The position numbers and the translations under genes were made by a program. Source: Xenococcaceae cyanobacterium (GTDB taxonomy: Bacteria; Cyanobacteriota; Cyanobacteriia; Cyanobacteriales; JBFRWF01). Taken from it: a stretch of DNA of 44,427 nucleotides. This document shows positions 1-44,427 of this stretch, one piece after another. Where the stretch lies: the NCBI GenBank assembly GCA_051439465.1, contig JBFRWF010000102.1, forward strand, positions 1 through 44,427, written 5' to 3'. Positions within the stretch are counted from its first letter, which is position 1. Each line of letters begins with the position of its first letter. The notes beneath the pieces were generated by a model. It had not been told where the DNA came from. It did no database searches and worked only from the letters and a program-made list of their open reading frames with translations.

Positions 1-7662: not shown

Positions 7663-8916
7663 TCATTTTTTATTATAATATCGAGCAGCTTGCGACCTAT
7701 TAAAATGAAGTAATTTTTCATCTCCTAGCTGCTTTATCCCTGTAGGTTTGACTGGTTTCACCCCGAGAGAATTTAGTATTTCCCTAGCAACTGCTTTCCC
7801 TAAAAGTGGGGGGACAGAATTTCCGACTTGCCGAAATCCGTGCCATTTGGTAACATGAAATCTAAACCAATCGGGATAGGAGTGTAGCCGCGCTGCTTCC
7901 CGCACAGTAATACAACGCGGTCTTTCTGGATGAATCGGTCTTGGAGAAGTGTAAGCACCGCGATTAGTATCTGTTCCCGCCCTGAGAGTGTTGCATAACC
8001 CTTCGGTAGATAGCCGATAAAATCGACTTGTTTCCTCTCTTTTTCCCGGCTCTGTATGAGAAAATCTTTGAATAGATTGAGGAGTATGTTTTGTTCGCTT
8101 ACTTGAGGTGAGCATACTATAATTGTAATAGCGATCGTAGGAGTAATCATCCTCAAAAGAGTAAAGACCGCGCATTTGTCCAGCATAATAACTTGGGTTT
8201 CCATACTCTGTTATTACCCAGTCTCTTTCCAGTAGTTCTGGGTAATTCTCAACTTCCGGTAGGTCGCCAATTGCTTCCGAAACTGTCGGAGTTATAGGAA
8301 GGGTTAAGCTGTCAGTACTGTTTAAATCTGGTTGAGTCAGAGGTTGGGGATATTTGGGTAAGTTAAGACCTTCTCTACATCCGAGCAGAAATAACCTTTC
8401 CCGGTTCTGAGGGACTCCATAATAAGCAGCATTAAGGACTTGATAGTTCTCCTCGACTTCATAACCGTTGGCTCTAAAAGAGCTGATTATTTCTTTAAGA
8501 AACTGCTGATGTTTTCCGATGGCGATTCCTGGGACATTCTCCATCACAAAGAACTTAGGTTGTAGCTCCAATGCCAAGCGCATGAAGTGAAAGACAAGGG
8601 AATTCAGAGGATCGTCGAGGTGGCGTTTTCCCATCAGGGAAAAGCCCTGACAAGGTGGACCGCCAAAGACAACATCAATCTTGCGATCGCCAATTAAAGA
8701 CAAGTTCCTAATTTCTTCCCCTGTCGTATCAGTAACACTCCTGCACAAAATAGACCAGAAGGGAAAGTTAAACTCATGAGTAGCACAGTGGATCGGATCG
8801 AGTTCCACCGCAGCCAGCACGTTAAACCCTGCTTGTTCAAAGCCGAGAGTCATTCCGCCTGCGCCAGCAAATAAATCTACAGCGATTGGTCTTTTCTTGC
8901 TTTTCCCTCTAGCCAT
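7663..8916 (-). CDS. dcm: DNA (cytosine-5)-methyltransferase. Solitary: no adjacent restriction endonuclease
   Basis: Canonical C5-MTase motifs are present: I (DLFAGAGGMTLGF), IV (GGPPCQGFS), VI (ENV), VIII (QNRERLFLLG), X (GNSVPPLL). The last 9 codons (AARYYNKK) are encoded by a partial copy of the 180-bp repeat head. Confidence 0.9.
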   Translation of the reverse strand: MARGKSKKRPIAVDLFAGAGGMTLGFEQAGFNVLAAVELDPIHCATHEFNFPFWSILCRSVTDTTGEEIRNLSLIGDRKIDVVFGGPPCQGFSLMGKRHLDDPLNSLVFHFMRLALELQPKFFVMENVPGIAIGKHQQFLKEIISSFRANGYEVEENYQVLNAAYYGVPQNRERLFLLGCREGLNLPKYPQPLTQPDLNSTDSLTLPITPTVSEAIGDLPEVENYPELLERDWVITEYGNPSYYAGQMRGLYSFEDDYSYDRYYNYSMLTSSKRTKHTPQSIQRFSHTEPGKREETSRFYRLSTEGLCNTLRAGTDTNRGAYTSPRPIHPERPRCITVREAARLHSYPDWFRFHVTKWHGFRQVGNSVPPLLGKAVAREILNSLGVKPVKPTGIKQLGDEKLLHFNRSQAARYYNKK

Positions 8917-9003
8917 AGCTTGACAATGTTAAATTAGAACAAATGTCCTGAAATATCAGCTCCTTGGTAGGTTTACCTTGTCCTAACGGCGAGAATCTGA
9001 CCA

Positions 9004-9189
9004 GGGATTGGTGATTGGCGATCCGACGCGCAGAAATCTTCGACCGACGCGCAGAAATCTTCGATTTCGAGCATCGTCGAGCATCGTCGAGCATCGCAGT
9101 TATCCGACCCGCAGAAATCTTTGATTTCGAGCATCGCAGTGATTGGGAAGAGGGTAAAGTTATAAGTCCCCAATTCCCAATCACCCCCC
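9004..9189. repeat. Composite repeat block bounded by inverted repeats (gggattggtgattgg ... ccaattcccaatcaccc). It holds direct repeats (cgcagaaatcttcga x2 plus a variant, gagcatcgtc x3)
   Basis: Direct reading of 9004-9189. It sits in the 5' region of the minus-strand C5-MTase (start 8916) and downstream of xthA. Confidence 0.7.
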
Positions 9190-9336
9190 TGAGCGAAAAG
9201 TAGAACGTATGTATTAATCTAACATTGTCAAGATAGTATCTCAAAAAGAATTGATCGGTGTTGCAGGCGATCGGCTCCTGGTTAGTAGTTGCGTTTTACT
9301 GCGAGAAGACAATAAAGTGCAACTACGAACATAAAT

Positions 9337-10125
9337 TTAAAACTCCACGATTACAGGAGCGTGATCGCTGGGTTTGGTAAGTTTTCTTGGCGCTATGTCA
9401 ATCTTACAGCTAGTTGCTCCCTCGTAAAGGTTAGGGGTGAGGTAGTGATGATCAATTCGCCACCCCCGGTTGCGTCTGAAGCCACCAGCGCGATAGTCCC
9501 ACCAACTGAAGTATCCTCCCTCGGAAGTAAACTTACGGAAAGCATCCTTTAAGCCTACCTCTAACACTACCTGTAAAGCTTCCCGTTCAAGGGGAGAAGA
9601 CATGATATGTGTTTCCTTGTCTTTAGGGTCGTAAATATCCTTATCTTCTAAGGCAATGTTAAAATCCCCACAGATACACATTTCTCCTGGTGGTTTGTCC
9701 CTTAGGACTTGCAGATATTCCCGCAGCACTTTCAACCAGCGGAGTTTGTAGTCATATTTATCGCTACCAATAGCGGAGCCGTTGGGAACATAAAGGTTGA
9801 CGATGTGCGCATCCCCAATTATACCAGTGATGACCCGCTTTTGTTCGTCGAAATCCCCCGCCAAGCGATCGCCCACAATTGCTGCAAAGCCAGTGCTGAC
9901 ATTCTCCATTGGTGTGCGACTGAAAATAGCCACGCCGTTGTAAGCTTTTTGTCCAGAAATATAGAGATGATAACCCAGTTGCTCAAAAGGGGTTCTGGGG
10001 AAATCTCGATCTATCACCTTGGTTTCTTGCAAGCAGAGGACATCTACAGGATTATCCTGCAACCAGTCCGCCACCTGCTGCTGGCGAGTGCGAATTGAGT
10101 TAACATTCCAGGTTGCAACTTTCAT
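9337..10125 (-). CDS. xthA: Exodeoxyribonuclease III (AP endonuclease, Xth family)
   Basis: MKVATWNVNSIRTRQQQVADWLQ...VLCLQETKV...NIALEDKDIYDP...PSDHAPVIVEF. These are typical ExoIII/APE1-family motifs over the full 262 aa. Confidence 0.9.
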   Translation of the reverse strand: MKVATWNVNSIRTRQQQVADWLQDNPVDVLCLQETKVIDRDFPRTPFEQLGYHLYISGQKAYNGVAIFSRTPMENVSTGFAAIVGDRLAGDFDEQKRVITGIIGDAHIVNLYVPNGSAIGSDKYDYKLRWLKVLREYLQVLRDKPPGEMCICGDFNIALEDKDIYDPKDKETHIMSSPLEREALQVVLEVGLKDAFRKFTSEGGYFSWWDYRAGGFRRNRGWRIDHHYLTPNLYEGATSCKIDIAPRKLTKPSDHAPVIVEF

Positions 10126-10530
10126 CTTTGATCAAGTGAATTCCGTAGGGTGCGTTAACGGAGTGTAACGCACCGCCTTAGACTGGTGGGTTACTAACCA
10201 GTAAGTAGGTGGACATAAATAAACAGCGTTAACTTGTTTGGTGGGCATTGCCTGGAATGATATCTCGGCTTGAGTTACAAGTTGTTCAGTCTGCCTTGCC
10301 CACCCTACGCTATATTATTCCCACATTCCGCACGTCAAGCTGTAACACGAAAAGTAGTATGACAAGAGAAGAGAAACTAAGTATTTATACTTGGTAAGGA
10401 ATTGTCAGGCACTACGGAGAAGAAGAACTTTTAGAATATTTTAATTATGCCCGTAGTAAGTAATACTTCCACACTGCTGAATTTAGCTATTATTGACCGT
10501 CTTTTATATTCAGGATTTTGCCTACACCCT

Positions 10531-11172
10531 CTAAGTCCATCCGCGCAAACGTTGGTGTACACAAGCTAGATACCACATATAGTCATCGAGCGGGTACCTC
10601 ATCGCCTTAAGGATGTACTCCTGCGATCGCTCTACATCCTCTTCTACTTCATAATACAAGCCGATATACAGATGGCTGTAAAAATTGCCGCGTCTACCTT
10701 CTTGTTTCCCAGCAGCGAGGACATCATCTATGGTACAATTACCCGCATAAAGCTCGTACACACTGCGCATAACGCGCCTTGGATCATTCCTTACCATTAG
10801 CAAAGAATTCCTCGCCTCGGTAACACCCTTAAGACGAGCAATGCACAGATACCGCCACACCGTCTCTTCTACATCTTGAGGGTTTACGCTCAAGTCAATC
10901 TCAAATTGCTTCGCCCCCTCCTCGAATCTCTCTGCATAGTAGTATGACAGCCCACGCTGCCACAGGTAAGGGGTAATGTTTGAAGCTAGTTTTTCTGCTC
11001 TATCGAAATCTTGAATAGACTCATCGATTCTGGCAAGCTTAAAATTGACCATGCCTCGCTGAACGTAAGCCTTTGGGTTGTTGGGTTGAGAGTGGATGAT
11101 GTCGTTCCACCTCAATAATTCAGTTTCCAAGTAAGTTTGATTAGCCATAAGCTTAATCATACATATTATCAC
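10531..11172 (-). CDS. TPR-like helical repeat protein (hypothetical)
   Basis: The 213-aa ORF has TPR-like helical pairs (AYVQRGMVNFKLARIDESIQDFDRAEKL; YYYAERFEEGAKQFEIDL). The true start may be the internal MANQ. Confidence 0.5.
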   Translation of the reverse strand: MIICMIKLMANQTYLETELLRWNDIIHSQPNNPKAYVQRGMVNFKLARIDESIQDFDRAEKLASNITPYLWQRGLSYYYAERFEEGAKQFEIDLSVNPQDVEETVWRYLCIARLKGVTEARNSLLMVRNDPRRVMRSVYELYAGNCTIDDVLAAGKQEGRRGNFYSHLYIGLYYEVEEDVERSQEYILKAMRYPLDDYMWYLACVHQRLRGWT

Positions 11173-11179
11173 TAATTGA

Positions 11180-11437
11180 CTAATTACTAGATCCGGTCTC
11201 TAATTCTGCTTCTAGTTGCTCAATCGTGGGCCAACTTCCTTGTAATTGCTCTGGTAAAGCCTCTCTTAGCTTTTGTGCAAGCACCTCTTGCACAAAGTTC
11301 CATAAATAGGTTTCCCACAAAGGTTTTGTCTTCAACCACTGGGTATAATCTGTAAGGATTGGTTCAAGATTATCACGACAGTATTTTCCTATTCGATTCG
11401 GAACAGTGTTGGATCGCCCTCTATCTCCCGGCAACAA
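11180..11437 (-). CDS. Small hypothetical protein (85 aa)
   Basis: An ORF sits between two same-strand genes. No recognisable domain and there is little to support it. Confidence 0.3.
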   Translation of the reverse strand: MLPGDRGRSNTVPNRIGKYCRDNLEPILTDYTQWLKTKPLWETYLWNFVQEVLAQKLREALPEQLQGSWPTIEQLEAELETGSSN

Positions 11438-11530
11438 AAACCCATGAAAGTAAAAAGCTTTGAAAGCTGATTATAGCTCAACGATACTTTCACTTTCAAA
11501 GCTTCTTATCTCATTCCCCAAGACTTATGC

Positions 11531-13177
11531 TCAAATCTTGCAAGTTAAGCCCCCAGCTTTTTGCGAGAGGCGGAGGTTTTCGCTGTAGTCCACTGGACAG
11601 TCAATCACCGCTGGCACATCCTGTTCCAAAGCAGTTTTCAGTGTCGGAATCAGCTCCGCAGCAGATTCAACTCGGTAACCCTTTAGCCCCATACTTTCAG
11701 AAAACTTGACAAAATCGGGATTGCCAAAATTAACGAAAGCAGACTCGCCAAATTGATTGATTTGCTTCCACTCAATCAAACCATAACCGTTGTCATTAAA
11801 AATCAGCGTCACAAAAGGATTTCCCACTCGCAGAGCGGTTTCTAATTCCTGACAGTTCATCATGAATCCGCCATCCCCAGTTACAGCCACCACCTTTTTA
11901 TCGGGATTAACCAACTTAGCGGCTATAGCACCGGGAATAGCAATTCCCATCGCCGCAAAACCATTGGAAATAATGCAAGTATTGGGACAATCACAATGAT
12001 ATTGACGCGCCATCCACATCTTATGGGCACCCACATCAGAAATAACAATATCCTCTGGTCCGATCACCTGGCGCAGATCGTAAATCAGCTTTTGCGGCTT
12101 AACGGGAAAACCGTCATCATTGGCATAAAGTTCATACTCTTCCCGAATCTGTGGGCGTAATTTTGTGCCTCCTGCGATGGGTTTACCCTGACGATCTGCC
12201 CGTTTGATAATGTCAATCAGAGAGTCTGAAATATCCCCAACCACTTCCACCAGCGGAATATAGCTGCTATCGATTTCTGCTGGTGTCATCCCGATGTGAA
12301 TAATGGGGATATTGCCTTCAGGATTCCACTTTTTCGGGGAATATTCAATCAAATCATAACCAACGGCAATCACCAAGTCACTTTGCTCAAAAGCACAACT
12401 AACATAATCTCGTTGTTGCAGTCCCACTGTCCAAAGGGCGAGGGGATGGGTATAAGGAATCGCGCCCTTACCCATGAAGGTATTCACCACCGGAATACTC
12501 AGCTGCGTGGCAAATTCGTTCAAGACTTCGCTTGCCCCAGCGCGAATCGTCCCATTCCCTGCCAAAATCAGGGGATTTTTTGCCTTGGAAATAGCAACCG
12601 CCGCAGTATTAATACTGCGGAAGGACGCATAGGTTTTTTCCTGCTTATCTTGGTTGAGGGGTTTACCCGCAACTGGCATGGCAGCAATATTTTCGGGCAA
12701 ATCGATGTGAGCTGCCCCTGGTTTCTCGCTTTGAGCGATCTTAAAAGCTTTGCGAATAATTTCCGGGGTATTGCTGGGTCGGACAATCTGCTTGTTCCAT
12801 TTCGTCACCGGGGCAAACATCGCCACTAAGTCTAGGTATTGGTGGGATTCAATGTGCATTCGGTCAGTTCCCACTTGCCCCGTAATTGCCACCAGTGGGG
12901 CACCATCGAGGTTGGCATCGGCAACCCCGGTCATCAAGTTGGTGGCACCGGGACCGAGGGTGGAAAGGCACACCCCAGCTTTCCCCGTCAAACGTCCGTA
13001 GACATCAGCCATGAAAGCTGCACCCTGTTCGTGACGGGTGGTAATAAATTTAATGGAAGAATGTTTGATTGCTTCTAAGACATGCAGGTTTTCTTCCCCT
13101 GGGAGTCCAAAAATATATTCGACTCCCTCATTTTCTAAGCATTGAACCAGTAGTTTGGCTGTATTAAGTTCCCCCAT
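11531..13177 (-). CDS. Thiamine-diphosphate enzyme of the acetolactate-synthase family. Likely the cyanobacterial 2-oxoglutarate decarboxylase of the TCA-cycle shunt
   Basis: ALS/TPP-enzyme fold (GVEYIFGLPGEENL, TTRHEQGAAFMADVYGRLTG, GPGATNL, C-terminal TPP-binding GDGGFMMN...NDNGYG), ~547 aa. It lies directly downstream and co-directional with an SSADH gene. This is the arrangement described for SynPCC7002_A2770/A2771. Start set at MGELNT with a GGGAG RBS. Confidence 0.75.
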   Translation of the reverse strand: MGELNTAKLLVQCLENEGVEYIFGLPGEENLHVLEAIKHSSIKFITTRHEQGAAFMADVYGRLTGKAGVCLSTLGPGATNLMTGVADANLDGAPLVAITGQVGTDRMHIESHQYLDLVAMFAPVTKWNKQIVRPSNTPEIIRKAFKIAQSEKPGAAHIDLPENIAAMPVAGKPLNQDKQEKTYASFRSINTAAVAISKAKNPLILAGNGTIRAGASEVLNEFATQLSIPVVNTFMGKGAIPYTHPLALWTVGLQQRDYVSCAFEQSDLVIAVGYDLIEYSPKKWNPEGNIPIIHIGMTPAEIDSSYIPLVEVVGDISDSLIDIIKRADRQGKPIAGGTKLRPQIREEYELYANDDGFPVKPQKLIYDLRQVIGPEDIVISDVGAHKMWMARQYHCDCPNTCIISNGFAAMGIAIPGAIAAKLVNPDKKVVAVTGDGGFMMNCQELETALRVGNPFVTLIFNDNGYGLIEWKQINQFGESAFVNFGNPDFVKFSESMGLKGYRVESAAELIPTLKTALEQDVPAVIDCPVDYSENLRLSQKAGGLTCKI

Positions 13178-13336
13178 AACCATCTCCCGCAACAGTTATT
13201 TTTGTTCGCAGTCCGTTGTCCCCGATCTTTTCCAGAGGACTAGCCCAGTTGAGAACGTAACCTCTGGGCAAGGGAAAGGAGGGCTTCATTTCCAATGTAG
13301 CCTTTCTAATCCTGTGATTGCACCTAATGATGGCGA

Positions 13337-14707
13337 TTATTTCACCCAGACAGTTTTGATATTGACAAATTCGTGAATCCCTTGAATTCCCAATTCTCGT
13401 CCGTATCCAGAACGCTTGATTCCCCCAAAGGGTAGACGGGGGTCAGATTTGACTAAGCCATTGATAAAGACGGCACCGGCTTCGAGTTCGTTAATCAAGC
13501 GATCGCTTTCTGCTTGGTTATTCGTCCAAGCACTCGCCCCCAGCCCAAAGGGGGTGTCATTGGCTAACTCAATTGCCCGATCAATATTTGCCACCCGGAA
13601 CATTAATGCCACTGGGCCGAAAAATTCTTCTTTTTCGGCGGGAGAACCAGAGGGAATATCTGTCAGAATTGTGGGTGGATAGAAGTTACCAGCAGGACCT
13701 TCTGACAAGGGTTTTCCCCCGATTAGAACTTTCCCCCCCATCGAGACAGTCTCTCGTACTTGTTGGTCTAGATCTGCGAGAATGGCTGGAGTTGCCAAAG
13801 GACCGATATCCGTGTCTTCTTCCATCGGATCGCCAACTTTCAGAGCTTGGAATTTGGCAAGGAGTTGTTTTTCAAATTGAGCGGCCACGGCATCGACGAC
13901 AATAAACCGTTTTGCGGCAATACAGGATTGACCATTATTCAACATCCGGGCAGTTACAGCGGTGGCTGCGGCTTCTTCTAAATCAGCACTTTCTAAGACA
14001 ATAAAGGGGTCACTCCCGCCTAATTCCAGAACCGTTTTCTTAATTTGTTTCCCCGCAGCAGCGGCTAAACTTGCTCCAGCAGGTTCACTTCCGGTGAGGG
14101 TGGCGGCTTTAACCCGATCGTCCTTAATAATCGATTCAACTCGATCTGCGCCAATCAGTAAGGTCTGAAAAACCCCTTCAGGAAATCCCGCTTCCTTAAG
14201 GATTTCTTCCACTGCTAGGGCGCACTGGGGGACATTGGAGGCGTGTTTGAGTAAGCCCACATTCCCTGCCATCAGTGCGGGTGCAGCAAAGCGGAATACC
14301 TGCCAGAAGGGAAAGTTCCAGGGCATGACCGCTAAAATAACGCCAAAAGGCTGGTAGCGGACGAAGCTGCGACTGGCATCGGTGGAGGCTGGCACATCTG
14401 CCAGGAATTCGGGGGCGTGCTCGGCGTAGTAGCGGCATACCCAGGCGCATTTTTTCGCTTCCGCGATCGCGCTTTTGATGGGTTTGCCCATTTCTGTGGT
14501 CATTATCTTGCCAAACTTAACCCGATCTCGCTCTAAAATCTCCGCTGCTTGATTCAGCCATTGGCTTTTTTGCGCCATTGAGGTTTGGCGGTATTGCTCA
14601 AAACTCGATGCTGCCAGTGCTAGCTTGACTTCGATTTCCTCACTGGTAAGCGGTTCAAATTTCTTTAGTGTTTCTCCTGTTGCTGGGTTGACTGTAGCGA
14701 TACCCAT
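13337..14707 (-). CDS. gabD: Succinate-semialdehyde dehydrogenase (NAD(P)+), aldehyde dehydrogenase superfamily
   Basis: ALDH motifs are present (ELGGSDP region with catalytic Cys in NNGQSCIAAKRF, FPFWQVFRFAAPALMAGN, TLTGSEPAG). Overall similarity is to the Sad/YneI/GabD type. Start chosen at the second Met, after a GGAGGGG RBS. Confidence 0.85.
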   Translation of the reverse strand: MGIATVNPATGETLKKFEPLTSEEIEVKLALAASSFEQYRQTSMAQKSQWLNQAAEILERDRVKFGKIMTTEMGKPIKSAIAEAKKCAWVCRYYAEHAPEFLADVPASTDASRSFVRYQPFGVILAVMPWNFPFWQVFRFAAPALMAGNVGLLKHASNVPQCALAVEEILKEAGFPEGVFQTLLIGADRVESIIKDDRVKAATLTGSEPAGASLAAAAGKQIKKTVLELGGSDPFIVLESADLEEAAATAVTARMLNNGQSCIAAKRFIVVDAVAAQFEKQLLAKFQALKVGDPMEEDTDIGPLATPAILADLDQQVRETVSMGGKVLIGGKPLSEGPAGNFYPPTILTDIPSGSPAEKEEFFGPVALMFRVANIDRAIELANDTPFGLGASAWTNNQAESDRLINELEAGAVFINGLVKSDPRLPFGGIKRSGYGRELGIQGIHEFVNIKTVWVK

Positions 14708-14835
14708 TTCCCCTCCTATCCCCAATCTTCGGGGCTAGCTATTCTATTCCTAGTCTAGTCCCCGAGTCACTGCCAAAACTCTTTATTAGACAATATTTAA
14801 TAGTAAACAAGACCTGCTACATAAGAACTATCAGG

Positions 14836-15573
14836 CTAATTGCTGATGTTGTCATGATTCTTTTTGTGCTTTAACATAAAATTCGCACCCAAAGCACCGA
14901 ATGCCAATAGAACCAATACAGAAGTAGGTTCAGGAATTTTCTGGGCTGTGAAAAGCCAGTCGGATGCATATATGTGCTGAGTTGTACTAGATGTAGGATG
15001 ATTACTATCTACAGGTCCGCCATGATTTAGCCAGCCCCAGCCAGAGGTTTCTGCACCCCGATGTTTGCCACCGAATCTAAAGGAGAAATTTTTATTACCG
15101 CTGAAATCTACTAGATCGTAAGTTAACCCACCGAAGGCGTTAGTCGATATTGTCCCGCTGTTCGTGCTTGAGTGTGGTGATAGATTGACAATCCCATTAT
15201 CCTTACTATCTTTCGTCACGTTTTGGTATAGGAAGTTGATATTCCAGATGGCTGTCGTACTCGGCTTGTAATCATTTCTGTCATCCTCTCCACCGAACGC
15301 TGTTCCGTGGATGCGGATGGTGCCGTCGTCTTTATATTCTAGGAACATCTGTGACTCTGGGCGATCGAAATCAAAGGTATATTCTTCCCTTGTGTTACCA
15401 GTAAGTAGCCCGTCGAGGCGCAGACCATAGAGAGGTGGTCTCACACCACCATCAGGATGATTGTGGAGTCGGTATGTCCCAAATCCAATCCCTTGAGCTG
15501 AGGTAGCAGAAAAAATGAGTGAAGTCCCTGCAATTACGCCAGCATAGGTTAAGGTATTCTTCAATTTCACCAC
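14836..15573 (-). CDS. PEP-CTERM sorting-signal protein (secreted/cell-surface)
   Basis: N-terminal signal peptide (MVKLKNTLTYAGVIAGTSLIFSATSAQG). C-terminal PEP-CTERM motif IPEPTSVLVLLAFGALGANFMLKHKK (PEP, TM helix, basic tail). Confidence 0.75.
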   Translation of the reverse strand: MVKLKNTLTYAGVIAGTSLIFSATSAQGIGFGTYRLHNHPDGGVRPPLYGLRLDGLLTGNTREEYTFDFDRPESQMFLEYKDDGTIRIHGTAFGGEDDRNDYKPSTTAIWNINFLYQNVTKDSKDNGIVNLSPHSSTNSGTISTNAFGGLTYDLVDFSGNKNFSFRFGGKHRGAETSGWGWLNHGGPVDSNHPTSSTTQHIYASDWLFTAQKIPEPTSVLVLLAFGALGANFMLKHKKNHDNISN

Positions 15574-15680
15574 CCACCTGTTTCAAGACGACTCGAACTA
15601 AGTATGATACTTAGCCAGATTACAATTATACAGATATTTTTTCAGCAAATCTACCTAAGTGTAAATATCTTTACAACGGA

Positions 15681-15709
15681 TCAGGCAACAGGCAACAGGC
15701 AACAGGCAA
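15681..15709. repeat. Heptamer tandem repeat (GGCAACA)x4
   Basis: ggcaacaggcaacaggcaacaggcaacag read directly. Confidence 0.8.
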
Positions 15710-15721
15710 CAGTAAAGCATT

Positions 15722-15918
15722 GAGGCTGTTTACATTTCTTAACTCAGGTGACAAAATTTATATCCGACTACTTAGCGATCGCAAACTTGAATGTCAGTAG
15801 CTGGACATAAATTCTGTTAACTGTGTTAAGAACTGTGAAGACACTGAATCCCCTTCTGTTCCCTGATCCGAAGTTCCCTTGTCTCAATAGTTAACTTTAA
15901 TTTTGTCCTACTACTTAG
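15722..15918. repeat. MITE-family composite repeat (second copy of the 4080-4222 modules, rearranged, plus a TIR-like module)
   Basis: gaggctgtttacatttcttaactcaggtgacaaaatttatatccgactacttag is near-identical to 4170-4222. agtagctggacataaatt...tgttaactgtgttaag matches the internal part of the 33986-34116 element. The 15-mer module at 15850-15880 is inverted relative to 4082-4113. Confidence 0.65.
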
Positions 15919-15941
15919 AATAAACAACAAGTGCCATTCAC

Positions 15942-17453
15942 CTATGGTAGCCAAAAATCTGACAAAAAGCTTTTACCCAAGCTGCGCAAAGTTTTATTAA
16001 TAGTCCGCGCTACCTGAATATGGGGTTCATCCGGTTCAACGGGGATAATCTCCGCCTTCTTCCCAATCCCAAAGCGTTCAATCACCAGATTAGCCGCCTC
16101 CAAACCCGTCACATAAGCCTTCTCCTGGGACCAAGAACCGTGGTTCGTAACAATCCAATCCCCACTCATAAACAGGTTTTGGATACTGGTGGTTGCCTTC
16201 AGGAGATACTGGTAGCTACCGGGTGCAAAGTGAGTCACCCCCTGACGCACTCGAATCACGCTGCTGTCGATAACTTTTGCCTCTCGGAACCCAGGGACAC
16301 AAGTAACAAGATCCTTGTGAATTTTCGCCACAATTTCCTCATCACTCATCGGTAATAACTGATTAGCGTGGTAAAAGTCCACTTCTATCACACTACCGGG
16401 TTCATCCTTGTACTCATCATGCAAGGCGTTGAGGTCGAAAAATGTCCAGCCAGTTGTGGGATCGAAGCCGAAGCAGGCGTTAGAAGGTAAGGGAACGTTC
16501 ACTTTGCGGTCAAACCACAGCCGCGTGGCGAGGACATCAATTCCTCCCAAGTTAGTCAAGTCTCGGAATTCTTGGTTGTTATTCAAAGTCTTGCTACCAG
16601 AGACAATCTTTTTCACGCCACTAACACTAACGGCAAAAATTACCCCATCGGCTTCTAAGACTTCATCCCCACAGACAACCCCTTTAACCTTTCCATCATC
16701 ATCGAGGACAATATCGCTTACCCGTTTATTGGTCAATACCTGGCCTCCAGCTTCTTCAATACGCTGCACCCAGGGTTTAAATATCGTCTCTGCGACCGTT
16801 CCCCGACACCAGACGACATCAAAATCGGGTTGGTGAGCCAAAATGAAGTAATAGAGCATTCCCAGGGCTGCTGCGGCGGAACATTGTTCTCCTGGGGCAA
16901 ATAAGCCTACTAACAGCATGGGTTCAAAGGAATCTTTGTAGAGTCGAGCGGAAACGCCAAACTGCTTGAATAGTTCACGGGCGGTTACTTTGTCATAGCG
17001 TCGCCACGCTTCATCGGAGTTATCGAAATCTATGAGGGTGTAGAGGAGGGGGAGGGCGGAAAGTCTATCTATCAGGGGTAAGCGTTTGAAGCGGGTGTAG
17101 ATAAAGGTTCCCAGGGGGGTGGGAAGTCGGGGTTCGTTTTGAAATATAGGGGATTCTACTTCTAATCCAGCAGGAGAATATTGGGAGGAACGGGTGAAGG
17201 GGGTGAAGGGATTGAGTTCTAATTCTTTGACGAGGCTGAAGATGTTTTGGTAGGGATACCAGAAGCCATGAATTCCACCTTCTACGGACCGTCCTCCAGC
17301 AGTGTTCCAACCTGCGACTAAGCCACCGGGATAGGGACCTGCTTCTAGGAGGGTTACATTGTAGCCTTGTTTGGCGAGGTGGTAGGTTGCGCCTAATCCC
17401 GCCCAACCTGCACCGACAACGACTACCTGTTTTTTTTCTGATGGTTCTGACAT
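15942..17453 (-). CDS. FAD-dependent oxidoreductase of the phytoene-desaturase/amine-oxidase superfamily (carotenoid-desaturase/isomerase-like)
   Basis: N-terminal dinucleotide-binding motif VVVVGAGWAGLGATYHLAKQGYNVTLLEAGPYPGG followed by the superfamily-typical E..GG....W......E.GxH.F. 503 aa. The exact substrate cannot be assigned from sequence alone. Confidence 0.7.
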   Translation of the reverse strand: MSEPSEKKQVVVVGAGWAGLGATYHLAKQGYNVTLLEAGPYPGGLVAGWNTAGGRSVEGGIHGFWYPYQNIFSLVKELELNPFTPFTRSSQYSPAGLEVESPIFQNEPRLPTPLGTFIYTRFKRLPLIDRLSALPLLYTLIDFDNSDEAWRRYDKVTARELFKQFGVSARLYKDSFEPMLLVGLFAPGEQCSAAAALGMLYYFILAHQPDFDVVWCRGTVAETIFKPWVQRIEEAGGQVLTNKRVSDIVLDDDGKVKGVVCGDEVLEADGVIFAVSVSGVKKIVSGSKTLNNNQEFRDLTNLGGIDVLATRLWFDRKVNVPLPSNACFGFDPTTGWTFFDLNALHDEYKDEPGSVIEVDFYHANQLLPMSDEEIVAKIHKDLVTCVPGFREAKVIDSSVIRVRQGVTHFAPGSYQYLLKATTSIQNLFMSGDWIVTNHGSWSQEKAYVTGLEAANLVIERFGIGKKAEIIPVEPDEPHIQVARTINKTLRSLGKSFLSDFWLP

Positions 17454-17633
17454 CCTACTACCTCATGAGTTTCTTTTATGTTAAACAAGTAGATTGGGTT
17501 CACATCTGTGCTTGAAAGTCGTAAAAGAGAAGTTGTAGGGGCACGGCGTCTTGAATATCTCGGTTTAGTGCAAAATGTTGATGATGCCGTGCCCCTACAT
17601 AAAACAACAGTACGGTGTTTGTAGCGATCCACT

Positions 17634-18869
17634 ATGGCAACGATTAACGATAACTACCTCAAGCTCAAAGCGGGTTACCTGTTTCCCGAAATTGCCCGAC
17701 GGGTCAATGCTTTCGCACAGGCCAATCCAGATGCCAAAATTATCAAGCTGGGCATCGGCGATGTCACGGAACCGCTGCCGGAAGCCTGCCGCACAGCTAT
17801 GATCAAAGCAATCGAAGAAATGGGCGATCGCGCCACCTTCAGAGGCTATGGTCCAGAGCAAGGCTATGGCTGGTTGCGGGAGAAAATTGCGGCTCACGAC
17901 TTCCAAGGACGGGGATGCGAGATTGAGCCTAGTGAAATCTTCGTCTCCGACGGTTCTAAGTGCGACACGGGCAACATTCTCGACATTTTTGGCAAGAACA
18001 ACATCATTGCTGTCACCGACCCTGTCTATCCCGTATATGTGGATACCAACGTCATGGCAGGTCATACTGGACCGGCTAACGATGCAGGGGAGTATGAGGG
18101 ATTGGTGTATCTACCCATCACAGCACAGAACAACTTTACTGCGGAGATTCCCTCCCAGAAAGTCGATCTGATTTACCTTTGCTTCCCCAATAACCCCACT
18201 GGAGCAACCGCAAGCAAAGCCCATCTCCAGGCTTGGGTGGACTATGCCAGAGCTAACGGCTCCATCATTTTCTTCGATGCGGCCTACGAAACCTTCATCA
18301 CCGATCCGGAGATTCCCCACTCCATCTATGAGATTGAAGGGGCGCGGGATTGCGCGATCGAGTTTCGCTCATTCTCCAAGAATGCCGGCTTTACCGGAAC
18401 CCGCTGTGCGTTGACGGTGGTGCCCAAAACGCTGACGGCCAAAGCATCTGATGGTTCAGATGTGGAACTGTGGAAGTTGTGGAATCGCCGTCAGTCAACC
18501 AAGTTCAATGGGGTGTCCTACATCGTTCAACGCGGAGCAGAGGCGGTCTATTCGGAGGAAGGACAGGCGCAAGTTAAGGCTCTGGTCAGTTTCTATCTGG
18601 AAAACGCCAAGATCATTGGCGAGAAACTGACGGCAGCCGGATTAGGGGTTTATGGGGGTGTAAATGCACCTTACGTCTGGGTGAAAACGCCCAATGGTCT
18701 GTCGAGTTGGGATTTCTTTGATAAATTGCTGCATAAGGCGAATGTCGTCGGCACGCCCGGTTCTGGGTTTGGTGCTGCAGGGGAAGGCTACTTCCGCATT
18801 TCGGCCTTCAATAGTCGGGAGAATGTGGAGAAGGCCATGCAGCGGATTATGGAGAAGTTTAAGTTCTAG
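17634..18869 (+). CDS. dapL: LL-diaminopimelate aminotransferase (DapL; lysine biosynthesis)
   Basis: [27 protein letters not shown]...[12 protein letters not shown]...[20 protein letters not shown]. Strong match to the DapL (AGD2-like) class I aminotransferase family, 411 aa. Confidence 0.92.
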
Positions 18870-19002
18870 GGCGAACTTCAAAAGTTAGGGAACTCTTAAC
18901 AGGCAACGGAGAACAGTGAAGGGGAGGAGATTAATTAAATGATTTGTTCGCTTAGTAAATCTCTCCCTTTCTCCCTGCTCAGAAGCTCCCCTGCTCAATA
19001 TC

Positions 19003-19089
19003 TGTTCCCCGTTCCCTGTTCCCTGTTCCCTGTTCCCTGTTCCCTACTTCCCTCAAAAAAGGGGTAGTTAACCCAGATTTGGTATGACT
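19003..19089. repeat. ~88-bp dispersed element, copy 1: (GTTCCCT)n heptamer array + ccctcaaaaaaggggtagttaacccagatttggtatgact. On the minus strand it reads as a hairpin + T-run (terminator-like) directly after the S1 gene stop
   Basis: Near-identical to 30075-30162. The last two bases of the element contribute to the TAG stop of the S1-domain gene. The minus-strand reading gggttaactacccctttttt resembles an intrinsic terminator. Confidence 0.75.
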
Positions 19090-19990
19090 ATTCAGAAAGC
19101 TTCTCTTTTGCTTTCTGGACACGTTCGGAAGCGGTTGCCATCACCTCATCCATTTTCTCCAATATCTCTCCTGGATAATTTTCCAAAACCTTGGTAGATA
19201 GAGAAAGGCGATTTTTGTACTCGTCGATGTCAACAATCATCACCTTAATCTGCTGTCCGATTTGAAACAGGGTCGTTAGAGAATCCACATGGGAGCCACT
19301 CACCTGTTTGATGTGCAGTAAACCTGTGACCCCATCCAAATCGACAAACACACCGTAAGGCTTAATACTGACCACCTTACCTTCCATGAGCTGCTCTCTT
19401 TCCAATTTGCTAATGGCAGCGGCGCGAGCAGCTTCTCGCTGGGATAATACCAGTTTGTTGCGCTCAGGATCGACTTCCAAAAAGTTGGCAGTCAGCAATT
19501 GACCAATTAGAGATTCGAGGTCCTCTTTCTCAATCAAGTGCGATCGCGGAATAAAAGCTCGCAACCCCTCTACTTCTCCGATGACTCCTCCTTTATTCGT
19601 AGCTGTCACCCGCATTTGTACTGATTTGCCGCTTTCGGCACTCTCAGTCAGATTATCCCAAGCCTGCTTGATTTCTAGCTGACGCCGTGACAGAGTTACC
19701 TGACCTTCTGCATTCTGTCCGCTAATAATCAGAAAGTCCATCTCTTCTTGTAGCGGCAAAAACTCAGATAAATCTGTCACCCGTTTCAAAGAAGCCTCTC
19801 TGAGGGGAACAAAACCGGGGGACTTACCGCCGATGTCGATATAGGCTCCCTCTGAATCGTATTGAAATACTTTGCCGCGCACTACCTGTCCTTTTTCAAA
19901 CTGGTAGTCATATTGTTCGAGGGCTTGGGCAAAATCATCCATAGAAAAGGGCTGATTATGCTCTTGGGAAGAGGTTGATTCTGAAGTCAT
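19088..19990 (-). CDS. 30S ribosomal protein S1 homolog / S1 RNA-binding-domain protein (cyanobacterial short Rps1-type paralog)
   Basis: Three S1-like OB-fold segments are present (GQVVRGKVFQYDSEGAYIDIGGKSPGFVP; GKSVQMRVTATNKGGVIGEVEGLRAFIPRSHL; GKVVSIKPYGVFVDLDGVTGLLHIKQVS). 300 aa. Confidence 0.8.
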   Translation of the reverse strand: MTSESTSSQEHNQPFSMDDFAQALEQYDYQFEKGQVVRGKVFQYDSEGAYIDIGGKSPGFVPLREASLKRVTDLSEFLPLQEEMDFLIISGQNAEGQVTLSRRQLEIKQAWDNLTESAESGKSVQMRVTATNKGGVIGEVEGLRAFIPRSHLIEKEDLESLIGQLLTANFLEVDPERNKLVLSQREAARAAAISKLEREQLMEGKVVSIKPYGVFVDLDGVTGLLHIKQVSGSHVDSLTTLFQIGQQIKVMIVDIDEYKNRLSLSTKVLENYPGEILEKMDEVMATASERVQKAKEKLSE

Positions 19991-20101
19991 GACAATTGAG
20001 TAATTGAAAAAAGTTGCTGATTTCTGGCTGAGTCAACCGATTTTGGACTCTTTCCCGGATTTCCGCACAATTTAAGGTTCTTTGCCAGGAAGACTCACCG
20101 A

Positions 20102-20845
20102 CTAATTGAGTGTTTTGCTAAATAAATCTAGCGCTTGCTTCCAAGCATCTTTGGCTGCTACTTTATTGTAACTAGCACGCTGGTCACAGAAGAAACCGTG
20201 ATCTGCTCCTGGATAACGAAAAACCCGGTGGGGGATGTCGTGCTTTTGGAGTGCTGCTTCAATCTCGTCTACCTGTTCGACAGGAATGCTAGCGTCTTCT
20301 AAGCCGAAGAAAGCATAAAGGGTGCCTTTGATGTCTGCTGTTCGCGTCACGGTGGGTGCGCCATCGCCGGGACTCCAGGTGGTAATTCCTGCGCCGTAGA
20401 AAGAAGCTGTGGCTTTGATGGACTCTAGGGTAGCCGCTAGATAGGAAACATGACCGCCAAAGCAAAAACCAATGCAGCCAACACCATCTTGCTTTACTTG
20501 GGGTAAGCTGTGCAGGTAATCAATTGCTCCTTGGATGTCGCTGAGTAGTTCTGAAGCGTTGGTTTTGTTTTTGTATTCTTTGCCAATTTTGATATCTTCT
20601 GCGGTGTAGCCAGCTTCAAAACCAGGAACTTGGCGCTGATAAATTGCCGGGGCGATCGCCACATAACCTTCCCTGGCAAATCGTCGCGTCACATCCCGAA
20701 TATGGTCATTAACACCAAAGATTTCCTGAATAACAACAACACCGGAAAAGGGACCTTCTCCCTTTGGGGTTGCCAGATAAGCGTCAATGGCTAAATCCCC
20801 GTTACTAACTTGAACCTGCTCTGTCTGGATCTCCAACACTGCCAT
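20102..20845 (-). CDS. Dienelactone hydrolase family protein (carboxymethylenebutenolidase-like alpha/beta hydrolase)
   Basis: The DLH fold is evident: GVVVIQEIFGVNDHIRDVTRRFAREGYVAIAP, nucleophile elbow GCIGFCFGG, C-terminal YPGADHGF. Confidence 0.85.
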   Translation of the reverse strand: MAVLEIQTEQVQVSNGDLAIDAYLATPKGEGPFSGVVVIQEIFGVNDHIRDVTRRFAREGYVAIAPAIYQRQVPGFEAGYTAEDIKIGKEYKNKTNASELLSDIQGAIDYLHSLPQVKQDGVGCIGFCFGGHVSYLAATLESIKATASFYGAGITTWSPGDGAPTVTRTADIKGTLYAFFGLEDASIPVEQVDEIEAALQKHDIPHRVFRYPGADHGFFCDQRASYNKVAAKDAWKQALDLFSKTLN

Positions 20846-20939
20846 ATTGATCTGTACTTCGAATCGCTACCTTTTGATTTTAAGGGCATTGGGTGAGATA
20901 AAATGGCGCTCATAGCAGTCTTCCGTCGGCTTTGGTAAA

Positions 20940-21923
20940 ATGCTTCAGTTCCAGATTCAGCCAGACAGTGAAATTCCCGTATCAAAGCAACTGTTTGACC
21001 AAATTCAGTTTGCGATCGCCTCTCGGCAATATCCCCCTGGCCATCGGTTGCCCAGTACGCGGCAATTAGCAATGATCACTGGTTTACACCGCAATACCAT
21101 TAGCAAGGTGTATCAGCAACTCGAAGAAATTGGACTGGTGGAGTCCCTGGCAGGATCGGGCATCTACGTCAGAGCACAAGGTCACGAAGGCGGTACTCAA
21201 GTTGGCTCCCCCATTTTCGAGCAGTATCCCGAAGCTAACAAGCTCGTAAAAAAGAGTTTAGATGAACTGCTAGTGCAAGGATTTACTCTCAGTCAGGCAA
21301 GGGAGTTGTTTCTCTCAGAAATTGACTGGCGCTTGCGCTGTAATGCGCGGGTGCTGGTGACGGTTCCTGCCAAAGACATTGGTGCTGGGGAGTTGATGGT
21401 CAAGGAACTGGAGCAATCCCTGGGTATTCCCGTGCAACTGATACCCCTCGAAGAACTAGGGCAAGTGCTAGAGAAAACCCAATCCGGCACAGTGGTTACC
21501 AGCCGTTACCATATTCGTAAAGCAGAAGCGATCGCCGCCCCGAATTCTGTTCGGGTGATTCCGGTTGATATCTATGACTACGGCAAAGAATTAGAAATTG
21601 TTAAAAGGCTGCCGAAGAATAGCTGTTTGGGTATCGTCAGTCTCAGTGCTGGCATTCTCGGAGTAGCAGAAATCATCATTCATAGTGTGTGTGGGGATGG
21701 CCTACTGGTAATGACTGCCCAGGTAAGTGACACCTATAAACTGAATGCCTTGGTTCGCTCTGCTCAGACAATCATCAGCGATCGAGCGAGTTATCCTCTT
21801 GTGAAAAAGGCAGTCTCAGCCGCCAGAGACGATCTTATTCGTTATCCAGAGCTGATTTGCAGCGACAATTATATCGGGGAAAAATCAATTAATCTGCTCA
21901 AACGAGAGCTCGGTTTGGGTTGA
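20940..21923 (+). CDS. GntR-family transcriptional regulator with a C-terminal effector/substrate-binding-like domain
   Basis: N-terminal winged HTH typical of GntR (RLPSTRQLAMITGLHRNTISKVYQQLEEIGLVESLAGSGIYV). It is divergent from the dienelactone hydrolase gene (94-bp gap). Confidence 0.75.
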   Translation: MLQFQIQPDSEIPVSKQLFDQIQFAIASRQYPPGHRLPSTRQLAMITGLHRNTISKVYQQLEEIGLVESLAGSGIYVRAQGHEGGTQVGSPIFEQYPEANKLVKKSLDELLVQGFTLSQARELFLSEIDWRLRCNARVLVTVPAKDIGAGELMVKELEQSLGIPVQLIPLEELGQVLEKTQSGTVVTSRYHIRKAEAIAAPNSVRVIPVDIYDYGKELEIVKRLPKNSCLGIVSLSAGILGVAEIIIHSVCGDGLLVMTAQVSDTYKLNALVRSAQTIISDRASYPLVKKAVSAARDDLIRYPELICSDNYIGEKSINLLKRELGLG

Positions 21924-22653
21924 GCAAAAATTCGCATATCCAACAAATGAGGAACGAAAAATAACCATTTTCAGCTCTCCCCCGCTCCCTGCTCCCTGCT
22001 CCCTTGCTTGCCTCAATCAGAATTTCCCGATTACTGGACCGATGCTCTAGGGGGATTTAATTTGAGCGAACGGTGAGTTCGAGATCGCCAGACTTTTTCC
22101 CGTCTTCATCCCGTTCCCGATCACATCAGCGATCGCCCCCCCCCTGAACGGTTACGAATCAGGAGAAGTGGAAGTGATCCCTCCAGCTTGCTTCTTTTCG
22201 GAAGATAAGACTCTTTATCCGAAGATAAGTGTTGACCACGCTTAAGTAGCTCAATGCCTGAAATCTATTAGCAATAAGAGCTACTGGCTCTTCATGGTCT
22301 TCATAAAGAAAAATTCTTAACTTCTTTCTTAAGTTCCTAAACTTAGGTTGTTCAGAAAAGGTTGTCCTGGCAAACTGGCTTAGTAGAAGCTTTAAACTCA
22401 AATCCAATTAAACCTAATGACCCAAAGCTATGAGAAGTATCACTTGGGTGTGTCTGCTTTCGTCAATTAACGAAATTGTTTGGAGGCGATCGCCACCTCT
22501 ACCTCTTCGAGGTGTTATCTAGTCAAGTTAATGGTTTGAACTGCAGTAAAAAAATGCGGAATCTTAACAAGTTCGCCTGTAGGTTAGTTTAAGTTGATGA
22601 AAAAAGATTGAGACTGTTGTGATAATGTACTGACCTATAAACCTTGGAAAAGT

Positions 22654-24321
22654 ATGACTAAGTCACCTGATGCACCTAATACAGCCGAGAATTTTAAGAA
22701 GTCCTTCTCGGTTCTACTGAAGGCTCGGTATCCATACCTTTATATTTCAACCTGGGAAGAAGAGCGAGTCCTGGCATTAATCCAGGAAGTGGTCAGAACT
22801 GCGGCTCTCATTCGCACGCCCCGCAAGCTATTTACCTGGAGCGTCACTGAAGGGATTGTTGAAAATGGGCAGCGTAATAATCAAAAGACCGATCCCTTTA
22901 AAATCCTTGATTTTATTGATGCTCATCAAGAGGCATCTGTGTTTGTGCTCAAAGACTTTCACATTTATCTAGGTACGCGACAAGTTGCTGTGAGAGAGAG
23001 TTTGACTGAACCCTCCCTCATAATTCGTAAACTCAGAGATCTCGTTCCCAATCTCACTAAGAGTAACAAACCCAAAAATGTGGTGTTTGTTTCACCCTCT
23101 TTGGTATTACCTGCTGACCTAGAAAAAGATATCACTATCGTAGACTTTGATTTACCGAGTTTCCCAGAAATCCAACAGAAGCTGCAGGAAATCATTGACA
23201 CAAACCGTCAAGGAGGCCGGATTGTTATCAAACTGAATCCTGAGGAGGAGGAACGTTTAGCTAAGGCTGCAACAGGCTTGACATTGCAAGAAGCAGAAAA
23301 TGCGTTTGCCCGTGCGATGGCTGAAGATGGTCGATTAGATAACCAATCCGTTGGGCGGATTTTGCAAGAAAAACGCCAGATCATCAAAAAAATGGAGATT
23401 CTTGAGTTTATCCCACCGGAATTGACAATGCAGGATGTTGGTGGGCTAGAAAATCTCAAAAACTGGTTTAGGAAGCGCGAGAGGGTTTGGTTGGGGGCAG
23501 CACAACGCTATGGTTTATCAGCTCCTAAGGGAGTATTAATTACAGGGGTACCCGGTTGTGGAAAAAGCTTAATTGCTAAAGCAATCAGCACAATGTGGCA
23601 GTTGCCATTGCTCCGGCTTGATGTCGGTCGAATTTTTGGCGGCTTAGTAGGGAGTAGTGAAGAGAATATGCGTCGGGCAATTAAGACTGCAGAAGCCACA
23701 GCTCCTTCTATCTTATGGATTGACGAAATTGAGAAAGGGTTTAGTGGTGATGGGCGTGGAGATAGTGGCACATCAATGCGAGTGTTTGGTACCTTCCTGA
23801 CATGGATGCAGGAGAAAACTAAGCCTGTGTTTGTGGTGGCAACGGCTAATAAGATTCATGCCCTTCCTCCCGAATTTCTACGTAAGGGGCGGTTTGACGA
23901 AATCTTCTTTGTGGATTTGCCTACTCGCAAGGAACGTATCGAGATTCTTAGACTGCATATTACCAAGCGGGTTGATCCAACAATGATGGAAGGATTTCAA
24001 CTAACACAGCAGGTACTTGAGTATTTAGCCAAGTCTACTGAAGGGTTTATTGGTGCAGAACTGGAGCAAGTCGTAGTAGCAGGGCTATTTGAAGCATTTT
24101 CTGAAGGCCGAGGTCTACGTATTGAAGACTTTGTCAAAGCCGTTAAAAATATGGTGCCCCTTTCTGTAACTCAAGTTGAAGCAATTCGGCACATTCGAGA
24201 ATGGGCCAATGAACGTGCTGTGGCGGCAACTCCTAAGGAAGACCGGATTGAGTATGCTCAGTCCACAGAATCTAAAGCAGATGTCAAGGCAACGCGAGGA
24301 GGACGGGCTGTAGATTTCTGA
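22654..24321 (+). CDS. AAA+ ATPase (CDC48/FtsH-like ATPase module with a distinct N-terminal domain). Resembles the stress-induced cyanobacterial slr0374-type ATPase
   Basis: Walker [16 protein letters not shown], Walker [10 protein letters not shown], second region of homology [28 protein letters not shown]. It is followed by two small conserved ORFs, as in the slr0373-0374-0376 arrangement. The latter comparison is from memory and is not verified. Confidence 0.8.
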
Positions 24322-24384
24322 GGGAAAGTTTATTTTTTAGGTCAAATTTTGGGAAGTCATCAATGTTGCTTTGAGAAGTTAGCC

Positions 24385-24837
24385 ATGAGTATTGAGGTAA
24401 TCTTAATTCCGTTAGCATTGGGAGCTGGTTCTATTGCGCTGGCAAGGCGTGTAGCGGCTAGAGGTCAAGTTACTGCAAATCCTGAAAACGTGCTTTGTTT
24501 TGAAACTCAGTTTAAGGATTTAAGGTTATTGCAAAAATCGCTTCAAGGCTTGGATCATCCGTGCAGGCTTGATGGCAGTCAAGTCCAATCTAGTCATGGT
24601 GGCGATCGCCTCGTTTTCGCGCTCAATCAACAGGGTACATTCGATGCGTACTTTGTTAGCACTGCAGTGAATGAAGCAAAGGCATTTCTGAGCAAGCTTG
24701 ATAACCAATATAGGAGGTTAGTCCAACAACAAAGTTATGAAACAGTGGTCAGGCGAGCTGAGGAACAGGGCATGATACTGGAGCAAGAAGAGGTATCAGA
24801 GGATGGAACAGTCGTCTTGACATTTCTAGAGCGGTAA
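24385..24837 (+). CDS. Small conserved hypothetical protein, downstream partner of the AAA ATPase (possibly DUF1257-like)
   Basis: 150-aa ORF starting MSIEVILIPLALGAGSIALARR (hydrophobic N-terminus), 63 bp after the ATPase stop. The domain assignment is a recollection of a conserved neighbourhood, not demonstrated here. Confidence 0.45.
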   Translation: MSIEVILIPLALGAGSIALARRVAARGQVTANPENVLCFETQFKDLRLLQKSLQGLDHPCRLDGSQVQSSHGGDRLVFALNQQGTFDAYFVSTAVNEAKAFLSKLDNQYRRLVQQQSYETVVRRAEEQGMILEQEEVSEDGTVVLTFLER

Positions 24838-24851
24838 AGGAGGAATAAAGC

Positions 24852-25082
24852 ATGGTAAAACGAATCCAGATTAAGATCCTACCCAATGGACAAATAGAAG
24901 CCATAACACAGGGAATTAAGGGGAAAACCTGCTTAGACTACGTTAAACGCTTTGAAGAACTCCTAGATGCTCAAATCACAGACTCGAATTTCACATCGGA
25001 ATATGATGAGGTCGAACAAAGCGTTGTTCAAACATATATTCAAACCGATTTGGAACAAACATTAGACCGGAATTTCGAATGA
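24852..25082 (+). CDS. Small conserved hypothetical protein (76 aa; possibly DUF2997-like)
   Basis: Strong RBS (AAGGAGGAATAAAGCATG). MVKRIQIKILPNGQIEAITQGIKGKTCLDYVKRFEELL. Begins 14 bp after the previous gene. Confidence 0.5.
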   Translation: MVKRIQIKILPNGQIEAITQGIKGKTCLDYVKRFEELLDAQITDSNFTSEYDEVEQSVVQTYIQTDLEQTLDRNFE

Positions 25083-25128
25083 TAATGCTGAAGATCTCCC
25101 TAAGTCCTCTGTTTAAAAGGTAAAGCCC

Positions 25129-25746
25129 ATGACAAGGAAGCTTGAACGTAAGGTTAATGATAGTTTGATTGCTGGCGTTTGTGCTGGGATTGCAGACTAT
25201 TTTCAAATCAGCCCTATGGTTGTTAGGGCTGCATTCGTATTCTTTGGTTTTGTATCGGGCGGTATGTGTATCTTTATCTATATTGTGTTGGCGATCGCAC
25301 TCCCCAGGGCTAAAAAAAGCCAGCAAAATTTTCAGACAACCAACCCTCCGTTCAATCCAAATCAGTACGATCCACAGCAATATCGCGTAACACACTACGA
25401 GACAAAACATTCGGCATCAACCGTTACCCAGAATGCTCCTTCTCAAGTTCCATATCAGCCTGCTGGGCACTCCACCTCTCGCCCTCCGACAACACTTGAT
25501 GTGAACCGCGCATCTGAACAAGAACTGTTGGCTCTGCCAAGTCTCACTGCGATCGAATGCAAACAAATTATCCAAGCGCGCCAGAAAAGAGGGGGCTTCC
25601 AGTCTGCTGAAGAGGTGGCAGAGCTAATTAGGAAACCCCATATTCTATCTTTGATTACGGTCTCGCCTGTGCAGCGCAATTCCCATTCTGGGGGGCAGTC
25701 TAACCCAGGATCACGACAAACCAGTGGAAGAAGGGTGGATTACTAA
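25129..25746 (+). CDS. PspC-domain membrane protein fused to a C-terminal ComEA-like helix-hairpin-helix DNA-binding motif
   Basis: N-terminus matches the PspC domain (RKVNDSLIAGVCAGIADYFQISPMVVRAAFVFFGFVSGGMCIFIYIVLAIALP). A Pro/Gln-rich linker follows. The C-terminus LDVNRASEQELLALPSLTAIECKQIIQARQKRGGFQSAEEV is a ComEA-type HhH. Confidence 0.7.
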   Translation: MTRKLERKVNDSLIAGVCAGIADYFQISPMVVRAAFVFFGFVSGGMCIFIYIVLAIALPRAKKSQQNFQTTNPPFNPNQYDPQQYRVTHYETKHSASTVTQNAPSQVPYQPAGHSTSRPPTTLDVNRASEQELLALPSLTAIECKQIIQARQKRGGFQSAEEVAELIRKPHILSLITVSPVQRNSHSGGQSNPGSRQTSGRRVDY

Positions 25747-26339
25747 TGTTGCTTCGCATTCACCGTTTTCTACCATTTACCCGAGTGGAAGGCCCAGGAG
25801 AACGAGCTTGTCTTTGGGTACAAGGGTGTTCAATTCAGTGCCAAGGTTGTGGAGTGCCCTGGACTTGGGACAAAAACGGGGGCGAATCGGTTGAGGTCAC
25901 TGCTCTGGCTGAACAGATAGTGAATGGTCCCATAGTAGAGGGGATTACCTTTTTGGGAGGTGAACCTTTTGATCAAGCGACTGCTTTAGCTGAGTTGAGC
26001 TATCAGCTACGGGATGCAGGGCTTTCGATCATGACGTTTACGGGGTATGTCTTGGAGATCCTACAACAATCCACCCGTCAGGATTGGCAATCCTTGCTAT
26101 CTGTGACAGACTTGCTAGTTGATGGCCCCTTTCGCAATGACTTGCTCGACTTAAGCCGACCCTGGGTGGGTTCCTCCAACCAGCGCTACCACTTCCTGAG
26201 CGATCGCTATCGTCACCTGGAAGCAGAACTTAACTCCATTCCCAATCGCCTTGAGGTTCGTCTTCAAGCTGATGGACACATTTTAGTCAATGGCATGGCA
26301 ACATCCGCAGATTTGGAAAACCTGTTGGTTGACTTATAG
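25746..26339 (+). CDS. NrdG-like radical-SAM activating enzyme (4Fe-4S single-cluster domain protein)
   Basis: VEGPGERACLWVQGCSIQCQGCGVPWTW parallels E. coli NrdG VNGPGTRCTLFVSGCVHECPGCYNKSTW (CxxxCxxC radical-SAM cluster). There is a GGEP motif. Its start overlaps the previous stop (TAATG), suggesting translational coupling. No NrdD or glycyl-radical enzyme is nearby. Confidence 0.75.
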   Translation: MLLRIHRFLPFTRVEGPGERACLWVQGCSIQCQGCGVPWTWDKNGGESVEVTALAEQIVNGPIVEGITFLGGEPFDQATALAELSYQLRDAGLSIMTFTGYVLEILQQSTRQDWQSLLSVTDLLVDGPFRNDLLDLSRPWVGSSNQRYHFLSDRYRHLEAELNSIPNRLEVRLQADGHILVNGMATSADLENLLVDL

Positions 26340-26447
26340 GCCACTTGCCTACAAACGACTCCTTCCTGAAATTGAGTCGCACTTAAGTTAACACACTTAA
26401 ATTTTGAAATTTTCAGAGAGTTGATATTTCAAGGGGATAACTGACCA

Positions 26448-28862
26448 ATGGTAGAGCATGAGGATATCTGGATTGAGGCGGCACTGAATCTAACTTCATC
26501 TGGCCTCGCAGATCTTTTGAAAAAGCTTCCACCTTCTAGGATGCAGAAGCTAGCAATAGAGGCTGCTAGCGGAAATAACTTACAAATGCGGGTTTATGGA
26601 TTGACGCTGGTTAGCCAAGATCATGCTGTGGGAGGAGATCCTCAAATAGGGCTGTTCCTGGCCAAATTGGGTATGCGGCTTTGTATGCAGTGTTTTGAAC
26701 GGCAGGGTTCTGGTCCCGCTGATACCTTCGTGTTTGGGGTGAGTCAATTTGCTTTGAATGCTAATAGGAGCTGGCATAGATTAGATGAGCATCAGCAACA
26801 GTTGGCAGTTATTGATGATACCTTAGCTTGGTTATCCCAACGGAAAGCTAAGGCAGTCTATTCCAAGGATCTAAAATTTGCCAGAGTCGGGGTTCTGATT
26901 GAGCTAGACAGACCGGAAGAAGCGTACGAAGCACTCAATGATGCCCGTAATGAATTCGATCGGACTCGCCAAGAACTTGATAAAGAGGATCGTGAAACAT
27001 TGAAGAAGCATTTTTTGGATCCAATTCTGGATGAGCGTATCAGTGAACGGTTGCTTCCTGCTACTAAACTTAAAGATCGTGATGATACAAACAAGAAAGC
27101 CAATGACAGTCAGCGTAATATGCTCCGAACTGTACTCGGCAATCTTTCGTCCATAGAATCAAAATTTGAGAACCTTTTCGAATCCCTGCAACAACAGCTT
27201 AGCAATGAGCCAACACCGGTATCTCCTACAGAAACCATCAAACAAGCAAACCTTTCCTACGATAGGATTAGCCAATTTTTAGAGGGTCAAGCAGGCGGCT
27301 CTGGCCCTGAGTATCGTCTGAAATCCACGATTCAGAGGGTATCAGCTGTTTTAGCTGATGAGCAGCAAGGACATGATCTACAGACGCTACGAGAATCACA
27401 ACAAACCCTTGAAAGTGTCCGTAAGGAGGCTGGGTCTCAGCAATTTTCTGATATTGTTGAGCAGACCCTATGGCCCCTGTACCTTTGTTATAAGCGTCTT
27501 GGTAAGCGTAAATCTGGTTTTGAAGTTCTCCAAGAAATTCGCCGTTGTGTCCGAGAACGTCGCAAGCAAATATTGGATCCGTTGAAACGGGCATATGTTG
27601 CGCAGCAATACCCTTACCTTTATTTTGCGCTTTGTGAATACTTAATCCAAGATGACAATCCCACTGAACTGCTCTCTGTAATCGAAGAGGCCAAGGGACG
27701 GGTCCTGGCTGATATGGTGGAAAGCCATGCTGCACAGGCACAGATTCCTACATTACCAGGGCAGGCAGCTGACTGGTTACCAGATCATATGAAAAGTCTC
27801 GGTGCCCATTATGTAACCTTCCTGGTTGATGCGGATAAAACCTATGCAGTTTTGCTTGGACGGGATGCCAGCATACATATGGCTGAATTGCCTATCGGGG
27901 AAGCTCAGCTTCACAGGCTTAGACACTGTCTCGATCCATCACTTTGGGGTAAGCGGATTGATTGGTTTGACACTTATCCTACAGATGTTGTGCAGCAGCT
28001 CTCTCCCTTAACGAGTTGGCTCCAGCCAATGGTTCACAGTGGATTACTCCGTCAGGGCGATCATATCTGTTATGCCCCGGATGGGATATTACATCTCGTG
28101 CCGCTCCACTACGTTGATTTCTGTGGGAAACCGCTAATAGAGATGTTCTCATTGTCACGAACCCACTGTGCTTTGCTCTTGTGGGAGTCTACTCGTGAAC
28201 CTGTCAGAAGCCTTGACCATAGTGTGGCCGTTAAAGTGCCAACGATCGATGAGTTTAAAGAGCAACCTGAGAAGGTGGCAAAGCTTGCCCTTGCACCAAA
28301 ATGGCTGGCTGAACATAGAAGAGCCGAGATTTTAGAAGACACAAATGCTGACCTATCAGCTTTAGCAAACATGACACTAAGCAGCAGCATCATCCACTTT
28401 GCAACCCATGGTACGTTTACTCCTGGACAGAATCCTTTTTATCACTCCGGTCTTCTGCTAGCCATCAATGGAGAGTTTCCTAACAAAAATGGATCCAGGG
28501 AATTGCTATCACCAGAGCGGGTAATGGAACAAGGAAATAAGTTTAATTTTCGTGGTTCGCACGTTACGCTTCAGGCCTGTGTTTCTGGTTTGTCTGAAGA
28601 GGGGGCTGGAGGTGATGCCCTTGGCCTTGAATGGAGTCTTCTGATAGCAGGAGCAAGTAGTATCCTCTCTTCCCATTGGGATGTGTCAGTTCATGCCTCA
28701 TCTGACTTCAGTGTGCGGTTTTATGAAAACTGGCTTGAGCAGGGGATGAGTCGCGCCAGTGCTTGGCGAAACGCTTGCTTAAGCCTGATGAGTGACGATC
28801 CTTTTCAAGGAGAAAACGTAGACAAGTGGGCAGCATTTAGCCTGGCTGGTGACTGGCGTTAA
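26448..28862 (+). CDS. CHAT-domain protein (caspase-like His/Cys protease fold) with a large alpha-helical N-terminal region
   Basis: The C-terminal ~250 aa have the CHAT catalytic dyad context (SIIHFATHGTF ... HVTLQACVSGLSEEG ... LLIAGASSILSSHWDVS). The N-terminal ~550 aa are helical with no named domain. Confidence 0.8.
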   Translation: MVEHEDIWIEAALNLTSSGLADLLKKLPPSRMQKLAIEAASGNNLQMRVYGLTLVSQDHAVGGDPQIGLFLAKLGMRLCMQCFERQGSGPADTFVFGVSQFALNANRSWHRLDEHQQQLAVIDDTLAWLSQRKAKAVYSKDLKFARVGVLIELDRPEEAYEALNDARNEFDRTRQELDKEDRETLKKHFLDPILDERISERLLPATKLKDRDDTNKKANDSQRNMLRTVLGNLSSIESKFENLFESLQQQLSNEPTPVSPTETIKQANLSYDRISQFLEGQAGGSGPEYRLKSTIQRVSAVLADEQQGHDLQTLRESQQTLESVRKEAGSQQFSDIVEQTLWPLYLCYKRLGKRKSGFEVLQEIRRCVRERRKQILDPLKRAYVAQQYPYLYFALCEYLIQDDNPTELLSVIEEAKGRVLADMVESHAAQAQIPTLPGQAADWLPDHMKSLGAHYVTFLVDADKTYAVLLGRDASIHMAELPIGEAQLHRLRHCLDPSLWGKRIDWFDTYPTDVVQQLSPLTSWLQPMVHSGLLRQGDHICYAPDGILHLVPLHYVDFCGKPLIEMFSLSRTHCALLLWESTREPVRSLDHSVAVKVPTIDEFKEQPEKVAKLALAPKWLAEHRRAEILEDTNADLSALANMTLSSSIIHFATHGTFTPGQNPFYHSGLLLAINGEFPNKNGSRELLSPERVMEQGNKFNFRGSHVTLQACVSGLSEEGAGGDALGLEWSLLIAGASSILSSHWDVSVHASSDFSVRFYENWLEQGMSRASAWRNACLSLMSDDPFQGENVDKWAAFSLAGDWR

Positions 28863-28897
28863 GCATAGAAATACATTGAGTGAGGTAACTTTTTAAT

Positions 28898-29383
28898 ATG
28901 TCTGCAAAATTACAACAACAGATTGAGCAGCTTGACGATTATAAAGCAGTACGTCTGCTTGAGCGTTTCTCAAAACTTCTGCTTGAAGGGCTCCAAACCC
29001 CTGTTAGCGAAATGATGTCTGCTGTCATACCAGAGGTGAGAGACAGCAATTTCTTTCAAAAGATTCAAGCACTCTCACCTGAAGAGCGCAGCCGTCCACT
29101 TACAGAATCTCAGTCTATAGCAATTGCCCGAGGACTACTTCGCTATTGTGCACAGGAGCCAGCATTAGCACCTTCACTTGAGTCGGTGCTAAATAACTAT
29201 ACAGAAAATGATCGATTATTGGCTGGTCTTATCCTGTCTACTGGTGTTGCCATCTCTATGGTTATTGTGGCATCCACAACACGCTTTAAGGCACGAATTG
29301 GTAACAATATTGTGATTGAGAAGACCACTGCAAATGCTGAGCTGGTTGGTGCTATTACTAAAAATTGGCAAATTAAGAGCTAA
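28898..29383 (+). CDS. Hypothetical protein (161 aa) with a C-terminal hydrophobic segment. Lies immediately downstream of the CHAT protein
   Basis: An ORF begins 35 bp after the CHAT stop. Hydrophobic stretch LAGLILSTGVAISMVIVAST. No domain recognised. Confidence 0.4.
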   Translation: MSAKLQQQIEQLDDYKAVRLLERFSKLLLEGLQTPVSEMMSAVIPEVRDSNFFQKIQALSPEERSRPLTESQSIAIARGLLRYCAQEPALAPSLESVLNNYTENDRLLAGLILSTGVAISMVIVASTTRFKARIGNNIVIEKTTANAELVGAITKNWQIKS

Positions 29384-29433
29384 GCCCATCCGTCAAAGAC
29401 ATAAACTAGTCAAAAACTAGGAAAGATTCAGTC

Positions 29434-31422
29434 TCAATTGCAGTGATATAGTCTATAACTGTAACCATTGACCTTAAGTCGACTTCGGGAGTCTTTCTGA
29501 CAATTGTATGTTTCCGGGTTAATAGTTGGGTGGAAATTGATTGTCCATAAATCTAGAGGTCGCTTTTGTTGAGCGAGAGTGTTGTAGAGGACTGCTGTAG
29601 CGCTTTGAGAGTCATTGTCCTTTTCATGAGCTAAAAGAAACTGTGGGGGACTGAAAGTTAAATCTGTAGTTGGTGAGGGTTCAAGATGTTTAAATTCCCA
29701 CGCTATAACCATTAAGGCTCTTGTTTCCGCATGAGTTTGATGCTCAGTGGCGATTAAAACTGGAGCATCAGACATAGATTGAATCTGGGAAACTAGGAGA
29801 TCGGGGCGTCTCGATTTTTGGTAGCCCAGATTGGAGACTACTGTTAATGCACCGATTAAACCCATGAGCAAAACTGCTCCCACTACCTTTTTCCCTCTAG
29901 CTTTGAGAGAATTAGGTTTCTTGAAGATTTTAGCAAAATTTATCTTTTCTGACTTTTGATTTTTGACTTTGAGCGTTCCCGAAGGGTGGCGAAGCCTAGG
30001 GAATGATACGAAATCCTGGTCTAAAACCCCCTTTATCAATTTGTTGTCTTTTTCTTCCCCTGCTCCCCCCTCTCCGTTCCCCGTTCCCTGTTCCCTGTTC
30101 CCTGTTCCCTGTTCCCTACTACCCTCAAAAAAGGGGTAGTTAACCCGGATTTGGTATGACTCTTCCCAGCAGCTAGCAAGAGCTGCCCCCAATAACACGA
30201 TGAGGGCAGGAAAATAAACGAAATGATATCGAGCAGCGAGGGTCAAATCAATGCCAAGACCATAGGTAAAGACCAAGAAAACAGCGATCGCTGCCAATAC
30301 AAACCCACCTAAAACCTGAGTGATTAAACGAGTTGATGGAAAATTCATCCTTGTTCTTATGCCACAAATGAAAGCAGGGCAAACCCAGATTAGAAACAGG
30401 AGCAGGATTAGAGCAGAAGCTATGATAACTGGCAAATTTTGTCCTTCCACAGGCAGCATAAACAGCATGGTAATTACCCAAACCAAGAGTCGAGCAATGG
30501 GTTCGAGCAATTCTTTAAAGTCTAGATCGTGTTGAATCCATTGAATCAGATTATAGTTAGGGATAGCTGAGGTGACGGGTAACCAGACTAAGCCTGCCAT
30601 CAGAGTTCCCACAGCTACTATGTAAATCCGTCGCCAATGTTGGCTGTTGAGTAGGGGGATGGTAAAGACTGTTTTCTTTGTTCCCTTGGGTTGAGCAAGT
30701 ATCCTACATCTAAAATCCCAAAGCCAGAATCCTGCTATAACTAGCCCCTCGCTACATAGGATGAGGAAAAAAAGGTAATGGGACGCAATTCCTAAACTGT
30801 TTACCCCGATCCAAGTCAATCCTACCCAAATTGGGAAGGAAGTCTGCTTCCAGATATATCTAGTGGCGATCGCTAAGCAAGCTAGGGAAGCAATGCTCCA
30901 TAATACTGCTAGGGTGTAATGGCGAGCTTCTTGAGCCAGATAGATGCCGTAGGGCGAAACCGCCATCAGAGCTGCTGCTATTTGACCGACTAATCGAGAG
31001 CGGAAGGCAAGGTAGCCCAAGGAAAATATGGCTGGAATCGATGCTATACCGAAAATGGCACTGAGCGATCGCCCTGTCCACAGTAAATCCAGTTCCCCAT
31101 TGATGGAAAATAGCTTCATCCAGAGATGTGTTAGCACAAAGTAGGTAGGTGGATGAGTATCCTCATTAATCAAGTAGTGGGTAACATCGTGGATATTTGC
31201 GGTAGAGTTGAATTGCAAGGGCTGTAAGAGACTTTCTAGGGGGAGTGCTCGATCTAGTGGCACTTCTAGCAAACTATTGCCCAAGCTAAAGACTAGAGTA
31301 GCCAGTTCACTAGTTGAGGGAGTTTTATCTGCCAAGTTAGTGAAGCGTAGAAGCACACCGACTGATAACCATATAAGCAGTAGCAGGGGATGTACCCAAA
31401 AACCTAAAGACAAATTGTTCAA
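29434..31422 (-). CDS. Polytopic membrane glycosyltransferase, GT39/ArnT-PMT-like (family 39/83 type), with an in-frame repeat insertion and a C-terminal soluble extension
   Basis: N-terminal ~410 aa have many TM helices and the typical early loop (DKTPSTSELATLVFSLGNSLLEVPLD...THPPTYFVLTHLW). The (GTTCCCT)n dispersed element at 30075-30162 is translated in-frame as NREQGTGNREQGTGNGEGGAGEE. Confidence 0.6.
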   Translation of the reverse strand: MNNLSLGFWVHPLLLLIWLSVGVLLRFTNLADKTPSTSELATLVFSLGNSLLEVPLDRALPLESLLQPLQFNSTANIHDVTHYLINEDTHPPTYFVLTHLWMKLFSINGELDLLWTGRSLSAIFGIASIPAIFSLGYLAFRSRLVGQIAAALMAVSPYGIYLAQEARHYTLAVLWSIASLACLAIATRYIWKQTSFPIWVGLTWIGVNSLGIASHYLFFLILCSEGLVIAGFWLWDFRCRILAQPKGTKKTVFTIPLLNSQHWRRIYIVAVGTLMAGLVWLPVTSAIPNYNLIQWIQHDLDFKELLEPIARLLVWVITMLFMLPVEGQNLPVIIASALILLLFLIWVCPAFICGIRTRMNFPSTRLITQVLGGFVLAAIAVFLVFTYGLGIDLTLAARYHFVYFPALIVLLGAALASCWEESYQIRVNYPFFEGSREQGTGNREQGTGNGEGGAGEEKDNKLIKGVLDQDFVSFPRLRHPSGTLKVKNQKSEKINFAKIFKKPNSLKARGKKVVGAVLLMGLIGALTVVSNLGYQKSRRPDLLVSQIQSMSDAPVLIATEHQTHAETRALMVIAWEFKHLEPSPTTDLTFSPPQFLLAHEKDNDSQSATAVLYNTLAQQKRPLDLWTINFHPTINPETYNCQKDSRSRLKVNGYSYRLYHCN
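30075..30162. repeat. ~88-bp dispersed element, copy 2 (heptamer array + ccctcaaaaaaggggtagttaacccggatttggtatgact), located inside the GT39-like CDS
   Basis: Near-identical to 19003-19089 (2-3 mismatches outside the heptamer array). Same orientation. Confidence 0.8.
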
Positions 31423-31685
31423 CGGCTAAATCCTACTCAACAATGTCCTGCAGTAGAAGCCAAAAGTCAAGAACTAGAAAAGATTTAGAGTAATGGCAAC
31501 TTGGTTTGGGTTGAGTTCCACCACTACATTTCTGAGGATTCAGCCCATTGTCATTAATCCAAGCTAGTAGTAATGATTATCATTCTTTATGAGCGAGCTG
31601 GCGATCGCCTGTTAGTATAAACTCCAGTTGGTAGAAGTCCGTCATAATAAAACCTGGCATTCTTACCTGACTAAAGAGAATCATC

Positions 31686-32219
31686 ATGCAGAAGCTCACA
31701 ACCTTAGTAGCGATCCCAGCACTTATAATCTTGGCTTGCCCTAATACAGCTTTGGCATCAGAAGTAACCATCAAGATGTACCTTACTGACGTCGATGGAA
31801 TAGGTGAAGAGATCGGCAGTATCAAGGCTGAAGATACAGAGTATGGCTTGCTTTTGACCCCTAATCTCTCTGAGTTAACTCCAGGTGTACATGGGTTTCA
31901 CGTACACCAGAACCCTGACTGTGGTCCTGGAGAAAAGGAGGGTAAGATAGTGCCAGGCTTAGCTGCTGGCGGTCATTACGATCCAGATAATACAGGGAGG
32001 CATGAAGGTCCCTATGGTGATGGTCATTTGGGCGATCTACCACCGCTCATTGTAGATGCAGAAGGTGTTGCTACTCTTCCAGTGCTAGCCCCACGCCTGA
32101 AAGTTTCCGATCTGACAGGTCGTTCTCTGATGATCCACATGCATGGAGATAATTACTCCGATACGCCAAAGCCACTGGGTGGTGGTGGAGCTCGACTAGC
32201 CTGTGGCGTGATCAAATAG
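31686..32219 (+). CDS. sodC: Copper/zinc superoxide dismutase with signal peptide
   Basis: Signal peptide MQKLTTLVAIPALIILACPNTALA. Cu/Zn-SOD signature HGFHVHQNPDCG..GGHYDP..GDGHLGDLPPL and C-terminal GGGGARLACGVI. Confidence 0.92.
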   Translation: MQKLTTLVAIPALIILACPNTALASEVTIKMYLTDVDGIGEEIGSIKAEDTEYGLLLTPNLSELTPGVHGFHVHQNPDCGPGEKEGKIVPGLAAGGHYDPDNTGRHEGPYGDGHLGDLPPLIVDAEGVATLPVLAPRLKVSDLTGRSLMIHMHGDNYSDTPKPLGGGGARLACGVIK

Positions 32220-32434
32220 ATGTATCAAACCAAAGGTGCCGATCGCCTTCAATTGGACTGGGGACTGGGGAATGGGAACTGGGGACTGGGTGGAAATTTT
32301 GTGCGGGTATTGAAAAAACCTAAAACCTAACACCTGACCCAAACTATTTCCTAGAATAGTCTGAGATGTTTAGTCCTCTCCGAATTGACTACCAAAATAG
32401 CGCAGAGGATTAAATTCTTGAGTGCGAGGCAATT

Positions 32435-33130
32435 ATGGCGCGAGGCGATCAAATTTACGTCTTCAGAGAGTTGCTTAACCTTCAGGGGGTTTACGAGCAT
32501 CATGGCATTGACTGTGGAAATGGTACCGTCATCCACTACCGCAAGCCTAGTGAAACGATTGAGCGGACGTCTCTGGCTACCTTTGCTAAAGGCAACAAGG
32601 TCTATTTGAAGCAATACTCGGTGGGATTTTGTTTTATCCCGAATGTAGTGATTCATCGGGCAGAAAGTCGATTAGGCGAACGCAAATATAACCTGCTGTT
32701 CAACAACTGCGAGCATTTTGCCAACTGGTGCAAAACGGGGATCTGCGATAGTAAGCAAGTCAGAAATTTTATCCCGGCGATTAGTAAGCTGAATATCCAT
32801 AATTTGTCCGAACCGCTCAAACAAGCACTTCAGGGAGCAGACCCCAATAATGCTCAGCAGTTGTTGAATCAGGCTTTAGCTGATATTAAAGTAGTTTGGG
32901 AGAACATTCAGCCCCAGTACAAAGATGCCCTTAAACAGATCGATATCTGGCATCGGGTTGCTTTGCAAGCTGTTAAACAAGACCGAGAAGACTTGGCCCG
33001 CGAAGCGCTAAGGCGAAAGTTAAGCTATAAGCAACGTGCTACTGACTTGCAAGGTAAGCTGGAACAGCTAGCAACGATGACAGAAACTCTGATCCGCAAC
33101 AGCACAAACTTGCAATCCATTTCACTTTAA
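32435..33130 (+). CDS. LRAT / NlpC-P60 superfamily papain-like domain protein with a C-terminal coiled-coil region
   Basis: H-box (HHGID...VIHY) and the LRAT-family catalytic Cys context NNCEHFANWCKTG. The C-terminal half is helical/charged. Confidence 0.65.
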   Translation: MARGDQIYVFRELLNLQGVYEHHGIDCGNGTVIHYRKPSETIERTSLATFAKGNKVYLKQYSVGFCFIPNVVIHRAESRLGERKYNLLFNNCEHFANWCKTGICDSKQVRNFIPAISKLNIHNLSEPLKQALQGADPNNAQQLLNQALADIKVVWENIQPQYKDALKQIDIWHRVALQAVKQDREDLAREALRRKLSYKQRATDLQGKLEQLATMTETLIRNSTNLQSISL

Positions 33131-33149
33131 AGGAAGGAAGTACAGAAAA

Positions 33150-33737
33150 ATGGTAAAGACTAAAGCAGTGGCTAATTTCGTCGCCGTCAGCGACCTCTCA
33201 AAGCCGGTGGAAGAGCAAGAAGGGATTTTACTGGAAGTAGAAGGTCGCGGTGGAGACACTGAGAAAAATCGTGCCAAGGCATTGTCAATAGTTAACCAGA
33301 TGTGGGAGAATGGGGAGATAGAGGCAGATAAATTCCCTGATGGCATCACTCTAGACAACATTTTCTACGTGCCGACCCAGAAACCTCAACTAAAATCTCC
33401 TCAATCCTTAAATTCAGAAGAAGAACTTTTACCTGTCGTACAGGGAGCGCAGGAAGTCATTCAACTCACGAAACTCCAGGTTGAAGTGCAAGAAGCGGCC
33501 CAGGAAGCTGCCCCCTACATACCAATTATTGAAGCAGTCCTAGACAGAACCCGTCCTTTAACTTTAGAGGAGAAGGATTTAGCTAAAGAGAAGAAGTATG
33601 GCAAGATTATCGAACGAATTGGGGCGGCGATCGCGAATCAGGAGCAGTATAGAGAAACTTGCACGGGAAACGGAAAGCTAATCCTCAATGCAATTGCTTG
33701 GCAGTTAAACCAAACAGGTGTTGCCGAAAACTTGTGA
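33150..33737 (+). CDS. Hypothetical protein (195 aa), acidic/helical. Begins 20 bp after the LRAT-domain gene
   Basis: ORF with plausible RBS (AAGGAAGGAAG ... ATG). No recognised domain. Confidence 0.4.
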   Translation: MVKTKAVANFVAVSDLSKPVEEQEGILLEVEGRGGDTEKNRAKALSIVNQMWENGEIEADKFPDGITLDNIFYVPTQKPQLKSPQSLNSEEELLPVVQGAQEVIQLTKLQVEVQEAAQEAAPYIPIIEAVLDRTRPLTLEEKDLAKEKKYGKIIERIGAAIANQEQYRETCTGNGKLILNAIAWQLNQTGVAENL

Positions 33738-33793
33738 CCAAAACTCAGCCACCATTTAATTTAGGCATGGTTCAAAACAGAGTAACACGCTTA

Positions 33794-33860
33794 GAGGGGG
33801 AGAGAGGGAGAGGGGGAGAGGGGGAGAGGGGGAGATGGGGAGATGGGGAGATGGGGAGAC
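33794..33860. repeat. Heptamer/octamer STRR array (GGGGAGA/GGGGAGAT)n
   Basis: gggggagagggggagagggggagatggggagatggggagatggggagac read directly. Confidence 0.85.
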
Positions 33861-33985
33861 ACCGGACTCCGGGACAAGGTTAAAAGTTCCCCAGACTAAC
33901 ACCCCTATTGTGTTACCTTGCCACGAACCATATTGAACCATGCCGAAATTTTTAATCAATTTAAATTTGTTTGAAGACGAAAAGA

Positions 33986-34116
33986 ATAAGTAGTCGGACA
34001 TAAATTTTGATGACTGTGTTAACTTTTATAAAATGATCAAAACCCTATTGCGAAGCAAGAGACATCGGTTTTTACATTTCTTAATACAGTACTGTTGACT
34101 TATGTCTGACTACTTA
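33986..34116. mobile_element. MITE-like non-autonomous element (~131 bp) with 16-17-bp terminal inverted repeats (taagtagtcggacataa / ttatgtctgactactta)
   Basis: The TIRs are a 16/17 match. Internal sequence shares gactgtgttaac and tttacatttcttaa modules with the repeats at 4170-4222 and 15722-15840. No coding capacity. Confidence 0.65.
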
Positions 34117-34220
34117 GTATAATCAACTGGAGTAGTGGGGATAGTCTGTGCTACCACTGGCGGTGGCGACAGTCCATCAAACCAACAGCGAATTTTTCAA
34201 ATACAGGCAAATAATTAACA

Positions 34221-34262
34221 GTGACCAGTAACCGGTAACTGGTAACTGGTCACTGGTAACTA
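34221..34262. repeat. Heptamer STRR array (GGTAACT/GGTCACT)n
   Basis: ccagtaaccggtaactggtaactggtcactggtaac. The same heptamer family is expanded in-frame inside the downstream Rep gene. Confidence 0.8.
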
Positions 34263-34697
34263 AATGGTGGAAAACACCACTTGGAAAGTTATTGCCATGA
34301 CTCAGGTTTTCTAGAGCGAAGAAGGCTTCCGGGCAGGAGACAGGAGGGAATAGAATTTCATCCTTTTTCGTCAATAGCCATCTTCATTTTGATTGGTCAA
34401 AAATTGAGTTCAGTTATCGGGATAAGGATTAGGGTTCATAATGTGCTCAAAGCTTTATTCGGACTGCCTGGGAGCGGACTGCGGACTGCCTTATCCTAGC
34501 CAGCTATCTTCCCTAACCTACCAGGTTGTGTGGAAAATCCAGCCTAAGACCAACCATTACCCTAGTCCCTACTGCCTAGTCCCTAACCCCTCCTCAAACA
34601 TCGCTGGAGAGCTGTTAGCTCAGCTATTCAACAAGCGTACAAATAAGAAAAGCTGGTTGATTCCCTCTAGTGGCGAGGACGGCTCCAAGCTGATCGA

Positions 34698-34741
34698 TTA
34701 GCTGGATTCCCGGCTGAATTAGCTGGATTTCCGGCTGAATC
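34698..34741. repeat. Two tandem 21-22-bp direct repeats (ttagctggattcccggctgaa / ttagctggatttccggctgaat), iteron-like, ~160 bp upstream of the Rep gene
   Basis: Read directly. Position and spacing are consistent with Rep-binding iterons, but binding is not demonstrated. Confidence 0.5.
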
Positions 34742-34898
34742 AAAGGATTTAAGGTGAAACTCAAATCCAAACACCAAAGAGGCACAACCATGCCTTAAAA
34801 CCAAACGACACCTTAATTATCGTTCAGCTTTTCTACTAAAGCGCCACAAAAAGGGAAATCGCCAGAAGTAAAAATTTACTCCTGGAGAGGAGAGTACC

Positions 34899-37800
34899 AT
34901 GAAAAATTTCAGTAGTCCAGAACAAAAGTTAGAACAGCAGCGCTCAACCTCAAGTCATAAGTCACCACAAGAGCGTGTAGATGAATGGATTTCTGGTAGC
35001 GCGGTAAGTCCAGAACTGACCGAAAAATGGCTAGAGCAGCAGTCCGACAAAAAGGAGATCGCCCGCCTGCTAGCCTGGAAATATTACAGTCACACTCCTG
35101 GCTGGTACGTGCGCTCTTGCGATCCACACACGGGAATGCGTGGGGATTTTGGACAATTCAAGCCAGACTCACCGCTTCAATTCCCCGACTCTGACAAGCC
35201 CTGTAAATACTTCACTTTCCCCAAAGGCAGGGGGACAGAGGCAATCTACAGCGTGATGACGCTTAACGAGTGGATCTCAATCAGCGAGCGGGTTGGGGTA
35301 GACATAGAAACCAAGGACATTGATGAATCCCGCGATGATTTAGGTTTCTGGCGTTGGGTAATGAATCACCCTGAGATTCCCATAATCATTACTGAGGGAG
35401 TTAAGAAACAGGGTTGTCTGCTAACTTGGGGGTGGGTGGCGATCGCCCTTACCGGAGTATGGAACGGACAGCAAAAGCGCAAACTGCACCCGTCCCTTAA
35501 ACCTTTCATTGTGCCTGGACGCGTAGTTTATGCTTGCTTTGATGCCGATGTGGTAGTCAAGGTCGAGGTAGAACGCGCCCTCAAGGTTTTTGGGCAGGTC
35601 GTCCGGCGCGAAGGTGCCTCAGTTTTTATTATTAACTGGAATTTAGAACTGGGCAAGGGCTGCGATGACTTGATTGTCAATGAAGGCTATAATTCATTTG
35701 AAGAGGCTCTCCATAATGCCACCCCTTATAGTGAATGGCTCAAGTCTCTCAAAACTGAACAGCCCAAGAAAAAAGGCTCACTGGTAGCTGCTGATGTTAT
35801 TGGTGGCAGCGGCGGTGGTAATAACAACGGTAATGGTGGTGGTGGGAACAATGGCGGTGATGGCTCTGGTGGCGATCGCTCCCGAGAGAACAACGAGAAA
35901 AAGAATCCAGAATGGCGCTATAAAAATGTTGCCGACGCACTAGAACTGCCTTTTTCTGATTGCGTTACTGCTGGAAGCTTCGATGGGTATGTCTACCGAG
36001 AAATATTTGGGGCCGGAACTGAAAATTGGGCAGCGATCGACACTGCCTTTTACCACAACACAGAGCAGGGCTACTGGCAGCATCAGGAAGATAAATTCAT
36101 TCACAAACTGATCTGCGATGCCTCCCAAAAGGCTTACAAGCTCAAATCCTCGAAATTAGAGGGCTGGTGGGCTACCTACCCCTACGAAACAAACAGCTCG
36201 TCCGAGTCTGCCTTTAAGTTTGTTCGCAAGCGCTTGGAGTTAGATAACTTACCGTCCAATGTACATTTGAGGGCATTCAATAATTGTACCGTGGATATGA
36301 GGACGGGTCAAACCATGCTCCACGACCCCGCCCATTTCCTAACTAGCCAGGTTCCTTACGATTACTACCCTAACCGTCCATGTCCTGAGAATTTCTACAA
36401 CTTTATTTGTAGTTCCTTCGGGGAAGATTTACTCTGTGTCATCCGGGCGTTTACCTCAATGTTTCTAGATCCGACGGCTCCCTATGGGCGATTTCCTCAT
36501 CTGTTTGGGCCATCAGGTTCAGGTAAGGGAGTGATGGGGCGATTGTGGAGTTCTATGTATGGAACCGTAGGCTCGGCTTCCCTGGCCAGTTTCGAGGAGC
36601 TGGCATCTGCAGAAGGACGGCATCAGTACCTCACTGGGAAATCTATCTGCGGCATTCCCGATGTCGGCGGTTATGTCAAGGGACTACGCGCTTTCTACGA
36701 GCTTATAGACAATGGTGAGATGTCGGGCCGGGCACTGTTTAACCCTACTGGCTATCAGAAGCTTTGGAATATGCGTTTCTGGGTGGCTTCTGTTGACCAC
36801 CTGCAAATTGAGAACGCCGGGGATGGTTGGGCTCGCCGCGCATACCCCATTCCTACTAAGGGCAAGCCAGATAATGTTGACCCCAACTTGAGGGTGAAGT
36901 TAGAAGCAGAGATAGGAGACATTATTTCATGGGCTTTGGCTATGCCCAGAGAAGAGCGCGATCGCATTCTTTTGGGTGAGCCCACCAACTCTCGAGTCAT
37001 CAATGCCATCACTGATGCCGCTCTCTACGGTGACAGTACTAAGAGCTTTGTCGATCTGTGCCTGCGCCCTTCTGACAATCCTGGCAATGTTCCCAATCAC
37101 ATGCTGCACTCCTGGTATGTCGCCTACTGCGACAAGCACGGCTATACACCGATGGGGATGTCCAAGTTCATCTCCCACCTCAAAACCATCCTGCCGAAAA
37201 ACCATGTCCAGCGCGGTTGGTCGCCAATGACTAATGGCAAGCGCTCACAGGTTTCGGCTCACTGGGAATATATTGTATCTCTTCGGGGGGCTCTTGTAAC
37301 TATAAACAATGGTGCTGACAACGGCTATCAGGGTTCAGCTAATCAAGAGCCCGAGTGGAAGTGCATGAAATCTAAATGTGTGGAAGGAGGGTTATTTGAG
37401 TTTGAGGATTTTTGGAATCCACCAGAACCACCTGGGCCACCTCAACCACCTCAGCCACCTCAGCCACCTGAACCTGATGATGGTGGTCCCGGCGGTGGTG
37501 GTCCTGATAATAACCCTCCGACTGCCGATCCTGCTCCAGATTCGGATTCAAAATCGCCAGAACCACCTAGCAGTAAGGGTGTGCAGGGTGTACATGCTGT
37601 ACAGGGCAGCTCAGAAAATCCCGAATCGCTGAAACAACGCAGTGGTGCGGGTGTGCAGGGTGTGCAGGGTGGATCGCACAGAGATCCGGACTTTGAAAAA
37701 ATATCAGTAGCTGTTGTAGAAAAAAATGAGGTGGCGCAAACAGTAGAAAGGGTAGAAAGCCCCCTGTCCACCCCTGTACAGTTACCAGTTACCAGTTATC

Positions 37801-38948
37801 AGTTGCCAGTTGGCAGTAATCAGTTAGCAGTTGACAGTAATCAGTTAGCAGTTGAAAAGTCAGATAACGAACCTTCTTCAGTTACCAGTTACCAGTTACC
37901 AGTTACCAGTGAGACTCCCGACTCTGACGGAGTTCCGAATTCAGAGAAGGTAGATTCAACTGTGTCCCACGGTGACAAGACTTCAGATAACCAACCTTCT
38001 TCAGTTACCAGTGACCAGTTATCAGTGACCAGTGAGACTCCCGACTCTGACGGAGTTGCTCATTCAGAGTTGGTAGACCCCACTAAAAACCAGGTAACTG
38101 GTAACTGTTCACTGGTAACTGAAGAGGTAACTGGTAACTGTTCACTGGTCACTGAAAAGGTAACTGGTAACTGTTCACTGGTCACTGAAAAAGAGCTGGT
38201 AACTGATTACTCCACTTATCCGCATCTAACCAGCAATGATGTCCGAGCTTGTCGAAACCGGGCTAGTCGGTGCAAAAATCAGATGCTTGCCTGTACTAAC
38301 CGAGATGAGCTGGCAGAATTTCGAGCTAGTGCTGGATTCTCTCAGAGTGAGATTGATTGGGTTTGGGAAAGGCTAACTGACAGTGAAAAGTTTGGCGTAC
38401 ATAAAGCGGTTAAGCAAGAGCAGCTAACTTTACCGGGTTTTGAGAAATCTGAAAATGGTAACTGGGAACAGGTCACTGAAGAGGTAACGGGTAACTGGGA
38501 ACTGGTAACTGAAACTGAGCAAACTGCTCCGGTGTCAGAGTCAACTGAAAATGCCTCAACTGACCCAGAACAGATTGAAAGTACCGACGAGATATTCTCA
38601 TGGAACGAGGTAATTGAAGATATGAACCAGCACCTGAAGCTACTTTGTTGGAGAAAGGCTGACGGTTCTGCTTATCTCCAGCACAAGTACAACTTGAATT
38701 GCTGCCCTAATTTAAGCGAGTCAGAAATGTCTGAGTTCTATAAATTCCAGACTGAACGCTTGGCGGGATATAAGGTAGGCGACCGCGCGATTGTTGAGAA
38801 TTATGACCCAAAACTAAATGGTCGGGTAGCAGAGGTGGTATCAGTCGAACCTGGCAACATCATTAAAGTTCAGTTTGATCACAACCGCCGAAAGATGCAC
38901 ATAGAAATTGCACTTTACGTAACACTCTTCTACGGAAAAACTCAATGA
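34899..38948 (+). CDS. Plasmid-type replication protein: N-terminal TOPRIM-like (DUF3854) domain plus P4-family primase C-terminal NTPase domain (cyanobacterial CyRepA-like), with a ~400-aa STRR-derived low-complexity insert
   Basis: TOPRIM-like acidic motifs IIITEGVKKQGCLLTWGWVAIALTGVWNG and VVYACFDADVV. Walker A FGPSGSGKGVMGRLW in a P4-primase-like C-terminal domain. Low-complexity blocks follow (GGSGGGNNNGNGGGGNNGGDGSGG; PPEPPGPPQPPQPPQPPEP; VTSYQLPVTSYQLPV; VTGNCSLVTEEVTGNCSLVTEK) before a conserved C-terminal ~120 aa. RBS GGAGAGGAGAG. Confidence 0.75.
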   Translation: MKNFSSPEQKLEQQRSTSSHKSPQERVDEWISGSAVSPELTEKWLEQQSDKKEIARLLAWKYYSHTPGWYVRSCDPHTGMRGDFGQFKPDSPLQFPDSDKPCKYFTFPKGRGTEAIYSVMTLNEWISISERVGVDIETKDIDESRDDLGFWRWVMNHPEIPIIITEGVKKQGCLLTWGWVAIALTGVWNGQQKRKLHPSLKPFIVPGRVVYACFDADVVVKVEVERALKVFGQVVRREGASVFIINWNLELGKGCDDLIVNEGYNSFEEALHNATPYSEWLKSLKTEQPKKKGSLVAADVIGGSGGGNNNGNGGGGNNGGDGSGGDRSRENNEKKNPEWRYKNVADALELPFSDCVTAGSFDGYVYREIFGAGTENWAAIDTAFYHNTEQGYWQHQEDKFIHKLICDASQKAYKLKSSKLEGWWATYPYETNSSSESAFKFVRKRLELDNLPSNVHLRAFNNCTVDMRTGQTMLHDPAHFLTSQVPYDYYPNRPCPENFYNFICSSFGEDLLCVIRAFTSMFLDPTAPYGRFPHLFGPSGSGKGVMGRLWSSMYGTVGSASLASFEELASAEGRHQYLTGKSICGIPDVGGYVKGLRAFYELIDNGEMSGRALFNPTGYQKLWNMRFWVASVDHLQIENAGDGWARRAYPIPTKGKPDNVDPNLRVKLEAEIGDIISWALAMPREERDRILLGEPTNSRVINAITDAALYGDSTKSFVDLCLRPSDNPGNVPNHMLHSWYVAYCDKHGYTPMGMSKFISHLKTILPKNHVQRGWSPMTNGKRSQVSAHWEYIVSLRGALVTINNGADNGYQGSANQEPEWKCMKSKCVEGGLFEFEDFWNPPEPPGPPQPPQPPQPPEPDDGGPGGGGPDNNPPTADPAPDSDSKSPEPPSSKGVQGVHAVQGSSENPESLKQRSGAGVQGVQGGSHRDPDFEKISVAVVEKNEVAQTVERVESPLSTPVQLPVTSYQLPVGSNQLAVDSNQLAVEKSDNEPSSVTSYQLPVTSETPDSDGVPNSEKVDSTVSHGDKTSDNQPSSVTSDQLSVTSETPDSDGVAHSELVDPTKNQVTGNCSLVTEEVTGNCSLVTEKVTGNCSLVTEKELVTDYSTYPHLTSNDVRACRNRASRCKNQMLACTNRDELAEFRASAGFSQSEIDWVWERLTDSEKFGVHKAVKQEQLTLPGFEKSENGNWEQVTEEVTGNWELVTETEQTAPVSESTENASTDPEQIESTDEIFSWNEVIEDMNQHLKLLCWRKADGSAYLQHKYNLNCCPNLSESEMSEFYKFQTERLAGYKVGDRAIVENYDPKLNGRVAEVVSVEPGNIIKVQFDHNRRKMHIEIALYVTLFYGKTQ

Positions 38949-38964
38949 AACCCGATCAATCATT

Positions 38965-40299
38965 ATGCTTAGACAACTCGATTTGTGCTCAGGAGTCGGA
39001 GCAGGATTCCCCCTTGCAGGGTTCAAACTCGGAGGTTTTGAACTGCTCGGTCTCTGCGAAATTGACCCCTACTGCCAAGACATCCTCGGTAAACGATTCC
39101 CCGAAGTTACAATCTTCAAAGATGTCCAAGAACTTAAAGAAGGCGGAGTCTACAAATCAGGAGAAATCGATATTATCACAGCCAGCCCACCTTGCCAGCC
39201 CTTCTCAGTCCAAGGGAAACGGCTCGGAGCTGACGACGAAAGAGACTGCATACCCGCAGTCATGGAAGCGATCGCAAGCATTAAGCCTAGATTCTTTGCA
39301 ATTGAGCAAGTGCCAGGGCTGCTTACGTGCCCTTTCAAACCCGGATACGGTTCAGGCTCCTACTTCAAAATCCTACTCGGAGCCATTTTCGAGTGCGGGT
39401 ATGGGGTGGAATGGCAAAATATTGGATCAGGAAACTTTTCCTCTCCCTTCCCTAGAAGAAGGTTACTGCTGGTTGGCGTCTCCAACAGCGTTAAGCTCGA
39501 CTGGGAACTCCCGACCCCCTGGGCTGAGCAAGTTAGAAAGTCAGTTGAAGGAAATGGTAGTCCTAAAATCAGGGGAGTGCTTGAATCCGAGGTGGCTAGA
39601 AGTTTGGTTGGGTATGCCGCTGAACTGGCTCAACCCATTGGAATTACGTCCGGCAATGGAGTTGTTAGAAGACAACGTGAAGCAGCAGGAAATTCTCTCG
39701 ACCCAAGAGTTGCTGCGATCGCACTCCAAAGAATCATCTATCTTAATTCGGAAGTGACCAAATACACATCTCAATCCAAAGACAAGCTCCGCCACGACAC
39801 CGACGAATCTCATTCACCTGAACCTGAAAATAATGGTCGGTCACCTTCGGTGCGCCTTCGGCGAGCGCAAGATGATGATTGGCTTGATAATTCTCCAACT
39901 TCTGCTGAATCTAATTCTAGCCCACTGACTGGATCACCTCAACATCAGGAAAGTAAGGAGCGGTCACCTTCGGTGCGCCTACGGCGAGCGCCTGAACTGC
40001 TCCAAGTTAATCCGCACTCACTCAAGCCGCACCCGCGCAATCGGTCGATCTATGGTAAAGACGAAGATATCTCAGACCTGGTAGAGCAGATCCGGCGCAC
40101 TGCATGGATCAAGCCACTTGTGGTGAATAAACAGCACCAGATTATTAGTGGTCATAGGCGCTGGAAAGCAGCACTTGCGCTGGGACTGGAAACTGTTCCT
40201 GTGGAGGTAAGGGAGTTTGAGTCTGAGCTAGATGAACTTGAAGCCTTACTGCTAGAGAACCAATACCGGGAATCGTTCAGCGTTACCAAATGCCTATAA
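38965..40299 (+). CDS. Fusion protein: compact DNA (cytosine-5)-methyltransferase domain (N-terminal ~270 aa) plus a ParB/Srx-like nuclease/NTPase N-terminal domain (C-terminal ~100 aa), joined by a linker with a duplicated ERSPSVRLRRA motif
   Basis: C5-MTase motifs I (DLCSGVGAGF), IV (ASPPCQPFS), VI (IEQVPG), IX-like (RGVLESEVARSLVGY), X (AAGNSLDPRVAAIALQRI). ParB signature in NPHSLKPHPRNRSIYG...LVEQIRRTAWIKPLVVNKQHQIISGHRRWKAALALGLETVPVEV (GxRR box). Confidence 0.75.
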   Translation: MLRQLDLCSGVGAGFPLAGFKLGGFELLGLCEIDPYCQDILGKRFPEVTIFKDVQELKEGGVYKSGEIDIITASPPCQPFSVQGKRLGADDERDCIPAVMEAIASIKPRFFAIEQVPGLLTCPFKPGYGSGSYFKILLGAIFECGYGVEWQNIGSGNFSSPFPRRRLLLVGVSNSVKLDWELPTPWAEQVRKSVEGNGSPKIRGVLESEVARSLVGYAAELAQPIGITSGNGVVRRQREAAGNSLDPRVAAIALQRIIYLNSEVTKYTSQSKDKLRHDTDESHSPEPENNGRSPSVRLRRAQDDDWLDNSPTSAESNSSPLTGSPQHQESKERSPSVRLRRAPELLQVNPHSLKPHPRNRSIYGKDEDISDLVEQIRRTAWIKPLVVNKQHQIISGHRRWKAALALGLETVPVEVREFESELDELEALLLENQYRESFSVTKCL

Positions 40300-40329
40300 A
40301 CTAATCTCAAAATTGCGTAATGGAGGTCA

Positions 40330-40845
40330 ATGATGACTAGAGGTAGACCAGCAAAAGTCAAAAAAGAAGATGTAATAGCAGCTTGCGACCAACTTGTTCA
40401 AGAGGGACAGAATGTTACTGTAAAAAATGTCCTGGGGATGGTTGGAGGCTCAGCGAGAGAAGTTTCCCCGATAGTTAGAAAATATAAGGCATCGGCTGGA
40501 ATACCAGAAGCTCTCGAAGATATCGAGAATGATGATAATAATGGTGCTCTATCTGTAACAGAACCAGAAGAGATTGCCGACGTTCAGAAAGAAACAAGTC
40601 ACTCAACATCAATTAATCCACGACAAACCATGTCGGCTCAGGCAAAGGAGCAAGCGCAGTTAGAAGCAGCCCAGCATACTTTGGCCAAGAATTACTTCAT
40701 CGCCACTCAAGATTACGAAACACCTGGGTTAAAAGAGCAGGTTAATCAGGGACTAGAAGAGATATATAAACGTGCTAATGCTGAAATGATGGATAACCTG
40801 TTCCCAAAGGATCTACAGGAAAAACTAAGGACTCCCAAGACGTAA
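40330..40845 (+). CDS. KfrA-N-like DNA-binding protein (plasmid-associated)
   Basis: N-terminus MMTRGRPAKVKKEDVIAACDQLVQEGQNVTVKNVLGMVGGSAREVSPIVRKYK resembles the KfrA N-terminal HTH domain (GRP..VT...V..AAD.L...G..PTV..VR..LGGGS...I.P.L). An acidic/helical tail follows. Confidence 0.5.
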   Translation: MMTRGRPAKVKKEDVIAACDQLVQEGQNVTVKNVLGMVGGSAREVSPIVRKYKASAGIPEALEDIENDDNNGALSVTEPEEIADVQKETSHSTSINPRQTMSAQAKEQAQLEAAQHTLAKNYFIATQDYETPGLKEQVNQGLEEIYKRANAEMMDNLFPKDLQEKLRTPKT

Positions 40846-41419
40846 CTACTCCTACCAAGACGGCAGAGAAACAAAAGCGAAGGTTGATAAGATCTTGGCT
40901 AGGCTGCGTACTGGGAACAGCTACAGTACTCGCGTTAACGGGAATGAAAAATATCCAGCAGCTAGCTCTCGTATCCCTAGGAGCCGGAAGTATAAACTTT
41001 ATAGTCTGCATAACAGGAAAAGATCAATGAAGGTAGAGGAGGATTATCAAGCAAGACCACTTTCCAATAGCCCGAAGAAACTTGGTGCGGTTCATCGGCA
41101 TTAGACAAAGGCGGCATAGGTCGCTCAAACAACGGGCCCGTAGCTACAAAAACCTCACCGTAGCCGAGCGATCGCACTAATTGGCCTTCTTATAACAGGC
41201 GTGTATCCCCAAGGCATCTGGCTGCGGAATCCACCGGGCAGTGTGCATACCCCCTTCAGTGAGTCGGGCTGTCTGATCTATGTCAAAACAGGGCATTTGT
41301 CTACAGCTAATGACTAGGGGGACGATGACATCGGTCTATCTCTACTGACTGACTCAGCTTGGGCGCAAACGGAGCCTACCAAGACCAAATCAAACTCAAT
41401 TGAGATCAGGAGACTCACG

Positions 41420-42064
41420 ATGATTGACTTCTACACCTACACAACCCCTAATGGTCGCAAACCTGCGATTCTGCTCGAAGAACTGGCGTTGCCTTACACG
41501 ATCCATAAAATTGACATCGGCAAAGGTGACCAATTTACCCCCGAATTTATCGCCATTAACCCCAATAGCAAGATTCCCGCCATTATTGACCGCGAAACCG
41601 ATATCACTGTGTTTGAATCAGGTGCAATTCTGATTTATCTGGCGGAAAAAACGGGCAAGCTCCTGCCCCTTGGGGGAGCTGAGCGGGCGCGGGTGATTGA
41701 ATGGCTGATGTTCCAAATGGCTAGCATTGGACCCATGTTTGGTCAGTTGGGGCACTTTCGTAATGCTGCTCCTGAGCAACTCCCTTATGCCATTAACCGC
41801 TACGACAAAGAAACTCGGCGTCTTCTGGGTGTTCTCGATCGCCAGTTGGCAACCACCCCCTTCATCGCTGGGGACTATTCCATTGCTGACATTGCCACCT
41901 ATCCCTGGGTGACAGCTGTCGCTACTCCGTACCTTAATCTATCTCTGGAGGACTTTCCCCAAGTCCAGGGCTGGGTCGATAGCCTACAGGCTCGTCCCGC
42001 TGTGCAAACTGGCATGGCATTGCTAACACCTGAGTTCAACAGCAATTACGGAACCGTTGCTTAA
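41420..42064 (+). CDS. Glutathione S-transferase (Nu/YfcG-YghU-like class)
   Basis: MIDFYTYTTPNGRKPAILLEELALPY...INPNSKIPAI...ESGAILIYLAEKTGKLLP. This is a GST N-terminal thioredoxin-like domain followed by a C-terminal helical domain. Confidence 0.88.
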   Translation: MIDFYTYTTPNGRKPAILLEELALPYTIHKIDIGKGDQFTPEFIAINPNSKIPAIIDRETDITVFESGAILIYLAEKTGKLLPLGGAERARVIEWLMFQMASIGPMFGQLGHFRNAAPEQLPYAINRYDKETRRLLGVLDRQLATTPFIAGDYSIADIATYPWVTAVATPYLNLSLEDFPQVQGWVDSLQARPAVQTGMALLTPEFNSNYGTVA

Positions 42065-42354
42065 CCCCACATTTACAGGAGGTAATGTGTTTGAGTATGC
42101 TGGCCACAATCTCCATGTCTGTTTGATGACATCTTGGTTTGATCATTTGAACTTTGAGCGTAAATAGTGCGGCAGATAAAATCGTTAGTTGGTAAAGTAC
42201 CTTTGGGTGTTCCGTAAGGCAAATGGTCACAGTCAGATTGCGATCGCCCAACCAAATCTTGTTTGAAACCACCAAACTGCTCGCGCAAAAAACAAGATAT
42301 CAATATCAAGCTAATTGGCAGAAACCAAAACAGCCGCCAAACCCTCATTCCGTA

Positions 42355-43227
42355 TTACTTCCTCCCTCCGAGGCCACCATAGGAAGGTTTCATCAAAACC
42401 CTGCTAGAAACATAGATAACCATCGCACTAGCACCAAAAAACTGCATCGGATCTCGACCAGCATAGCGATACAGACTTAAAAGCAATATAGGAAGCAGCA
42501 CAAACGGAGTCAAATCAAAAAACCTCTTATGCTCAGGAGGCTTTTTACTCCTAATCCCCAAAAACTTCCCAGCCACCACCTTATTAGCGATCGCCGGACA
42601 ACCCCCAGACTCCTGCTGAAACTGAGCAATTTCAGCCTGACTTAAACTACCACCCCTCTTGCTAGTAGAGGTTTCCATAATATCTTTTATGTCCTCAGCG
42701 GAAAGTGGATCCAATTCCAATGCTGGGAACTTATTCAGAATATCCTTTTCCGGCTGAGTCCGCCCAAACAAAACAATCGGAAAGAAGCGATCGGCAAACA
42801 GAGCTTTCTCATGCTCCTTATTCAACCAGCGTCTCAGGTGAACATTGACGCTAGGGGCATCATCAACAATAAAAAATACTGTTTCCTTTTCCAAGAAATC
42901 GCTTATCTGCTCTTGGAGCATCCTTGACGACATACTTTTTCCATCAAGAGTCTCAGTATCAAGTCCAAGAGTAACAGCCAGCGACTCCATCACATCCCTC
43001 AGAGTTCCTGGTTCAAGCAGCACAGCCAAGAAACCTTGAGATCTTATCTCCTGAATAACAAACTGAGCCAGGGTAGACTTACCATAACCAGCATCACCAA
43101 CAACATAAACACCCTCACCAGCCAGCAAAGAAGCCACTATCCTATCCCGCTCGTTGACACGATAGCATTTCCCAGTAACCTTAGTTAATACTTGCTGAAA
43201 CTCTGCTTCTAAACTAGGCGATCGCAT
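42355..43227 (-). CDS. P-loop NTPase (AAA-like ATPase domain) with C-terminal hydrophobic/TM segments
   Basis: Walker A VVGDAGYGKSTLAQ, Walker B VFFIVDDA, C-terminal TM helix FDLTPFVLLPILLLSLY. Divergent from the YdjM-like gene (36-bp gap). Atypical codon third-position composition (T/G-rich on the coding strand). Confidence 0.6.
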   Translation of the reverse strand: MRSPSLEAEFQQVLTKVTGKCYRVNERDRIVASLLAGEGVYVVGDAGYGKSTLAQFVIQEIRSQGFLAVLLEPGTLRDVMESLAVTLGLDTETLDGKSMSSRMLQEQISDFLEKETVFFIVDDAPSVNVHLRRWLNKEHEKALFADRFFPIVLFGRTQPEKDILNKFPALELDPLSAEDIKDIMETSTSKRGGSLSQAEIAQFQQESGGCPAIANKVVAGKFLGIRSKKPPEHKRFFDLTPFVLLPILLLSLYRYAGRDPMQFFGASAMVIYVSSRVLMKPSYGGLGGRK

Positions 43228-43263
43228 CCCCTTTCATCAGAAACCATAAAAACAATTTTAACA

Positions 43264-44289
43264 ATGATGGGACCAACACATGCAACTTTAGGAATACTAG
43301 CCACAAGCCTAATCCTCAAAACAGTAGACCCAGTAATCCTAGGAATCGGAGCAATCAGCGCACTACTACCAGATATCGACAGCAGCAAAAGCACCATAGG
43401 AAGGCTGCTACCTGGGATATCAAAAAGAATAGAAAGAAGAGTCCCCCACAGAACAGCAACACACTCATTCTGTGCCATCGCCCTAATAGCACTTCTATCC
43501 GGAGCACTAAGCATACTCTGGAAACAAGGAGCAGCAGCACTACTCATCGGCTTCACCATCGGAGGAATATGCGGAGACTTAATGACAGCCAGCGGAGTAG
43601 AACTAGCATGGCCATGGTACCAAACAGCCTTCGTATTTCCAGGGAATCCCCAACTGCGATTCATCACAGGAAGAAAAGCAGAAATAGCAATAATCACAAT
43701 AATATGGATGATAACAATATGGAGCCTAAACATAGCCAGTAACGGAGGCGCAATCAGAGTACTGAAACAAGCAATGGGAACCCCCTCCGTAGCAGTAGAA
43801 TTCTTCAACGAACAATCCGGGTCTGCAATTGTATACACACAAGTAAAAGGATGGAGAGAATCAGATAGAACCCCAATCAATCAGAGATTCAGAATCATAG
43901 AAGCCAACAAAAGCTCATTCCTGCTGCAAGACGAACAAGGAAGACTGCACAGAGCAGCAGAATCAGGAGAAGTAGAAATAATCATCCAAAGAATGAGAAC
44001 AAAAACAGGAGCCACAATCCGACAAAAAGTTACAACAATCCAACTAGACGACCAGCCAGTACTCAAGACAATAAAAAAATACAAAGCCGATGAAATATAC
44101 ATCAGTGGAACCCTGGAAATAGATGACCTTGAAGACTTAAAATTACCAGAACCAGCAGACCAATATTGGGCAGTAAGAAAAACAGAAACAAAACTAGAAC
44201 TAGATAACGCACGACCTGAACAACTAAAATCCCTACAAGACAGATATGGAACCGGAACCCTAGAAATAAAACTAATAAATGGTCAATAG
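43264..44289 (+). CDS. Membrane-bound metal-dependent hydrolase-like protein (YdjM/DUF457 family, LexA-regulated type) with a long C-terminal soluble extension
   Basis: N-terminus MMGPTHATLGILATSLIL...ISALLPDIDSSKSTIGRLL plus further TM helices and His-containing loops match the YdjM family. Extreme NNA/NNC codon usage (A-rich, T-poor coding strand), unlike neighbouring genes. Confidence 0.6.
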   Translation: MMGPTHATLGILATSLILKTVDPVILGIGAISALLPDIDSSKSTIGRLLPGISKRIERRVPHRTATHSFCAIALIALLSGALSILWKQGAAALLIGFTIGGICGDLMTASGVELAWPWYQTAFVFPGNPQLRFITGRKAEIAIITIIWMITIWSLNIASNGGAIRVLKQAMGTPSVAVEFFNEQSGSAIVYTQVKGWRESDRTPINQRFRIIEANKSSFLLQDEQGRLHRAAESGEVEIIIQRMRTKTGATIRQKVTTIQLDDQPVLKTIKKYKADEIYISGTLEIDDLEDLKLPEPADQYWAVRKTETKLELDNARPEQLKSLQDRYGTGTLEIKLINGQ

Positions 44290-44367
44290 GGAACAGGGAG
44301 ACCTGACTGCCTGACAGAAGTACTCGAAAGCTAACAAGAACGGCATTGTTGAGAGTTCAGCCCCGGC

Positions 44368-44419
44368 GCGATCGCGCTTCTCCTATCCCAGGGCGATCGC
44401 GCTTCTCCTATCTCAGGGC
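44368..44419. repeat. Tandem 26-bp direct repeat x2, each containing a HIP1 octamer (gcgatcgcgcttctcctatc[c/t]caggg)
   Basis: Read directly at the window end. Confidence 0.8.
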
Positions 44420-44427
44420 GGTCTCGG

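Follow-up and report, generated by a model that had tools for sequence, protein, structure and literature searches.

A radical-SAM enzyme of the glycyl-radical-enzyme activase lineage is encoded in a mobile five-gene cassette with an AAA+ ATPase and HhH proteins that end in a common C-terminal tail

We analyzed a 44,427-nucleotide stretch of DNA from a Xenococcaceae cyanobacterium (contig JBFRWF010000102.1, assembly GCA_051439465.1), which is called the window below; the genes and features of interest are listed in Table 1. A preliminary description had singled out two adjacent reading frames, one for a PspC domain fused to a ComEA-type HhH domain and the other for a 197-residue radical-SAM enzyme, and both were confirmed. 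Pfam recognizes PspC and HHH_3 domains in the first protein, with a P/Q/N/T-rich linker between them. The CxxxCxxC motif of the second is C28-x3-C32-x2-C35 inside VQGCSIQCQGCG, with the cluster codons at 25827-25850. The junction reads ...GAT TAC TAA TG..., where the HhH stop (25744-25746) and the radical-SAM ATG (25746-25748) have one base in common, as expected from the TAATG overlap reported earlier. A promoter and terminator scan of positions 21900-29500 gave a promoter-like site at 22597-22626, just 5' of the AAA start, and nothing above shuffled expectation.

Table 1. Genes and C-terminal tails at the locus (positions in the window)
Feature	Position	Strand	Evidence or remark
AAA+ ATPase, 555 aa	22654..24321	+	Pfam AAA E 2e-29, AAA_lid_3
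C-terminal tail of the AAA ATPase	24295..24318	+	conserved across cassette AAA ATPases
DUF1257 (Ycf35)-like protein, ~150 aa	24385..24837	+	weak Pfam DUF1257, cassette homologues
DUF2997 protein, 76 aa	24852..25082	+	Pfam DUF2997 E 9.6e-14, 51.4 bits
PspC + HHH_3 protein (HhH client), 205 aa	25129..25746	+	Pfam
C-terminal tail of the HhH protein, G-R-R-V-D-Y-COOH	25726..25743	+	conserved across cassette partners
Activase-type (GRE-AE-like) radical-SAM enzyme, 197 aa	25746..26339	+	Pfam Fer4_12, 117.8 bits
CHAT protein	26448-28862		108 nt downstream of the radical-SAM gene; Pfam CHAT E 2.3e-33

These two genes are the 3' end of a five-gene cassette with the order Cdc48/Ycf46-like AAA+ ATPase, DUF1257-like protein, DUF2997 protein, HhH protein and radical-SAM enzyme. 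The three upstream genes and the common C-terminal tail went unnoticed in the first reading. We fetched 80 related loci, 61 of which had enough flank. The complete set was present in 68 of the 80 and in 59 of the 61, and an identical gene set was found in Priestia, Paenibacillus and Elainellales. The gene 5' of the radical-SAM gene overlaps its start in 53 of 79 related loci, and the gene immediately 5' bears the conserved tail in 69 of 79; the stop/start coupling is therefore no chance feature. Thus, the HhH and radical-SAM genes are the tight pair they were proposed to be, with translational coupling and linkage that are retained, not lost, across phyla and in archaea. Their proposed standing as a functional unit in themselves holds only in part, because the coupling is conserved but the pair is just one end of a larger cassette. 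Similarly, the CHAT gene does follow the pair as described, but this adjacency is not conserved among related loci: with phmmer, a homologue of the window CHAT protein was found in the window only among the fetched loci, and we rejected it as a cassette member. In one cyanobacterial relative, an unrelated CHAT gene lies three genes away. Clustering of 570 flanking ORFs revealed no conserved sixth gene: the families recovered were all generic (ABC ATPases, histidine kinases, GGDEF proteins).

Relatives of the radical-SAM enzyme are encoded in at least 392 of 185,579 species-level genomes. Cassette hosts include Cyanobacteria, Bacillota, Actinomycetota, Proteobacteria, Planctomycetota and others as well as archaea, and aerobic or oxygenic groups (Cyanobacteria, Bacillaceae, Paenibacillus) are among them. 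The radical-SAM homologues are 50-75% identical across phyla and domains, which implies recent transfer. The cassette lies between IS4 copies on a Bacillus megaplasmid, is also carried on a Rhodococcus conjugative plasmid and a Paenarthrobacter plasmid, and is adjoined by an integrase in Priestia. The HhH and radical-SAM genes are the 3' module of this horizontally mobile five-gene cassette. Phages are not an evident source: phage matches to the radical-SAM enzyme are ordinary NrdG proteins of at most 40% identity, and phage homologues of the AAA ATPase (L007, L008) are 31-40% identical and have no tail. No description of the cassette was found in full-text searches of the literature or among curated models; Ophion (radical-SAM, PHP and PRTase) and the FtsH-ternary radical-SAM effector are different systems. 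In addition, there is a related radical-SAM clade of 41% identity whose partners are a Clp-like AAA+ protein and a PIN protein; no common tail was seen there, and on conjugative plasmids the neighbors of this clade include ArdA as well as a PIN-domain protein.

The AAA+ ATPase consists of a degenerate AAA-like domain (residues 1-245), an active AAA domain (residues ~254-514), a disordered linker and the C-terminal tail. It matches phrog_8638 over its full length (E 1.5e-142), and its best PDB sequence matches are the D2 domains of VAT, p97 and Cdc48. The AF2 model of residues 1-245 (pLDDT 93.9) resembles the AAA+ folds of RFC, Pex1/6, Rix7 and TRIP13. The protein is type-II-like, with a degenerate D1 and a Cdc48-D2-like active ring. 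We considered and rejected a tail-binding N-domain, because residues 1-245 form a degenerate AAA+-like domain rather than a known peptide-binding module. Cassette AAA ATPases have a mean pairwise identity of 64%.

The DUF1257-like protein scores 19.7 bits against the Pfam cutoff of 22.2, a weak match, but its homologues are positionally conserved in the cassettes. Their conserved N-terminus, mS..l.liP.a, begins at M13 of the TTG-initiated ORF at 24349-24837, and the ATG at 24385 is the likely start. There is an N-terminal hydrophobic helix, and 69 of 74 homologues have one predicted transmembrane segment, so the protein is predicted to be membrane-anchored. The DUF2997 protein is conserved in cassettes with a G-x-K-G-K-x-C motif. 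Neither of these two proteins matched a solved structure by sequence. In the window the AAA gene stands next to the DUF1257 and DUF2997 genes, and this triad is widespread without the radical-SAM gene. The same three families occur together as the Ycf46/Ycf35(DUF1257)/DUF2997 set of cyanobacteria and red-lineage plastids, and we take the cassette AAA ATPase to be a Ycf46 family member. However, most of 150 distant AAA representatives lack the C-terminal extension and tail, and the canonical set has neither an HhH client nor a radical-SAM enzyme. A DUF2997-DUF1257(ycf35)-fed7 cluster has been described in cyanobacteria (PMC4284462), and ycf35 and ycf46 are each preferentially lost from freshwater red algal plastids (PMC5940233). 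The canonical set offers no mechanism to borrow.

The preliminary description took the PspC-HhH fusion to be the defining oddity of the locus, and this view did not survive comparison: cassette partners almost always carry HHH_3 (86 of 89) but rarely PspC (2 of 89), which makes the PspC domain lineage-specific. In the window protein, PspC (PF04024) spans residues 3-60 with 66.8 bits against a cutoff of 25, HHH_3 spans residues 123-164 with 29.2 bits against 27, and a disordered linker joins HHH_3 to the C-terminal tail. Other partners have N-termini of three-transmembrane (PF27171:YxeC-type in the Priestia locus), GYF_2, RDD or zinc-ribbon type. Cassette loci encode one to four HhH proteins, most with predicted transmembrane segments (at least one in 72 of 88). 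Although the window protein has ComEA-type HHH_3 and PspC domains, it falls well below the curated cutoffs for both families (TIGR01259 comE, 25.6 bits against 152.35; TIGR02978, 54 against 104), and its locus has no competence context and no nearby psp gene. ComEA is not known to end in this tail. The conserved parts of the cassette HhH proteins are the HhH domain, which may bind DNA judging by its family, and the tail.

NrdG- and PflA-type activases each classically act on a single glycyl-radical enzyme, and they are linked with anaerobic metabolism. The cassette radical-SAM enzyme belongs to this activase lineage, with NrdG and PFL-AE as its closest relatives. It had been called NrdG-like, and NrdG TIGR02491 is indeed its best NCBIfam model (105.3 bits, E 2.7e-30), though below the cutoff of 126.1; PRK11121 gave 66.8 against 199, and the score is below the PFLA cutoff as well. 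Like NrdG and PFL-AE, the enzyme is small and has a CX3CX2C cluster after a [DE]GPGxR loop together with GGE(P) and VGxSN motifs. All 20 homologues compared retain C28, C32, C35 and G71-G72-E73-P74. The E15-G16-P17-G18-x-R20 loop is also invariant and aligns with VDGPGIR of PFL-AE, which is the sole PDB match by sequence profile; the match covers this loop (veGpGeR against VDGPGIR) and a common VGxSN stretch. The AF2 model has pLDDT 94.1. Its best Foldseek match is the peptide-bound PFL activase 3CB8 (E 3.5e-9, 30% identity, TM 0.54 over 134 columns), followed by QueE (E 1.4e-4); the partial match to PFL-AE suggests a partial-barrel radical-SAM fold.

Unlike NrdG and PFL-AE, the enzyme has a conserved, family-specific C-terminal extension of ~45 residues, and it is fixed with AAA+, DUF1257, DUF2997 and HhH genes instead of a glycyl-radical partner. 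Its earlier designation as an orphan was borne out. None of the ten largest ORFs in the window encodes NrdD or another glycyl-radical enzyme, no gene for one recurs in the flanks of the 80 related loci, and no Pfam or PDB match from any of the four partner families indicates likeness to a glycyl-radical enzyme. Moreover, the cassette enzyme is frequent in aerobes and also occurs in an oxygen-evolving cyanobacterium, conditions that a long-lived glycyl radical would not withstand. The widespread name [quoted passage not shown], under which these genes appear in databases, is almost certainly wrong.

The most informative feature of the cassette is the common C-terminal tail. It closes the AAA ATPase as well as all HhH proteins and reads (G)R-x-[VIL]-D-[FY]-COOH. 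Among 67 cassette AAA ATPases, R-G-G-R and D(-2) are invariant and F(-1) is found in 64; among 88 HhH tails, R(-5) and D(-2) are invariant, G(-6) is found in 76, and 82 end in F or Y. When we searched 8374 six-frame ORFs with the expression R.[VILM]D[FY]$, the 155 matches comprised 86 HhH proteins, 68 AAA ATPases and one DUF2997 protein, and no other family. This DUF2997 protein, from locus L063, has acquired the tail (…DGRMVDF) and its gene abuts the radical-SAM gene; no further cassette gene lies less than 10 kb away. The 25 residues preceding each tail are 66-74% disorder-promoting. The tail is missing from most of 150 more distant AAA family representatives, and R(-8) of RGGR, present in all 67 radical-SAM-linked AAA ATPases, is missing in five tail-like AAA ATPases without a radical-SAM gene. 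Some related AAA ATPases that lack a nearby radical-SAM gene have looser ends of the form R-x-[IL]-[DE]-[FL] (L089, L090, L092, L093, L101). L090 is a TerD-AAA locus with DUF1257 and DUF2997 genes, and its DUF2997 protein has a GxKGxxC motif; L101 encodes an AAA ATPase ending in …GGRAIDF and a 341-residue transmembrane client ending in …RRLEL that has no HhH domain. In Rhodococcus the AAA (…RTFEF) and HhH (…RRLEF) tails depart alike from the usual D(-2). Such covariation within loci is not general, as L065 and L039 illustrate. Given the looser ends, the tail may be a general AAA-client coupling motif that is independent of the radical-SAM enzyme. Proteasome-type HbYX tails, which are common to different AAA activators, provide an analogy: these too are short C-terminal motifs whose last residue is aromatic or hydrophobic and leaves its carboxylate free. 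By this analogy, a tail common to an AAA ATPase and unrelated proteins would imply a common docking receptor. The cassette motif is R-x-phi-D-[FY], not Hb-Y-X, however, the cassette encodes no peptidase, and the receptor is putative.

We next considered what the activase-type enzyme may act upon. Activases act on 7-mer Gly-loop peptides such as RVSGYAV (PMC13450708) and tolerate a Y-to-F change (PMC13450708; PMC10267522), and loop A of PFL-AE takes part in peptide binding (PMC10267522). The spacing of the cassette tail matches that of the exposed R-V-x-G-[Y/F] loop used by activases (PMC13450708), in that R-x-x-[G to D]-[Y/F] parallels RVSGY with Asp at the position of the radical Gly. We infer that the substrate is a protein, rather than ribonucleotide reductase or a small molecule, and the C-terminal tails of the AAA and HhH proteins are the most likely candidates. 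In the proposed mechanism, reductive SAM cleavage would generate a 5'-deoxyadenosyl radical that abstracts a hydrogen atom from the tail, with Gly(-6) and Asp(-2) as candidate sites. Because many hosts are aerobic or oxygenic, the product would probably be a stable covalent modification or a cleavage, not a persistent glycyl radical. The same tail would also couple DNA-binding clients to the AAA motor, so that its modification would switch or commit that coupling. We assign a probability of roughly 0.4 to this reading, in which an activase-type radical-SAM enzyme acts on exposed tails that also couple clients to the AAA motor. In its favor are the activase character of the enzyme, the near-invariant and family-restricted tail, the position of a tail gene against the radical-SAM gene, the L063 pair, the strict R(-8) of radical-SAM-linked AAA ATPases and the disorder-like linkers before the tails. 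Against it, Gly(-6) is missing in 12 of 88 HhH tails, the likeness to RVxG[YF] could be coincidence, tail-like ends occur on AAA ATPases without the radical-SAM enzyme, and no common tail is seen in the related clade of 41% identity.

The tail could instead be purely a docking or degron motif of the AAA system, comparable to HbYX, while the radical-SAM enzyme modifies another site, for instance in a loop of one of three cassette partners (AAA, DUF1257, DUF2997) or in the product of a gene outside the cassette. We regard this as rather unlikely. It accommodates the tail-like ends on AAA ATPases and one client without a nearby radical-SAM gene, the triads that lack this gene, and the parallel deviation of the Rhodococcus tails, which suggests one common receptor. 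Yet it leaves unexplained why a tail-bearing gene almost always abuts the radical-SAM gene, why the tail is much stricter (RGGR) where that gene is present and why DUF2997 acquired the tail in the minimal pair at L063. Furthermore, we found no alternative conserved site specific to radical-SAM-linked cassettes, and the GxKGxxC motif of DUF2997 also occurs in L090, which lacks the enzyme. The constancy of HHH_3 as the one fixed partner domain raises a different prospect, namely that HhH proteins deliver DNA to a radical-SAM enzyme that modifies, repairs or damages DNA or nucleotides, with the tail merely tethering HhH proteins to the AAA motor. HhH clients are specific to radical-SAM-linked cassettes (the client at L101, a locus lacking the enzyme, has no HhH domain), the second-best fold match, QueE, is a small-molecule enzyme, and the related radical-SAM clade adjoins a PIN-domain protein. 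There is also a Rosetta-stone precedent in a "DNA modification/repair" radical-SAM family in which Fer4_12 and HHH_3 are fused and DUF4130 is the partner (bioRxiv 10.64898/2026.08.19.745780). The same two domains reside here on adjacent, translationally coupled genes, but the window enzyme has no NCBIfam match to the fusion family, its partners are AAA, DUF1257 and DUF2997 proteins, and no C-terminal tail motif is reported for the fusion family. We consider such DNA chemistry quite unlikely, given that the enzyme is closest, in sequence and in structure, to protein-directed activases and keeps their [DE]GPGxR loop, that no DNA-repair or DNA-modification radical-SAM model is present among the 14 NCBIfam matches at E <= 0.01, and that in L063 the partner of the enzyme is a DUF2997 protein bearing the tail, with HhH genes absent. 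That the HhH proteins bind DNA is itself a prediction from family membership.

If the enzyme were an ordinary paralogue of NrdG, serving a class III RNR or another glycyl-radical enzyme encoded elsewhere in the genome, this would account for NrdG being the best-scoring curated model and for the use of that name in JGI and some NCBI records. This explanation is already largely refuted and is highly improbable: the score is under the NrdG cutoff, the C-terminal extension is conserved, the same four non-RNR genes are linked in 59 of 61 loci of bacteria and archaea, the flanks show no recurrent NrdD, identity to phage NrdG proteins reaches ~40% at most, and the enzyme is common in aerobes. The biological role is a separate matter; DNA uptake or DNA modification, as put forward in the preliminary description, is conceivable. 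The cassette could provide anti-phage or anti-plasmid defense, with variable HhH proteins that sense incoming DNA close to the membrane and an executing module formed by the AAA motor and the radical-SAM enzyme; such a role could go with any biochemical reading, whether tail modification, DNA chemistry, docking or NrdG function. The patchy distribution, the high identity between phyla and domains, carriage on plasmids with flanking IS elements and the adjoining Priestia integrase all speak for defense. So do the variable client N-termini with up to four paralogues per locus, occasional neighbors such as a TIR protein, SspF, DrmD or a WYL protein, and the conjugative plasmids on which the related clade has ArdA and a PIN-domain protein as neighbors. 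Nevertheless, no PADLOC-DB v2 system model matches. The AAA ATPase shows only generic IetA/TRIP13 similarity, the radical-SAM enzyme a weak match to pVip (E 1e-3) and the HhH, DUF1257 and DUF2997 proteins none. Pfam and PADLOC scans of 114 immediate neighbors found mostly housekeeping genes (transporters, oxidoreductases, regulators) and no defense island, so that gene context lends defense no support, the cassette encodes no recognized effector (nuclease, pore former or NADase), and the CHAT adjacency is not conserved. Defense is accordingly an improbable role, though not a far-fetched one. An accessory membrane system, possibly one related to conflict or DNA, would agree with the patchy distribution, the carriage on plasmids and the variability of the client N-termini.

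Together, these results describe a well-conserved activase clade that is fixed in a cassette without a glycyl-radical enzyme and is found in many aerobic or oxygenic hosts. The full picture, in which a recruited activase modifies or cleaves a tail common to a Cdc48-like unfoldase and its membrane-anchored, DNA-binding clients as part of a radical-SAM-controlled AAA+ machine that spreads between bacteria and archaea by horizontal transfer, possibly a DNA-directed conflict system, is a tentative and somewhat doubtful one. If the tails are the substrates, then activase chemistry would extend to a new class of protein target. The tails would also define a short, synthesizable peptide substrate, making the question directly testable in vitro, and would give the first biochemical handle on the uncharacterized Ycf46/Ycf35/DUF2997 AAA+ systems of cyanobacteria and plastids.

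The PspC-HhH gene and the NrdG-like radical-SAM (rSAM) gene of the preliminary description are present on the source contig (44,427 bp, from a Xenococcaceae cyanobacterium MAG). Their domains were borne out by Pfam, with a P/Q/N/T-rich linker between PspC and HHH_3, and the HhH stop and the rSAM ATG have one base in common in the TAATG junction. The pair was correctly described, but it is only a fragment: it forms the 3' module of a self-contained, horizontally mobile five-gene cassette that also encodes an AAA ATPase, a DUF1257-like protein and a DUF2997 protein. The feature is real and strongly conserved, and it places a known kind of enzyme in a new system context.

Genes of the cassette and other features of the window
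Feature	Positions	Strand	Product	Description
SDF fusion	1745-3955	+	736 aa	Single ORF; sodium:dicarboxylate symporter (SDF) and family-3 solute-binding domain
Major Vault Protein homologue	4478-7177	+	899 aa	Full length; Vault repeats, Vault_2, Vault_3, Vault_4, MVP_shoulder (E 7.9e-53)
Second C5 methylase	7663-8916	-		
AAA ATPase gene	22654-24321	+	555 aa	Pfam; in the set directly upstream
DUF1257/Ycf35-like gene	24385-24837	+		Pfam; upstream of HhH gene
DUF2997 gene	24852-25082	+		Pfam; upstream of HhH gene
HhH gene	25129-25746	+	205 aa	Pfam: PspC aa 3-60, HHH_3 aa 123-164
rSAM gene	25746-26339	+	197 aa	Pfam: Fer4_12; C28-x3-C32-x2-C35
CHAT protein gene	26448-29383 region	+	804 aa	Begins 108 nt downstream of rSAM; C-terminal CHAT, long helical N-terminus
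ORF after CHAT gene	26448-29383 region	+	161 aa	No family match
Primase/helicase-like gene and C5 DNA methylase	34899-40299	+	1349 aa (primase/helicase-like)	DUF3854 + D5_N + Pox_D5; then methylase fused to ParB_N

The CHAT gene and the ORF that follows it lie directly downstream of the cassette. Elsewhere in the window, the primase/helicase-like gene and the methylase-ParB_N fusion look like part of a plasmid or an integrated mobile element. Vault proteins are regarded as eukaryotic, and a complete Major Vault Protein in a cyanobacterial MAG is therefore unusual.

Close homologues of the rSAM enzyme (60-75% identical) occur well beyond cyanobacteria. The neighbours are the same in loci from Priestia megaterium, an Elainellales MAG and Paenibacillus lentus, although in the last of these no AAA ATPase gene was seen. 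When one genome per species was scanned, 392 genomes proved to encode relatives. We fetched 80 loci, called ORFs in all six frames and used the window proteins as phmmer queries to annotate them. All five families were present in 68 of these loci; among those with at least 4.5 kb upstream and at least 2.5 kb downstream, the figure was 59 of 61. Hosts include Cyanobacteria, many Bacillaceae, Paenibacillus, Clostridium, Chloroflexota, Longimicrobium, Planctomycetota, Nitrospira, Bacteroidota, Alpha-, Beta- and Deltaproteobacteria, and the archaea Methanobacterium and Nitrososphaerales. Gene order is slightly variable, with the HhH gene usually abutting the rSAM gene. The flanks contain mostly transporters, oxidoreductases and regulators, together with a few isolated defence-type genes, and hold no conserved sixth gene. 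The CHAT neighbour had been noted as directly following the pair, but among the fetched loci phmmer detected a homologue of this protein in the window only. From the flanks as a whole, we consider the five-gene cassette self-contained. On one metagenomic contig (L102), a TIR_2 and pentapeptide-repeat protein (443-1720) is encoded directly upstream of a full cassette, on the opposite strand.

A plasmid search recovered the cassette from Bacillus cereus and B. thuringiensis megaplasmids, where it is flanked by two IS4 copies, from a Rhodococcus conjugative plasmid, and from a Paenarthrobacter plasmid, where it adjoins an integrase, an HNH gene and IS3 elements. At the locus on B. cereus plasmid NZ_CP106676.1 (L095; 393265-407843), the gene order is rearranged to rSAM, DUF1257-like, HhH, AAA, DUF2997, and the two flanking IS4 transposase genes are identical, with a single protein accession (WP_001056973.1). 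This cassette and its IS4 pair look like a composite transposon. No PADLOC, NCBIfam or PHROG model describes the cassette, nor does any paper found in the literature searched.

The three upstream genes match the AAA, Ycf35 (DUF1257) and DUF2997 gene set, and we take the ATPase to be Ycf46. Its active AAA domain is closest to D2 of VAT, p97 and Cdc48, and its N-terminal 245 residues form a degenerate AAA+-like fold with matches to RFC, Pex1/6, Rix7 and TRIP13; the architecture is therefore type-II-like. The HhH proteins carry HHH_3 in 86 of 89 cases behind variable N-termini: GYF_2 in 14, RDD in 2, zinc ribbons in 2 and PspC in only 2, with a three-TM N-terminus in many Bacillaceae (PF27171:YxeC match in the Priestia locus). 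Some Clostridium loci encode three or four HhH paralogues. By equivalog scores the window HhH protein qualifies neither as ComEA nor as PspC. Mean pairwise identity is 64% for the AAA ATPase, 55% for the rSAM enzyme, 45% for DUF2997, 35% for the DUF1257-like protein and 29% for the HhH protein. Because an N-terminal hydrophobic segment is found in 69 of 74 DUF1257-like proteins, and 72 of 88 tail-bearing HhH proteins have one or more predicted TM segments, the products are likely to form a membrane-associated assembly.

The rSAM enzyme has the ancestry and fold of a glycyl-radical-enzyme activase, and it resembles these activases in motifs as well, but it has no glycyl-radical partner; neither NrdD nor another such enzyme is present among the ten largest ORFs of the window. 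Its AF2 model is confident (pLDDT 94.1) and in structure best matches the peptide-bound PFL activase of E. coli (3CB8; E 3.5e-9, 30% identity), with QueE second; PFL-AE is its only PDB relative by sequence profile. That alignment covers the activase loop (veGpGeR vs VDGPGIR) and a common VGxSN stretch. Members of the family also share a conserved C-terminal extension of about 45 residues. Although the best curated model is NrdG, the score of 105 bits falls below the cutoff of 126, and the enzyme also differs from NrdG in partner and architecture. The view that it is an ordinary NrdG is essentially refuted. Of its public labels, '4Fe-4S single cluster domain-containing protein' and 'anaerobic ribonucleoside-triphosphate reductase activating protein', the latter is almost certainly wrong.

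A related rSAM protein (about 41% identical) occurs in a second conserved architecture on plasmids from Moellerella (L096, 1-7576), Polaromonas (pPNAP02; L098) and Leisingera (L100). Here the gene for a very large AAA-domain protein is followed by those for a PIN-domain protein (619-821 aa), a hypothetical protein (about 370 aa) and a Clp-like AAA ATPase (about 620 aa); last comes the rSAM gene, whose start overlaps or directly adjoins the stop of the AAA gene before it. The Moellerella set lies beside ArdA, a PD-(D/E)XK nuclease and an integrase. PADLOC does not contain this architecture, and no common C-terminal tail was seen in it.

In the five-gene cassette, by contrast, two proteins end in a common, conserved and exposed peptide encoded right beside the rSAM gene. 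In the window the ATPase ends R-G-G-R-A-V-D-F and the HhH protein G-R-R-V-D-Y. Across loci, the AAA tail is R-G-G-R-[TAS]-[IVL]-D-F (RGGR and D in 67/67, F in 64/67) and the HhH tail (G)-R-[IVLM]-[VI]-D-[FY] (R and D in 88/88, G in 76/88, F or Y in 82/88). The 25 residues ahead of each tail are 66-74% disorder-promoting. When the expression R.[VILM]D[FY]$ was run on all 8374 six-frame ORFs of at least 40 aa from all loci, 155 matched: 86 HhH proteins, 68 AAA ATPases, one DUF2997 protein and no member of any other family. The DUF2997 protein (74 aa, ending …DGRMVDF) is from a Bacillota MAG (L063, 9777-10606), and its stop overlaps the rSAM start. With no AAA, DUF1257 or HhH gene within 10 kb, this locus is a minimal two-gene version. 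The nearest gene upstream of rSAM is tail-bearing in 69 of 79 loci, with stop/start overlap in 53 of the 79. In Rhodococcus, E replaces D in both tails (…RTFEF, …RRLEF), a covariation that is not general but suggests a receptor common to the two tails.

Tail-like ends also occur without the rSAM enzyme. Searching the AAA family exhaustively without a profile gave 150 representatives (40-53% identity), most of which stop just past the lid domain without an extension; the strict tail was found in a handful only, and a looser R-x-[IL]-[DE]-[FL] in about a dozen. One strict-tail homologue, P0123, lies within a full cassette including rSAM. L090 (6001-8796) encodes a Ycf46-like AAA protein (709 aa, ending …GRAIEF) with TerD as an N-terminal fusion; DUF1257 and DUF2997 genes come next, whereas rSAM and HhH genes are both lacking. 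At L101 (1584-4259), an AAA protein ending …IGGRAIDF precedes a 341-aa multi-TM protein that lacks HhH and ends …SRRLEL; rSAM is absent from this 5-kb contig, so AAA and client also share tails when no rSAM gene is on the contig. Loci L089 and L092 encode stand-alone AAA ATPases with looser tail-like ends, and L093 is a phage-like contig. Coupling through a tail of this general type thus seems intrinsic to this AAA family and its clients. Specific to rSAM-linked cassettes are the strict tail with R(-8), HhH-type clients and a tail-bearing gene placed against rSAM.

Activases recognise R-V-x-G-[Y/F] loops, act on 7-mer peptides and tolerate a Y-to-F change (PMC13450708; PMC10267522). Spacing in the cassette tails is identical (R-x-x-X-[F/Y]); Asp takes the place of Gly, and a Gly usually directly precedes the Arg. 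The rSAM enzyme may thus be protein-directed, with the tails as its best candidate substrates. Our tentative reading, to which we give a probability of about 0.4, is that it acts on the tails and that their modification or cleavage alters client-AAA coupling. It is doubtful that the tail is a mere docking or degron motif while the rSAM enzyme acts elsewhere; tails do exist without the enzyme, but this explanation accounts for neither the adjacency of tail gene and rSAM nor the stricter motif. Radical chemistry directed at DNA or nucleotides, with the HhH protein as DNA-binding subunit, would fit the strict association of rSAM with HhH clients and has a precedent in a Fer4_12-HHH_3 fusion family annotated as a DNA modification/repair rSAM (bioRxiv 10.64898/2026.08.19.745780). 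The activase-type features and the L063 pair, which lacks HhH, make it quite improbable. A defence function concerns role and is compatible with any of these chemistries. Mobility, patchiness and variable client N-termini are consistent with defence, which we nevertheless consider unlikely, since no PADLOC system model matches, the flanking genes are mostly housekeeping ones and no effector is obvious.

If the rSAM enzyme does act on the tails, stable modification or cleavage would be more plausible than a persistent glycyl radical, which is O2-labile and therefore unlikely in the many aerobic or oxygenic hosts. Such a change would alter the coupling of DNA-binding clients to the AAA motor, and short synthetic peptides offer a direct way to address the substrate question.

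Follow-up and report, generated by a model that had tools for sequence, protein, structure and literature searches.

To our knowledge, the origin and function of STRR-type repeats have been open questions since about 1990. In heterocystous cyanobacteria, STRR heptamer repeats and G-rich heptamer arrays form tandem runs that lie mainly between genes and differ in unit number (PMC4692102). Several small mobile elements have also been described from cyanobacteria. The Nezha MITE, described from Anabaena variabilis and Nostoc PCC 7120 by Zhou et al. (2008) and summarised in PMC3184786, is ~130-170 bp in length, carries terminal inverted repeats (TIRs) and flanking direct repeats, and is represented by filled and empty sites between relatives, being presumed to move in trans by means of an IS transposase; ORF fusions with Anabaena MITEs have been described too (Wolk et al. 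2010, cited in the same source). Small, inverted-repeat-bounded MITEs are scattered in Anabaena sp. 90 and PCC 7120, with a minority situated in ORFs, and 15 intragenic copies create pseudogenes in Anabaena 90 (PMC3542288). REP/RAYT-type repeats consist of a 20-40-bp palindrome with an unpaired GTAG tag, and possess neither TIRs nor a target duplication (PMC3733652).

The window, by which we mean the whole 44,427-nt stretch of DNA analysed here, was found to contain a 93-nt repeat at 19001-19093 (copy 1) and 30073-30165 (copy 2), the two copies being 96% identical and in the same orientation according to both repeat finding and pairwise alignment, with differences at 4 of the 93 positions. The repeat is present only twice within the window, and a 40-nt non-heptamer core gave the same two matches even when three mismatches were allowed, where shuffled sequences were expected to give 0.00; chance is excluded as the source of the two matching copies. 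Common to both is an array of one GTTCCCC followed by five GTTCCCT units (TRF 19002-19045 and 30076-30117), and both lie on the sense strand of minus-strand ORFs, namely an S1-domain gene (19088-19990) and a 662-aa ORF (29434-31422). An earlier note on this DNA had reported near-identical elements at 19003-19089 and 30075-30162, in the same orientation relative to minus-strand genes, and on both points it was borne out. The repeat itself is real, but the ~88 bp that had been delimited turned out to be part of a larger element, which spans 30007-30156 in copy 2. A second, inverted end of the element, at 30007-30038, had been overlooked in that note.

We consider it probable (approximately 0.85) that the repeated sequence is a non-autonomous DNA transposon (MITE), of which copy 2 was inserted in frame and copy 1 has decayed, and that neither copy is a terminator. 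The features of copy 2 and of its host gene are as follows, the boundaries of the element having been drawn from comparison with other family members.

29434..31422, minus strand: host gene, encoding a 662-aa GT-C-fold membrane glycosyltransferase (homologues, AF2 model, Foldseek).
30007..30156, no strand assigned: complete MITE copy (copy 2), 150 bp, TACG… to …GGTA, inside the glycosyltransferase ORF.
30004..30006, no strand assigned: target-site duplication TGA on the distal side, with an identical TGA after the other end.
30157..30159, no strand assigned: target-site duplication TGA on the proximal side, corresponding to a TCA codon (Ser) in the gene sense.
30123..30156, no strand assigned: proximal terminal inverted repeat, CAAAAAAGGGGTAGTTAACCCGGATTTGGTA (nhmmer E = 7e-11).
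30007..30038, no strand assigned: distal terminal inverted repeat, TACGAAATCCTGGTCTAAAACCCCCTTTATCA (nhmmer E = 7.5e-6; ungapped family-end alignment).
30076..30117, no strand assigned: heptamer array (GTTCCCT)6 (TRF period 7, 6.0 copies, 97% matches).
29955..30003, no strand assigned: second segment missing from the gene of the closest relative (L001), ~54 bp or 18 codons, with borders uncertain by ~4 nt.

The distal TIR matches the reverse complement of the proximal TIR at 22 of 32 positions, including 12 of the first 14. Read in the gene sense, copy 2 begins with its GGGGTAGTTAACCC-type end, and its array becomes (AGGGAAC)n, which encodes REQGTGNREQGTGN and is of the G3N4 type, with a G-quadruplex predicted in the sense RNA. 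Together with the duplication the element measures 153 bp, or 51 codons, and it is translated in frame as …FFEGSREQGTGNREQGTGNGEGGAGEE…; only one of its six frames is free of stop codons, and it is precisely this frame that the ORF uses. The element-derived peptide is rich in Gly, Glu and Gln (SYQIRVNYPFFEGSREQGTGNREQGTGNGEGGAGEEKDNKLIKGVLDQDFV), and peptides predicted to derive from the insertion include YQIRVNYPFFEGSR and EQGTGNR.

Searches with the exact 19-20-nt core of the proximal end retrieved 14 genome loci, along with 15 true family loci among 17 metagenome matches. These loci were all cyanobacterial where named, and their flanks revealed a second, inverted end; family copies were present in >20 loci of other cyanobacteria, including Stenomitos, Microcoleus, Allocoleopsis and Coleofasciculaceae, as well as soil and mat metagenomes. 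The TIRs of the family are imperfect and ~30 nt in length (TACCAAATCC…/…GGATTTGGTA), with TACCAAATCC-N7-YAMCCCCYTTTT at both ends, and in 16 copies the left ends could be aligned with the reverse complements of the right ends over ~30 nt without gaps. An nhmmer search with a profile of these ends returned three significant ends in the window, at 30123-30156, 19051-19084 and 30007-30038. The target-site duplication is a 3-bp TNA. Of 20 independent loci, 17 show it in perfect form and 19 have an identical variable middle base, where chance would give 1 in 4 per locus. Family members are ~110-270 bp in length (111-273 bp for complete copies), and most have 0-1 stop-free frames out of six, with no coding capacity of their own. 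Three features of a MITE, namely small size without coding capacity, TIRs and a duplication of fixed length, were found.

The tandem array inside the element varies in length across the family and is usually composed of heptamers (GTTCCCT, CCTTCTG), with a 78-bp unit in one subfamily. We take GTTCCCT and CCTTCTG to differ from the classical STRR1-3 units, and arrays of CCTTCTG also occur in Nostocales plasmids without the family ends. Exact 19-20-mers were counted two to three times in each of four MAGs, six times in one soil metagenome and twice in the 44-kb contig; the low copy number obtained by this exact-word search (1-3 per genome) counts against a MITE. Only one of 18 examined family loci, that of copy 2, is intragenic, and an ORF-span test for in-frame insertion was negative at all 17 others. 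When the end-encoded peptides were searched against 5.8 billion proteins, two word-sharing candidates were obtained, none of them at E ≤ 10. A full-text literature search yielded no 12-mers of the element ends, and its 10-mer matches were to unrelated primers and barcodes.

The gene of the closest relative (L001, from ERR3274948; 89% nucleotide identity) lacks a 207-nt block (69 codons) exactly at the insertion. Of these 207 nt, 153 are accounted for by the element and its duplication, and ~54 more are adjacent, a size obtained by subtracting the 153 nt from the alignment gap; L001 is hence not a clean empty site, and may, improbable though this is, have undergone an excision or a deletion. 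The additional segment contains three TGACTTT units (TRF 29950-29970) and a hairpin, CGTTCCCGAAGGGTGGCGAAGCCTAGGGAATG, and encodes FPRLRHPSGTLKVKNQK; no second copy of it exists within the window. In none of 18 aligned homologues was there homologous sequence at this site.

The host protein has >2000 homologues of ~600 aa that span its N- and C-terminal parts alike, the close ones bearing the NCBI name ‘glycosyltransferase family 39 protein’. Its AF2 model (pTM 0.70) displays the GT-C layout of a multi-TM N-terminal core followed by a soluble C-terminal domain, and the top 19 Foldseek matches were all GT-C enzymes, the best being ArnT (5ezm; E = 5.6e-5, TM 0.39-0.50), followed by ALG12, DPY19, AftA, AglB and PMT. 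No Pfam match was found even at E ≤ 10, nor an NCBIfam match, with PMT_2 (PF13231) and PF02366 included, though one homologue, P0106, has PF13231, and many are called ‘family 39’ by NCBI. Since the modelled fold matches whilst no family model does, the host is best described as a predicted GT-C fold, with the GT39 assignment taken from source annotation.

The insertion falls within residues 423-507, which are modelled with pLDDT < 50 and no secondary structure, between the second-to-last (404-427) and last (511-529) predicted TM helices; the basic composition of this linker suggests a cytoplasmic location. Other homologues have short linkers of variable length, and another cyanobacterium carries an in-frame TCCCCAG array in the equivalent linker. 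Downstream of the insertion dN/dS was 0.27, against 0.47 upstream, and the C-terminal domain retains every invariant residue; the downstream domain remains under purifying selection. The suggestion that an element had entered a loop-coding region without destroying the frame withstood comparison with the gene of the closest relative, which lacks the insertion, being upheld by the L001 gap, the TIRs, the TGA/TGA duplication, the pLDDT < 50 and the dN/dS of 0.27, and the homologous linker that might have contradicted it was absent from all 18 homologues. The accompanying statement that repeat-encoded residues bridge the N-terminal TM core and the C-terminal soluble region is correct as to the reading frame, but one more TM helix stands between the insertion and the soluble domain.

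Copy 1 is situated between a convergent aminotransferase-like ORF, which ends at 18869, and the S1 gene.

18941..19084, no strand assigned: copy 1, a one-ended remnant of the MITE seen as copy 2 (gapped local alignment to copy 2).
19085..19087, no strand assigned: TGA right after the copy-1 TIR (sequence; ORF end coordinate).
19088..19990, minus strand: S1 RNA-binding-domain gene, 300 aa (Pfam S1, E = 2.3e-36).

It retains the proximal TIR (19051-19084) and the array (19002-19045), together with internal sequence that has diverged, and a distal TIR was not found, nhmmer having detected one end only (E = 5.4e-10). The element end (GGTA) lies at 19084 and is followed by the TGA at 19085-19087, presumably half of a target-site duplication, and then by the S1 stop codon TAG at 19088-19090. 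Copy 1 therefore adjoins the TAG, as had been claimed, but its last bases do not form it, the codon being outside the element. Use of the element as the 3' end of the gene is likewise not supported, as the C-terminus of the S1 protein is native and of normal length, aligning with homologues of 296-311 aa. No empty site for copy 1 was recovered among the closest S1 homologues, because these share only 79-84% protein identity and have a different gene order.

Under the MITE interpretation, one copy would have been inserted, in the lineage of the Xenococcaceae MAG, at a TCA codon within the hypervariable, disordered linker of the GT-C protein. The element would have taken the single orientation and frame of six without a stop codon, and because it landed there the gene would read through it and gain a peptide, an insertion that was probably tolerated rather than functional. 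Copy 1 would represent a decayed copy with one end left, in the gap between convergent genes just 3' of the S1 stop codon. Mobilisation would presumably be carried out in trans by a DDE transposase. Three-bp TNA/TWA duplications are typical of IS5-family subgroups and of PIF/Harbinger-Tourist elements (ISfinder classes), and the TNA duplication, considered alone, suggests an IS5-group or PIF/Harbinger-like enzyme. Among the collected family loci, no pair of ends 0.7-3 kb apart was present that could mark an autonomous element. In the search for a partner IS, BLAST of the consensus element against PLSDB plasmids matched only the (CCTTCTG)n part in Nostocales and unrelated enterobacterial repeats, and the 63 matches of a left-end scan of viral contigs were all attributable to chance. 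Neither an autonomous element with these ends nor a transposase gene thus turned up in the loci, plasmids and viral contigs searched, which counts against the MITE interpretation.

The other explanation put forward in the earlier note was that of an intrinsic terminator or 3'-end element, whereby a hairpin and T-run would end transcription just beyond the S1 gene and cut the glycosyltransferase transcript short. A small hairpin, CUACCCC/GAGGGUAG, does occur on the sense strand of both copies, and copy 1 immediately follows a stop codon in the gap between two convergent genes. However, the six-base T-run, described as the tail following a GC hairpin, is in fact the loop (CUACCCC-UUUUUU-GAGGGUAG), and the stem is followed by AGGGAACAGGG with no U tract, which is not the arrangement of a rho-independent terminator (a G+C-rich stem-loop and then a U tract). 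A consensus scan of both strands found 0 terminator-like sites in 18700-19400 and likewise none at 30000-30170, fold energies were no better than those of shuffles (z of +0.2 to +0.5), and an Rfam scan of the whole window at gathering thresholds gave no matches. Truncation of the glycosyltransferase transcript or protein is contradicted by the constraint on the region downstream of copy 2 and by the preservation of all its invariant C-terminal residues, and no terminator-like site was seen there. The terminator was rejected as a candidate, since neither consensus scans nor folding of the core and the whole element as RNA or DNA revealed anything beyond shuffles, and we regard this explanation as very unlikely. 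It is still harder to credit that the long linker is ancestral and that L001 underwent a 207-nt in-frame deletion, in which case nothing would have been inserted into the gene. Such a deletion would account for the 54 nt that L001 lacks beyond the element itself, and linker length varies widely among homologues, with those of P0055 and P0067 as long as that in the window; yet family-type inverted ends and a 3-bp duplication fall exactly at the block borders, sequence homologous to the block is missing from every aligned homologue, and, among 5.8 billion clusters, practically no other predicted protein contains the TIR-encoded peptides.

Two further possibilities concern the array and the relationship between the copies. 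The 7-bp repeat could be a slippage tract acting as a phase-variable frameshift switch, which is compatible with a MITE origin, whereby gain or loss of one or two units removes the last TM helix and the C-terminal domain and a change of three restores the frame. Six near-perfect 7-bp units lie in frame inside the ORF, their length not being a multiple of three, as in a contingency locus, and simulated changes of one or two units gave truncated products (459-477 aa), whilst changes of three gave full-length proteins of 655 or 669 aa. Array length varies among family copies, and the G-rich heptamer arrays of Nostoc range from 2 to 26 units from array to array in one genome (PMC4692102). Against this, a single consensus contig can show no length polymorphism, six units make a short tract, the identical unit count of copy 1 is at odds with rapid slippage, constraint on the downstream domain is not relaxed and all other family members lie outside ORFs. 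We consider such a switch quite unlikely. That the copies are instead related by ectopic recombination, gene conversion or segmental copying, or that copy 1 is a MAG mis-join at the 93-nt repeat, we judge unlikely, if a little less so. The copies share eight of nine flanking bases beyond the inverted repeat (19085-19093 versus 30157-30165), which simple independent transposition does not predict, and have identical arrays; copy 1 lacks the distal end, the distal halves differ by many indels and gene order near the S1 gene is different in relatives. The copy-1 join, moreover, is seen in the MAG contig only, which counts against the MITE interpretation. On the other hand, both ends are present in copy 2, along with a perfect TGA/TGA duplication, the family shows the same plan in many genomes, both shared flanks are native gene sequence retained in relatives, and the differences at 4 of 93 positions show that the copies are not a collapsed repeat.

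If copy 2 is indeed a MITE, it would provide a clean natural case in which a protein has absorbed a bacterial MITE as a disordered loop of 51 residues and kept its downstream domain, and the linker of this glycosyltransferase appears to tolerate large insertions and to gain heptamer repeats repeatedly in different cyanobacteria. Some cyanobacterial heptamer arrays would then travel within a transposon that has defined ends and duplicates a TNA target, and carriage as transposon cargo would give a concrete account of how at least some of the STRR-type repeats came to be dispersed. It is an unlikely, tentative extension that the slippage-prone heptamer tract, with its predicted G-quadruplex, constitutes a reversible on/off switch and that STRR-type arrays have partly spread as such cargo; if true, the element would have placed a switchable tract in the coding region of a cell-envelope glycosyltransferase. 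The family ends (TACCAAATCC…GGATTTGGTA) can be used for annotation, which would avoid mistaking the elements for terminators or for odd low-complexity protein segments.

The Rickettsia palindromic elements (RPE) of Ogata et al. 2000 are reportedly palindromic mobile elements of ~100-150 bp that are found in frame in genes, and are said to add a translated surface or loop peptide to proteins that remain functional, repeatedly and in many genes. The element described here differs in that it is intragenic at one of 18 loci and practically no other protein contains its end peptides; recurrent in-frame insertion of the RPE kind was rejected on the 17 negative loci and the lack of a protein match at E ≤ 10. 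With IS5 and PIF/Harbinger-Tourist elements it has the TNA duplication and TIRs in common, its own ends reading TACC… and the comparison having been made on the duplication. A REP/RAYT-type repeat was also rejected, as GGGGTAG is present but the element is 110-270 bp in length, with TIRs and a TNA duplication. The BrickBuilt MITE of Porphyromonas gingivalis (PMC4596501) shares an interior of tandem repeats in variable copy number, though it belongs to another phylum, has a different sequence and carries a longer minisatellite unit, that of the present element being 7 bp (78 bp in one subfamily). Intragenic copies in Anabaena 90 create pseudogenes, whereas copy 2 is read through and its downstream domain is constrained, the two being likened by description only. 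Nezha is likewise a cyanobacterial MITE of similar size with TIRs and flanking direct repeats, but it resides in Anabaena and Nostoc, whereas the hosts of the present element are Pleurocapsales and non-heterocystous filamentous forms. The representative genomes of Nostocales contained no exact copy of the 20-nt family core, and the ends were absent from Nostoc and Anabaena plasmids; this argues against close identity of the element with Nezha (ISNpu3 ends), from which it is set apart by the core 20-mer and by description only. In comparison with STRR arrays, finally, the array here lies within an element that is bounded by inverted repeats and accompanied by a target duplication.

Repeat searching and pairwise alignment of the window showed that 19001-19093 (copy 1) and 30073-30165 (copy 2) share 96% identity over 93 nt in the same orientation, both on the sense strand of minus-strand ORFs, as an earlier note had described. 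The array common to both comprises GTTCCCC followed by five GTTCCCT units, and the 40-nt non-heptamer core had exactly two matches in the window with up to three mismatches (0.00 expected from shuffles). Comparison of flanks revealed a longer unit: the core forms one of its termini, and an inverted partner lies approximately 80-170 nt away.

A search of one genome per prokaryotic species for the exact word AAAAAAGGGGTAGTTAACCC retrieved 14 loci, every named host of which was cyanobacterial (Stenomitos, Microcoleus, Allocoleopsis, Coleofasciculaceae and uncultured cyanobacteria), and a 19-mer scan of JGI metagenomes retrieved another 17, 15 of them true relatives. The family layout is ATACCAAATCC-N7-TAACCCCCTTTT … array … AAAAAAGGGGTAGTTAACCCGGATTTGGTAT; complete copies span 111-273 bp, and in 16 copies the left ends aligned ungapped with the reverse-complemented right ends over approximately 30 nt. 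The three bases just outside TACC…GGTA are identical on both sides and follow the pattern TNA, this duplication being perfect in 17 of the 20 or so independent insertion loci (the exceptions being L008, L009 and L025), whilst the middle base, which would agree by chance at one locus in four, was identical in 19 of 20. Given the small size, inverted ends and fixed target duplication, the repeat is a MITE, a non-autonomous transposon. TNA target duplications point to transposases of the IS5 group or the PIF/Harbinger type, and a transposase of this kind would, judging from the duplication, act on the family. No partner insertion sequence with the family ends was found in the collected loci, PLSDB plasmids or viral contigs, and neither the representative genomes nor the plasmids of Nostocales contained the core exactly.

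The interior of the family copies is a tandem array, with the unit CCTTCTG in most copies and GTTCCCT in the window. One subfamily (L004, L022; L010/L031; L026) carries instead of heptamers a 78-bp internal unit with a GC hairpin, AAAGCCCGCCTGCGCGGGCTT, and the orthologous loci L004 (195 bp) and L022 (273 bp) differ by exactly one such unit. Arrays of (CCTTCTG)n with the same downstream GCCTTGCCCC(A/C)ACC were also present in Nostocales plasmids without MITE ends, often as inverted array pairs approximately 150 nt apart:

L099, 9-45 and 196-232: (CCTTCTG)n array pair, MITE ends absent
L101, 22-55 and 201-234: (CCTTCTG)n array pair, MITE ends absent

The MITE is therefore one carrier among others of an array module that also occurs on its own.

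Copy 2 is a complete element, both ends of which were detected with a profile of the family ends; the only further significant end in the window was that of copy 1 (19051-19084).

29434-31422, minus strand: host gene, 662 aa, with more than 2000 homologues
30007-30156: copy 2, complete MITE of 150 bp
30123-30156: copy-2 end (E = 7e-11)
30007-30038: copy-2 second end (E = 7.5e-6)
30004-30006 and 30157-30159: target duplication TGA, on both sides of the element

In gene sense the insertion reads …TGG GAA GAG TCA / TACCAAATCC…GGATTTCGTA / TCA TTC CCT…, and together with one duplication it amounts to 153 bp, or 51 codons. Only one of its six frames is stop-free and the host gene uses that one, hence the 662-aa ORF reads through. 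The closest relative of the host gene (P0002, on the Logan-assembly locus L001; 89% nucleotide identity) lacks a 207-nt block exactly at this site, of which 153 nt are the element plus duplication. The other 54 nt (from approximately 29950 or 29955 to 30003; 18 codons), single-copy in the window, include TGACTTT x3 and a small hairpin, CGTTCCCGAAGGGTGGCGAAGCCTAGGGAATG. A further 18 homologues have short linkers of varying length at the insertion site that could not be aligned. In the gene for P0067, a distant homologue from another cyanobacterium (L098 2941-2963, JBFLZA010000077.1), the same linker holds an in-frame, STRR1-like TCCCCAG x3.3 array along with other repeat-derived sequence, so this glycosyltransferase loop collects heptamer repeats repeatedly; at L005, the MITE family is represented in that MAG too.

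The host protein had no match in Pfam or NCBIfam. Its homologues, of approximately 600 aa, extend over the N-terminal as well as the C-terminal part, which makes the host one gene and no fusion. Its AlphaFold model (pTM 0.70) has a multi-helix membrane core, then an unstructured stretch at residues 423-507 (pLDDT <50) that includes the 51 inserted residues, a predicted transmembrane helix (511-529) and an alpha/beta C-terminal domain. The top Foldseek matches in the PDB were all GT-C glycosyltransferases, led by ArnT (E = 5.6e-5) and followed by ALG12, DPY19, AftA, AglB and PMT. Of the two alternatives in the earlier note, an in-frame insertion into a loop-coding region holds, as the comparison with L001 and the unstructured placement of the residues show. 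Relative to L001, dN/dS was 0.47 for the part upstream of the insertion; the downstream part had 0.27, a value indicating that the C-terminal region is still under purifying selection, which fits read-through and not long-standing truncation.

A further function for the array may be considered, namely that heptamer slippage acts as a frameshift switch in the glycosyltransferase gene. With a unit of 7 bp, every unit gained or lost moves the frame by one, and simulated gain or loss of one or two units gave products of 459-477 aa without the last helix and C-terminal domain, three units keeping the frame; however, copy 1 also has six units, and we regard such a switch as improbable. For both copies, ViennaRNA with its G-quadruplex model predicted that the (GGGAACA)n sense RNA folds into a three-layer quadruplex:

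30076-30117, minus-strand RNA: copy 2, -27.2 to -39.9 kcal/mol with the quadruplex model (approximately 13 lower)
19002-19045, minus-strand RNA: copy 1, -25.4 to -32.6 kcal/mol (approximately 7 lower)

G-rich heptamer arrays of the same type occur in Nostoc, where their function is unknown (PMC4692102).

Copy 1, in the 218 bp that separate two convergent genes, is a remnant with one end only; the family profile found no distal end.

19088-19990, minus strand: S1-domain gene (Pfam S1, E = 2.3e-36)
19051-19084: copy-1 end (inverted repeat, profile of family ends)
19085-19087: TGA after the inverted repeat
19088-19090, minus strand: S1 stop codon TAG

It had been proposed that copy 1 serves as the 3' end of the S1 gene, its last bases forming the TAG, but the element ends at 19084. 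The S1 C-terminus (…EKLSE) coincides with the ends of its homologues and a relative retains CTT TCT … TAG, therefore the stop codon is native and copy 1 only abuts it. The terminator-like hairpin followed by TTTTTT also described in the earlier note did not hold, since in the sense RNA (CUACCCC-UUUUUU-GAGGG(U/A)AG) the U run forms the loop and AGGGAACAGGG comes after the stem. For both copies, a terminator scan of the two strands gave no site, the core and the whole element folded with the same minimum free energies as shuffles (z +0.2 to +0.5), and Rfam had no match anywhere in the window; with the U run in the loop, this leads us to reject an intrinsic terminator.

Similarity between the two copies spans 18941-19093 on the copy-1 side, with many gaps needed left of the array; the arrays are identical and the distal halves very different, with many indels. 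Beyond the inverted repeat, the flanks 19085-19093 and 30157-30165, native gene sequence on both sides, agree at eight of nine bases (TGACTATTC and TGACTCTTC). A weak 'AG|TNA' preference on this side (6 of 25 loci) accounts for part only of the agreement. Taken together, these features may point to target preference, an assembly join or gene conversion involving the two copies.

A second dispersed family of approximately 58 nt (TTGAGGCTGTTTACATTTCTTAACTCAGGGGACAAAATTTATGTCCGACTACTTA), intergenic and either single or in facing pairs, was also observed, possibly a further MITE or else a promoter/operator module common to several sites:

4167-4224, + strand: copy, beside a tandem array of AGGGAACTTCGGATC (4087-4131)
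15720-15777, + strand: copy, beside a CAGGCAA array (15682-15712)
34062-34119, + strand: copy, beside a GTAACTG array (34228-34261)
15796-15848: inverted copy
33986-34022: inverted copy

Other repeats lie at 7212-7563, 1322-1377, 33793-33859, 37779-38511 and 44368-44420: a 190-bp tandem duplication (98% identity), octamer arrays (GGGGAGAC x7 and AGAGGGGG x8.4), an approximately 700-bp block with inverted CAGTTAC/GGTAACT heptamer arrays and, at the contig end, a 25-nt x2 repeat.

Among 18 complete family copies, copy 2 is the only one within a long ORF, and peptides from the open frames of both ends, searched against 5.8 billion predicted proteins, yielded two word-sharing candidates, neither with E <= 10. 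The family hence does not make a habit of residing in proteins, and copy 2 has come through selection that acted on both frame and position. Rickettsia palindromic elements, in contrast, are habitually found inside proteins. The family fits the well-documented cyanobacterial MITEs, and is set beside Nezha by description (approximately 130-170 bp with ISNpu3-type ends; PMC3184786). MITE-ORF fusions are reported for PCC 7120 (cited in the same source), 15 of the 147 MITEs of Anabaena sp. 90 interrupt ORFs (PMC3542288), and a Porphyromonas MITE has a minisatellite inside (PMC4596501). Beside these, the mechanism itself is ordinary, whilst copy 2 provides a tidy case of a protein loop that has absorbed a MITE, and ties heptamer arrays to a defined transposon.

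Follow-up and report, generated by a model that had tools for sequence, protein, structure and literature searches.

Among the replication proteins of cyanobacterial plasmids, those shown experimentally to act as Reps include CyRepA1 (Slr7037 of pSYSA and the Rep of pAQ1) and CyRepA2 (ORF B of pCC5.2). The alpha protein of phage P4 and the Pri-Rep proteins of SaPIs load themselves at the origin of their own element, and both SaPIs and P4 also integrate in chromosomes. CyRepA1 and CyRepA2, typical Reps of cyanobacterial plasmids, each unite primase and helicase in a single polypeptide chain (PMC10079941), and 80 out of 145 cyanobacteria were reported to have CyRepA homologues on their chromosomes (PMC10899382). 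Fusions of a ParB fold with a methylase are enriched in prophages (PMC12704722). The window analysed here is the entire 44,427-bp contig of a Xenococcaceae MAG, in which a patch of mobile-element-type genes of about 7 kb, and at most 7.7 kb, lies between host genes at 33737 and 41420. An earlier note had read this patch as a plasmid-derived replication and partition-like module integrated in the chromosome.

The primase-helicase and its relatives

The large gene of the patch (34899..38948, plus strand), “Rep” in the following, is an intact ORF of 1349 aa identified by Pfam, by its relatives and by its fold. It matches DUF3854 (PF12965; E=1.8e-35, 122 bits), D5_N (E=1.3e-12; 48.7 bits against a cut-off of 22.4) and Pox_D5 (E=1.1e-5; 26.2 bits against 21.4). 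The DUF3854/TOPRIM primase core, delimited by Pfam and alignment, spans aa 150-264 (35346..35690), and with E166-G167 and D215-x-D217 invariant in 34 aligned sequences Rep keeps the catalytic Glu and the DxD by which a TOPRIM primase is recognised. D5_N (aa 377-501; 36027..36401) is followed by an SF3 helicase, in which the Walker A motif GPSGSGKG (aa 537-544; 36507..36530), the Walker B residue D588 and R646/R647 are likewise invariant in the alignments; D5_N and then SF3 with Walker A and B is the arrangement that defines the P4-alpha/D5 type. After the helicase comes the Pox_D5-type domain (aa 731-777; 37089..37229), a candidate DNA-binding part, and then a low-complexity C-terminal linker (37426..38510) invaded by in-frame heptanucleotide and 21/33-bp repeats, which translate to 7- and 11-residue peptide repeats. 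Rep is thus an intact primase-helicase of the P4-alpha/SaPI type, in which a DUF3854/TOPRIM primase is followed by D5_N and SF3, and the earlier description of a 1349-aa protein joining TOPRIM (DUF3854) to a P4 primase-NTPase is borne out, DUF3854 HMM match included.

Structure prediction points the same way. The N-terminal domain was modelled at pLDDT ~90, and the predicted fold matches the SaPI5 primase-helicase (7OLA), MPXV E5, VACV D5 and ASFV PrimPol with E of ~1e-5 to 1e-3, and the catalytic core of E. coli DnaG (3B39/1EQN) with E of ~1e-3 and TM(target) of 0.47-0.48. The region also matches phage “DNA primase” PHROGs, and a sequence search of Rep against the PDB gave a spurious low-complexity match only. 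With P4 alpha, SaPI Pri-Rep (PDB 7OLA) and poxvirus D5/E5, the group that gave its best fold matches, Rep shares a primase, D5_N with an SF3 helicase of the hexameric kind and a small C-terminal domain, yet sequence identity to these structures is only 11-16%. Against TIGR01613 (phage/plasmid primase, P4 family, C-terminal) it scores 43 bits, below the cut-off of 108.7, in an alignment that spans positions 6-304 of 304; by the curated score Rep is thus outside the family, though distantly related to it. The primase of D5/E5 and of ASFV PrimPol is of the AEP type, whereas that of Rep is TOPRIM; and, unlike P4 and the SaPIs, the window was not found to hold an iteron-type origin, an integrase or packaging genes.

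The likeness to CyRepA1 that the earlier label “CyRepA-like” implies is confined to the DUF3854 N-terminus. Rep shares with Slr7037 an N-terminal DUF3854/TOPRIM part of ~270 aa, at 30% identity over residues 29-268, but the remainder differs: Rep continues with D5_N and SF3, CyRepA1 and CyRepA2 with a helicase of the DEXDc type (PMC10079941), the helicase half of Slr7037 matching AAA_30, AAA_19, ResIII and Herpes_ori_bp. The NCBIfam model of CyRepA1 (NF042913; 200-bit cut-off) spans the helicase part of both Slr7037 and the Rep of pAQ1 and gives 595.8 and 407.1 bits for these two controls, but it does not match Rep at E<=0.01.

Closer relatives, 53-59% identical over roughly the first 1000 residues, include none above 59% among 5.8 billion proteins. 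The closest full-length one, WP_015179985, is encoded on pCRI9333.02 of Crinalium epipsammum, a MOBV-typed mobilizable plasmid; another lies on a contig that also encodes a Mob_Pre relaxase and type I R-M, and a further one on a phage-like contig that has integrase and large terminase genes. The neighbours of five such relatives have nothing in common with the window, an exact-protein look-up of Rep returned no record, and no close relative was found in GTDB species genomes, IMG/VR or JGI metagenomes. Rep has the domain order and the invariant TOPRIM and Walker residues of these DUF3854-D5_N-SF3 proteins of plasmids and phage-like contigs, and differs from the WP_015179985 type in a longer, repeat-invaded C-terminal part and in the absence of the N-terminal CxxC...CxxC zinc ribbon, a motif almost invariant across 25 relatives and missing also from the sequence upstream of the Rep ORF. 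An N-terminal zinc ribbon is absent from CyRepA1 too, which is a functional Rep, so its loss need not disable Rep. To our knowledge, none of the DUF3854-D5_N-SF3 proteins of cyanobacterial plasmids and phage-like elements has been assayed as an initiator.

The methylase-ParB fusion and the KfrA-like gene

As the earlier note had it, the next ORF on the plus strand (38965-40299, 444 aa) joins a C5 methyltransferase (DNA_methylase, E=1.2e-29) to a ParB-like domain (ParB_N, E=2.5e-12). The methylase part (aa 1-265; 38965..39759) is compact and orphan, with no nuclease partner; it scores 104 bits with PF00145 and 103.7 bits with TIGR00675 (cut-off 100.65), shows the catalytic PCQ motif in translation (SPPCQPFS) together with DLCSGVGAG and GNSLDP, and is 50-59% identical to stand-alone cyanobacterial methylases of ~265 aa. 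The ParB_N domain (Pfam; aa 352-432, 40018..40260) forms the C-terminus, the ORF ending 12 aa later, and keeps the GHRRW box. It corresponds to the N-terminal domain only, as full-length relatives (400-545 aa) go on for ~300 aa further, and downstream of the ORF no remnant of this continuation is encoded in any frame. The KfrA-like ORF, considered as the missing part of ParB, was rejected for want of any similarity. One of the full-length relatives has a DUF3987 replication protein on one side and an integrase on the other, in a locus adjoining grpE-dnaK. Among the 120 relatives listed, P0236 is the sole other protein in which this type of ParB is attached to a C5 methylase.

The fusion resembles the ParB-fold/DNA-methyltransferase fusions of phages and prophages (PMC12704722; phrog_498) in combining the ParB N-terminal (CTPase-fold) domain with a methylase and in having no ParA neighbour. 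It differs from them in its partner, a compact C5 methylase of ~265 aa where the described ones are mostly N6/N4 or Methyltransf_23 (PMC12704722), and in the C-terminal position of its ParB domain. No gene for a ParA/ParM-type NTPase was seen among the ORFs of 30-44 kb or the larger ORFs elsewhere on the contig. The “partition-like” part of the earlier reading is therefore not supported: a bare ParB_N without HTH DNA-binding and dimerisation domains, and with no ParA, does not, as far as its sequence tells, qualify as a partition protein that binds centromeres.

The third gene (40330..40845, plus strand) encodes a DNA-binding protein of the KfrA_N type, 171 aa long, and agrees with what had been proposed for it, the KfrA_N score being 31.5 bits against the Pfam cut-off of 26.1; NCBIfam and PHROG gave no match. 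Only two relatives were found, at 64% identity on a contig of 1.6 kb and at 33% on the Stanieria plasmid pSTA7437.03. The protein shares the KfrA_N domain with KfrA of IncP plasmids but has only 171 aa, and its gene, unlike that of IncP, lacks kfrBC- or korAB-type neighbours. A 78-aa ORF or conserved stretch of uncertain status on the minus strand (40775..41011) is conserved together with the KfrA-like gene on the one related contig (L094). Each of the three patch genes has plasmid homologues, which supports their being of mobile-element type. Nonetheless, primase-helicase, methylase-ParB and KfrA-like protein were not found together anywhere else, so that the word “module” of the earlier note is not supported.

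Repeats and the setting of the patch

The spacer after the last host gene begins the repeats around the patch with an octamer tandem array, AGAGGGGG in 8.4 copies (33793..33859); since a comparable array, GGGGAGAC in seven copies, lies at 1322-1377, octamer arrays are a contig-wide repeat type. At 33986..34117 there is a MITE-like element of ~131 bp, with TIRs at 33988-34003 and 34100-34115 that mismatch at one position of 16. Its repeat motif has 7 matches in the contig against 0.27 expected, and the family comprises a second full copy (15795-15916) and solo ends at 4205, 10203 and 15758, so that what marks a MITE (short, non-coding, with TIRs and several copies) is seen in two full copies and three solo ends within 44 kb. 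Copies flank the patch on either side, and their spread across the contig identifies a host repeat family and not a boundary mark. Two heptamer arrays follow, GTAACTG in 4.9 copies (34228..34261), a unit that reappears within the 3' half of the Rep gene, and another from the tandem-repeat scan (34560..34585). Heptamers of host type are thus present in the spacer and within the Rep ORF; the density of HIP1 is 0.73/kb in the patch and 0.93/kb outside. The MITE and the STRR arrays listed in the earlier note are therefore all present. The spacer of ~575 bp before the GST gene (40846-41419) has no repeat array and no dispersed repeat.

Two tandem copies of a 21-bp repeat (34697..34740), 95% alike, end 158 bp before the ATG of the primase-helicase and overlap the 3' end of an 86-aa ORF (34441..34701, plus strand) with no family match and uncertain status as a gene. 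An iteron-type origin has several, usually three or more, direct repeats adjoining an AT-rich region, often with DnaA boxes. Here a third copy is absent from the contig, similar two-copy tandems (~21-25 bp) occur elsewhere in it (9023-9064, 33557-33596 and 44368-44420), DnaA-box-like sites are not enriched (32 against 25 +/- 5 expected), and upstream of the Rep genes of five relatives there is no consistent iteron array. The direct repeats described earlier as “iteron-like” at ~160 bp from Rep are real, but they are one two-copy tandem duplication and do not make an iteron-type origin.

The flanking genes are of host type, as had been read, with Cu/Zn SOD upstream and GST downstream by Pfam. 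Orthologues of the GST are 65-81% identical and lie on cyanobacterial chromosomes of 6-9 Mb, and directly upstream of the patch a 195-aa gene (p195) has a homologue 80% identical between a CorC-type transporter and EF-G, a locus in which no Rep is near. Core host genes on the contig comprise dapL (608 bits against a cut-off of 365), a 2-OGDC/SSADH pair, an S1 paralogue and the conserved GST; for dapL, 2-OGDC/SSADH and the S1 paralogue, PLSDB lists no cyanobacterial plasmid with a close homologue, and a megablast of 33.9-41.0 kb against the PLSDB plasmids gave no match. Because the contig has such core host genes its setting is likely to be chromosomal, an argument from gene content on a 44-kb MAG contig. 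The words “in the chromosome” of the earlier note are thus backed by flanks and core genes as a likely reading.

Synteny with the window was sought at the p195 and SOD homologue loci and not found, and the 80 loci around GST orthologues have no other window gene in common except one aldehyde dehydrogenase. No empty site was found at the GST, p195 and SOD homologue loci of related genomes, and insertion is thus deduced from gene content. Among the window ORFs scanned there is no integrase, as noted before, and no ParA or relaxase; tRNA and Rfam scans of the contig returned nothing, flanking att-like direct repeats around the patch are absent, and beyond the GST the contig runs on for 3 kb only. 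Of the earlier proposal of an integrated plasmid or ICE remnant, mobile-type genes between host genes remain, but not the integrase, att repeats or tRNA target that mark an integrated element. PADLOC gave generic methylase matches only on the patch, and membership in a known defence system was rejected on that ground. The patch shows several signs that it may be a remnant: the zinc ribbon is absent, ParB is truncated, integrase, ParA, relaxase, tRNA and flanking repeats are lacking, and host repeats lie inside it.

Origin of the patch and its meaning

Relatives on mobile DNA, flanks of host genes and the remnant signs lead us to the reading that the patch is probably what is left of an integrated plasmid-like or phage-like element, most likely in chromosomal DNA, and not a working replicon. 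Perhaps the contig is instead a large plasmid or chromid, on which the patch would be a functional replication and maintenance region, with Rep as initiator, the 21-bp repeats as its sites and the ParB_N and KfrA_N proteins for maintenance. Chromids by definition carry core genes on plasmid-type replicons, and the core genes of the contig are compatible with this; moreover, Rep is intact in its catalytic motifs with direct repeats 158 bp upstream, its closest full-length relative sits on a plasmid, and the contig is only 44 kb long, without tRNA or rRNA genes and with much accessory cargo (a vault protein homologue, a CHAT protein, an AAA ATPase and methylases). Nonetheless we hold this to be unlikely, as dapL, 2-OGDC/SSADH and the S1 paralogue lack close plasmid homologues in PLSDB, no ParA/ParM accompanies a ParB deprived of its DNA-binding and dimerisation parts, the repeat has two copies like other tandems of the contig, DnaA boxes are not enriched, the contig ends, searched for a terminal overlap as a sign of circularity, have none, and CyRepA homologues are common on chromosomes (PMC10899382).

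Improbable too is that the host keeps these genes for a function of its own, be it an auxiliary primase-helicase for replication or repair or a methylase with an epigenetic or anti-invader role. The intact ORFs, the host-like HIP1 density and repeat content, the wide spread of DUF3854 proteins on cyanobacterial chromosomes (PMC10899382) and their occurrence in several copies on one 804-kb contig (e.g. P0054, P0066 and P0071) would suit such a role, but an orthologous trio was found nowhere else, no close relative of Rep came up in GTDB species genomes or JGI metagenomes, and closest relatives at 59% (Rep) and 64% (KfrA-like) in 5.8 billion proteins are a poor fit to a conserved host function. 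An assembly artefact, with reads of plasmid or phage origin fused at repeats to those of the chromosome, is very unlikely, for although MAG contigs are not validated and the left boundary is rich in dispersed repeats prone to misjoining (a MITE copy, octamer and heptamer arrays), an internal insert needs two misjoins, dispersed repeats are missing from the right boundary (40846-41419), HIP1 density is alike in and outside the patch, and one heptamer family occurs in both spacer and Rep ORF.

For the remnant that we favour, the mechanism of the family suggests that Rep, if active, would bind an origin, form a DNA-unwinding hexamer and lay primers with its TOPRIM domain. The methylase with its bare ParB N-terminal (NTP-binding fold) domain would be of the kind that mobile elements use for self-protection or anti-restriction, and the KfrA_N-type DNA-binding protein would be the third gene left of the element. 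The patch has presumably been resident for some time, carrying the HIP1, MITE and heptamer repeats of the host, with a Rep that would have lost the zinc ribbon present in related proteins. Each of the three ORFs is intact with catalytic residues kept, and thus, judging from sequence, the genes may still function. It is most improbable, in our analysis, that the chromosomal Rep is active, fires a plasmid-type origin in the chromosome and contributes to DnaA-independent replication. If it did, this would be the natural counterpart of the dnaA-deletion strains of Synechococcus elongatus, in which, according to the citing account, the origin of an integrated plasmid took over initiation of the chromosome (Ohbayashi et al. 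2016, as cited in PMC7198777), and the many DUF3854 genes on cyanobacterial chromosomes (PMC10899382) would thereby gain a function.

Stranded remnants of mobile elements are already known to be common in cyanobacteria, and in this respect the finding is an ordinary one; chromosomal plasmid-type DUF3854 genes have been reported in more than half of the sequenced cyanobacteria, which leaves little weight for this window. A ParB_N domain joined to a methylase is not to be taken as a sign of partition function. As for the family, DUF3854 primase modules occur joined to at least two helicase types that are unrelated to one another, DEXDc in the tested CyRepA1 and CyRepA2 and D5_N/SF3 here, on several plasmids and on phage-like contigs, and thus the label “CyRepA-like” for every DUF3854 protein hides a separate class of candidate initiators. 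These D5_N/SF3 candidates might serve for new cyanobacterial vectors.

Domains of the Rep protein and its relatives

The 1349-aa primase-helicase (Rep; ORF 34899-38948, + strand) carries three Pfam domains, DUF3854 (aa 150-264), D5_N (aa 377-501) and Pox_D5 (aa 731-777). All Pfam matches predicted for the three ORFs of the patch scored above the curated cut-offs, including the DUF3854 domain that the earlier note had named for Rep. The sole NCBIfam match was to the P4-family primase C-terminal model and was sub-threshold (43 bits vs 108.7). When Rep was aligned with 25 and with 33 relatives, no variation was seen at the TOPRIM residues E166 and D215-x-D217, the Walker A stretch G537-G544, D588 or R646/R647. 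Structure prediction of residues 1-860 (mean pLDDT 69, about 90 in the N-terminal domain, with the helicase core partly poorly modelled) returned as top PDB matches SaPI5 primase-helicase, MPXV E5, VACV D5 and ASFV PrimPol (E 1e-5 to 1e-3), and the E. coli DnaG catalytic core was matched at E ~1e-3 with TM(target) 0.47-0.48. Overall TM scores are low because the model is multi-domain; these fold matches were thus taken only as support for the predicted domain assignments.

CyRepA1 and CyRepA2 combine DUF3854 with a DEXDc helicase (PMC10079941). Rep had been described as CyRepA-like, which holds for its primase module and fails for its helicase half. BLASTP against Slr7037 aligned residues 29-268 at 30% identity and nothing beyond, and the NCBIfam CyRepA1 model, which spans Slr7037 residues 317-907, i.e. 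the helicase half, recovered its controls (Slr7037, 596 bits; pAQ1 Rep, 407 bits) yet matched neither Rep nor its plasmid relatives. The two groups therefore have the primase module in common, whereas the helicase of Rep is of another kind. Judged by its domains, Rep belongs to a class parallel to CyRepA, composed of candidate initiators. Other pairings among the Rep matches (DUF3854 with VapE, DUF3854 with DUF5906 and D5_N, and D5_N with other primase domains) indicate that primase and helicase modules evidently shuffle.

The nearest relatives of Rep are 53-59% identical. One lies on pCRI9333.02, a plasmid of Crinalium epipsammum, where CopG and VapBC genes adjoin it and one copy of an integrase stands on either side; another shares its 34.6-kb contig with a Mob_Pre relaxase and a type I R-M system, and a third occurs on a contig of 44.8 kb that also encodes an integrase and a large terminase, the latter above both Pfam cut-offs. 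Apart from Rep, no ORF of the window had a match in these loci. The earlier note would have been refuted by a gene order universally conserved in chromosomes and lacking plasmid counterparts, and this was clearly not found. On pCRI9333.02, inverted copies of one integrase and HTH gene pair with identical protein accessions (1276-2724 and 15283-16514) flank the Rep region, which suggests an invertible or composite segment. A 44.5-kb metagenome contig (L006) holds two inverted Rep gene copies of 912 and 1167 aa (10001-12739 and 18630-22133) and, since small ORFs are mirrored between them, this indicates a large inverted duplication.

Rep also differs from its relatives at its N-terminus. A CxxC...CxxC zinc ribbon with which the relatives begin, nearly invariant in 25 sequences, is missing from the window protein, which aligns from about residue 58 of the relatives onward, and no upstream frame encodes the part that is lacking. 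Slr7037 likewise has no N-terminal zinc ribbon, so its loss is no proof of inactivity. The C-terminal third is lengthened by in-frame repeats, heptanucleotides and units of 21/33 bp, which belong to the GGTAACT family also seen in the upstream spacer; the heptanucleotides (CAGTTAC/GGTAACT, 37779-38510) yield 7- and 11-residue peptide repeats, VTSYQLP and VTGNCSLVTEE, and their unit also makes up the spacer array at 34228-34261. Ribbon loss and C-terminal repeats are both signs of decay or long residence.

The methylase-ParB fusion and the KfrA-like gene

Residues 1-265 of the 444-aa fusion protein (38965-40299) share 50-59% identity with cyanobacterial C5 methylases that stand alone, a large family whose members measure about 265 aa and are mostly found on plasmid-sized contigs and several named plasmids, with a few on chromosomes. 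In the window enzyme, the catalytic PCQ and other conserved motifs are readable. This compact family (38965-39759 in the window; proteins P0122-P0233) is unusually small, at about 260-280 aa, and widespread in cyanobacteria, leaving very little space for a target-recognition domain. A ParB_N domain occupies residues 352-432; ParB-like proteins of 400-545 aa begin with a stretch that is 53-67% identical to it. The ORF ends 12 residues past this domain, no continuation exists in any frame and no ParA is present; the fusion was accordingly not read as a partition protein, and the partition-like character previously attributed to the module was not borne out. A full-length relative of the ParB part has a DUF3987 replication protein on one side and an integrase on the other; this row of genes adjoins grpE-dnaK (L092, 2-4324) and is apparently the end of an integrated element.

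Fusions of ParB-fold domains with methylases were reported to be enriched in prophages, without ParA neighbours, and anti-defence roles were suggested for them (PMC12704722). PHROGs also contains a methylase family with a ParB_N part, and no nuclease partner for the window methylase is present. On these grounds the gene is read as a putative orphan self-protection methylase. A second, full-length C5 methylase of 417 aa (7663-8916, - strand) is a close match (570 bits) to PDLC03326, a model of type II R-M methylases; it is this enzyme, not the compact one, that the partial methylase of another ParB fusion (P0236) resembles, at 50% identity.

The 171-aa product of the third ORF (40330-40845) passes the Pfam cut-off for KfrA_N, in agreement with its earlier description as a KfrA-N-like DNA-binding protein. 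Only two relatives were detectable, one 64% identical on a 1.6-kb contig, where the adjacent downstream stretch is conserved too, and one 33% identical on the Stanieria plasmid pSTA7437.03.

Repeats upstream of the Rep gene

All features listed by the earlier note (MITE, arrays, 21-bp repeats and three ORFs) are present. The MITE-like element (33986-34117) has 16-nt terminal inverted repeats with one position differing and is a genuine repeat family; its terminal motif is found at 7 sites of the contig, where 0.27 would be expected, and besides another full copy (15795-15916) there are solo ends at 4205, 10203 and 15758. As a boundary mark it was rejected, since copies are scattered through the entire contig. 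Its right terminal repeat, with flanking bases, constitutes the region's best promoter-like site (34095-34123, + strand; TTGACT-17-TATAAT, 11 of 12 positions, a consensus match only), directed toward the Rep gene.

An octamer array (33793-33859), heptamer arrays (34228-34261 and 34560-34585) and two 21-bp copies (34697-34740) are also found there. The label of iterons did not survive for the latter: the contig contains no third copy, comparable two-copy tandems of 15-25 bp lie at 4087, 9023, 33557 and 44368, and DnaA-box-like sites are not enriched. Neither the upstream regions of five Rep relatives (no consistent repeat arrays) nor the spacer before the downstream GST gene (no array) offered a counterpart. 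The 34697-34740 repeats could be a binding site, and the support for them reaches no further than a tandem duplication.

Host setting and nature of the patch

The window is a whole metagenome-assembled contig of 44,427 bp, without end overlap, tRNA genes (tRNA scan) or Rfam matches, and its replicon was judged from gene content alone. It encodes LL-diaminopimelate aminotransferase (dapL; TIGR03542, 608 bits vs a cut-off of 365), a 300-aa S1-domain protein, a YfcG-like GST and a TPP enzyme (PRK08322, 877 bits) adjoining succinic-semialdehyde dehydrogenase (11531-14725, - strand). The latter two look like the cyanobacterial 2-oxoglutarate decarboxylase/SSADH pair of the TCA bypass, and the pair serves as a useful marker of host DNA. 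In PLSDB, the S1 protein, dapL, 2-OGDC and SSADH had no close homologue on any cyanobacterial plasmid, the best plasmid matches being at most 51% identical and from archaea and proteobacteria.

Orthologues of the GST, 65-81% identical, are carried by cyanobacterial chromosomes that measure 6-9 Mb. On an 88-kb contig, an 80% identical homologue of p195, the 195-aa host gene directly upstream of the patch, is flanked by a CorC-type transporter and EF-G, and no Rep lies close to it. The contig contains 40 copies of HIP1 (GCGATCGC), with a density of 0.73 per kb within the patch compared with 0.93 per kb in the remainder; the patch is thus enclosed by host genes, and its composition looks like that of its surroundings. 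The contig terminus is itself a 25-bp tandem repeat carrying HIP1 (44368-44420).

Elsewhere in the contig, an 899-aa ORF (4478-7177, + strand) strongly matches all major vault protein domains (Vault repeats, 232 bits; MVP_shoulder, 178 bits; Vault_2, Vault_3 and Vault_4), with no match in NCBIfam; by these profiles it is a bacterial homologue of the protein that forms the vault shell of eukaryotes. The spacer between this gene and the 417-aa C5 methylase gene contains 1.9 copies of a 190-bp unit, 98% identical to each other (7212-7563). An AAA ATPase (22654-24321, + strand) matches phage family phrog_8638 nearly full-length (477 bits) as well as IetA-like defence proteins, and with a CHAT-domain protein 2 kb downstream (26448-28862, + strand) may form a defence or conflict island. 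In a single ORF (32435-33130, + strand), an LRAT/NlpC-type domain (90 bits) is combined with a helical region resembling PspA/IM30 (29.7 bits, sub-cut-off).

The earlier note had left the choice between an integrated plasmid or ICE remnant and a chromid-like origin. We favour the former: the patch, 33738-41419 at most, is probably what remains, within host DNA, of a plasmid-like or phage-like element, and nothing in it is recognisable as serving integration, transfer or partition. That the contig belongs to a chromid or megaplasmid, and not to the chromosome, is less likely. According to PMC7198777, an integrated plasmid origin drives firing in dnaA-deleted Synechococcus elongatus; that the Rep gene would drive origin firing within the chromosome in the same way, which nothing but its intact ORF supports, seems very improbable.

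Of the original element, three genes would be kept, for an intact P4-alpha/SaPI-style primase-helicase, for an orphan methylase carrying a ParB_N tail and for a DNA-binding protein. Such a remnant fits the report of CyRepA homologues on the chromosomes of 80 out of 145 cyanobacteria (PMC10899382).

Follow-up and report, generated by a model that had tools for sequence, protein, structure and literature searches.

The open reading frame at positions 38965..40299 of a 44,427-nucleotide stretch of DNA from a Xenococcaceae cyanobacterium (the whole stretch is called the window here, and all features described lie on its forward strand) raises the question of whether a C5-cytosine methylase that seems to have almost no target recognition domain (TRD) is a complete enzyme, and what a ParB/Srx domain is doing at its end. 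According to the open reading frame listing the frame is unbroken from its ATG start to its TAA end, and it encodes 444 amino acids made up of a methylase part (called alpha below), a linker and a ParB_N domain; the product is identical to NCBI protein P0001 from a Xenococcaceae metagenome-assembled genome. The Pfam searches for DNA_methylase and ParBc that the preliminary description had proposed found both families in this one frame, DNA_methylase (PF00145) at residues 3-189 (E = 1.2e-29) and ParB_N (PF02195) at residues 352-432 (E = 2.5e-12, over the gathering score), confirming that one open reading frame combines the catalytic core of a C5 methylase with a ParB/Srx N-domain. The DNA_methylase match covered positions 2-175 only of the 324 positions of the profile. 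The frame had been read as coding for one chain, a compact C5 methylase whose TRD is minimal and in which the C-terminal ParB domain might target or nick DNA in the TRD's stead. The results given here point to a different answer: the locus probably encodes a C5-cytosine methylase that is divided between two overlapping frames on one strand, alpha in frame 0 and a second product, beta, in frame +1.

Motifs I, IV, VI, IX and X had been assigned to the 38965 frame; I, IV and X were found there, VI was present as EQV and IX was not confirmed. Motif I (DLCSGVGAGF, residues 6-15) is an AdoMet-binding loop of the FxGxG type, in which the family never varies at C8, S9, G10, G12, G14 or F15, and motif IV (PPCQPFS, residues 75-81) contains the catalytic PCQ cysteine, C77, whose expected conservation was borne out by its invariance in 24 homologs. 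Motif VI is ENV in the family, with N115 at least 90% conserved and the window copy an exception. Motif VIII is RRRLLLVG (residues 164-171, R166 invariant) and motif X is AAGNSLDPRV (residues 240-249, G242 and N243 invariant); a TRD and a motif IX were not found between VIII and X in the alpha polypeptide. The AF2 model of alpha aligned over about 190 columns with the large domain only of M.HhaI, M.HaeIII and DNMT1, and judged by this model alpha appears to be without the small domain of C5 methylases. In the model of the 444-aa product pLDDT was high at residues 231-280, the motif X region.

The beta frame (38945..39757) encodes 270 amino acids with no stop in 270 codons, whereas the +1 frame of other genes in the window has, as a baseline, 6.0 stops per 100 codons. 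Its ATG shares the sequence ATGA with the TGA of the upstream helicase gene and lies 20 nt ahead of the start of alpha. A WLGMPLNW-like string in an alternative frame had been seen earlier and that frame rejected, mistakenly: the +1 frame is a real coding frame, and a profile of the beta product built without the window gave a sole window match, at 38879-39754, with E = 7.6e-40.

Relatives of the locus were retrieved by a pattern in the alpha N-terminus only, and because of this the sample is unbiased as to beta. In 61 unique loci, comprising 16,319 codons, the number of stops was 8 in frame 0, 14 in frame +1 and 955 in frame +2, and the same +1 frame was open in 53 of the 61. Both frames are kept open over the whole of the approximately 800 nt, which argues for two polypeptides, as in M.EcoHK31I. 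Base composition as the source of the open +1 frame was ruled out, given that stops were depleted 70-fold relative to other genes and to the +2 frame.

The mean pairwise amino-acid identity, given in the order frame 0/+1/+2, was calculated for four segments. In segment A (38965..39369, alpha residues 1-135), which carries motifs I, IV (PCQ) and VI (EQV), only frame 0 is selected; identity was 0.54/0.31/0.32, the third codon position was the least conserved, and 9 stops were found in +1 against 448 in +2. Segment B (39370..39480, residues 136-172) is doubly constrained (0.50/0.44/0.35), with the three codon positions about equally conserved and zero +1 stops in 2263 codons; frame 0 here reads CGYGVEW...RRRLLLVG (motif VIII) and +1 reads SAGMGWNG...YCWLASP, for which the family consensus is SGTMRNG...WLPSP. 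Segment C (39481..39648, residues 173-228), where motif IX of the 38965 frame had been placed, is selected in +1 and is only an open spacer in frame 0: identity was 0.35 in frame 0, close to the 0.32 of the non-coding +2 frame, against 0.55 in +1, frame-0 position 1 was the least conserved, and 3855 codons contained one stop in frame 0, one in +1 and 276 in +2. The +1 frame reads RPPG..K.E ... LNPRWLEVWLGMPLNW ... E.R.A in this segment, and the family strings of that frame (SGTMRNG...WLPSP...LNPxFLE..P.GWT) are homologous to the part of canonical C5 methylases that spans the TRD and motif IX. Segment D (39649..39756, residues 229-264), with motif X RRQREAAGNSLDPRVAAIALQRI, is selected in frame 0 (0.60/0.35/0.30) with the third position again the least conserved, so that along the gene the least conserved codon position is first 3, then 1, then 3 once more. 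Amino-acid selection acts on each frame solely within the segments belonging to it, and these segments follow the canonical order I-VIII, TRD/IX, X. Conservation of +1 as a by-product of frame 0 was ruled out, since in segment C frame 0 is at background and its position 1 is the most variable.

This two-frame selection pattern is shown by about 60 independent loci from plasmids, genomes and metagenomes of cyanobacteria. The frame order (alpha N-terminus in 0, beta in +1, motif X in 0) was the same in every locus with all three parts, that is, with an alpha match over residues 1-140 plus the other two parts, except L129, in which an indel moves the alpha N-terminus out of frame with the other two.

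These figures bear directly on the one-polypeptide reading. It is favoured by the intact 444-aa frame with both Pfam domains, by a confident AF2 helix at alpha residues 186-197, and by the occurrence in cyanobacteria of canonical C5 methylases fused to ParB of this subfamily. However, the frame-0 segment that should hold the TRD and motif IX shows only the conservation of a non-coding frame, selection there acting on +1, the Pfam methylase match breaks off at profile position 175, the alpha genes of the 60 other loci stop 1-19 codons past motif X without any ParB domain, and the ParB fragment, having no HTH, offers no evident sequence-specific DNA-binding part. The TRD was thought to be extremely reduced, but TRD-like and motif IX-like parts are encoded under purifying selection in the +1 frame. 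The reading of the 38965 frame as a compact enzyme with a tiny TRD is wrong, the idea that ParB replaces the TRD is not supported, in view of the ParB-free alpha loci and the 3' truncation of the ParB part, and we regard the one-polypeptide model as a whole as highly improbable.

One chain could also be produced by two programmed ribosomal frameshifts, +1 past motif VIII and -1 before motif X, which would rebuild a canonical enzyme. This would agree with the selected segments being in the exact order of the canonical enzyme, and the natural chimeras P0100, P0112 and P0113 join both frames in one open reading frame. Yet the openness of frame 0 in segment C, and of +1 in segments A and D and far beyond, would then be needless, and no conserved slippery heptamer was found at either boundary. 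Residues 136-172 stack the +1 string SGTMRNG...WLPSP on the frame-0 motif VIII, and one chain cannot hold both; beta, moreover, runs on into other domains in 49 of the 61 loci. Double frameshifting was consequently given very little credence. Several relatives also have stops in one of the frames, and copies of the locus do decay.

The N-terminal approximately 150 amino acids of beta are disordered read-through, and its C-terminal part is TRD-like and motif IX-like, with the motif IX-like string at 39581..39628 (read in +1) detected by both hhalign and BLASTP. When the beta profile was aligned with a profile built from canonical TRD-IX-X proteins, hhalign gave a probability of 89.7% and E = 1.8e-6 on LNPDWVEWLMGxPxGWTD; BLASTP of the motif IX-like region against P0274 gave E = 0.001, and beta of locus L007 aligned with the same protein over LKTxQxSL...SGTMRNG...WPxP (E = 1e-5), all of these being short alignments of 26-70 residues. 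Three of 10 betas weakly matched phrog_1008 ("DNA methyltransferase"). The AF2 model of beta had pLDDT of 73-89 for residues 190-250 only (approximately 60 residues); Foldseek with this model gave no fold match, Pfam gave no match for the +1 products of the window and two relatives, and a PDB sequence search with the beta profile gave chance matches only (E ≥ 0.18). In a large protein database only 14 relatives of the +1 product were found, because gene callers mostly retain alpha.

The two frames might instead be translated for independent functions, with alpha active alone, perhaps at low specificity, the +1 segment serving the polyvalent protein in some other way, and the overlap saving space. 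Six of the 61 loci have an intact beta but stops in alpha, beta has no significant Pfam methylase match, and stand-alone TRD-IX-X proteins are common in databases, all of which would fit. Against this, the selected part of beta is homologous to the TRD/motif IX, exactly the piece that alpha is missing, and the alpha model is without the small domain, which in solved C5 methylases makes the major-groove contacts (PMC3404938). The overlap is also conserved without exception, though an unlinked layout would be easier to evolve, and we consider independent functions unlikely.

In most loci alpha is nested within a multi-domain beta frame of 400-1350 aa, and the +1 frames of the relatives contain Dam, D12 methylase, ASCH, DUF3102 or ParB-like domains (Pfam); the window has the short, 270-aa form of beta, and its extra domain is on alpha only. 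Both frames were found on finished isolate plasmids of Anabaena sp. WA102, Dolichospermum UHCC 0315A and Allocoleopsis PCC 7113, and the two-frame layout is therefore not a sequencing artefact. Annotation of the relatives reports one frame per record, alpha in some and the long frame in others. Among the viral contigs searched there was no family member and no sign of phage carriage. The window copy departs from conserved positions both in alpha (ENV to EQV, and D147G) and in beta (3 of 22 conserved columns, including SGTMRNG to SAGMGWNG), and given these deviations it may be less active or decaying.

Past motif X, frame 0 continues for 178 codons in the window and for at most 19 elsewhere, so that among the 61 loci fusion of ParB_N to alpha was found in this contig only. 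The linker (39757..40017) is predicted to be disordered (AF2 pLDDT below 50 at residues 295-367), and from 39880 on it shows homology to the extension at the N-terminus of ParB-like proteins that stand alone, the BLASTP alignment with P0114 beginning at window residue 306, which corresponds to P0114 residue 11. The duplicated ERSPSVRLRRA of the preliminary description was recovered as the product of a 43-nt direct repeat, with 2 matches in the window against 0 expected. Copy 1 (39826..39868) includes a pair of small hairpins with TTC loops, CACCTTCGGTG and CGCCTTCGGCG, next to each other, and copy 2 (39949..39991) is 88% identical, 123 nt downstream and in frame; the core of the repeat was sought in 152 related loci and was absent from all of them.

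The ParB/Srx N-terminal domain (40018..40260) scored 47.1 bits with ParB_N against a cut-off of 26.3 (TIGR00180 remained below its own cut-off). The expected GxRR box is present as GHRR at 40150-40161, within ISGHRRWKAAL (the arginine box GxxRxxA), and LLLENQYRE (the ENxxR box) lies at the end of the domain. The frame ends 8 residues past ENQYRE, with no HTH and no C-terminal dimerisation domain, whereas the homologs P0114-P0119 extend 250-400 aa further; identity to residues 11-143 of P0114 is 55% and ends at ENxxR. Judged from these alignments, the ParB part is a 3'-truncated fragment, the 5' end of a plasmid ParB-like gene encoding a protein of 400-545 aa. Its AF2 model was poor, with an alignment of 7 sequences, and no ParA/CbiA-type Pfam match that could represent a ParA partner was present among the scanned open reading frames of the window (mostly ≥100 aa). 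Upstream lies a plasmid replication protein gene (34899..38948) with DUF3854 (Toprim-like), D5_N and Pox_D5 primase-helicase matches (Pfam), and the stand-alone ParB homologs likewise adjoin DUF3987/D5-type genes; downstream is a gene for a plasmid DNA-binding protein of KfrA_N type (40330..40845, Pfam E = 3e-7).

The junction between alpha and ParB_N could be artefactual or the product of recent damage, owing to a single-base error, in assembly or by mutation, near 39746-39770, with the true or ancestral alpha stopping soon after motif X and ParB_N belonging to beta or to a truncated pseudogene; this is compatible with the two-frame explanation of the methylase itself. The window alone has a long frame-0 run-on, it is one of four loci with a +1 stop inside segment D, a ParB-like domain is in the +1 frame at loci L012 and L092, and the source is a metagenome-assembled genome. 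If one base is restored after 39746, the linker and ParB_N fall in the beta frame and alpha ends about 25 codons later. On the other hand, a short beta ending in or just before the end of alpha was found in three other loci, where alpha ends normally, the frame-0 linker is open for 80 codons ahead of the ParB domain, and the independent canonical methylase::ParB fusions imply that such an architecture can be selected. An erroneous or freshly broken junction is a serious possibility that we nevertheless hold to be somewhat doubtful. We regard the alpha::ParB_N fusion as a recent secondary event of doubtful function, which possibly arose when an ancestral beta::ParB arrangement changed frame by one base; given the canonical fusions with the same ParB subfamily, it could also be adaptive and not accidental. 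The fusion in this contig should not be read at face value.

The partnership of a C5 methylase with ParB had been thought unusual, but canonical fusions are present in RefSeq cyanobacteria, among them WP_348239206.1 (Trichocoleus sp. Lan, 839 aa), and WP_190987100.1 and WP_190684525.1 (Coleofasciculus). These have the same order of methylase, linker and ParB and the same ParB subfamily (HPRN...IISGHRRW.AAL.LGLETVPVE...LLLEN) as the window. They differ in that their methylase, of about 380 aa, is complete in a single frame (Pfam positions 4-323 of 324) and their ParB is full-length, extending about 330 aa past the N-domain, where the window has a frame-split alpha and the ParB N-domain only; because the junction is at a different residue, the fusion in the window was an independent event. 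ParB/Srx is likewise joined to DNA methylases on mobile elements in ParB-amino-methylase fusions (for example Bce_0392 of B. cereus) and in polyvalent proteins, although the ParB-methylase fusions described contain adenine (N6) methylases with ParB usually N-terminal, unlike the window. The +1 frames of the relatives encode typical polyvalent proteins with several methylase domains each. Such proteins of plasmids and phages are likely to act in early protection of incoming DNA (PMC5512222), and the words "frameshift" and "overlapping" are absent from the paper describing them. Literature searches for C5 methylase-ParB fusions and for overlapping or frame-split cytosine methylases in cyanobacteria found nothing relevant.

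Two C5 methylases made of two chains are known, M.AquI and M.EcoHK31I (PMC3404938). M.EcoHK31I, a heterodimeric C5 methylase recognizing YGGCCR, is compared with the present locus in its organisation. Its beta is read from the alpha gene in a different frame (PMC2836561), as the second polypeptide would be here (+1 open and selected, 61 loci), and in both cases motif IX is on the second chain (here by the hhalign result) and motifs I-VIII and X are on the first. In M.EcoHK31I, however, a small beta is wholly within alpha and the TRD is on alpha, whereas here it is beta that contains the TRD-like strings, the overlap takes in the whole alpha gene (approximately 800 nt), alpha is in most loci nested in the beta frame, and there is not one enzyme but a family found widely among cyanobacteria. 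M.AquI of Agmenellum quadruplicatum is a cyanobacterial C5 methylase split in the variable region, whose two chains must combine (PMC3404938); its motifs I-VIII and IX-X are encoded in succession, whereas here motif X is on the catalytic chain and the genes fully overlap.

Under the two-frame explanation both chains would be translated, beta being coupled to the helicase stop through ATGA and alpha initiating at its own ATG, which in many relatives is preceded by GAGGA. Alpha would provide the AdoMet-binding and catalytic core (I, IV, VI, VIII) and then, past an unselected read-through spacer of 56 residues, motif X; beta would pass as disordered read-through over the first approximately 135 codons of alpha and then supply the target-recognition-like segment (SGTMRNG...WLPSP...RPPG) and the motif IX-like helix (LNPxFLE..P.GW). 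From the sequence features of both frames we infer translation of alpha and beta and assembly into a heterodimeric methylase like M.EcoHK31I or M.AquI, predicted to be an orphan, protective (anti-restriction) plasmid enzyme. In relatives beta is part of a long polyvalent protein with Dam-type and D12-type adenine methylases, ASCH, DUF3102 or ParB-like domains, and in this contig alone the alpha frame continues through the linker into a ParB/Srx N-domain without its DNA-binding part. On balance we lean towards a wider statement: that a catalytic chain of approximately 265 codons is fully nested, on the same strand, in a polyvalent multi-methylase gene supplying the TRD and motif IX, each frame being kept open where the other is selected; that this arrangement is conserved across cyanobacterial plasmids, hidden by one-frame annotation and apparently undescribed; and that the window is a variant with a captured ParB/Srx domain.

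In bacteria, long overlapping genes on one strand with selection on both frames are very rare, and their existence is often doubted. The approximately 60 independent loci offer a clean case, with an overlap of about 800 nt and products that are apparently halves of one enzyme. Since annotation reports one frame per record, database entries for "compact C5 methylases" probably describe them wrongly as complete enzymes. The arrangement provides a natural heterodimeric scaffold of the kind used for engineering targeted methylases (PMC2836561). The case would add a whole family to the one textbook example, M.EcoHK31I, and it links split methylases with the polyvalent anti-restriction proteins of plasmids.

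The 444-aa ORF at 38965..40299 (+) was uninterrupted and identical to an NCBI protein of a Xenococcaceae MAG, the contig of which is the entire window. As proposed in the preliminary description, both a methylase and a ParB domain were matched with Pfam (DNA_methylase, residues 3-189, E 1.2e-29, profile positions 2-175 of 324 only; ParB_N, residues 352-432, E 2.5e-12), and the NCBIfam domain calls were concordant. By Pfam, the upstream neighbour at 34899-38948 (+) is a DUF3854, D5_N and D5 primase-helicase, a KfrA_N protein begins downstream at 40330, and the genes around the ORF are a plasmid replication and maintenance module. Pfam searches detected no restriction enzyme gene among the neighbouring window ORFs and no ParA among the window ORFs scanned. 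In the primase-helicase, the D5 part is separated from a C-terminal KOW-like 'KVGDR' module by a long insert of repetitive, low-complexity sequence (PQPPQPPQPP; three copies of VTGNCSLVTE; repeats of SYQLPV and SDGV); the 'KVGDR' module is found in ParB homologs and beta ORFs as well (see below).

Window residues 1-265 (the catalytic C5-methylase chain, alpha, in frame 0) matched over 100 clusters of cyanobacterial proteins (255-300 aa) at 40-59% identity. These compact homologs aligned end to end with the window in the 38965 frame and kept motifs I, IV, VI, VIII and X, and the PCQ cysteine (C77), whose loss had been named as an argument against the prediction, was invariant. The motif conservation and end-to-end alignment indicated that the 38965 frame, taken previously as coding, is a real frame. 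In the window's predicted methylase ENV of motif VI is replaced by EQV and a few further residues deviate from the family; its activity is uncertain. Among the matches listed, P0116 was the sole homolog with both Pfam domains and is a fragment of a different, canonical methylase::ParB protein. Another database protein, P0122 (612 aa), is an alpha-type methylase with a Hint/intein-like insertion exactly inside motif IV (PPC, insertion, QPFS).

All frames were translated in a first look at nine genomic homolog loci, and the +1 frame was open over the whole methylase gene in 9/9, with the conserved strings SGTMRNG, WLPSPGALS, RPPG..K.E and LNPxFLE..F.LP.GWT.P.E.R. The 'WLGMPLNW' frame, dismissed earlier as an alternative, is this same +1 frame, open and with conserved strings in relatives; in the window it forms an ORF at 38945..39757 (270 aa), which we call beta, as we do the +1 ORFs of relatives. 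A further 68 metagenome loci were gathered by the alpha N-terminal pattern LCSG[VI]GAGF alone. Among loci with all three parts (the first being a match to alpha 1-140), the order alpha N-terminus (frame 0), beta (+1), motif X (frame 0) was found in every case but L129, whose alpha N-terminus is shifted by an indel against beta and motif X. In 61 unique loci (16,319 codons) 8 stops were counted in frame 0, 14 in +1 and 955 in +2, and the +1-frame baseline in the window's other genes was 6.0 stops per 100 codons. The alpha gene lacked +1 stops in 53/61 loci and stops in either frame in 49/61. A beta profile from which the window was left out had its sole window match at 38879-39754 (E 7.6e-40).

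The codon alignment used to measure selection comprised 43 sequences of <85% identity, and mean pairwise amino acid identities were calculated for frames 0, +1 and +2. Codon position 3 was least conserved in segment A (alpha 5-135, motifs I-VI; identities 0.54, 0.31 and 0.32, respectively) and in segment D (alpha 229-264, motif X; 0.60, 0.35 and 0.30). In segment C (alpha 173-228) the least conserved was position 1, the third position of +1 codons, and the identity was 0.35 in frame 0 versus 0.55 in +1 and 0.32 in +2; the codon-position pattern and the identities indicated that the 'short TRD with motif IX' previously read here in frame 0 is unselected read-through. In segment B (alpha 136-172) all three positions were alike (0.50, 0.44 and 0.35) and +1 SGTMRNG...WLPSP is superimposed on frame-0 GYDAEW...RERLLLVA (motif VIII); judged from the sequences, no single chain could contain the strings of both frames. 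Few stops were present in frame 0 of segment C (1 versus 276 in +2, 3855 codons) and in +1 of segment A (9 versus 448 in +2, 8130 codons), which indicated that each frame is held open even where its sequence is unselected. Such openness is needed by two full-length translations and unneeded by a double-frameshift design, and no conserved slippery site was seen at the frame-switch boundaries of the aligned loci.

Pfam and PDB searches with the +1 product sequence gave no match. The canonical C5 methylase P0206, kin to the N-terminal half of alpha, has WPTP repeats, LNPDWVEWLMGFPQGWT and LGNAVVP in this order in a single frame, and the beta profile matched it with hhalign (E 7.9e-5), as well as a profile of 26 TRD-IX-X proteins (probability 89.7%, E 1.8e-6). 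In BLASTP against the database protein P0274, the motif IX part of window beta was matched (E 0.001), and with beta of homolog locus L007 the upstream LKTxQxSL...SGTMRNG...WPxP part was also aligned (E 1e-5); phrog_1008 'DNA methyltransferase' weakly matched 3/10 betas. AF2 modelled the 444-aa ORF with confidence at residues 1-200 and 231-280 and poorly at 201-220 and in the linker, and Foldseek alignments of this model with M.HhaI, M.HaeIII and DNMT1 were limited to their large domain (~190 columns). In the AF2 model of beta, residues 1-190 were disordered and 190-250 confident (pLDDT 73-89). A WPTP-repeat TRD with LNPDWVEWLMG..GWTD and LGNxxVPQ (motifs IX and X) was found in 615 database proteins, and of the best 120 (P0269-P0388) all but one lacked a Pfam methylase match. 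C5 methylases whose C-terminal half has a gene of its own, as in M.AquI, may thus be frequent, or else mis-called genes.

In 48/61 loci the +1 ORF extended 50 or more codons ahead of alpha, and in 49/61 it ran on for 100 or more codons after it. The extended ORFs of relatives (up to 400-1350 aa) contain Dam (PF05869), D12 adenine methylase (PF02086), ASCH, DUF3102 or ParB-like domains and are polyvalent proteins as defined in PMC5512222; a search of viral contigs yielded no split-methylase members. The +1 ORF was open across alpha in finished plasmids of Anabaena sp. WA102, Dolichospermum UHCC 0315A, Sphaerospermopsis NIES-73 and Allocoleopsis PCC 7113, with the alpha frame intact in all except Sphaerospermopsis NIES-73 (one stop), and their annotations retained one ORF only, alpha in some and the long ORF in others. 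Some copies have decayed, by one-frame stops or as frame-joined chimeras (such as the proteins P0100, P0112, P0113 and P0129). GAGGA, read as 'FLEE' in +1, precedes many alpha start codons. The junction sequence GAAAATTTCTTAGAGGAA, translated as 'ENFLEE' in the +1 polyprotein, recurs in loci L004-L007, L100, L110, L153 and L155: before alpha, with its GAGGA 5-10 nt ahead of the alpha ATG, and again between downstream modules, at times as tandem copies (of TEKFLEKNLDTEEL in Anabaena WA102). It may serve for internal ribosome binding or for the shuffling of modules. A C-terminal module, 'GCLYKYLENKKLKDGRIASYPRV...HWRWG.NWEEK.DGEWKGRS', conserved in the +1 ORFs of L005-L007, L153-L155 and L156, ends many beta polyproteins; a Pfam scan of one such ORF, that of L005, gave no match to the module. 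Related 'GNGYIHWR...YYHWKENGKK..KYIPK' repeats occur in L156.

Of all the findings, the ParB fusion from which the study started is the least secure. Alpha ends 1-19 codons past motif X in all of the 61 loci but the window, where alone frame 0 continues past alpha (178 codons), and in loci L012 and L092 the ParB-like domain is located in the +1 frame. Restoring one base just after 39746 would give the usual layout beta::linker::ParB_N, and the alpha::ParB_N frame may be either a real mutation or an assembly error. Window residues 306-436 were 55% identical to residues 11-143 of P0114, a 482-aa cyanobacterial 'ParB/RepB/Spo0J family partition protein' whose relatives adjoin DUF3987/D5-type replication genes. 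The window ParB stops 8 residues past the ENxxR box, without the 250-400 aa with which homologs continue; nucleotide binding or DNA nicking by this truncated ParB/Srx domain is conceivable, since the ParB-methylase Bce_0392 is reported to do so (cited in PMC5512222), but the domain is more likely a remnant. Trichocoleus and Coleofasciculus have proteins of 720-1003 aa in which full-length ParB of the same subfamily is joined to a canonical single-frame C5 methylase; their junction differs from the window's, and the fusions are therefore independent. The linker contains a 43-nt direct repeat (39826-39868 and 39949-39991), with no other copies in the window and absent from 152 related loci. Each copy contains a pair of neighbouring 11-nt hairpins with a TTC loop (CACCTTCGGTG and CGCCTTCGGCG). 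The repeat may mark a past recombination, serve as a binding site or be a small mobile element.

Elsewhere on the contig, the 899-aa product of 4478-7177 (+) contains four Vault repeat families and the MVP shoulder domain (E 5e-70). By its predicted domains it is a bacterial homolog of the major vault protein of eukaryotes, which is unusual on an apparent cyanobacterial plasmid contig. Another C5 methylase, canonical and in a single frame (417 aa, 7663-8916, -; Pfam positions 4-323 of 324), a 110-aa ORF without Pfam match (8909-9244, -) and an endonuclease/exonuclease/phosphatase-family protein (9337-10125, -) may form a restriction-modification or repair module. A CHAT-domain protein (26448-28862, +), an AAA ATPase (22654-24321, +) and an AAA_22/NACHT-like ATPase (42355-43227, -) are possible conflict or defence genes.

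At the level of the alignments, two conserved open frames under different selection were demonstrated, the predicted catalytic motifs and motif X lying in one and TRD/IX-like sequence in the other. No description of a cyanobacterial frame-split methylase family was found in the literature searched. The single precedent for the principle is M.EcoHK31I, in which beta is encoded in another frame of alpha (PMC2836561); the cyanobacterial family differs from it in the whole-gene overlap, the reversed nesting, the TRD in the second frame, the location of the second chain inside polyvalent proteins and the wide conservation. M.AquI serves as a second model of a two-chain C5 methylase (PMC3404938). 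By analogy with these two enzymes, alpha and beta would both be translated and would probably combine into a heterodimeric orphan methylase with a protective role for the plasmid.

What the first reader, a model, noticed from the sequence alone, without database searches (positions are those of the whole stretch)
42240..44300. ~2-kb island with strong strand-specific A/C enrichment at synonymous sites across two divergently transcribed genes
In the plus-strand gene 43264-44289, codon third positions are overwhelmingly A or C (runs such as gga ata cta gcc aca agc cta atc ctc aaa aca gta gac cca), and T is scarce. In the adjacent minus-strand gene 42355-43227, third positions are T or G on its own coding strand. 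That is again A/C on the window plus strand. So the bias follows the DNA strand, not transcription or codon preference, and it stops at the neighbouring GST gene, which looks compositionally ordinary. Relative to a typical composition this corresponds to C-to-T plus A-to-G changes on the minus strand. Both are deamination-type changes expected for DNA that spent time single-stranded, for example a rolling-circle plasmid/phage intermediate or an editing/hypermutation process. Alternatively the segment was acquired recently from a donor with extreme strand skew. The encoded proteins are a P-loop ATPase and a YdjM-like (LexA-regulon-type) membrane hydrolase.
Basis: partly seen in the sequence, partly recalled or inferred. 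Interest (0 to 1): 0.6.

Follow-up and report, generated by a model that had tools for sequence, protein, structure and literature searches.

The report
Strand-skewed two-gene cassette on cyanobacterial plasmid
The last 2.1 kb of this cyanobacterial plasmid contig holds two intact genes whose silent sites are almost all A or C on one DNA strand whichever way the gene points, which is the footprint of long-term damage to one strand and is rare and unexplained at this scale in bacteria.

Summary
At codon third positions, plus-strand A+C is 0.85 in ydjM (43264-44289, +) and 0.75 in the ATPase gene (42355-43227, -). The other 30 ORFs of the contig give 0.42-0.59. Against synonymous recoding with the contig's codon usage, z = +14 and -8. 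Non-coding spacers inside the island are also skewed, at 0.70-0.72. Positions 1 and 2, the catalytic motifs and the protein divergence rate are ordinary.

The two genes are orthologues of a widespread cyanobacterial plasmid operon (ATPase -> YdjM -> T4CP-like). Homologues elsewhere have normal composition, so the bias is not intrinsic to the family. In 117 of 118 loci the pair is co-directional. Only here is the ATPase inverted, and it is flanked by a 10-bp HIP1-centred inverted repeat.

The silent-site spectrum fits C->T and A->G on the minus strand, plus some purine->T. That points to long-term asymmetric mutation filtered by selection, and not to a single editing burst.

The source of the asymmetry is unresolved. 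I slightly favour evolution on a replicon with a long single-stranded stage, followed by recombination into this plasmid. A local in-situ process is the main rival. A second locus (L069) shows alternating extreme skew within the same operon.

The parts
42240..44300 (.). Skew island: plus strand rich in A and C (minus strand rich in G and T) at silent and non-coding sites
   Evidence: Sliding windows; per-gene codon-position counts; 4-fold and 2-fold sites; recoding test and spacers
42355..43227 (-). AAA_22 P-loop ATPase with a C-terminal hydrophobic tail. It is the orthologue of the first enzyme gene of the conserved plasmid operon, and here it lies on the strand opposite to ydjM.
   Evidence: Pfam AAA_22 E=1e-9; tblastn 30-37% identity over 75-94% of its length to plasmid 'ATP-binding protein' genes; Walker A (G47, G49, K50) and D122 conserved; orientation unique among 118 loci; coding-strand AC3 0.245
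43264..44289 (+). YdjM-family membrane metal-dependent hydrolase with a C-terminal soluble domain. It is the orthologue of the second gene of the operon.
   Evidence: Pfam YdjM E=1e-22; 32-36% identity over 99% of its length to plasmid homologues; invariant H6, D37, D39, H62, H67 and D105 retained; AC3 0.85, the highest of 785 ORFs of at least 200 aa in 165 related loci
42239..42248 (.). Left arm of a perfect 10-bp inverted repeat (TGCGATCGCC, i.e. HIP1 plus 1 nt on each side). It coincides with the left edge of the skew.
   Evidence: HIP1 positions; boundary
43217..43226 (.). Right arm of the inverted repeat (GGCGATCGCA). It overlaps the ATPase start codon. An inversion between the two HIP1 palindromes would restore the canonical ATPase -> YdjM order, with a TTG start.
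   Evidence: sequence read. The inversion itself is inferred, not shown.
42248..42354 (.). Non-coding stretch 3' of the ATPase gene, A+C 0.70
43228..43263 (.). 36-bp spacer between the two divergent start codons, A+C 0.72
44368..44420 (.). 25-bp tandem repeat containing HIP1 (2.1 copies) at the very end of the contig. It lies outside the skewed stretch and is the probable cause of the assembly break. Its function is unknown.

Best explanation
The island is a 2.1-kb two-gene cassette. It is a rearranged copy of the ATPase and YdjM genes of a widespread cyanobacterial plasmid operon.

Its silent sites and spacers sit at the equilibrium of a strand-asymmetric, deamination-type mutation pressure on the minus strand: amino to keto bases, meaning C->T and A->G, plus some purine->T. 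Purifying selection has kept both proteins intact. I hold this level at about 0.85.

This is the footprint of DNA whose minus strand has been single-stranded again and again over evolutionary time, as for the displaced strand in rolling-circle or strand-displacement copying or transfer. This step is inferred, at about 0.6.

My favoured scenario, at about 0.4, is that the cassette acquired this composition on a replicon or element with a long single-stranded stage. It was then recombined into an ordinarily composed CyRepA-type plasmid, with junctions at or near HIP1 palindromes. The confidence figure given for this explanation refers to this full scenario.

The ATPase inversion, probably between the two HIP1 sites, predates the equilibration of the skew, because the skew runs unbroken through the inverted segment.
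For: Mutation and not codon selection:
- The same plus-strand bias appears in two oppositely oriented genes and in two non-coding spacers.
- Amino-acid usage shifts in opposite, predicted directions. In YdjM, V and F are down and I and K are up. In the ATPase, I and A are down and V, F, S and G are up.

Selection-filtered and long-term:
- Positions 1 and 2 are near normal and catalytic residues are conserved.
- The window's proteins are not more divergent than their unskewed nearest relative L086.

Deamination-type spectrum: see the 2-fold ratios and 4-fold composition. Single-stranded DNA is known to be far more prone to C deamination, and rolling-circle replicons carry single-sign skew (PMC3269016).

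Not family-intrinsic.

Favouring import or recombination:
- The skew edges coincide with the ends of the cassette, and GST 180 nt away is normal.
- In L069 the same operon carries co-directional genes with alternating extreme skew and intragenic transitions, which looks like a recombination mosaic.
- Skew patches also occur in unrelated genes (L043).
- Operon genes are no more prone to skew than other ORFs.
- In the L064 clade, lineages differ in the direction of their private substitutions: L065 has GT>AC 96 against AC>GT 36, and L064 is balanced at 54 against 56.
Against: - No donor was found. None of 165 related loci is skewed throughout. Small CyRepA plasmids (pAQ1 and a Geminocystis 5.2-kb plasmid) are unskewed. 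The operon is absent from phage and viral collections.
- No HUH Rep, relaxase, integrase or att repeats lie in or next to the island.
- The skew is nearly saturated, so an import would have to be recent, yet no relative above 40% identity exists in the databases searched.
- GC content and HIP1 density in the island match the host contig.
- A replicon with a high mutation rate should also speed protein divergence, and that is not seen.
- The island lies at the end of a MAG contig, so physical linkage to the rest is unverified.
Confidence: 0.4

Rival explanations
1. In-situ local process. The minus strand of exactly this interval is chronically single-stranded in the plasmid itself. Possible causes are a stalled D-loop or strand-displacement start to the right of ydjM (near the terminal 25-bp repeats), or a strong leftward transcript forming R-loops (antisense to ydjM, sense to the ATPase) that ends at the left HIP1. 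Deamination would then accumulate locally. Occasional segment inversions would explain the sign flips seen in L069.
For: - The skew is saturated with no sign of amelioration, and no donor exists.
- Host-like GC and HIP1 density.
- The L064 lineage is at substitution equilibrium with its skew, while its sister L065 moves the other way, locally in the ATPase-YdjM-T4CP part.
- The polarity switch in L069 at about position 4000 has the sign expected at a bidirectional origin.
- The window shows an inverted segment with continuous skew, and L069 shows canonical order with flipped skew. Together these fit inversion toggling in a regionally skewed stretch.
- A tandem repeat that could be an iteron array lies at the right edge.
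Against: - As far as I know there is no bacterial precedent for kb-scale asymmetry of this amplitude generated in place.
- L069 would need sources of opposite polarity within 7 kb, or two inversions.
- No promoter-like site on the minus strand was found at the right edge.
- Operon genes are not over-dispersed in skew.
- The edges coincide with the cassette ends.
Confidence: 0.3
2. Assembly chimera. The last 2.2 kb belongs to a different, uniformly skewed replicon from the same community and was joined to this contig in error.
For: - The island is the terminal 2.2 kb of a MAG contig that ends in a tandem repeat.
- The composition changes abruptly at 42240.
Against: - No repeat longer than the 8-bp HIP1 is shared at the junction.
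- GC and HIP1 density match the rest of the contig.
- Even if true, this only relocates the phenomenon and does not explain it.
Confidence: 0.1
3. Selection on the sequence itself. Examples are throttling ydjM through rare codons (ATA, AGA, CTA, GGA), or selection for unstructured A/C-rich RNA or single-stranded DNA.
For: ydjM uses ATA 21/40, AGA 16/20 and CTA 19/36. All three are rare in the other genes of the contig.
Against: - The ATPase shows the complementary bias and not the same one.
- Non-coding spacers are equally skewed.
- Amino-acid usage shifts as a mutation pressure predicts.
- More than 140 homologues show no such codon choice.
Confidence: 0.07
4. A single recent hypermutation or editing burst on single-stranded DNA or on an RNA intermediate (APOBEC/ADAR-like, or similar to a diversity-generating retroelement, DGR).
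For: The pattern is strand-coordinated and deamination-type.
Against: - Replacement sites are spared and the ORFs and catalytic residues are intact.
- Protein divergence is not accelerated.
- There is no deaminase, reverse transcriptase or template repeat.
Confidence: 0.03

Closest known systems
Strand asymmetry of animal mitochondrial DNA (H strand single-stranded during strand-displacement replication)
   Same: One strand is enriched in keto bases through C->T and A->G. The effect is strongest at silent sites. Genes on opposite strands carry complementary codon bias (like ND6 against the other mitochondrial genes). The amplitude is comparable: AT skew at 4-fold sites is +0.63 to +0.86 and GC skew -0.4 to -0.5. 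The comparison values come from my own knowledge and from PMC3269012 and PMC3269014 as listed.
   Different: Here the skew covers only 2.1 kb of a contig of at least 44 kb. No replication mode is known. The keto strand is dominated by T here and by G in L069. No gradient could be demonstrated.
Rolling-circle plasmids and single-stranded DNA phages (whole-replicon, single-sign skew; T-rich single strand)
   Same: The skew is single-sign and independent of gene orientation, with T dominant on the putatively single strand. Rolling-circle replication makes one whole strand 'leading' (PMC3269016).
   Different: No HUH Rep, double- or single-strand origin, or phage genes were found. The skew is not replicon-wide. 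The operon family lives on large plasmids with normal composition and is absent from viral collections.
Bacterial leading/lagging-strand GC and AT skew
   Same: The same base classes are involved: G and T on one strand, A and C on the other.
   Different: Chromosomal skew spans whole replichores and is several-fold weaker. The rest of this contig shows none. Many cyanobacteria lack replication skew altogether (PMC7198777, abstract as listed).
Transcription-associated strand asymmetry (deamination of the non-template strand)
   Same: C->T on a strand that is exposed when the duplex opens. It could give sharp borders at the limits of a transcript.
   Different: The two genes are divergent yet share one DNA-strand bias, so ydjM would need a dominant antisense transcript. 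Known amplitudes in bacteria are small (own knowledge).
Conserved cyanobacterial plasmid operon: DNA-binding protein, AAA_22 ATPase, YdjM hydrolase, TrwB/DUF87-like NTPase (e.g. Synechocystis pSYSX, Anabaena cylindrica pANACY.03, Stanieria pSTA7437.03)
   Same: Both island genes are full-length orthologues with their motifs conserved.
   Different: The ATPase is inverted (1 of 118 loci). The downstream T4CP-like and other operon genes are absent from the contig. The composition is extreme. The best identity to any relative is only 39-40%.

Membership tests
Cyanobacterial plasmid ATPase-YdjM-T4CP-like operon | AAA_22 ATPase homologous over its full length, with Walker A and B motifs | tested here: met
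Cyanobacterial plasmid ATPase-YdjM-T4CP-like operon | YdjM-domain hydrolase with the conserved C-terminal domain and the invariant His/Asp residues | tested here: met
Cyanobacterial plasmid ATPase-YdjM-T4CP-like operon | ATPase directly upstream of ydjM on the same strand | tested here: not met
   117 of 118 loci are co-directional; the window is the single exception
Cyanobacterial plasmid ATPase-YdjM-T4CP-like operon | TrwB/DUF87-like NTPase and further genes downstream | tested here: not met
   No tblastn hit anywhere in the window. The contig ends 138 nt after ydjM, so genes beyond the end cannot be excluded.
Replicon with a single-stranded DNA stage (rolling-circle plasmid, ssDNA phage, strand-displacement replication) | Silent-site spectrum of C->T and A->G on one strand, independent of gene orientation | tested here: met
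Replicon with a single-stranded DNA stage (rolling-circle plasmid, ssDNA phage, strand-displacement replication) | Skew extends over the whole replicon | tested here: not met
   Only 42240-44300 is skewed; the other 42 kb are ordinary
Replicon with a single-stranded DNA stage (rolling-circle plasmid, ssDNA phage, strand-displacement replication) | HUH Rep or relaxase gene and a nick site nearby | tested here: not met
   Pfam scan of all large ORFs found none. The sequence beyond the contig end cannot be tested.
Replication-associated leading/lagging skew | Replichore-scale skew with a sign switch at origin and terminus | tested here: not met
Enzymatic hypermutation burst (APOBEC/AID-like clustered mutation, ADAR-like editing) | Changes hit all codon positions; protein damaged or fast-evolving | tested here: not met
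Enzymatic hypermutation burst (APOBEC/AID-like clustered mutation, ADAR-like editing) | A deaminase encoded nearby | tested here: not met
   None among the Pfam hits in the window
Diversity-generating retroelement | Reverse transcriptase plus a template/variable repeat pair with adenine-specific changes | tested here: not met
   No reverse transcriptase and no repeat pair. The changes are not adenine-specific.
Integrated mobile element or genomic island | Flanking direct repeats (att), an integrase or transposase, a tRNA target | tested here: not met
   Only HIP1 palindromes lie near both edges.
Integrated mobile element or genomic island | Foreign GC content or oligonucleotide signature | tested here: not met
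   GC is 0.44-0.45 against 0.46 for the contig. HIP1 density is 1.5 per kb against 0.9 per kb.
Transcription-associated asymmetry | The keto-rich strand is the non-template strand of the dominant transcript | not testable with these tools
   This needs strand-specific RNA data. The promoter scan was not informative.

The most novel reading that the evidence does not exclude
Cyanobacterial plasmids may harbour a local mutational regime generated in place. A kb-scale segment, bounded by HIP1-type palindromes and able to invert, would be kept with one strand chronically single-stranded (a persistent D-loop or R-loop, or a nick-primed displacement). Its silent sites would then be driven to mitochondria-like amino/keto asymmetry while the neighbouring DNA stays normal. 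The window (inverted ATPase, continuous skew) and L069 (canonical order, flipped skew) would be two snapshots of the same process.
Probability: 0.25. Interest if true: 0.8.

Novelty: new variant of a known kind. Interest (0 to 1): 0.55.

Why it matters
Strand asymmetry this strong is textbook for mitochondria and single-stranded DNA viruses. It is not described for a 2-kb patch inside a bacterial plasmid.

If the patch was imported, it points to an unsampled class of cyanobacterial replicons or transfer intermediates with a long single-stranded stage. It would also make silent-site amino/keto skew a usable tracer of such ancestry in plasmid mosaics.

If it is generated in place, it reveals a local source of single-strandedness (an origin, an R-loop or a transfer nick). 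It would also reveal a local mutation regime in polyploid cyanobacteria, whose replication is poorly understood.

In practical terms, such patches distort codon-usage and horizontal-transfer detectors. They also create long spurious ORFs on the strand that is poor in A.

Tried and rejected
- Family-intrinsic composition: rejected, because more than 140 homologues have normal AC3.
- Polarising substitutions with close relatives of the window: not possible. The best relative, L086, has 39% identity and is unskewed. Consensus-based amino-acid polarisation at conserved columns had too few sites: 5 against 3 and 8 against 9.
- Accelerated protein evolution: not seen. The window is closer to the family than L086 is in 148 of 156 (YdjM) and 89 of 107 (ATPase) comparisons. 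An earlier impression of a long branch reflects a deep lineage and not a faster rate.
- Patchiness of the skew inside the ATPase gene: by my own rough chi-square it is only marginal (p about 0.06), so I do not rely on it.
- att-like direct or inverted repeats around the island: only the HIP1 palindromes were found. The terminal 25-bp repeat and the left junction sequence occur nowhere else in the window.
- Search for a donor: no pervasively skewed locus among 165. Small CyRepA plasmids, Calothrix NIES-4101 plasmid2 and Crinalium pCRI9333.02 have no comparable island. There are no phage or viral relatives.
- Operon-specific propensity to skew: rejected (sd 0.054 against 0.052, Levene p = 0.62).
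- Defence-system assignment: only a weak mad8 hit.
- Rfam and tRNA scans: empty.
- More DNA beyond the contig end: no other contig encodes these proteins.
- Literature searches found no description of such islands or of this operon.
- Accessions guessed for the small Synechocystis plasmids were not in the collection.
Full report
**What the window is.** The 44,427-base window is a complete contig of a MAG labelled 'Xenococcaceae cyanobacterium'. It looks like a plasmid.
- It carries a 1349-aa DUF3854 + D5_N primase-helicase of the CyRepA type, 59% identical over the N-terminal 734 residues compared to the Rep of Crinalium pCRI9333.02.
- It also carries a C5 methyltransferase fused to ParB, a KfrA-like protein, and many accessory genes.
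- HIP1 (GCGATCGC) occurs 40 times.

**Check of the observation.** The claim holds and is stronger than stated.
- Plus-strand A+C in 500-nt windows is 0.58-0.66 from 42251 to 44250. The window-wide mean is 0.506 (sd 0.040), and nothing else exceeds 0.59.
- At codon position 3, plus-strand A+C is 0.75 for the minus-strand ATPase gene (42355-43227) and 0.85 for the plus-strand ydjM (43264-44289). Thirty other ORFs give 0.42-0.59. Positions 1 and 2 are close to ordinary.
- Recoding the two proteins 20,000 times with the contig's codon usage gives 0.476 (sd 0.026) and 0.474 (sd 0.029). The observed coding-strand values are 0.850 and 0.245, so z = +14.2 and -8.0.
- At 4-fold sites the plus strand reads A .69 C .19 G .06 T .05 in ydjM and A .52 C .26 G .11 T .12 in the ATPase gene. 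The other genes read A .24 C .25 G .20 T .30.
- The two non-coding stretches inside the island are equally skewed (0.70 and 0.72). The flanks are not (0.43 and 0.55).
- The edges lie at about 42240 and about 44300. GST, 180 nt to the left, is ordinary.

**What the genes are.**
- Pfam confirms an AAA_22 P-loop ATPase and a YdjM hydrolase.
- tblastn against PLSDB shows that both belong to a gene pair found on many cyanobacterial plasmids, including Synechocystis pSYSX, Synechococcus elongatus plasmids, Anabaena, Nostoc, Stanieria and Gloeocapsa.
- In annotated records the order is: a DNA-binding protein, the ATPase, the hydrolase, a TrwB/DUF87-like NTPase, then further ORFs. All are co-directional and often overlap.
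- Scans of GTDB genomes and JGI metagenomes gave 243 and 389 relatives, and I kept 160 loci.
- In 117 of 118 loci that hold both genes, the ATPase lies directly upstream on the same strand. The window is the only exception.
- The inverted segment is bracketed by a perfect 10-bp inverted repeat centred on HIP1: 42239-42248 and 43217-43226, the latter overlapping the ATPase start codon. Inversion between these palindromes would restore the canonical order with a TTG start. This is an inference. Any two HIP1 sites form an 8-bp inverted repeat, so the support is modest.
- The rest of the operon is not on the contig.

**The bias is not intrinsic to the family.**
- Homologues have ordinary composition. 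Coding-strand AC3 is 0.460 (sd 0.056, n = 83) for YdjM and 0.489 (sd 0.065, n = 61) for the ATPase. The window lies at z = +6.9 and -3.8.
- Among 785 ORFs of at least 200 aa in the first 165 fetched loci and the window (the whole-plasmid record L084/L085 left out), the window's ydjM has the highest AC3. The next is 0.73.
- The nearest relative, L086 (39% identity), has the canonical order and no skew.

**Mutation or selection?** Three points argue for a strand-specific mutation pressure and against codon selection.
- The two genes have complementary codon preferences, yet they share one bias when read on the plus strand.
- The spacers share the bias.
- Amino-acid usage has drifted in opposite, predicted directions. 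In YdjM, V (z = -2.7) and F (-2.6) are down, and I (+2.0) and K (+2.8) are up. In the ATPase, I and A are down, and V, F (+2.9), S (+3.6) and G are up.

The pressure has been filtered by selection over a long time.
- Position 2 is unchanged, and position 1 is shifted only in ydjM (z = 4.4), partly through synonymous Leu, Arg and Ser choices.
- All invariant residues are kept.
- The proteins are not faster-evolving than L086.

A single editing or hypermutation burst is therefore rejected.

**Spectrum.**
- At 2-fold sites, plus-strand A/(A+G) is .95 and .84, and C/(C+T) is .70 and .67. The baseline is about .6 and .4. On the minus strand this means C->T strongly favoured and A->G moderately favoured.
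- At 4-fold sites the plus strand is also purine-rich (.63-.75). Some purine->T change on the minus strand is therefore needed as well.
- Amino-to-keto conversion of both A and C on one strand is the chemistry of deamination, which is much faster in single-stranded DNA (PMC3269016).
- The closest natural parallels are the mitochondrial H strand and the single strand of rolling-circle replicons and ssDNA phages (own knowledge).

**Related loci with skew.**
- L069 (Synechococcales MAG) carries the same operon with all genes co-directional but with alternating extreme skew:

| Gene in L069 | 4-fold composition (coding strand) |
|---|---|
| Gene 1 | A .38 C .40 |
| ATPase | G .59 |
| YdjM | G .64 |
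| T4CP-like | C .57 |

  - Some of the transitions fall inside genes.
  - This excludes codon usage and simple transcription or replication polarity.
  - It looks like a recombination mosaic, or like a segment that spent time inverted.
- L043 has a similar G-rich patch in genes of a type I restriction-modification region.
- Operon genes are no more variable in AC3 than other ORFs (sd 0.054 against 0.052). The phenomenon therefore seems to be a rare property of segments (1-2% of ORFs) and not a property of this operon.
- In the L064 clade (77-83% nucleotide identity), private substitutions are balanced in L064 (54 against 56, at AC3 about .33). In L065 they are strongly directional: GT>AC 96 against AC>GT 36. 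That bias is confined to the ATPase-YdjM-T4CP part. Skew in this module is therefore gained, kept or lost differently in close relatives.

**Where did the asymmetry arise?** This is not settled.
- For import from a replicon with a long single-stranded stage:
  - the skew edges coincide with the cassette ends;
  - L069 is a mosaic;
  - patches occur in unrelated genes;
  - single-stranded replicons are the only established source of such amplitudes.
- Against import:
  - no donor was found;
  - no Rep, relaxase, integrase or att site is present;
  - GC content and HIP1 density are host-like;
  - the skew is saturated with no close relative in the databases;
  - protein evolution is not accelerated.
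- An in-situ source remains a serious rival. Candidates are a stalled displacement loop primed to the right of ydjM, or an R-loop-forming leftward transcript. Inversion would account for the flipped segments.
- Because the island is the last 2.2 kb of a MAG contig that ends in a tandem repeat, a mis-join cannot be excluded without reads.

**Verdict.**
It is not supported as an editing event, and the att-site idea is not supported.
- The thing is a new variant of a known kind, namely mutational strand asymmetry: a kb-scale, mitochondria-like skew island on a rearranged plasmid operon.
- Probabilities: mutational asymmetry with purifying selection about 0.85; single-strandedness as the cause about 0.6; import about 0.4; in-situ origin about 0.3.

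Noticed in passing
window 4478-7177 (+): An 899-aa ORF that is a full-length homologue of the eukaryotic major vault protein (Pfam Vault repeats E=5e-70, MVP_shoulder 8e-53, Vault_2/3/4), on a cyanobacterial plasmid-like contig.
   Followed up: no
window 38965-40299 (+): A C5 cytosine DNA methyltransferase fused to a ParB N-terminal domain. It sits directly after the CyRepA-type replicase (34899-38948) and before a KfrA_N protein (40330-40845). A second C5 methyltransferase lies at 7663-8916.
   Followed up: no
window 37779-38511: Dense arrays of heptamer repeats (CAGTTAC / GGTAACT, up to 18 copies, with 21- and 33-bp super-periods) inside the 3' part of the replicase ORF. They could be coding repeats or iteron-like sites.
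   Followed up: no
window 7212-7563; 1322-1377; 33793-33859: A 190-bp tandem duplication (1.9 copies, 98% identical) and two octamer arrays, GGGGAGAC x7 and AGAGGGGG x8.4.
   Followed up: no
window 43209-43880 (-): A 223-aa ORF antisense to ydjM. It most likely arises because the minus strand here is poor in A and so has few stop codons, which shows how skew islands create spurious ORFs. The same probably applies to L069 2750-3232 (-), which has no homologue in any fetched locus.
   Followed up: partly
L069 2750-10300 (JANMHS010000063.1, Synechococcales MAG): The same operon with co-directional genes whose silent sites alternate between extreme C/A-rich and extreme G-rich. 4-fold G is .59-.64 in the ATPase and YdjM genes, and C is .57 in the T4CP-like gene. 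A 3-kb insert of normal composition lies between them.
   Followed up: partly
L043 2941-4645 (-) (Synechococcaceae MAG SM2_3_2): Two adjacent ORFs beside a restriction-modification region have 4-fold G of .49-.65, while their co-directional neighbours are normal. Strand-skew patches are therefore not limited to the ATPase-YdjM operon.
   Followed up: partly
L064/L065/L066/L072 (Brunnivagina and Calothrix clade): Close relatives of the operon differ in the direction of their private substitutions. L065 has G>A 42 and T>C 35 against C>T 16 and A>G 15, and the bias is confined to the ATPase-YdjM-T4CP part of a 6.5-kb module that sits in unrelated flanks.
   Followed up: partly
L011, L014, L016, L021, L022, L024, L026, L067, L076 (MAG HOU_bin.0041): One cyanobacterial MAG carries at least nine copies of the ATPase-YdjM operon, four of them on a single 149-kb contig. 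Synechocystis pSYSX carries two. The module is highly paralogous, which would favour recombination mosaics.
   Followed up: no
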